NCBI GenBank assembly: GCA_002269645.1 | Contig: NIVC01004878.1 | Span: 1 to 32,575, forward strand | Direction of reading: 5' to 3' | Source of the DNA: Macrostomum lignano | Taxonomy: Eukaryota | DNA: 32,575 nucleotides | Shown here: in pieces, positions 1 through 32,575 of the stretch | How positions within the stretch are numbered: the stretch's first letter is position 1 | Layout: each line of letters opens with the position of its first letter | Translations under genes and position numbers: made by a program | The notes under the pieces: generated by a model | What the model saw: the letters and a program-made list of their open reading frames with translations, nothing else | Told to the model about the DNA's origin: nothing | Database searches by the model: none

Positions 1-480
1 ATGTTCTTAGTCAAATTTTATAAATGTATTGCAAAATATCAAAAATGAAAATGTTATATAGACTTTTACCTTTTAGTTTCTTTTCTATATGTCAAAAATC
101 CTGTCGTTACGACCATAAGTGTCATTTAAGGTTTAATAGCATCTATACTAATGATGATATCTATATGAAACTCTATAAATATATTCTGGACAAAATAATC
201 TTTCATTTAAAATATTGGTTTAGTATATTCTATTATTAGATTTCATTTTATAAGTAAAAATAACCTGTCATGTTACGACCATGCTTATATGGAATGAGCC
301 ATAGTCTATAGGGTACAGGCTACAGTGCAGTTTAGTATTACAGTCTGCAATGCTACATAAGTGAATAAGTGAATGATAAATCAATGGGAAAGAAAGTGAA
401 GGCAGAAAAAAGGGAAGAGAAATGAAGTATTTCCATTTTTCAATAAGCACAAGCACGCAAAGTGTGCTACCCTGCAGTCC

Positions 481-839
481 TTTTTTATTAGAGGCAGGGG
501 GGTTGTGTGCACCCTAGCGCACTTTAAGTGACATGGGCACACAACTGGCAAGAGGCATTACTGCCCATTCTGCCAACTCCCTTGAGCAGGCATACAAGCG
601 CGCGGATATGTATGCAGGCACACACTCACATAGGAGTATACAGCGGCCCTAACTTTATATTATTGTTAGGCATGTACACTTCACTGCACCTTGGGGGGTT
701 GGCTCTCAAGGCCCTTTTTTGCACGAGCAGAGCCAAGCAGAGATTCCAATTCAGCCCTAAATTAATGTGACTGCACTTGGAATCGAGCCTAGGTGGCTGG
801 CACACCAGAGTAGCTGCGCTACCACTGGGCTACGCCCCC
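481..839 (-). mobile_element. tRNA-derived SINE, apparently full length (about 360 bp), copy 1
   Basis: On the - strand: Pol III A box TAGCCCAGTGG (822-832) and B box GGCTCGATTCC (779-789) at tRNA-like spacing (43 nt start to start), a degenerate acceptor stem, and an A-rich end TAATAAAAAA (481-490). The body aligns with 22846-23080 in the opposite orientation. Confidence 0.7.
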
Positions 840-2526
840 TCCCCCAGTCCTTCAGTGTGGTGGTACAAGTAGATAGGTAAGTTGCAAATCTGGAAAAAAC
901 TAAGTTGCACCGGATGGGTGAAATTTTGAGGTTGGGCATGTATGGATAGAGGCAAAGCTAAAAGAGAAAGGGGTGGCAAATCAATTGTTACTTAGTACAT
1001 TGAAAGCCATTGGGAGCTATTGAAAGCTATAAGAAAGAAATTGAAGTTCTGCGTAAGGAATGTGAGCACCTTCAAAAATAAAAGGCAAGGAAGCCCAGCA
1101 AGTTAATAGAGGAAGTGCTAAAGTAGAAGGCACATGAGCTGTCAATGGCTATGTTGCTGTGACCCTTGTAAGCAAGCTGCCAAAAATCCCAAAAGAACTG
1201 ACATTTTTTAAAGTGTTGCTTAGGGTTAGGACTAAACTAGCTTGTGTTTCTACTTTGTGACTTTATTTTTTGTGAAAATACAAGACAACCAAAACAAAAA
1301 ACAGCCAAAAAAATTCAAATTAAAATTTTGTGGAAAGGAAAATTGGTATTTGCTCTTCTTTGTGCTTTTTTCATTTTTATAGCACATAGAAAGTAGAATA
1401 TTCAAGTGGTGGCTTTTTATCTAGTTGTACATACAATATACCTATATATGAACCTCTAGAAACTGAGGCGCAAAATTTTTAAGCAGGTGCAAAAAGTTGC
1501 ACTATGTCACTCCAAATACTGGATATAAGGATAGACAAAAAGAGAGTATTAGTTATTAATAAACTAGATATCCATTAACTTCCTTGATGATTGTCCCAAA
1601 GTTGAACCAGCAAAAATGAGAATAAATAAAAAAGAATAAAAAGTTAAAAACAGTATAGTATCATATCTATGTTTTCTCTTTCAAAAAATTAATTAAAAAG
1701 TAAAAACAGAGAACATGGCTAATGATAGCATAATGTTAAATTTGCGTGTTGAAAGTGGGAGACTGAGCTTTAATGCCCAGAGCCTCAAGGATCTTAAGCT
1801 TGTAGCTAGATAAGTTTTAATTAAGAATTTAAGAGTTCTTCAGGCCTATAATTTTAATATTCTAAGAGTTAAATATGAGTGAGTATTCTAAAAGATAAGT
1901 TTGTTGACTGACTTAGTATTCTCTATGTAGGAGATGCTTTGATAAACAGCAGTTAAAGCAAAATGGTAGATTTTTTATGAAAAGTACATTTTCCTAATTA
2001 TAGCCAAGGTGTATTGCCTATAATGTACCTAATTTATTTAGACATTATATTTACTATAAATATTATATCATATTTTATCAAAATGTAACTTGCATTATTC
2101 CATAATTACAAGCATAATTTTTTAATGATTTTTGAAAGCTTAATGGTTTGTTGGTATCTATGTGATCAATTAGAGAAAAATAAGTAGACTAATTATTTTT
2201 AAAATAGATTTAAAATTTAATTTTAAAGTAGGCAGCTATACCCATATGAAATAAAGACCACAAATGATAAGCAGTCCAGCTTTTCGCAAAAATGGGAGTA
2301 TCTGATTTCAATTTCAGCACTATTATGTGAGCATAAATTTTTATAATAATGCCAAGTTATATTATTTCTAATAGTTTGGGATCTAAGATTCCACTTAAAA
2401 TAACTATATTGGAAAGTTCAAACTGTTTTTAGTAATTTTGTATAAAACCTTGTCTTCAATAATTTACTTGCTTGCTTTGAATTCAAATTGTTTTCTCTTC
2501 ATGATATTTAGCTAAATTATAAAAAT

Positions 2527-2705
2527 ATGACTACTGTTGACAAGACCACTGTCAAGTCAGATAGTGACTGGAAGCAAGTACTCACACCTGAGCAATATCA
2601 TGTCACACGTGAGAAAGGAACTGAGGCTCCTTTCACTGGAAAGTTTGATAAATTCTTCAAAGATGGCACTTATTCGTGTGTTTGCTGCAAGACTCCACTA
2701 TTTCG
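2527..2705 (+). CDS. msrB: Methionine-R-sulfoxide reductase B (MsrB/SelR family), coding exon 1
   Basis: Encodes MTTVDK...WKQVLTPEQYHVTREKGTEAPFTGKF...GTYSCVCCKTPLF, the MsrB N-terminal half with the first Zn CxxC. Donor CG|GTATGT at 2705/2706 (phase 2). Confidence 0.93.
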
Positions 2706-3216
2706 GTATGTTTATAATGTCATAGCTTTTTTACTACCCTTACCTACATGCCAGATCGTTTTATAATGCTTCTAGTGGTTACTTTTCTTGGTAGTAACAG
2801 TTAAACTTATTTTGTAAGTAATTTGTTCCACATTGTCCAGCTTCTGTACTGGTTAGTGAATAGTAGGATGCAAGGTAAATTAAATTAATTAATTAAATTA
2901 TTTTGTTAATTTTTTCTAGCTCTTGGTCAGTGAATCTAAGTTTTTTTAGAGTAAAAATTGATTCAAAACTTCAAAGAATAAAATAAGGCTAAAATCTAAA
3001 GTACAGAACAAAGTGCATAATGCCTGATAGTGAGAAGGTTTAGCCTGCTATACACCATGTCAGAGTATACGCCTGCATATGCTTATGCTCAAGGACTTAA
3101 GAGTCAGTGGAATGAGTAGGTATAACTGCTCACTTTCTCGCTGGCTGAGTTGACTGTCGACCTGCCCTTGATTTGTGACAGCCCTTCCCTTACTGCTAGC
3201 AAAGACTTACCCGATC

Positions 3217-3750
3217 ACTGACTGACTCACTGACTTACCCAATGACTGACTGACTGACTGACTGACTGACTGACTGACTGACTGACTGACTGACTGACTG
3301 ACTGACTGACTGACTGACTGACTGACTGACTGACTGACTGACTGACTGATTAATGACTGACTGACTGACTGACTGACTGACTGACTGACTGACTGACTGA
3401 TTAATGACTGACCGACTGACTGACTGACTGACTGACTGACTGACTGACTGACTGACTGACTAACTGACAATGTCTGACTGACTGACTGACTGACTGACTG
3501 ACTGACTGACTGACTGACTGACTGACTGATTGATGACTGACTGACTGACTGACTGACTGACTGACTGACTGACTGACTGACTGACTGACTGACTGACAAT
3601 GTCTGACTGACTGACTGACTGACTGACTGACTGACTGACTGACTGACTGACTGATTGATGACTGTCTGTCTGACTGACTGACTGACTGACTGACTGACTG
3701 ACTGACAATGACTGACTGACAGACTCACTCACACTCATTAACTAACTAAC
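3217..3750 (+). repeat. (GACT)n tetranucleotide microsatellite, about 530 bp, in the MsrB intron
   Basis: Visible GACT run with occasional GATTAAT/GACAAT interruptions, ending in ACTAACTAAC 25 nt before the acceptor. Confidence 0.97.
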
Positions 3751-3775
3751 CGGCCACCCTGCTCACCCCCTTCAG

Positions 3776-4046
3776 CTCTGAGTACAAGTACAACTCCGGC
3801 TGCGGCTGGCCGGCATTTTTCAAAGCGGATGACGCCGAGGCGAGAATCGTTCGCCATCCGGACGACAGCATCCCTGGCCGGCCGCGCGTTGAAGTTCTGT
3901 GCCGCTCCTGCGGCGCCCACCTCGGCCACGTGTTCCAGGACGGGCCGCAGCCGACTGGTGAGCGCTACTGCATCAACTCAGCCTGTTTGAACTTCGCCTC
4001 CGCTGACGGGCGATCTGCGAGAGCGGCTGAGTGCGCCTCTGCTTAA
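3776..4046 (+). CDS. msrB: MsrB coding exon 2 (spliced protein 149 aa)
   Basis: Acceptor CCCCCTTCAG|3776 in matching phase. Encodes [14 protein letters not shown]...[32 protein letters not shown]...ECASA, then TAA at 4044-4046. Contains the SGCGWP motif, the second CxxC and the catalytic RYCINS (Cys codon TGC at 3969-3971). Missed by the ORF track because it has no start codon. Confidence 0.95.
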
Positions 4047-4128
4047 CTGGCTCTTCTGGGCACCTCGAGAACCGAAACTGAACTTGCATAGTCAAATCAA
4101 GTTGATTGCTTTGCATGAGAATGAGACC

Positions 4129-4836
4129 ATGAGAATCTTCCCAGGTGATCCTTCTGAGAATCGTCCCATATACTGCTCTATATCGTCCCATATATTCCTA
4201 TGAGAATCGTCACAGATTATCCCCATGAGAATCGTCCCAGATTATCCCTATGAGAATCGTCCCAGATTATCCCCATGAGAATCGTCCCAGATTATCCCTA
4301 TGAGAATCGTCCCAGATTATCTCCATGAGAATCGTCCCAGATTATCCCTATGAGAATCGTCCCAGATTATCCCCATGAGAATCGTCCCAGATTATCCCCA
4401 TGAGAATCTGCCCAGATTATCTCCATGAGAATCGTCCCAGATTATCCCCATGAGAATCGTCCCAGATTATCCCCATGAGAATCGTCCCAGATTATCCCCA
4501 TGAGAATCGTCCCAGATTATCCCCATGAGAATCGTCCCAGATTATCCCCATGAGAATCGTCCCAGATTATCCCTATGAGAATCGTCCCAGATTATCCCTA
4601 TGAGAATTGTCCCAGATTATCCCTATGAGAATCGTCCCAGATTATCCCCATGAGAATCGTCCCAGATTATCCCCATGAGAATTGTCCCAGATTATCCCCA
4701 TGAGAATTGTCCCAGATTATCCCCATGAGAATTGTCCCAGATTATCCCCATGAGAATCGTCCCAGATTATCCCCATGAGAATTGTCCCAGATTATCTCTC
4801 TAAGATTATTCCCGGATTATCCCCCATTAGAATCGC
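4129..4836. repeat. 25-bp minisatellite ATGAGAATCGTCCCAGATTATCCCC, about 24 regular copies plus degenerate edge copies
   Basis: Period of 25 (TGAGA at 4201, 4226, 4251). Starts less than 100 bp after the MsrB stop codon. Confidence 0.96.
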
Positions 4837-5600
4837 TCATATCAGTTTTAGTGACTTTAGTAAGTTTACATGCTTGATTTTTCCCAATTTTGGCCATATG
4901 AATATTTCTTGCAATTTTTACTGAATTTACTCCTGTTTTGAGATTTTGCAACAAAATGAATTGCTCATTTTATTCGCCTCAATTTTCTAAGTGCTAGCAA
5001 AGTGTTTGCACTAAAATGTACTGTTCAATCATTAATTGCCCGTCTCATGCAGTCGGGTTTTAATTTTGCGAGAAATAAAAATATTTTCTCTCTTATTAAT
5101 TTTTGCAATGATTTTTTTACTCTAAAGTTTGTTTTTCAAGGTTTAGTTAGCTTGGGTTCTTTGTCACATCTACCAAACTAACGTTATTCTGTTTAATCTC
5201 TGGGAATCTGCCTCTCCCCTATGTTATCAGTGATGACCCAAAACAAAGAAATGACGCACATCGTAGGGGATACCCGACAGGCCACATCACAGATATGACA
5301 CTCCAAAAAAATATATCCGACCAGAATATTTCGAAATATGACACATAAAAGTTTCGCAAAAAACTATAAATTTTGCATTACATGCTACTAATAGTAGAAA
5401 TGCGAAAATAATTCGATCGCAGCTCCAAAGGGTTTCAAATAAATCGCATTAGACACAAGTCCAGCTATTTTAGTTATATATATTATTTACTTGCAAATTT
5501 TATAATTATATTTTATGTGCATACGAATTTTAGTTATAATTAATAAGTTTTCAAATATTATATTATCTTTACATGTTTCACATGTTAGAAAATAGTTATA

Positions 5601-5750
5601 TTAGCATGTTGAAATAGTGCATTGGTAGGCAGTCACCGAATGGGCAAATGTACTCCTGCCGGCATGCGACTTGGGCCGCTCAGCTGGGCCGGGCGGCTGC
5701 TGGGCTGCGGTGGGCGGCTGCTCAGCTGATCCGGGCTGTGACGCATCGGT
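5601..5750 (-). CDS. Putative exon 2 of an unrecognised small protein (Pro/Gln/Ala-rich: TDASQPGSAEQPPTAAQQPPGPAERPKSHAGRSTFAHSVTAYQCTISTC*)
   Basis: GC-rich island in AT-rich DNA with acceptor AATTTCTCTACTCAG (AG at 5752-5751). Open in phase 0 to TAA at 5603-5601. The 3' end is uncertain because of a weak GTGACT donor at 5636. Confidence 0.55.
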   Translation of the reverse strand, partial: TDASQPGSAEQPPTAAQQPPGPAERPKSHAGRSTFAHSVTAYQCTISTC

Positions 5751-5765
5751 CTGAGTAGAGAAATT

Positions 5766-6816
5766 GCAGTTATTGGTAGAGACAGGGCAGAATGGTAGAG
5801 ACAGGGCAGTTATTGGTAGAGACAGGGCAGTTATTGGTAGAGACAGGGCAGAATGGTAGAGACAGGGCAGTTATTGGTAGAGAAAGGGCAGAATGGTAGA
5901 GACAGGGCAGAATGGTAGAGACAGGGCAGAATGGTAGAGACAGGGCAGAATGGTAGAGATAGGGCAGAATGGTAGAGACAGGGCAGTTATTGGTAGAGAC
6001 AGGGCAGAATGGTAGAGACAGGGCAGTTATTGGTAGAGAAAGGGCAGAATGGTAGAGACAGGGCAGAATGGTAGAGACAGGGCAGAATGGTAGAGACAGG
6101 GCAGAATGGTAGAGAAAGGGCAGAATGGTAGAGACAGGGCAGAATGGTAGAGACAGGGCAGTATGGTAGAAACAGGGCAGTATGGTAGAGACAGGGCAGA
6201 ATGGTAGAGACAGGGCAGAATGGTAGAGACAGGGCAGAATGGTAGAGACAGGGCAGAATGGTAGAGACAGGGCAGAATGGTAGAGACAGGGCAGAATGGT
6301 AGAGAAAGGGCAGAATGGTAGAGACAGGGCAGTATGGTAGAGACAGGGCAGAATGGTAGAGACAGGGCAGAATGGTAGAGACAGGGCAGAATGGTAGAGA
6401 CAGGGCAGAATGGTAGAGACAGGGCAGAATGGTAGAGAAAGGGCAGAATGGTAGAGACAGGGCAGAATGGTAGAGACAGGGTAGAATGGTAGAGACAGGG
6501 CAGAATGGTAGAGACAGGGTAGAATGGTAGAGACAGGGCAGAATGGTAGAGACAGGGTAGAATGGTAGAGACAGGGCAGAATGGTAGAGAAAGGGTAGAA
6601 TGGTAGAGACAGGGCAGAATGGTAGAGACAGGGCAGAATGGTAGAGAAAGGGTAGAATGGTAGAGACAGGGCAGAATGGTAGAGAAAGGGCAGAATGGTA
6701 GAGACAGGGCAGAATGGTAGAGACAGGGTAGAATGGTAGAGACAGGGCAGAATGGTAGAGACAGGGTAGAATGGTAGAGACAGGGTAGAATGGTAGAGAC
6801 AGGGCAGTTATTGGTA
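5766..6816. repeat. 19-bp minisatellite GGTAGAGACAGGGCAGAAT (with a 21-bp GTTATT variant), about 55 copies; fills the intron of the putative - strand gene
   Basis: Period of 19. Explains the 270-aa STILPCLYH repeat ORF. Confidence 0.96.
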
Positions 6817-6843
6817 AAAATATTGCTCTTCACCTTCACTTAC

Positions 6844-6966
6844 CATTAACTGGAATCGATCAGACGCGGCGAGCTCTTTCTCAAACGACTTTTGCCGCTT
6901 AGCGACGTCATAGCATTTGCCTTTGCGGCTTATCAGCTGTTTTATGAACTCCAATTGTTTGGACAT
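6844..6966 (-). CDS. Putative exon 1 of an unrecognised small protein (MSKQLEFIKQLISRKGKCYDVAKRQKSFEKELAASDRFQLM)
   Basis: ATG at 6966 with an in-frame TAA 30 nt upstream. 41 open codons end exactly at a perfect donor ATG|GTAAGT (6844/6843), phase 0, matching the 5750 exon. Confidence 0.6.
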
Positions 6967-7286
6967 TTGGGTTAATTTATTGAAAAAATGAAATTAATTG
7001 ACAAATAGAAATCTGGCTTTTTGAAAGGCCAACTGAAGTCCCATTTTATATGAAGCGGCAGTTTGACATCAACAAGTTCACTCTAATTTTCATTGGTTCG
7101 GAATGGGGTGGTCAAAATATTTCACGTTCATAGTACGTGTCAAATCCACTATGCTTTTAGACTCGAAGGGGTGGACTGCTTCATTTCAGTAGTGACTCAT
7201 TTTGACACCAAATTACTTTGATTCAAAATGAAACATGCGCATTAACCAGCATGAAACATACATTAGGTACAATATGCCCCACTCAC

Positions 7287-7340
7287 ATTCACAGCCTCAT
7301 TCACAGCCTCATTCACTGCCTCATTCACAGCCTCACAGCC
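7287..7340. repeat. Short 12-bp tandem repeat ATTCACAGCCTC, 4 copies plus a partial one
   Basis: Four consecutive units, one with an A>T change. Confidence 0.85.
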
Positions 7341-8134
7341 AGACTCACTGATCGACCCTAATCCAGTTTGGGTTTCGAATACTCAGTTATTTCTGCATTT
7401 TCAATTCATTGAGTAGCTCTGTGAGATCCGCTGCTGTCAATATACAGTGGGCAGTGGATAACAAATAAATGACACACAATGAATTGGATAGGAATTAAAT
7501 GAATGATGCAAAATAGAAATTCGAGAAATAGATTAAATATGCAAGAAAAAGACGTATATGCTCAAAAATTAGGATGAAGTCAGTCATCAACAAATCAAAG
7601 AGTAGATAAAAATTCATAGGTTGCAATCTTAACTCCACTTTGGTGTCTAATTAAAGTTTACAATTTTACATATTTGGAACTGCTTGACACTATTCTTTAC
7701 GATAATGGCGCAATCATAAGTTTGGTGCAACAAATTTGCTTAGATAGGTGTCTTCCACCATGAACCACCCATCACTGTCACCGAGCATTGCGCAATCTTG
7801 AGCATACCCAGAGCACGTATTTGCTTTTAAGCAATCGTGAGAACTGCGATTCTTATCTTTACTCAAAATCCAGCTACAGTGGAAAGATCGAGAAAAGCGC
7901 GAAACACACCTCCAAACAAACCGCTGTGCATAATACAAAACAATATATAGATAAAAAGTGGAACGCTCACAGCAGGTGACCAAACCAAAAGTAAAAGCAA
8001 AGCCCAATTGTATTTTGATAAAAAGCCATTACTAAAGAAGCTGGCGAAATATTTCTGAGCTAACCTGTCAATATCAAGTATAAGTTAAAATGTACGAGCG
8101 CAGTAAATTCAAACATGGATTTAAACTATAGCGG

Positions 8135-11100
8135 CGCTGTCAATATATAAATTAAATGGAGAGCTTAGAAATGACACTCAATGGGGCTGATATACACAGG
8201 TGCAAAGATGACGCAGAGCCCGCTACTCTCAGCATCTCTAACTAGCCCTGTCGCTGTCAATATATAGAATTAAATGGAGAGCTTAGAAATGACACTCAAT
8301 GGGGCTGATATACACAGGTGCAAAGATGACGCAGAGCCCGCTACTCTCAGCATCTCTAACTAGCCCTGTCGCTGTCAATATATAGAATTAAATGGAGAGC
8401 TTAGAAATGACACTCAATGGGGCTGATATACACAGGTGCAAAGATGACGCAGAGCCCGCTACTCTCAGCATCTCTAACTAGCCCTGTCGCTGTCAATATA
8501 TAGAATTAAATGGAGAGCTTAGAAATGACACTCAATGGGGCTGATATACACAGGTGCAAAGATGACGCAGAGCCCGCTACTCTCAGCATCTCTAACTAGC
8601 CCTGTCGCTGTCAATATATAGAATTAAATGGAGAGCTTAGAAATGACACTCAATGGGGCTGATATACACAGGTGCAAAGATGACGCAGAGCCCGCTACTC
8701 TCAGCATCTCTAACTAGCCCTGTCGCTGTCAATATATAGAATTAAATGGAGAGCTTAGAAATGACACTCAATGGGGCTGATATACACAGGTGCAAAGATG
8801 ACGCAGAGCCCGCTACTCTCAGCATCTCTAACTAGCCCTGTCGCTGTCAATATATAGAATTAAATGGAGAGCTTAGAAATGACACTCAATGGGGCTGATA
8901 TACACAGGTGCAAAGATGACGCAGAGCCCGCTACTCTCAGCATCTCTAACTAGCCCTGTCGCTGTCAATATATAGAATTAAATGGAGAGCTTAGAAATGA
9001 CACTCAATGGGGCTGATATACACAGGTGCAAAGATGACGCAGAGCCCGCTACTCTCAGCATCTCTAACTAGCCCTGTCGCTGTCAATATATAGAATTAAA
9101 TGGAGAGCTTAGAAATGACACTCAATGGGGCTGATATACACAGGTGCAAAGATGACGCAGAGCCCGCTACTCTCAGCATCTCTAACTAGCCCTGTCGCTG
9201 TCAATATATAGAATTAAATGGAGAGCTTAGAAATGACACTCAATGGGGCTGATATACACAGGTGCAAAGATGACGCAGAGCCCGCTACTCTCAGCATCTC
9301 TAACTAGCCCTGTCGCTGTCAATATATAGAATTAAATGGAGAGCTTAGAAATGACACTCAATGGGGCTGATATACACAGGTGCAAAGATGACGCAGAGCC
9401 CGCTACTCTCAGCATCTCTAACTAGCCCTGTCGCTGTCAATATATAGAATTAAATGGAGAGCTTAGAAATGACACTCAATGGGGCTGATATACACAGGTG
9501 CAAAGATGACGCAGAGCCCGCTACTCTCAGCATCTCTAACTAGCCCTGTCGCTGTCAATATATAGAATTAAATGGAGAGCTTAGAAATGACACTCAATGG
9601 GGCTGATATACACAGGTGCAAAGATGACGCAGAGCCCGCTACTCTCAGCATCTCTAACTAGCCCTGTCGCTGTCAATATATAGAATTAAATGGAGAGCTT
9701 AGAAATGACACTCAATGGGGCTGATATACACAGGTGCAAAGATGACGCAGAGCCCGCTACTCTCAGCATCTCTAACTAGCCCTGTCGCTGTCAATATATA
9801 GAATTAAATGGAGAGCTTAGAAATGACACTCAATGGGGCTGATATACACAGGTGCAAAGATGACGCAGAGCCCGCTACTCTCAGCATCTCTAACTAGCCC
9901 TGTCGCTGTCAATATATAGAATTAAATGGAGAGCTTAGAAATGACACTCAATGGGGCTGATATACACAGGTGCAAAGATGACGCAGAGCCCGCTACTCTC
10001 AGCATCTCTAACTAGCCCTGTCGCTGTCAATATATAGAATTAAATGGAGAGCTTAGAAATGACACTCAATGGGGCTGATATACACAGGTGCAAAGATGAC
10101 GCAGAGCCCGCTACTCTCAGCATCTCTAACTAGCCCTGTCGCTGTCAATATATAGAATTAAATGGAGAGCTTAGAAATGACACTCAATGGGGCTGATATA
10201 CACAGGTGCAAAGATGACGCAGAGCCCGCTACTCTCAGCATCTCTAACTAGCCCTGTCGCTGTCAATATATAGAATTAAATGGAGAGCTTAGAAATGACA
10301 CTCAATGGGGCTGATATACACAGGTGCAAAGATGACGCAGAGCCCGCTACTCTCAGCATCTCTAACTAGCCCTGTCGCTGTCAATATATAGAATTAAATG
10401 GAGAGCTTAGAAATGACACTCAATGGGGCTGATATACACAGGTGCAAAGATGACGCAGAGCCCGCTACTCTCAGCATCTCTAACTAGCCCTGTCGCTGTC
10501 AATATATAGAATTAAATGGAGAGCTTAGAAATGACACTCAATGGGGCTGATATACACAGGTGCAAAGATGACGCAGAGCCCGCTACTCTCAGCATCTCTA
10601 ACTAGCCCTGTCGCTGTCAATATATAGAATTAAATGGAGAGCTTAGAAATGACACTCAATGGGGCTGATATACACAGGTGCAAAGATGACGCAGAGCCCG
10701 CTACTCTCAGCATCTCTAACTAGCCCTGTCGCTGTCAATATATAGAATTAAATGGAGAGCTTAGAAATGACACTCAATGGGGCTGATATACACAGGTGCA
10801 AAGATGACGCAGAGCCCGCTACTCTCAGCATCTCTAACTAGCCCTGTCGCTGTCAATATATAGAATTAAATGGAGAGCTTAGAAATGACACTCAATGGGG
10901 CTGATATACACAGGTGCAAAGATGACGCAGAGCCCGCTACTCTCAGCATCTCTAACTAGCCCTGTCGCTGTCAATATATAGAATTAAATGGAGAGCTTAG
11001 AAATGACACTCAATGGGGCTGATATACACAGGTGCAAAGATGACGCAGAGCCCGCTACTCTCAGCATCTCTAACTAGCCCTGTCGCTGTCAATATATAGA

Positions 11101-14100
11101 ATTAAATGGAGAGCTTAGAAATGACACTCAATGGGGCTGATATACACAGGTGCAAAGATGACGCAGAGCCCGCTACTCTCAGCATCTCTAACTAGCCCTG
11201 TCGCTGTCAATATATAGAATTAAATGGAGAGCTTAGAAATGACACTCAATGGGGCTGATATACACAGGTGCAAAGATGACGCAGAGCCCGCTACTCTCAG
11301 CATCTCTAACTAGCCCTGTCGCTGTCAATATATAGAATTAAATGGAGAGCTTAGAAATGACACTCAATGGGGCTGATATACACAGGTGCAAAGATGACGC
11401 AGAGCCCGCTACTCTCAGCATCTCTAACTAGCCCTGTCGCTGTCAATATATAGAATTAAATGGAGAGCTTAGAAATGACACTCAATGGGGCTGATATACA
11501 CAGGTGCAAAGATGACGCAGAGCCCGCTACTCTCAGCATCTCTAACTAGCCCTGTCGCTGTCAATATATAGAATTAAATGGAGAGCTTAGAAATGACACT
11601 CAATGGGGCTGATATACACAGGTGCAAAGATGACGCAGAGCCCGCTACTCTCAGCATCTCTAACTAGCCCTGTCGCTGTCAATATATAGAATTAAATGGA
11701 GAGCTTAGAAATGACACTCAATGGGGCTGATATACACAGGTGCAAAGATGACGCAGAGCCCGCTACTCTCAGCATCTCTAACTAGCCCTGTCGCTGTCAA
11801 TATATAGAATTAAATGGAGAGCTTAGAAATGACACTCAATGGGGCTGATATACACAGGTGCAAAGATGACGCAGAGCCCGCTACTCTCAGCATCTCTAAC
11901 TAGCCCTGTCGCTGTCAATATATAGAATTAAATGGAGAGCTTAGAAATGACACTCAATGGGGCTGATATACACAGGTGCAAAGATGACGCAGAGCCCGCT
12001 ACTCTCAGCATCTCTAACTAGCCCTGTCGCTGTCAATATATAGAATTAAATGGAGAGCTTAGAAATGACACTCAATGGGGCTGATATACACAGGTGCAAA
12101 GATGACGCAGAGCCCGCTACTCTCAGCATCTCTAACTAGCCCTGTCGCTGTCAATATATAGAATTAAATGGAGAGCTTAGAAATGACACTCAATGGGGCT
12201 GATATACACAGGTGCAAAGATGACGCAGAGCCCGCTACTCTCAGCATCTCTAACTAGCCCTGTCGCTGTCAATATATAGAATTAAATGGAGAGCTTAGAA
12301 ATGACACTCAATGGGGCTGATATACACAGGTGCAAAGATGACGCAGAGCCCGCTACTCTCAGCATCTCTAACTAGCCCTGTCGCTGTCAATATATAGAAT
12401 TAAATGGAGAGCTTAGAAATGACACTCAATGGGGCTGATATACACAGGTGCAAAGATGACGCAGAGCCCGCTACTCTCAGCATCTCTAACTAGCCCTGTC
12501 GCTGTCAATATATAGAATTAAATGGAGAGCTTAGAAATGACACTCAATGGGGCTGATATACACAGGTGCAAAGATGACGCAGAGCCCGCTACTCTCAGCA
12601 TCTCTAACTAGCCCTGTCGCTGTCAATATATAGAATTAAATGGAGAGCTTAGAAATGACACTCAATGGGGCTGATATACACAGGTGCAAAGATGACGCAG
12701 AGCCCGCTACTCTCAGCATCTCTAACTAGCCCTGTCGCTGTCAATATATAGAATTAAATGGAGAGCTTAGAAATGACACTCAATGGGGCTGATATACACA
12801 GGTGCAAAGATGACGCAGAGCCCGCTACTCTCAGCATCTCTAACTAGCCCTGTCGCTGTCAATATATAGAATTAAATGGAGAGCTTAGAAATGACACTCA
12901 ATGGGGCTGATATACACAGGTGCAAAGATGACGCAGAGCCCGCTACTCTCAGCATCTCTAACTAGCCCTGTCGCTGTCAATATATAGAATTAAATGGAGA
13001 GCTTAGAAATGACACTCAATGGGGCTGATATACACAGGTGCAAAGATGACGCAGAGCCCGCTACTCTCAGCATCTCTAACTAGCCCTGTCGCTGTCAATA
13101 TATAGAATTAAATGGAGAGCTTAGAAATGACACTCAATGGGGCTGATATACACAGGTGCAAAGATGACGCAGAGCCCGCTACTCTCAGCATCTCTAACTA
13201 GCCCTGTCGCTGTCAATATATAGAATTAAATGGAGAGCTTAGAAATGACACTCAATGGGGCTGATATACACAGGTGCAAAGATGACGCAGAGCCCGCTAC
13301 TCTCAGCATCTCTAACTAGCCCTGTCGCTGTCAATATATAGAATTAAATGGAGAGCTTAGAAATGACACTCAATGGGGCTGATATACACAGGTGCAAAGA
13401 TGACGCAGAGCCCGCTACTCTCAGCATCTCTAACTAGCCCTGTCGCTGTCAATATATAGAATTAAATGGAGAGCTTAGAAATGACACTCAATGGGGCTGA
13501 TATACACAGGTGCAAAGATGACGCAGAGCCCGCTACTCTCAGCATCTCTAACTAGCCCTGTCGCTGTCAATATATAGAATTAAATGGAGAGCTTAGAAAT
13601 GACACTCAATGGGGCTGATATACACAGGTGCAAAGATGACGCAGAGCCCGCTACTCTCAGCATCTCTAACTAGCCCTGTCGCTGTCAATATATAGAATTA
13701 AATGGAGAGCTTAGAAATGACACTCAATGGGGCTGATATACACAGGTGCAAAGATGACGCAGAGCCCGCTACTCTCAGCATCTCTAACTAGCCCTGTCGC
13801 TGTCAATATATAGAATTAAATGGAGAGCTTAGAAATGACACTCAATGGGGCTGATATACACAGGTGCAAAGATGACGCAGAGCCCGCTACTCTCAGCATC
13901 TCTAACTAGCCCTGTCGCTGTCAATATATAGAATTAAATGGAGAGCTTAGAAATGACACTCAATGGGGCTGATATACACAGGTGCAAAGATGACGCAGAG
14001 CCCGCTACTCTCAGCATCTCTAACTAGCCCTGTCGCTGTCAATATATAGAATTAAATGGAGAGCTTAGAAATGACACTCAATGGGGCTGATATACACAGG

Positions 14101-17100
14101 TGCAAAGATGACGCAGAGCCCGCTACTCTCAGCATCTCTAACTAGCCCTGTCGCTGTCAATATATAGAATTAAATGGAGAGCTTAGAAATGACACTCAAT
14201 GGGGCTGATATACACAGGTGCAAAGATGACGCAGAGCCCGCTACTCTCAGCATCTCTAACTAGCCCTGTCGCTGTCAATATATAGAATTAAATGGAGAGC
14301 TTAGAAATGACACTCAATGGGGCTGATATACACAGGTGCAAAGATGACGCAGAGCCCGCTACTCTCAGCATCTCTAACTAGCCCTGTCGCTGTCAATATA
14401 TAGAATTAAATGGAGAGCTTAGAAATGACACTCAATGGGGCTGATATACACAGGTGCAAAGATGACGCAGAGCCCGCTACTCTCAGCATCTCTAACTAGC
14501 CCTGTCGCTGTCAATATATAGAATTAAATGGAGAGCTTAGAAATGACACTCAATGGGGCTGATATACACAGGTGCAAAGATGACGCAGAGCCCGCTACTC
14601 TCAGCATCTCTAACTAGCCCTGTCGCTGTCAATATATAGAATTAAATGGAGAGCTTAGAAATGACACTCAATGGGGCTGATATACACAGGTGCAAAGATG
14701 ACGCAGAGCCCGCTACTCTCAGCATCTCTAACTAGCCCTGTCGCTGTCAATATATAGAATTAAATGGAGAGCTTAGAAATGACACTCAATGGGGCTGATA
14801 TACACAGGTGCAAAGATGACGCAGAGCCCGCTACTCTCAGCATCTCTAACTAGCCCTGTCGCTGTCAATATATAGAATTAAATGGAGAGCTTAGAAATGA
14901 CACTCAATGGGGCTGATATACACAGGTGCAAAGATGACGCAGAGCCCGCTACTCTCAGCATCTCTAACTAGCCCTGTCGCTGTCAATATATAGAATTAAA
15001 TGGAGAGCTTAGAAATGACACTCAATGGGGCTGATATACACAGGTGCAAAGATGACGCAGAGCCCGCTACTCTCAGCATCTCTAACTAGCCCTGTCGCTG
15101 TCAATATATAGAATTAAATGGAGAGCTTAGAAATGACACTCAATGGGGCTGATATACACAGGTGCAAAGATGACGCAGAGCCCGCTACTCTCAGCATCTC
15201 TAACTAGCCCTGTCGCTGTCAATATATAGAATTAAATGGAGAGCTTAGAAATGACACTCAATGGGGCTGATATACACAGGTGCAAAGATGACGCAGAGCC
15301 CGCTACTCTCAGCATCTCTAACTAGCCCTGTCGCTGTCAATATATAGAATTAAATGGAGAGCTTAGAAATGACACTCAATGGGGCTGATATACACAGGTG
15401 CAAAGATGACGCAGAGCCCGCTACTCTCAGCATCTCTAACTAGCCCTGTCGCTGTCAATATATAGAATTAAATGGAGAGCTTAGAAATGACACTCAATGG
15501 GGCTGATATACACAGGTGCAAAGATGACGCAGAGCCCGCTACTCTCAGCATCTCTAACTAGCCCTGTCGCTGTCAATATATAGAATTAAATGGAGAGCTT
15601 AGAAATGACACTCAATGGGGCTGATATACACAGGTGCAAAGATGACGCAGAGCCCGCTACTCTCAGCATCTCTAACTAGCCCTGTCGCTGTCAATATATA
15701 GAATTAAATGGAGAGCTTAGAAATGACACTCAATGGGGCTGATATACACAGGTGCAAAGATGACGCAGAGCCCGCTACTCTCAGCATCTCTAACTAGCCC
15801 TGTCGCTGTCAATATATAGAATTAAATGGAGAGCTTAGAAATGACACTCAATGGGGCTGATATACACAGGTGCAAAGATGACGCAGAGCCCGCTACTCTC
15901 AGCATCTCTAACTAGCCCTGTCGCTGTCAATATATAGAATTAAATGGAGAGCTTAGAAATGACACTCAATGGGGCTGATATACACAGGTGCAAAGATGAC
16001 GCAGAGCCCGCTACTCTCAGCATCTCTAACTAGCCCTGTCGCTGTCAATATATAGAATTAAATGGAGAGCTTAGAAATGACACTCAATGGGGCTGATATA
16101 CACAGGTGCAAAGATGACGCAGAGCCCGCTACTCTCAGCATCTCTAACTAGCCCTGTCGCTGTCAATATATAGAATTAAATGGAGAGCTTAGAAATGACA
16201 CTCAATGGGGCTGATATACACAGGTGCAAAGATGACGCAGAGCCCGCTACTCTCAGCATCTCTAACTAGCCCTGTCGCTGTCAATATATAGAATTAAATG
16301 GAGAGCTTAGAAATGACACTCAATGGGGCTGATATACACAGGTGCAAAGATGACGCAGAGCCCGCTACTCTCAGCATCTCTAACTAGCCCTGTCGCTGTC
16401 AATATATAGAATTAAATGGAGAGCTTAGAAATGACACTCAATGGGGCTGATATACACAGGTGCAAAGATGACGCAGAGCCCGCTACTCTCAGCATCTCTA
16501 ACTAGCCCTGTCGCTGTCAATATATAGAATTAAATGGAGAGCTTAGAAATGACACTCAATGGGGCTGATATACACAGGTGCAAAGATGACGCAGAGCCCG
16601 CTACTCTCAGCATCTCTAACTAGCCCTGTCGCTGTCAATATATAGAATTAAATGGAGAGCTTAGAAATGACACTCAATGGGGCTGATATACACAGGTGCA
16701 AAGATGACGCAGAGCCCGCTACTCTCAGCATCTCTAACTAGCCCTGTCGCTGTCAATATATAGAATTAAATGGAGAGCTTAGAAATGACACTCAATGGGG
16801 CTGATATACACAGGTGCAAAGATGACGCAGAGCCCGCTACTCTCAGCATCTCTAACTAGCCCTGTCGCTGTCAATATATAGAATTAAATGGAGAGCTTAG
16901 AAATGACACTCAATGGGGCTGATATACACAGGTGCAAAGATGACGCAGAGCCCGCTACTCTCAGCATCTCTAACTAGCCCTGTCGCTGTCAATATATAGA
17001 ATTAAATGGAGAGCTTAGAAATGACACTCAATGGGGCTGATATACACAGGTGCAAAGATGACGCAGAGCCCGCTACTCTCAGCATCTCTAACTAGCCCTG

Positions 17101-19652
17101 TCGCTGTCAATATATAGAATTAAATGGAGAGCTTAGAAATGACACTCAATGGGGCTGATATACACAGGTGCAAAGATGACGCAGAGCCCGCTACTCTCAG
17201 CATCTCTAACTAGCCCTGTCGCTGTCAATATATAGAATTAAATGGAGAGCTTAGAAATGACACTCAATGGGGCTGATATACACAGGTGCAAAGATGACGC
17301 AGAGCCCGCTACTCTCAGCATCTCTAACTAGCCCTGTCGCTGTCAATATATAGAATTAAATGGAGAGCTTAGAAATGACACTCAATGGGGCTGATATACA
17401 CAGGTGCAAAGATGACGCAGAGCCCGCTACTCTCAGCATCTCTAACTAGCCCTGTCGCTGTCAATATATAGAATTAAATGGAGAGCTTAGAAATGACACT
17501 CAATGGGGCTGATATACACAGGTGCAAAGATGACGCAGAGCCCGCTACTCTCAGCATCTCTAACTAGCCCTGTCGCTGTCAATATATAGAATTAAATGGA
17601 GAGCTTAGAAATGACACTCAATGGGGCTGATATACACAGGTGCAAAGATGACGCAGAGCCCGCTACTCTCAGCATCTCTAACTAGCCCTGTCGCTGTCAA
17701 TATATAGAATTAAATGGAGAGCTTAGAAATGACACTCAATGGGGCTGATATACACAGGTGCAAAGATGACGCAGAGCCCGCTACTCTCAGCATCTCTAAC
17801 TAGCCCTGTCGCTGTCAATATATAGAATTAAATGGAGAGCTTAGAAATGACACTCAATGGGGCTGATATACACAGGTGCAAAGATGACGCAGAGCCCGCT
17901 ACTCTCAGCATCTCTAACTAGCCCTGTCGCTGTCAATATATAGAATTAAATGGAGAGCTTAGAAATGACACTCAATGGGGCTGATATACACAGGTGCAAA
18001 GATGACGCAGAGCCCGCTACTCTCAGCATCTCTAACTAGCCCTGTCGCTGTCAATATATAGAATTAAATGGAGAGCTTAGAAATGACACTCAATGGGGCT
18101 GATATACACAGGTGCAAAGATGACGCAGAGCCCGCTACTCTCAGCATCTCTAACTAGCCCTGTCGCTGTCAATATATAGAATTAAATGGAGAGCTTAGAA
18201 ATGACACTCAATGGGGCTGATATACACAGGTGCAAAGATGACGCAGAGCCCGCTACTCTCAGCATCTCTAACTAGCCCTGTCGCTGTCAATATATAGAAT
18301 TAAATGGAGAGCTTAGAAATGACACTCAATGGGGCTGATATACACAGGTGCAAAGATGACGCAGAGCCCGCTACTCTCAGCATCTCTAACTAGCCCTGTC
18401 GCTGTCAATATATAGAATTAAATGGAGAGCTTAGAAATGACACTCAATGGGGCTGATATACACAGGTGCAAAGATGACGCAGAGCCCGCTACTCTCAGCA
18501 TCTCTAACTAGCCCTGTCGCTGTCAATATATAGAATTAAATGGAGAGCTTAGAAATGACACTCAATGGGGCTGATATACACAGGTGCAAAGATGACGCAG
18601 AGCCCGCTACTCTCAGCATCTCTAACTAGCCCTGTCGCTGTCAATATATAGAATTAAATGGAGAGCTTAGAAATGACACTCAATGGGGCTGATATACACA
18701 GGTGCAAAGATGACGCAGAGCCCGCTACTCTCAGCATCTCTAACTAGCCCTGTCGCTGTCAATATATAGAATTAAATGGAGAGCTTAGAAATGACACTCA
18801 ATGGGGCTGATATACACAGGTGCAAAGATGACGCAGAGCCCGCTACTCTCAGCATCTCTAACTAGCCCTGTCGCTGTCAATATATAGAATTAAATGGAGA
18901 GCTTAGAAATGACACTCAATGGGGCTGATATACACAGGTGCAAAGATGACGCAGAGCCCGCTACTCTCAGCATCTCTAACTAGCCCTGTCGCTGTCAATA
19001 TATAGAATTAAATGGAGAGCTTAGAAATGACACTCAATGGGGCTGATATACACAGGTGCAAAGATGACGCAGAGCCCGCTACTCTCAGCATCTCTAACTA
19101 GCCCTGTCGCTGTCAATATATAGAATTAAATGGAGAGCTTAGAAATGACACTCAATGGGGCTGATATACACAGGTGCAAAGATGACGCAGAGCCCGCTAC
19201 TCTCAGCATCTCTAACTAGCCCTGTCGCTGTCAATATATAGAATTAAATGGAGAGCTTAGAAATGACACTCAATGGGGCTGATATACACAGGTGCAAAGA
19301 TGACGCAGAGCCCGCTACTCTCAGCATCTCTAACTAGCCCTGTCGCTGTCAATATATAGAATTAAATGGAGAGCTTAGAAATGACACTCAATGGGGCTGA
19401 TATACACAGGTGCAAAGATGACGCAGAGCCCGCTACTCTCAGCATCTCTAACTAGCCCTGTCGCTGTCAATATATAGAATTAAATGGAGAGCTTAGAAAT
19501 GACACTCAATGGGGCTGATATACACAGGTGCAAAGATGACGCAGAGCCCGCTACACTCAGCATCTCTAACTAGCCCTGTCGCTGTCAATATATAGAATTA
19601 AATGGAGAGCTTAGAAATGACACTCAATGGGGCTGATATACGCAGGTGCAAA
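8135..19652. repeat. 118-bp satellite array, about 97.6 near-identical copies (11.5 kb)
   Basis: Unit: CGCTGTCAATATATAGAATTAAATGGAGAGCTTAGAAATGACACTCAATGGGGCTGATATACACAGGTGCAAAGATGACGCAGAGCCCGCTACTCTCAGCATCTCTAACTAGCCCTGT. Lines recur every 3540 nt = 30 x 118 (8221, 11761, 15301, 18841). The only variants I saw are in the edge copies (about 8150, 19555, 19642). Confidence 0.98.
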
Positions 19653-19963
19653 TATTGTTATTTACATAGTTATTTGAATAACTATAACTTCAAATAGTTT
19701 TTCGAAGGATTGTAGTTTTGTCTCTTGAAGTCTAATATGTGTCTTTGTTTTTCTCCTTAAAGTAGTGTATCTGATTTTAGCTTTATTTTTGTTGGGATAG
19801 GGAAAATCTTGTGTTGTTTTATTGGTTTAAGTTTCGTCATTTTTTATATGGGGTATATTTAGAATATATCCTTTTTTGAAACGGTAATTTTTTGCGCGTC
19901 ATTTTTAGTTACTTAGAGGATATATTCGATTGTGTCATTTCTACATTCTGCGTCATCCAAACG

Positions 19964-21410
19964 CCACTACATGAATCTGCCTCTCCACTACATGAATCTG
20001 CCTCTCCACTACATGAATCTGCCTCTCCACTACATGAATCTGCCTCTCCACTACATGAATCTGCCTCTCCACTACATGAATCTGCCTCTCCACTACATGA
20101 ATCTGCCTCTCCACTACATGAATCTGCCTCTCCACTACATGAATCTGCCTCTCCACTACATGAATCTGCCTCTCCACTACATGAATCTGCCTCTCCACTA
20201 CATGAATCTGCCTCTCCACTACATGAATCTGCCTCTCCACTACATGAATCTGCCTCTCCACTACATGAATCTGCCTCTCCACTACATGAATCTGCCTCTC
20301 CACTACATGAATCTGCCTCTCCACTACATGAATCTGCCTCTCCACTACATGAATCTGCCCCTCCACTACATGAATCTGCCTCTCCACTACATGAATCTGC
20401 CTCTCCACTACATGAATCTGCCTCTCCACTACATGAATCTGCCTCTCCACTACATGAATCTGCCTCTCCACTACATGAATCTGCCTCTCCACTACATGAA
20501 TCTGCCTCTCCACTACATGAATCTGCCTCTCCACTACATGAATCTGCCTCTCCACTACATGAATCTGCCCCTCCACTACATGAATCTGCCTCTCCACTAC
20601 ATGAATCTGCCCCTCCACTACATGAATCTGCCCCTCCACTACATGAATCTGCTTCTCCACTACATGAATCTGCTTCTCCACTACATGAATCTGCTTCTCC
20701 ACTACATGAATCTGCTTCTCCACTACATGAATCTGCCCCTCCACTACATGAATCTGCTTCTCCACTACATGAATCTGCTTCTCCACTACATGAATCTGCC
20801 CCTCCACTACATGAATCTGCCCCTCCACTACATGAATCTGCCCCTCCACTACATGAATCTGCTTCTCCACTACATGAATCTGCCTCTCCACTAAATGAAT
20901 CTGCCTCTCCACTATATGAATCTGCCCCTCCACTACATGAATCTGCCCCTCCACTACATGAATCTGCTTCTCCACTACATGAATCTGCCCCTCCACTACA
21001 TGAATCTGCCCCTCCACTACATGAATCTGCTTCTCCACTACATGAATCTGCTTCTCCACTACATGAATCTGCCTCTCCACTACATGAATCTGCTTCTCCA
21101 CTACATGAATCTGCCTCTCCACTATATGAATCTGCCCCTCCACTACATGAATCTGCTTCTCCACTACATGAATCTGCCTCTCCACTATATGAATCTGCCC
21201 CTCCACTACATGAATCTGCCTCTCCACTACATGAATCTGCCTCTCCACTTCGTGAATCTGCCTCTCCACTTCGTGAGTCTGCCTCTCCACTTCGTGAATC
21301 TGCCTCTCCACTAAATAAATCTGCCTCTCCACTACATCAATCTGCCTCTCCACTACATCAATCTGCCTCTCCACTACATCAATCTGCCTCTCCACTACAT
21401 GAATCTGCAT
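19964..21410. repeat. 21-bp minisatellite CCACTACATGAATCTGCCTCT, about 69 copies
   Basis: Period of 21, with variants accumulating toward the right end. Source of the ASPLHES, YMNLPLH and VERQIHV ORFs. Confidence 0.97.
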
Positions 21411-22071
21411 GAATTTTATGGAAAATTCAAACTCAGTAAAAACGGGCGACTCAAAAACGCGCTAGGCTGAAAAAGTCACTTCATTTTTCTACTGTACGAT
21501 TAAACAAAATTTTAAAGTTTCTATTTCTATCCCCAAAACCAGTGGAAACTCTACTCTCTCATCACCAGCCTAAGCAGGGGGCCTCGCAAATTGCATCACC
21601 CAACAGGTTGTTGAGACGAGAGCCGCGGGCGTGGTGTGAATGGCGTCACTTGGGTCTGAGATCTGAGGAAAGTTTCAGGGGGGGGGGGAACTTAAACATG
21701 TTGCTGATTGTAAAAACCTCAAAGCGTTCTCTTGTCAGTTATATGCTTTGTTCTCTTGCTTCTATGCTTCTCTTTGGCCGCTATTTTGCTGTGCAGATAA
21801 AAAACTGCTAAAGGTGCAGTGCCAATGCTCTGCCTTAGATTTGGCCTTATCAAATTTACTGAGAGTTACACACTCTTCTCTAACCCTTCTCTAATTACTA
21901 GGGAGAGTACAGTGCTCTTCCTCTCCGCTGTACAGCTGGGAAGGAGTGTACAGTGTGAGTATACTACACGCTTGGTCTTCAAATATAATTAGGCTTGCAT
22001 GGCGGCACCAGCGTGTTTTAGCTGGGTGTTCTATAGCACAGGGTCTCCGGTCAGAACACTGAAATCCTACA

Positions 22072-22525
22072 ATGTCGCGCGATGTTGAAGTGATTCAGCG
22101 GCAAAGTTTGCACCGCGTGGAGCTGCACTGCCACCTGGAGGGCGCCCTCCGACCGGCCACGGTGCTCCAAGTAGCCCGGCGTCGCAGGCTCAAAGCGCCG
22201 GCCGACACGCCGGAGGCTTTTGCCGAATTTCTGCGCCGAAAATCGCCATCATCATTGGCTGAATTTCTCGCCTATTTTCCCCAGCTGGTGGAGTTTGCGG
22301 CCGGCGATCGCGAAGCTATCGGTCAGTTGGCGCAGGACTTCGTGGCCGATTGTGCCAGCAACGGTGTCTGCTACGTTGAAAGTCGTTTCTGCCCGAGCCT
22401 GTTCGCCAACTCTGAGCTGTCGGCCGAGGGCGTGCTCAGAGCCGTGCTAGAAGGCTTCGAGGTTGGGTCGGCTCGACACGGAGTAAAAGTTCGGGCTATC
22501 CTGTGCGCTCTGAGGAATGATCCAG
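22072..22525 (+). CDS. ADA: Adenosine deaminase family protein, coding exon 1
   Basis: Encodes ELHCHLEG (Zn-binding HxH), YVESRFCP and VKVRAILCALRNDP. Donor CAG|GTAGCT at 22525/22526 (phase 1). A at -3 of the ATG. Confidence 0.93.
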
Positions 22526-22845
22526 GTAGCTTCCCAGGAGATTCTTGAGTGGGTCTCTCGCTTTTAACTCTTGGCTATTCCTGCCGTTCTTAAATAACTC
22601 CTTCCGGAAATTTTTGCAACAGACCCGTACTACGAGTAATTTCTATCTAAGTAACCTTACTTTGCAACAAACACACGAATGAAGTTATCGAACAAAGAAG
22701 CGCCGGCTAGATGTTATGTTATAATAAATCAATCGCTTCAACATAAAGTGCGTTCCCTGAGGCTGCAATTATGGGAATAGTCTAATTCTGCTTAATAAAT
22801 TAAAGCAATTGCTTGGCTCAAAATGGCCACTTTCGAGCAGAATCA

Positions 22846-23080
22846 AGGCTCGATTCCAAGTGCAGTCACATTACGCCGTAATTTGGGTCTAAATTGGAAT
22901 CTTGGCTTGGCAAGTGTACATGCCTAACGATAAATAAAGTCTGGGCTGCTGTACACTCCTGTGTGAGTGCCTGTGCGTATGACTGCGTACGTATCCGCGC
23001 GCTTGTGTGCCTGCTCAGGGGAGTCTGGGGCGAAATTAGCAGTAATGCCTCTCGCCGGTTGTGTGACAATGTCGCTTAAA
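22846..23080 (+). mobile_element. tRNA-derived SINE copy 2 (5'-truncated or diverged, with a 50-bp internal gap) in the ADA intron
   Basis: AGGCTCGATTCCAAGTGCAGTCACATTA is identical to the reverse complement of 763-790, and similarity continues to GTCGCTTAAA. A clear A box is lacking. Confidence 0.75.
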
Positions 23081-23177
23081 TACATTTAAATGTGCTGAGA
23101 TCTCCCTGTTCTCACTAACTTTACCAGAGTACAAGCAGTCCTTCAATAAACAGCCTATACACTCCCCTCTGGCGCAG

Positions 23178-23776
23178 ACGGCAGCTCGGAGACGCTGACC
23201 CTGGCCAAAGCCTACTCAACTCACGGCGTTGTCGGCGTTGACCTCGCCGGCGACGATCGAGCCGACGAGCTAGCCGGCGGCACCTCGCCGAAGCTGATAG
23301 AACTCTTTCGTCAGGCCTCCGCCGCCGGGCTGCACAGGACAGTTCACGCGGGCGAGAACTCCGGCTCGGCTCTGGTCAGCGAGGCGCTGGACAAGATGAA
23401 CGCCGAACGGATCGGGCACGGCTATCACTGTCTGGATGATCCGGCTGTCTATCAGCAGATCTTGCAGCGTCGGGTGCACCTGGAGGTGTGCCCACTGTCC
23501 AGCCGCCTGACGGGAGCCGTGCTGTCCGACTGGCCGCACCATCCGGTGCACCGGTTCGCCAGCGATCGGGCCAGCTATTCTATTAACTCGGACGATCCAA
23601 CCTTCACTGGCCAGTGGCTGGCTGAGGAATACCGACTGTGCGCTGAGCAGGTCGGGCTGCCGCCATGGGAGTTGGTTAAGGCGAACTACAATGCCGCTTG
23701 GGCCAGCTTCCTGCCTGATGAGGAGCGGCAACTGTTACTGGGACAGCTAAACGACTACTATAGGGTCAGGCTTTGA
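23178..23776 (+). CDS. ADA: Adenosine deaminase family protein, coding exon 2 (spliced protein about 350 aa)
   Basis: Encodes GVVGVDLAGDD, RTVHAGE, ERIGHGY, LEVCPLSS and SINSDDP, all catalytic motifs of the ADA family, with TGA at 23774-23776. The acceptor at 23177/23178 gives RNDP-DGSSETLTLAKAY, colinear with vertebrate ADA as I recall it. An in-frame alternative acceptor lies at 23153/23154. Confidence 0.92.
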
Positions 23777-23810
23777 GTTGGCTGGGGGGGGGAAGCGTTA
23801 ATTGTTTGTG

Positions 23811-24258
23811 GCATCTGTAGATAGAATGAGAAACAGTAGATAAACTCTATTGTCTACTACAGACTATACAGCATCTGTAGATAGAATGAGAAACAGTAGA
23901 TAAACTCTATTGTCTACTACAGACTATACAGCATCTGTAGATAGAATGAGAAACAGTAGATAAACTCTATTGTCTACTACATTCTATACAGCATCTGTAG
24001 ATAGAATGAGAAACAGTAGATAAACTCTATTGTCTACTACATTCTATACAGCATCTGTAGATGGAATGAGAAACAGTAGATAAACTCTATTGTCTACTAC
24101 AGACTATACAGCATCTGTAGATAGAATGAGAAACAGTAGATAAACTCTATTGTCTACTACAGACTATACAGCATCTGTAGATAGAATGAGAAACAGTAGA
24201 TAAACTCTATTGTCTACTACAGACTATACAGCATCTGTAGATAGAATGAGAAACAGTA
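23811..24258. repeat. 60-bp tandem repeat, about 7.5 copies, starting 35 bp after the ADA stop codon
   Basis: Consecutive 60-nt lines are near-identical. The unit has inverted ends TCTGTAG...CTACAGA. Confidence 0.97.
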
Positions 24259-24764
24259 AATAATTTGTGTGTGTGACATTTAGAAATAGCTAAAAATAGT
24301 TTTTCAAGAAAATTCTTGACCTGATACATGCAGATAATTATGCGCTGTTTCACTACTTTAATTTAAGTAGTATATATGCGTGACTCTCCAATGGAAAATT
24401 GGAAAACTCCATGACGTCAAAAGATTTTGGTTCGAATTTCGAAGAGCCCTTGCTTCAAGAAACACAATTAATTGATTACCTCGACTAGTATTTTAAAGGC
24501 ATTAATAGATTTACCTATAACCTTTGCGTCAGTTCTGTGGCAGGCACTTTTGCTGCTTTAAATGGTCAATTGCTCATCTTGTTTGCTTCTGGAAGCGCCA
24601 ATTTTGAAATTTGAGCCATTTAATACTTGAGAACTGTTGGTCAACATTATTATTTTGTGCTCATGCTATCTCTATTGGCTTTTATTATTATTTCAAATGA
24701 CTTTCATACTTTTTATAACTCAGTTTCATCTTTTTGGCAAGGATTTTAACGACTTATAAACAGA

Positions 24765-24804
24765 AAATGCATACAGATTTACCTTAGAAAATCTGTATGC
24801 ATTT
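24765..24804. other. Perfect 16-bp inverted repeat with an 8-nt loop
   Basis: AAATGCATACAGATTT-ACCTTAGA-AAATCTGTATGCATTT. Confidence 0.9.
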
Positions 24805-24852
24805 AAGAAGGTACATTGACTTCTTTTCCATATTTTGTTACACTGGCATGCA

Positions 24853-25299
24853 AGAGGGAATGGAAGATTGATGAAAAGAAAGGGTGATGGGGTGAGATGA
24901 AGGGAGATGGATAGAGCGGGAGATGACGAGAGAGGAAGAGAGATGGGGAGAGATGAAGGGAGATGGGGAGAGAGGAAGGGAGATGGGGAGAGAGGAAGGG
25001 AGATGGGAGAGAGGAAGGGAGATGGGGAGAGAGGAAGGGAGATGGGGAGAGAGGAAGAGAGATGGGGAGAGAGGAAGGGAGATGGGGGGAGAGGAAGAGA
25101 GATGGGGAGAGAGGAAGAGAGATGGGGAGAGAGGAAGGGAGATGGGGAGAGAGGAAGGGAGATGGGGAGAGAGGAAGGGAGATGGGGAGAGAGGAAGGGA
25201 GATGGGGAGAGAGGAATGGAGATGGGGAGAGAGGAAGGGAGATGGGGAGAGAGGAAGGGAGATGGGGAGAGAGGAAGGGATATGGAGAGAGAGAGAGGG

Positions 25300-25387
<88 letters not shown>

Positions 25388-25392
25388 GAGAG
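24853..25392. repeat. Homopurine tract: 20-bp unit GAGAGAGGAAGGGAGATGGG (about 16 copies) grading into (GA)n
   Basis: Visible directly. Source of the four overlapping G/E/R-rich ORFs and the S/L/P-rich ORF. Confidence 0.95.
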
Positions 25393-26276
25393 GAATGTGG
25401 AGAGATACAGGGAGATAAGGAATATAATGTCTTTTTTCCGCCTTCTTACATACGCAGCTGTGTTTCCGTTGCCATCTATACTCTACGCGTTTAAACAAGG
25501 CTACGTTGGCTGAATTAAAAGGTGTATGACTCACTAAGGTCTTTCGTCGGACTGCCATGGACCATAATATTGTAACACACTGCTAAGCGTACGTGAAAAC
25601 CAGCCTGTACATTTGCTGTTACGTAACTGAAACCCTTCCCTTTGGACCCCCGGAGGGGTAAAGCGAGGGTCGGGTCAAGAGAGGGAGACAGAGACAGTGA
25701 GGGGAGATAATTATAAAGGCGTACAACTAACTGTACACTGAAGCCTAGATGTACAGGATAGGGTAAGGGCAATTATTCCGCCGCCACATTAAAATTCAGC
25801 CACCTCCCCCCCCCCTCAACAGACCCCCTTGCATATCAAACAAACTGAACAGGCAATCCGTCTAACCAAAGTAAGGCCTTGCTTAGTAAATCTGCGAGCG
25901 TATAGGCTCCAATAAAAGGAACAAACAACAGCACATTTAGCTCCTTGATTTCTACGAGAGGAGGAATTACACAGGACGGTTTCTGTCTTAGGCCTAAATC
26001 AGTATCGGTGAGTGGAATGGCAATGCATTAAGTATTATTCATTTACTAAATCGTTGGCATTATTGACAATATTTTTCACACTACTATGGTTCTTTTTTGT
26101 TCTCTATTGATACATAACACTTAACAAATAGCTAGGGTTGCGTAGGAAAGAAATAGGATTATTTACTTCAATTATTTTAATTATTTTAATTATTTAAGTC
26201 AGACGAGGCTTACAATTCTCCAAAATGAGTCAGGTGACAGGTCAGATGGGGCTTCTACCTTCTTTTATAAAAAATC

Positions 26277-27380
26277 AGTCAGGTGCGGCTTCAAAAACTG
26301 AAATTGTGTCAGACGAGGCTTCAATAATCTGAAAATGTGTCAGACAAGGCTTCAAAAATCTGAAATTGTGTCAGACGAGGCTTCAATAATCTGAAAATGT
26401 GTCAGACGAGGCTTCAATAATCTGAAAATGTGTCAGACAAGGCTTCAATAATCTGAAAATGTGTCAGACAAGGCTTCAAAAATCTGAAATTGTGTCAGAC
26501 GAGGCTTCAATAATCTGAAAATGTGTCAGACGAGGCTTCAATAATCTGAAAAAGTGTCAGACAAGGCTTCAATAATCTGAAAATGTGTCAGACAAGGCTT
26601 CAATAATCTGAAATTGTGTCAGACGAGGCTTCAATAATCTGAAATTGTGTCAGACGAGGCTTCAATAATCTGAAATTGTGTCAGACGAGGCTTCAATAAT
26701 CTGAAAATGTGTCAGACGAGGCTTCAATAATCTGAAATTGTGTCAGACGAGGCTTCAATAATCTGAAATTGTGTCAGACGAGGCTTCAATAATCTGAAAA
26801 TGTGTCAGACGAGCTGGCTTCAATAATCTGAAAATGTGTCAGACGAGGCTTCAATAATCTGAAATTGTGTCAGACGAGGCTTTAATAATCTGAAATTGTG
26901 TCAGACAAGGCTTCAATAATCTGAAAATATGTCAGACGAGGCTTCAATAATCTGAAAATGTGTCAGACGAGGCTTCAATAATCTGAAAATGTGTCAGACG
27001 AGGCTTCAATAATCTGAAATTGTGTCAGACGAGGCTTCAATAATCTGAAAATGTGTCAGACGAGGCTTCAATAATCTGAAAATGTGTCAGACGAGGCTTC
27101 AATAATCTGAAAATGTGTCAGAAAAGGCTTCAATAATCTGAAATTGTGTCAGACGAGGCTTCAATAATCTGAAAATGTGTCAGAAAAGGCTTCAATAATC
27201 TGAAATTGTGTCAGACGAGGCTTCAATAATCTGAAAATATGTCAGACGAGGCTTCAATAATCTGAAATTGTGTCAGACGAGGCTTCAATAATCTGAAAAT
27301 GTGTCAGACGAGGCTTCAATAATCTGAAAATGTGTCAGACGAGGCTTCACTAATCTGAAAATGTGTCAGACGAGGCTTCA
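26277..27380. repeat. 31-bp minisatellite TGTGTCAGACGAGGCTTCAATAATCTGAAAA, about 35 copies, ending 140 bp before the innexin ATG
   Basis: Period of 31 (GTCAG at 26401 and 26432), with degenerate copies at 26197 and 26277. Confidence 0.96.
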
Positions 27381-27442
27381 GTTCTATGAAATAAATTAGG
27401 TTGAGTCACAATCGTCTAAAATGAGGCAGATAAGGATTCAAT

Positions 27443-27490
27443 TATAAAACCGTGCAACATATAAAAATTGTCCGTGCGCACCCCCGCCCC
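27443..27490 (+). promoter_or_regulatory. Possible innexin core promoter (TATAAA at 27443 and 27460, CCCCGCCCC at 27482)
   Basis: Short motif matches 30-80 bp upstream of the ATG. No transcript evidence. Confidence 0.3.
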
Positions 27491-27519
27491 GCCTCAGGCC
27501 CGCTGGCACCGCTGCAACA

Positions 27520-27835
27520 ATGTTGGGCGCCGAATTCATCGACACAATCTCCAGCTGGGACATTCAGCACCAGGTCGGAGTTGAAGACTTCGCCGATCGC
27601 TGGAACTTCTTGTTCACCACCGGCGTGCTGATTATGTGCACCGTGATTGTCGCGGCCAGGCAGTACATTGTCGGCGAGCCAATCACCTGCTTCATACCTT
27701 CGCAGGTATCTGGATCCACATTCGAAGACTATATGGAGAATATCTGCTGGGTGCAAGGCACTTATCCTTTACCTGTCGACAGTCAGTTCTCAAATACGGA
27801 GGAGTTCTGGAAATCTCTGGCCAGCAAGAAGCTCA
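27520..27835 (+). CDS. inx: Innexin, exon 1
   Basis: Encodes VEDFADR, TM1, QYIVGEPITCFIP and ENICWVQGTY (both EL1 cysteines). Donor A|GTGAGT at 27835/27836 (phase 1). Confidence 0.95.
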
Positions 27836-27974
27836 GTGAGTTCACAGTTTTCTATCAGTAGTGAGTAGTTTAATGACCGGGGCTTAGCACTAGTGCTTAT
27901 TGGGCTTGATTTTATAGTGTGTGATCTATATAATGCATGTAACTAGCCTAAGATACTGACCAAATTGAGGCACC

Positions 27975-28348
27975 TGACCAATCATACACCTGGGCTAATG
28001 ACCAATCATACACCTGGGCTAATGACCAATCATACACCTGGGCTAATGACCAATCATACACCTGGGCTAATGACTAATCATACACCTGGGATAATGACCA
28101 ATCGTACATCTAGGCTAATTTTTAATCAAACACCTGGGCTAATGGCCAATCAAACACCTGGGCTAATGACCAATCATACACCTGGGCTAATGACCAATCA
28201 AACACCTGGGCTAATGACCAATCATACACCTGGGCTAATGACCAATCAAACACCTGGGCTAATGACCAATCAAACACCTGGGCTGATGACCAATCAAACA
28301 CCTGGGCTGATGACCAATCGTACACCTAGGCTAATGTTTAATCATACA
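27975..28348. repeat. 24-bp minisatellite TGACCAATCATACACCTGGGCTAA, about 15 copies, in innexin intron 1
   Basis: Period of 24. Source of the MTNHTPGL ORF. Confidence 0.95.
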
Positions 28349-28817
28349 ATAATCTAGGTTAATGAACAGTCAGGCATCAAGTGTCAATGACCCCACACTC
28401 GTTTGGGTCAAACACCTATTAAATACCTTTCTTAATACCCAAATCATACTCGAACACCTACGGTACTAACTCATAAATCATTTTTTAAATGAATGAGAAT
28501 TTCTATAAATTAAGCAGCAGTCAACTAATTAGTTTAGAATTTTGTTCGCATAAACAAGTTTAGAAATAGAATGACATGATGGCACTCCAGGGGGGGGGGT
28601 TGCTTTCACCTGTCAGATCTGTAACTGTTGCTTCCAGCTTATTGCGTAATAACCTAACGAAATCTACCAGGGCAGACTGTGAAGAGTTTATCAAACACGT
28701 GACTTTTATGCTCGGACGACGAGCTTGGCTTTTAAGGATGCTAGAATTAAATTTTATGTGACTGACACACGCTGTGACTCAAAAGCCGTGTTCAGACATA
28801 CTTGCCGACCATAGTGC

Positions 28818-28917
28818 GTGCCTGTGTACAGTATTGGCGAGTCAGCGGGATGCGCAGAGTTGCCGTCAGCGCTGGTTGTGAGGCGATGTCGCTGAAGGCA
28901 TAAGCCGCAAGCCCTGC
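28818..28917 (+). mobile_element. Highly diverged remnant of the same SINE body (copy 3) in innexin intron 1
   Basis: GCTGGTTGTGAGGCGATGTCGCTGAA (28871-28896) matches GCCGGTTGTGTGACAATGTCGCTTAA (from 23054) at 21/26. Upstream GTGCCTG, GAGTC, GCAG and TGCC occur in the same order. Confidence 0.5.
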
Positions 28918-28996
28918 TACAATTATGATTATCACCAAGTAGGCCTGACTGATATGAATTAAGCAGTTTCAAATCGTCTGTCTCTCTCCGCCGCAG

Positions 28997-29216
28997 TGTA
29001 CTACCAGTGGGTGCCGTTCATCCTTGGCCTGCAGACGATGCTGTTTTACCTGCCCCGTATTGTCTGGCTCGCCCTCGCTAGCCGGCGCTCCGGCGCCGAT
29101 AGTCAGGCGCTGGTGGCGCGCGCCGCCGAGGCCGGCACCTCCGATGGGGAGGACCGCGAGAAAATCGTGCATCAGACTGCCGTTGACCTGGAACAGCTGC
29201 TGCTGCTGGCTAAAAG
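28997..29216 (+). CDS. inx: Innexin, exon 2
   Basis: Acceptor CTCTCCGCCGCAG|. Encodes the (M)YYQWVPFILGLQTMLFYLPRIVW signature and TM2. Donor AG|GTGCGC at 29216/29217 (phase 2). Confidence 0.95.
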
Positions 29217-29372
29217 GTGCGCGGGCGCTTTGTTTGCTACTGTTAGTAGGCTGTGCAGTTTACCGCATATTTATCGCACAATGAAAAAGTAAAAAATGGT
29301 CAGTGCACACGTGTTTGTGTATGTGATTGCAGCATTAAATACGAATTAAGAATTCTAGGATTTCCCCAAATA

Positions 29373-29830
29373 GGGATTCCTGTATTAACTAAGCATCAGA
29401 TTCCCCAGATCCCAAATGGGGATTCCTGTATTAACTAAGCATCAGAATCCCCAGATCCCAAATGGGGATTCCTGTATTAACTAAGCATCAGAATCCCCAG
29501 ATCCCAAATGGGGATTCCTGTATTAACTAAGCATCAGATTCCCCAGATCCCAAATGGGGATTCCTGTATTAACTAAGCATCAGAATCCCCAGATCCCAAA
29601 TGGGGATTCCAGTATTATCTAAGCATCAGAATCCCCAGATCCCAAATGGGGATTCCAGTATTAACTAAGCATCAGATTCCCCAGATCCCAAATGGGGATT
29701 CCTGTATTAACTAAGCATCAGATTCCCCAGATCCCAAATGGGGATTCCAGTATTAACTAAGCATCAGATTCCCCAGATCCCAAATGGGATTCCAGTATTA
29801 ACTAAGCATCAGATTCCCCAGATCCCAAGT
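29373..29830. repeat. 46-bp minisatellite GGGGATTCCTGTATTAACTAAGCATCAGAWTCCCCAGATCCCAAAT, about 10 copies, in innexin intron 2
   Basis: Period of 46 (CCCAAAT at 29411 and 29457). Confidence 0.95.
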
Positions 29831-29886
29831 GAGGATCTATATTGAGGATTAACTAATATTCTACGAGCTACCCACCCCGCTCGCAG

Positions 29887-30167
29887 ATCCGAGCTGAGTC
29901 GCGGTGCTTTGAGCAAACTACTCGGTGCGGGCAAGCGTCTGAGCTCCGGACTCACAACTGGTTACCTGTTTGTGAAACTGCTCTACCTGGCTAATGGGAT
30001 TGGGCAGCTCTATCTGATGCAGACTTTCCTGCGACTGGGAGCTAGCAACCACAGCAGCGTTCTCTATGGCGCTGAGATTCTGTCTAACATTGCCGCGGGC
30101 AGGGACTGGCGGTCCACCATGGTGTTTCCCAGGGTCACCTTCTGCAGGACGGAGTTTGCCATTTTTG
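29887..30167 (+). CDS. inx: Innexin, exon 3
   Basis: Acceptor CCCCGCTCGCAG|. Encodes TM3 GYLFVKLLYLANGIGQLYLMQTFL and FPRVTFC (EL2 Cys). Donor G|GTGAGC at 30167/30168 (phase 1). Confidence 0.94.
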
Positions 30168-30190
30168 GTGAGCAATGGGAGCTTGGAATT

Positions 30191-30492
30191 GGGGAGCTCG
30201 TCTGGGGCTGGGGGTCAGGGGTGGGGTTGATCTAGGGGGCTGGGGGTTAGGGAGCTTATCTAGGGGGCTGGGGTCAGGGTGGGGGCTGATCTAGGGGGCT
30301 GGGGGTTAGGGAGCTTATCTAGGGGGCTGGGGGTCAGGATTGGGGCTGATCTAGGGGGCTGGGGAGTTTGAGAGCTTATCTAGGAGGCTGGCGGTTAGAG
30401 GTGGGGCTGATCTAGGGGGCGGGGGTCAGAGGTGGGGGTTGACCTAGGGGGCTGGGGGGTTAGGGGGCTTATCTAGGGGCGGGGGGTCAGGG
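30191..30492 (+). repeat. Degenerate G-run repeat (ATCTAGGGGGCTGGGGG...) at the start of innexin intron 3
   Basis: More than 25 runs of 3 or more G in 300 bp, with embedded TTAGGG hexamers. Confidence 0.85.
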
Positions 30493-30497
30493 GTGAT

Positions 30498-31040
30498 AGC
30501 TCATCTAGGGACTGGAGAGGCAGCTCATCTAGGGACTTGGGAGGCAGCTTATCTAGGGACTGGAGAGGCAGCTCATCTAGGGACTTGGGAGGCAGCTTAT
30601 CTAAGGACTGGAGAGGCAGCTCATCTAGGGACTTGGGAGGCAGCTTATCTAGGGACTGGAGAGGCAGCTCATCTATGGTCTGAAGAGGCAGCTCATCTAG
30701 GGACTGGAGAGGCAGCTCATCTAGGGACTGGAGAGGCAGCTCATCTAGGGACTGGAGAGGCAGCTCATCTAGGGGCTGGAGAGGCAGCTCATCTAGGGAC
30801 TGGAGAGGCAGCTCATCTAGGGGCTGGAGAGGCAGCTCATCTAGGGACTGGAGAGGCAGCTCATCTAGGGACTGGAGAGACAGCTCATCTATGGTCTGAA
30901 GAGGCAGCTCATCTAGGGACTGGAGAGGCAGCTCATCTAGGGACTGGAGAGGCAGCTCATCTAGGGACTGGAGAGGCAGCTCATCTAGGGACTGGAGAGG
31001 CAGCTCATCTAGGGACTGGAGAGGCACCTCATCTAGGGAG
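30498..31040. repeat. 24-bp minisatellite AGCTCATCTAGGGACTGGAGAGGC, about 22 copies, in innexin intron 3
   Basis: Period of 24. Source of the AAHLGTGE and SLDELPLQ ORFs. Confidence 0.95.
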
Positions 31041-31112
31041 CTAACAGGTAGCCAGTTCGTGCTCATTGCCCTCAAACCCGGCTGCTAAGGAAAATCCCCC
31101 CTCACAATCCAG

Positions 31113-31522
31113 GCGGAACGCAGAGGTACATCGCCCAGTGCGCGCTGCCGGTGAACATGCTGAATGAGAAGATCTACATATTCCTGTGGTTCTGGATGGC
31201 GATAGGCCTGCTTATCACTGCCCTGTCAGTCCCAGCCTGGTTGCTCCGGGTGGCCAGCTGCCGCGGTCGGTCCCGCTACGTTCGCCGGCACCTGCAACTG
31301 CGCCAGGAGGGCCTCGCCGACAAACGCCTGGTCGGGGAATTCGTTGATCGATTCCTGCGCCACGACGGTGTTTTCCTGTTGAAGATGATGCAGATGAATG
31401 TGGGAGACTTGGTGACCGGGGATGTCACTCTGCACCTGTACCGCCTGTGGCTGCGGAAGCACCGCGAGAGGCTGGGAAGCTTCGACGAGGAGCTGTCACT
31501 GGCGTCTGGATCCTCGATTTGA
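31113..31522 (+). CDS. inx: Innexin, exon 4 (spliced protein 408 aa)
   Basis: Acceptor CTCACAATCCAG|. Encodes AQCALPVNMLNEKIYIFLWFW (fourth Cys, TM4) and FLRHDGVFLLKM, with TGA at 31520-31522. Exon lengths 316+220+281+410 = 1227 nt, an intact frame. Confidence 0.95.
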
Positions 31523-31621
31523 TGTTGCGGAATTCATTTTGCAACTCTAATTGATCAACATTGGTCTTTGTCCTGGTGAAATGTGCTCTTTGTGTATCTA
31601 TTGGGGTTGGCATGCTCATTC

Positions 31622-32575
31622 GGGATCTGGGATTTGGATTCTTTAATTGGGATCTGGGATTTGGATTCTTTAATTGGGATCTGGGATTTGGATTCTTTAA
31701 AATTTGGGATTTGGGATCTGGGATTCGGTTTGATTGGCATCTGGGTTTTGGTTTAATTGGGATCCGGGATTTGGTTTAATTGGGATCTGGGATTTGGATT
31801 CTTTAATTGGGATCAGGGATTTGGTTTATTCGGGATCTGGGATTTGGTTTAATTGGGATCTGGGATTTGGTTTAATTGGGATCTGGGATTTGGTTTAATT
31901 GGGATCCGGGATTTGGATTCTTTAATTGGGATCCGGGATTTGGATTTTTAATTGGGATCTGGGATTTGGATTCTTTAATTGGGATCTGGGATTTGGTTTA
32001 ATTGGGATCTGGGATTTGGTTTAATTGGGATCCGGGATTTGGATTCTTTAATTGGGATCTGGGATTTGTTTAATTGGGATATGGAATTTGGTTTATTGGA
32101 ATCTGGGAATTGGATTCATTAATTGGGATCTGGGATTTGGTTTAATTGGGATCTGGGATTTGGTTTAATTGGGATCCGGGATTTTGATTCTTTAATTGGG
32201 ATCTGGGATTTGGATTCTTTAATTGGGATCTGGGATTTGGATTCTTTAATTGGGATCTGGGATTTGGATTCTTTAATTGGGATCTGGGATTTGGTTTAAT
32301 TGGGATCTGGGATTTGGTTTAATTGGGTCTGGGAATTGGATTCTTTAATTGGGATCTGGGATTTGGTTTGATTGGGATCTGGGATTTGGTTTATTCGGGA
32401 TCTGGGATTTGGTTTAATTGGGATCTGGGATTTGGTTTATTCGGGATCTGGATTTGGTTTAATTGGGATCTGGGATTTGTTTAATTGGGATCTGAGATTT
32501 GGATTCTTTAATTGGGATCTGAATTCGGTTCTTTAATTGGGATCTGAATTCGGATTCTTTAAATTGGGATTCTGT
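31622..32575. repeat. Mixed 23/27-bp minisatellite GGGATCTGGGATTTGG(TTT/ATTCTTT)AATT, running off the window end
   Basis: About 38 units starting 100 bp after the innexin stop codon. Confidence 0.95.

Follow-up and report, generated by a model that had tools for sequence, protein, structure and literature searches.

The window analysed was the whole of contig NIVC01004878.1 (32,575 nt) of the Macrostomum lignano Mlig_3_7 assembly. Its minus strand carries a small two-exon gene that is missing from the contig annotation, in which MsrB is the only gene called between 1 and 14046. The features of the small gene are listed below from 5' to 3'; the motifs, codons, exons and intron were read directly.

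7092..7096, minus: CCAAT box of a putative core promoter, some 45 nt before the TATA box
7044..7050, minus: TATAAAA box, with a putative role in the same promoter
6966-6964, minus: start codon ATG
6844..6966, minus: coding part of exon 1, 41 codons, MSKQLEFIKQLISRKGKCYDVAKRQKSFEKELAASDRFQLM
6843-6838, minus: splice donor GTAAGT
5751..6843, minus: intron of 1,093 nt with GTAAGT donor and CAG acceptor
5774..6807, minus: 19-bp minisatellite, 53.9 copies of the unit CTGCCCTGTCTCTACCATT on the transcribed strand (Tandem Repeats Finder)
at 5751, minus: splice acceptor, ...tttctctactCAG
5601..5750, minus: coding part of exon 2, phase 0, 49 codons and TAA, with a P/Q/A-rich tail
5631..5636, minus: GTGACT within exon 2, immediately following codon 79 (...FAHS); a weak 5' splice site that serves as the donor in seven ML2 protein models
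5216..5600, minus: AT-rich tail with 29% GC, running from the stop codon to where a shared block ends, as delimited by sequence comparison

The start codon has A at -3 and an in-frame TAA ten codons 5' of it, at 6996-6994. The reading frame is kept in phase across the junction, giving a spliced product of 90 aa in which the tryptic peptide across the junction is FQLMTDASQPGSAEQPPTAAQQPPGPAER. Exon 2 has a GC content of 62.7% versus 45.5% for exon 1; frames 0 and 1 of exon 2 are both open (two of the three frames), and its middle (5674-5736) consists of a decayed tandem repeat of 21 bp, which encodes the P/Q/A tail. All checked coordinates agree with the two-exon model that had been proposed in a sequence-only reading (ATG at 6966, upstream in-frame stop, 41 codons, 1,093-nt intron), and direct reading confirmed its GTAAGT donor, pyrimidine-rich CAG acceptor and phase-compatible GC-rich second exon; the product of about 90 aa is exactly the peptide written there. 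The same reading had put the minisatellite at about 96% of the intron; the 19-bp array stands, with 93% matches, and its share is 94.6% by Tandem Repeats Finder. The intron is 76% pyrimidine. From +17 to the acceptor it is free of AG, a stretch of approximately 1,075 nt that leaves the CAG at 5751 as the first acceptor which can be used.

From the promoter motifs, transcription is predicted to start near 7020, which would leave a 5' UTR roughly 55 nt long that contains no upstream ATG. At its 3' end the gene is convergent with MsrB (plus strand, 2527-4046), as had been noted. The AATAAA motifs given for the two genes are present at +5074 and -4974; the overlap of 3' UTRs drawn from them is an extrapolation from the motifs, and the one at 4974 falls outside the shared block. 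Contig NIVC01004878.1 probably also lacks a call for an adenosine deaminase gene; a homology search with exon 1 of that gene at an E cut-off of 1e-50, which was too strict, gave no match.

Annotated copies of the gene

The product has 100% identity, at 100% coverage, with PAA52179.1 and PAA67728.1, hypothetical proteins of 90 aa from genes BOX15_Mlig001263g3 and BOX15_Mlig018228g1 (also UniRef100_A0A1I8GFA1), annotated on contigs NIVC01003287.1 and NIVC01001458.1 (loci L001 and L002). At these loci the DNA of both exons stands at matching positions with 100% identity; across the three copies, identity is 100% in the downstream 384 nt and 97.8-99.7% in the 1,168 nt upstream. The window locus is an unannotated third copy of the BOX15_Mlig001263g3 / Mlig018228g1 gene. 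It shares with the two annotated genes the product, exon DNA, donor, acceptor, minisatellite intron and flanking DNA, and differs from them in contig, neighbours, intron length and the missing annotation. The intron is 1,093 nt long here versus 1,283 and 1,243 nt in the annotated copies, the 19-bp minisatellite differing in length between copies, and the intron ends and the AG-free property are identical in all three. The claim of a hidden, unknown gene is not supported: the identical protein is deposited twice in GenBank, so the gene was already known and contributes little that is new. What is missing is the gene call on this contig, which is present at two sister copies, and the practical gain is a correction to the annotation. 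The BOX15_Mlig001263g3 and Mlig018228g1 identifiers were not found in the M. lignano full texts and supplements searched.

An alignment of donor, acceptor and ORF by chance in repeat-rich DNA, with no splicing at all, is highly improbable. The contig is 62% tandem repeat as a whole, its copy is unannotated, the spliced product is recorded on the two annotated NCBI contigs only, and an exact look-up of the unspliced 52-aa ORF found no called gene on any contig in the assembly collection, all of which would suit such an artefact. Against it, the splice model equals the transcript-derived GenBank CDS, and the same spliced product is annotated at two identical copies, so the model is not a chance construct. 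Near-ideal splice signals, the same in all three copies, are kept with introns of differing length, and the exon 1-exon 2 junction is used alike in independent models of ML2, an older M. lignano proteome. The identical CDS was annotated twice by a pipeline starting from RNA-seq assemblies (StringTie, TACO), a de novo transcriptome and TransDecoder ORFs (PMC5730564). From the way in which this annotation was made, we infer that the gene is transcribed and spliced. An ORF of 90 aa falls under TransDecoder's usual default, and the annotation is for this reason weak evidence of coding. That a reader without tools correctly rebuilt a eukaryotic splice model from raw sequence is useful in itself.

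Coding capacity of the predicted transcript

No relative outside M. lignano was accepted for the 90-aa product among 5.8 billion and 1.84 billion (representative) proteins, in which coverage of Macrostomum congeners may be thin. A Pfam search of the product with E up to 10 gave no family, the names returned (DUF6919, LAT, VPS11_C, Herpes_US8A) being sub-threshold noise, and a PDB sequence search gave no relative. UniRef family names attached to the sequences (Caprin-1_dimer, MamL-1, Peroxin-14, DM domain, protein kinase, PI3K/PI4K) have no Pfam support and vary among near-identical sequences, and were rejected. Also rejected, as a repeat-inflated chance match, was P0134, an ankyrin-repeat protein of 1,138 aa encoded on an ENA metagenome contig: in five tandem repeats it aligns over stretches of 54-56 residues with 31-35% identity, each scoring only 27-32 bits, and its library E-value of 2.6e-5 arises because the scores of the five repeats are summed. 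These searches support, at the level of sequence, a product confined to the M. lignano lineage. Of the earlier description as an orphan or lineage-restricted gene, the restriction to M. lignano matches stood, and a single copy at a fixed locus did not, the gene being multi-copy on a block described below.

The AlphaFold model is a single helix (mean pLDDT 57) at residues 3-42 (pLDDT about 70-77), with disorder at 43-74, in agreement with the helical N-terminus and disordered tail proposed from the sequence. The exon 1 peptide is predicted with moderate confidence to form a long, basic, amphipathic helix.

There was no signal of purifying selection, the three copies being equally identical in the exons, the non-repeat intron ends and the downstream 384 nt; selection is not measurable from three copies because coding and adjacent non-coding DNA are equally identical. 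The ML2 models, which come from an error-prone assembly, include more divergent sequence. Of the 13 models that contain exon 1, 11 have an identical exon 1 peptide, the exceptions being P0007, which lacks the first six residues, and P0133, which is frame-shifted in exon 1. P0004 is one of the 11 although it is a divergent copy, with only 58% identity left in its exon 2. The frame of exon 2 is changed in P0003, P0004, P0005 and P0007; these changes and the one in P0133 may be indel errors of the ML2 assembly or real decay.

The RNA could be spliced and be non-coding or spuriously translated, with the ORF a by-product of an AT-rich exon joined to a stop-poor, GC-rich repeat, an explanation that we consider credible though somewhat improbable. 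It would account for an exon 2 that is built on a 21-bp repeat and open in two of three frames, for ML2 copies that yield ORFs although their exon 2 frame differs, and for the failure to find a homologue beyond the species, a domain or a structural relative; unspliced ORFs of 40-60 codons are also frequent, with 32 in the first 8.2 kb of the window. It accounts less well for an ATG that is the first in the predicted transcript and in good context, an ORF that traverses the junction in phase, an exon 1 peptide that is the same in most models, the divergent P0004 included, and the helix modelled for that exon.

We consider it moderately probable that the locus is a third copy of a transcribed and spliced gene with a lineage-restricted product of at most 90 residues, carried on a dispersed satellite block. 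In this preferred reading the CCAAT and TATA boxes would direct a short transcript from near 7020, and its first ATG would open the ORF. The GTAAGT donor would be paired with the CAG at 5751 as the first acceptor met by the spliceosome, and the mRNA would yield a polypeptide of no more than 90 residues, consisting of the exon 1 helix and a disordered P/Q/A tail translated from the decayed 21-bp tandem repeat. We read the gene as a young one, restricted to the species or genus, that was born on the block or is carried by it.

Young orphan or de novo genes with coding sequence from low-complexity or tandem-repeat DNA form the nearest class. The gene resembles them in being short, with few exons, no outside homologue, a disordered repeat-derived tail and paralogues that differ in frame and length. 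It differs in being multi-copy on a dispersed block instead of having arisen in place at a single locus, and an ancestral non-coding state would be conjectural for it. The architecture, with an orphan ORF, an AG-free minisatellite intron and a tail from a 21-bp repeat, all on a block dominated by a satellite, is of more interest than the gene.

The internal donor and fused protein models

The GTGACT at 5636 had been named as a possible donor to a further exon, and seven ML2 protein models (P0006 and P0128-P0133) do leave the ORF there: residues 1-79 are common to them, and they then continue into six unrelated sequences. The gene could accordingly be a promoter and leader-exon cassette in which this donor joins 79 codons to flanking sequence in chimeric RNAs, the 90-aa ORF being the form that is not spliced further. 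We judge this unlikely. Besides the ML2 models, it would fit the 384-nt tail of the block (5216..5600), in which variant hexamers and no canonical AATAAA or ATTAAA were found, the first canonical poly(A) signals sitting in the copy-specific flanks beyond the shared block. It would also fit the different transcript-cluster names of the two annotated copies, which have the same CDS and were clustered at 95% identity; the names hint that their transcripts reach different flanks. On the other side, the continuations resemble chained spurious predicted ORFs: they have no Pfam domains, even at 553-1,631 aa, and the 5-10 kb that follow the three copies contain no match to any of them. GTGACT is moreover a weak donor (C at +5), and the transcript-based Mlig_3_7 annotation gives the 90-aa form at both annotated copies.

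Denli et al. are said to have described, in 2015, human LINE-1 ORF0 as a short repeat ORF whose splice donors join it to exons further downstream. The likeness lies in a short lineage-specific ORF within a dispersed repeat, transcribed towards the flank, with an internal 5' splice site and gene models that fuse its N-terminal part to flanking sequence. In contrast to ORF0, the flatworm ORF has a carrier that cannot be recognised as a LINE and has no reverse transcriptase or poly(A) tail, the ORF is split by an intron, and the fusions are known only from predicted protein models.

The satellite block and its neighbourhoods

The gene lies in a satellite-rich block, and its presence on this block in several unrelated neighbourhoods is what is new here. 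The features that define the block are as follows.

5216..19963, no strand: gene-bearing block, 14,748 bp long, also present at L001 and L002 to the extent covered by their flanks
8135-19652, no strand: 118-bp satellite, 97.6 copies, a tandem repeat within the block
5204..5215, plus: GAATCTGCCTCT, a partial unit of a 21-bp minisatellite, separated by the block from the array of that repeat at 19964-21408

Read along the plus strand, the block opens with the tail and the gene; 1.17 kb of unique DNA come next, then the 118-bp satellite, and an AT-rich stretch of 311 nt closes it. The satellite makes up 78% of it, the non-satellite part is about 3.2 kb, and the gene is the only gene-like feature present. 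The comparable part is 97.8-100% identical on the three contigs. Similarity stops sharply at 5216/5217, beyond which the three flanks are unrelated: the neighbouring gene is MsrB in this window, L001 has one with RSE1-type beta-propeller domains, and L002 has zf-C2H2_jaz and DHHC genes. Comparison of the contig sequences thus showed dispersal of the gene-bearing block over at least three unrelated gene neighbourhoods, and the ML2 models imply six more downstream contexts.

In this window the block interrupts the 21-bp minisatellite in phase. The 12-mer at 5204-5215 is the sole copy outside the array, with 0.02 chance matches expected, and does not occur in the flanks of L001 or L002; joining 5215 to 19964 in a rebuilt empty site restored the array in phase (one locus). 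The far end of the block is likewise defined at one locus only.

Marks of a known transposition mechanism were sought at the ends and in the interior. A second copy of the 21-nt block terminus was found on neither strand with 3 mismatches allowed, so there are no terminal inverted repeats or LTRs. A subterminal inverted repeat is weak (25 of 32 positions, z of about 3) and was surpassed by the best of 300 shuffles, and inverted repeats near the gene are weak and AT-rich. No clear target-site duplication was seen at the one locus, with at most an ambiguous CC. The terminal motifs of piggyBac (CCC...GGG, TTAA target), Helitron (TC...CTRR) and LTR elements (TG...CA), compared by eye, do not fit the block termini. 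The non-satellite part of the block has no long ORF but a 270-aa frame through the minisatellite, and neither a 97-aa ORF at 7714-8007 nor the 90-aa product has a Pfam match. A transposase would not fit in the block, no transposase, reverse transcriptase or recombinase is encoded, and the block, if mobile, would therefore be non-autonomous. An Rfam scan of the entire window, with spliced-leader, 5S and snRNA models included, gave no family at threshold; thus no curated RNA family matches the 118-bp satellite or the locus. Satellites are not mentioned in the subgenome paper on M. lignano, the genome of which is recently duplicated.

Drosophila Helentron-derived DINE-type elements and Tetris are non-autonomous mobile elements with internal tandem arrays. 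The block resembles these in being dispersed and dominated by a homogeneous internal array, with a sharp shared terminus and no encoded means of its own transposition. It differs in having no Helitron termini (5'-TC ... CTRR-3', by eye), terminal inverted repeats or established target-site duplication, and both of its ends are visible at one locus only. It is distinctly doubtful that the block is an undescribed non-autonomous mobile unit, in which a satellite would be combined with a pol II promoter and an outward two-exon microprotein gene, and the internal donor would graft a 79-residue helical leader at each insertion site. If true, satellite dispersal, de novo coding sequence from tandem repeats and chimeric transcripts would be joined in one element. 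Should the block turn out to be mobile and its ORF to be translated, both the seeding of coding sequence by tandem repeats and the dispersal of satellites could be studied in one compact example. RNA interference is in use in M. lignano. Transgenesis exists for the species as well, so tests are feasible (PMC5730564).

Annotation and structure of the small gene

The 90-aa peptide spliced from the two-exon gene on the minus strand matched one protein cluster at 100% identity over its full length. The matching members are PAA52179.1 and PAA67728.1 (hypothetical proteins BOX15_Mlig001263g3 and BOX15_Mlig018228g1, Macrostomum lignano), and the annotated copies lie on NIVC01003287.1 (locus L001) and NIVC01001458.1 (locus L002), both in GCA_002269645.1. 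The DNA of both exons is identical in the window, L001, and L002. The gene, which the sequence-only reading had taken for a hidden and unknown one, is already known, an identical protein being present in GenBank, and it is absent only from the annotation of this contig; with three copies seen, it is not an orphan in the sense of a single-copy gene. The only gene called within 1-14046 of NIVC01004878.1 is MsrB, and the small gene is unannotated there, although two sister contigs of this assembly carry calls for it. The missing call may reflect a loss in the repeat filter of the annotation. The transcripts behind the GenBank annotation were assembled from RNA-seq in two ways, guided by the genome (StringTie and TACO) and de novo, and their ORFs were called using TransDecoder (PMC5730564). 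Since the annotation was built on RNA-seq, we infer that the exon 1-exon 2 junction has RNA support.

Features of the small gene
7096-7092, minus strand, CCAAT box of the predicted promoter
7050-7044, minus strand, TATAAAA box of the predicted promoter
6966-6844, minus strand, exon 1, ATG at 6966, 41 codons
6843-6838, minus strand, perfect GTAAGT donor directly after exon 1
6843-5751, minus strand, intron of 1,093 nt, ending in tttctctactCAG
5774-6807, within the intron, 19-bp minisatellite, 53.9 copies with 93% matches (Tandem Repeats Finder)
5750-5601, minus strand, exon 2, phase 0, 49 codons followed by TAA
5674-5736, inside exon 2, decayed 21-bp repeat

Every element that the sequence-only reading had listed for the gene was found where it had been placed, and its splice model, derived without any annotation, was correct. 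An in-frame TAA lies ten codons 5' of the ATG, and GC content is 45.5% in exon 1 versus 62.7% in exon 2. The minisatellite makes up 94.6% of the intron (Tandem Repeats Finder), and its unit on the transcribed strand, CTGCCCTGTCTCTACCATT, contains no AG, so that the CAG at 5751 is the first AG for ~1,075 nt; within the intron, AG occurs only at +4, +9, +15, and +17 and at the acceptor. Pyrimidines account for 76% of the intron. The AG-free minisatellite makes the splice plausible.

The satellite-bearing block and its flanks

Sequence shared by the window with L001 and L002 extends from a 118-bp satellite across the gene to 384 nt beyond the stop codon. Similarity stops abruptly at window position 5216 (against L001) and 5217 (against L002), and the three sequences downstream of this end are mutually unrelated.

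Neighbors past the block end
Window, MsrB, 2527-4046, plus strand, two exons
L001, a gene with RSE1-type beta-propeller domains
L002, zf-C2H2_jaz and DHHC genes, with a 373-aa ORF before them

Parts of the block in gene orientation, and the array beyond it
AT-rich end, 311 nt
118-bp satellite, window 8135-19652 (97.6 copies, 99% identity), L001 57-8853, L002 1-7261
Unique DNA, 1.17 kb, including the promoter
The small gene
Tail, 384 nt
Beyond the block, 19964-21408, 21-bp minisatellite, 68.8 copies, across the satellite from 5204-5215

The 21-bp minisatellite is split by the block, with one 12-nt partial unit stranded on the MsrB side. This 12-mer (5204-5215, GAATCTGCCTCT), just outside the block, is the last 12 nt of the 21-bp unit, and with 5215 joined to 19964 the 21-bp array is continuous and in phase. 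It has no other occurrence outside the array in the window, where 0.02 chance matches are expected, and was not found in the L001 and L002 flanks. From the stranded 12-mer and the in-phase join, it was concluded that the 14,748 bp from 5216 to 19963 were inserted as a discrete block, the far end of which is defined at one locus only (the window), with flanks compared to 10 kb.

The 118-bp satellite constitutes 78% of the block and 35% of the contig, flanks every copy of the gene seen (NIVC01001458.1 begins inside it), and matched no family in Rfam. No terminal inverted repeat of the block was found, its subterminal inverted repeat is weak (25/32 positions, z ~3, outscored by the best of 300 shuffles), no clear target-site duplication was present, and a transposase would not fit into the block. 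Either a non-autonomous element or a recombination-mediated duplication could account for it. That it is a mobile satellite unit carrying its own putative microprotein gene and an exported splice donor is quite improbable; the block and its outward-facing gene are nevertheless the part worth pursuing.

At L002, the 373-aa ORF (11063-12184, plus strand, NIVC01001458.1) lies 1.1 kb past the block end and matched the tyrosine-recombinase family PF00589 weakly, at E 0.0018 and short of the cut-off; it is similar to Crypton or DUF3504-type elements. A segment neighboring this ORF has short inverted copies at L002 10198-10790.

The predicted product and the internal donor

A word-indexed search of 5.8 billion proteins to E = 10 returned five matches, all from M. 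lignano. An exhaustive HMMER search of 1.84 billion representatives returned eight, seven of them M. lignano UniRef A0A1I8 entries, which derive from the earlier ML2 proteome. The remaining match, P0134, an ankyrin-repeat protein on a metagenome contig, aligned through five tandem repeats, each at 31-35% identity and 27-32 bits only, and was rejected as chance because its library E-value sums these weak repeats. With P0134 discounted, relatives were found in M. lignano only, in keeping with the lineage restriction proposed earlier. The product gave nothing above noise in Pfam and no match to PDB sequences. The basic helical N-terminus and disordered P/Q/A tail proposed from sequence agree with the single-sequence AlphaFold2 model, which predicts a helix at residues 3-42 (pLDDT ~70-77), followed by disorder (43-74) and a second helix, short and weak (75-87), with a mean pLDDT of 57. 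UniRef names for the near-identical M. lignano models P0001-P0007 and P0128-P0133 conflict among themselves (Caprin-1_dimer, MamL-1, Peroxin-14, DM domain, protein kinase, PI3K/PI4K, NPH3, TPR, integrase), and no Pfam match supports any, so protein names in this proteome are not to be trusted.

Evidence on protein coding falls on both sides. For coding, the ATG is the first downstream of the predicted transcription start and has A at -3, the ORF spans the junction in phase, and of the 13 models containing the exon 1 peptide, 11 have it in identical form (P0007 lacks the first six residues, and P0133 shifts frame); among these 11, P0004 falls to 58% identity in exon 2, with frame changes. Against coding, the exons are 100% identical across the three DNA copies, as are the non-repeat intron ends and the 384-nt tail, and upstream identity is 97.8-99.7% over 1,168 nt; coding and adjacent non-coding DNA are equally identical, leaving no divergence for measuring selection. 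Two of the three frames of exon 2 are also open; P0003, P0005, and P0007 finish the tail in frame +1, P0004 switches frame more than once, and the P0133 frameshift falls within exon 1. Fewer intact ORFs were obtained on ML2 than on Mlig_3_7 (PMC5730564), so some of these frameshifts may be assembly errors.

Seven ML2 models (P0006 and P0128-P0133) have residues 1-79 in common, ending ...FAHS just before the GT at 5636; beyond it they follow six unrelated sequences, the longest reaching 1,631 aa. The possible use of the GTGACT at 5636 as a donor to a further exon, raised by the sequence-only reading, matches the exit point of these seven models. Their continuations contain no Pfam domain, map nowhere in the 5-10 kb downstream of the three copies, and read like chained spurious ORFs. 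They were read as a sign that the module occurs in several further contexts, and no case for chimeric proteins was built on them. Transcripts that leave the block, with GTGACT splicing onward into the flank, are unlikely but kept in consideration by two observations. AATAAA and ATTAAA are both missing from the block tail, and canonical poly(A) signals first appear in copy-specific flanks (window 5197, 5064, and 4974; L002 +695 and +884 from the stop), with none within 1.6 kb in L001. In addition, the two annotated copies share the same CDS, yet fall in different transcript clusters despite clustering at 95% identity.

Other genes and repeats on the contig

The spliced product of the convergent MsrB is 100% identical to BOX15_Mlig034290g1 (NIVC01004878.1). 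Within the MsrB intron is an (ACTG)n array (3217-3729, 128 copies), and the MsrB exons have 42.5% and 63.8% GC, a low-then-high pattern also seen in the small gene. The candidate AATAAA signals from which the sequence-only reading had proposed overlapping 3' UTRs for MsrB and the small gene are present at +5074 and -4974, the latter outside the shared block; if used, the +5074 signal would give MsrB a 3' UTR of ~1 kb containing a 709-bp array of a 25-bp minisatellite.

Further genes on the contig
22072-23776, plus strand, adenosine deaminase gene, two ORF pieces matching Pfam PF00962 (profile positions 2-136 and 212-329)
27520-31522, plus strand, innexin gene, at least four exons, Pfam PF00876

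At a cut-off of E <= 1e-50, the first 152 residues of the adenosine deaminase had no protein match, and the contig may therefore lack a call for this gene as well. Minisatellites of 24, 46, 32/59, and 24 bp take up most of the innexin introns, which suggests that introns filled with repeats are usual on this contig and that the small gene is no exception in this respect. Simple and tandem repeats make up 15% genome-wide (PMC5730564). On this contig the share of tandem repeats is about 62%, spread over 18 distinct arrays whose periods range from 2 to 118 bp, and the contig terminates within a 23-bp array (31711-32546).
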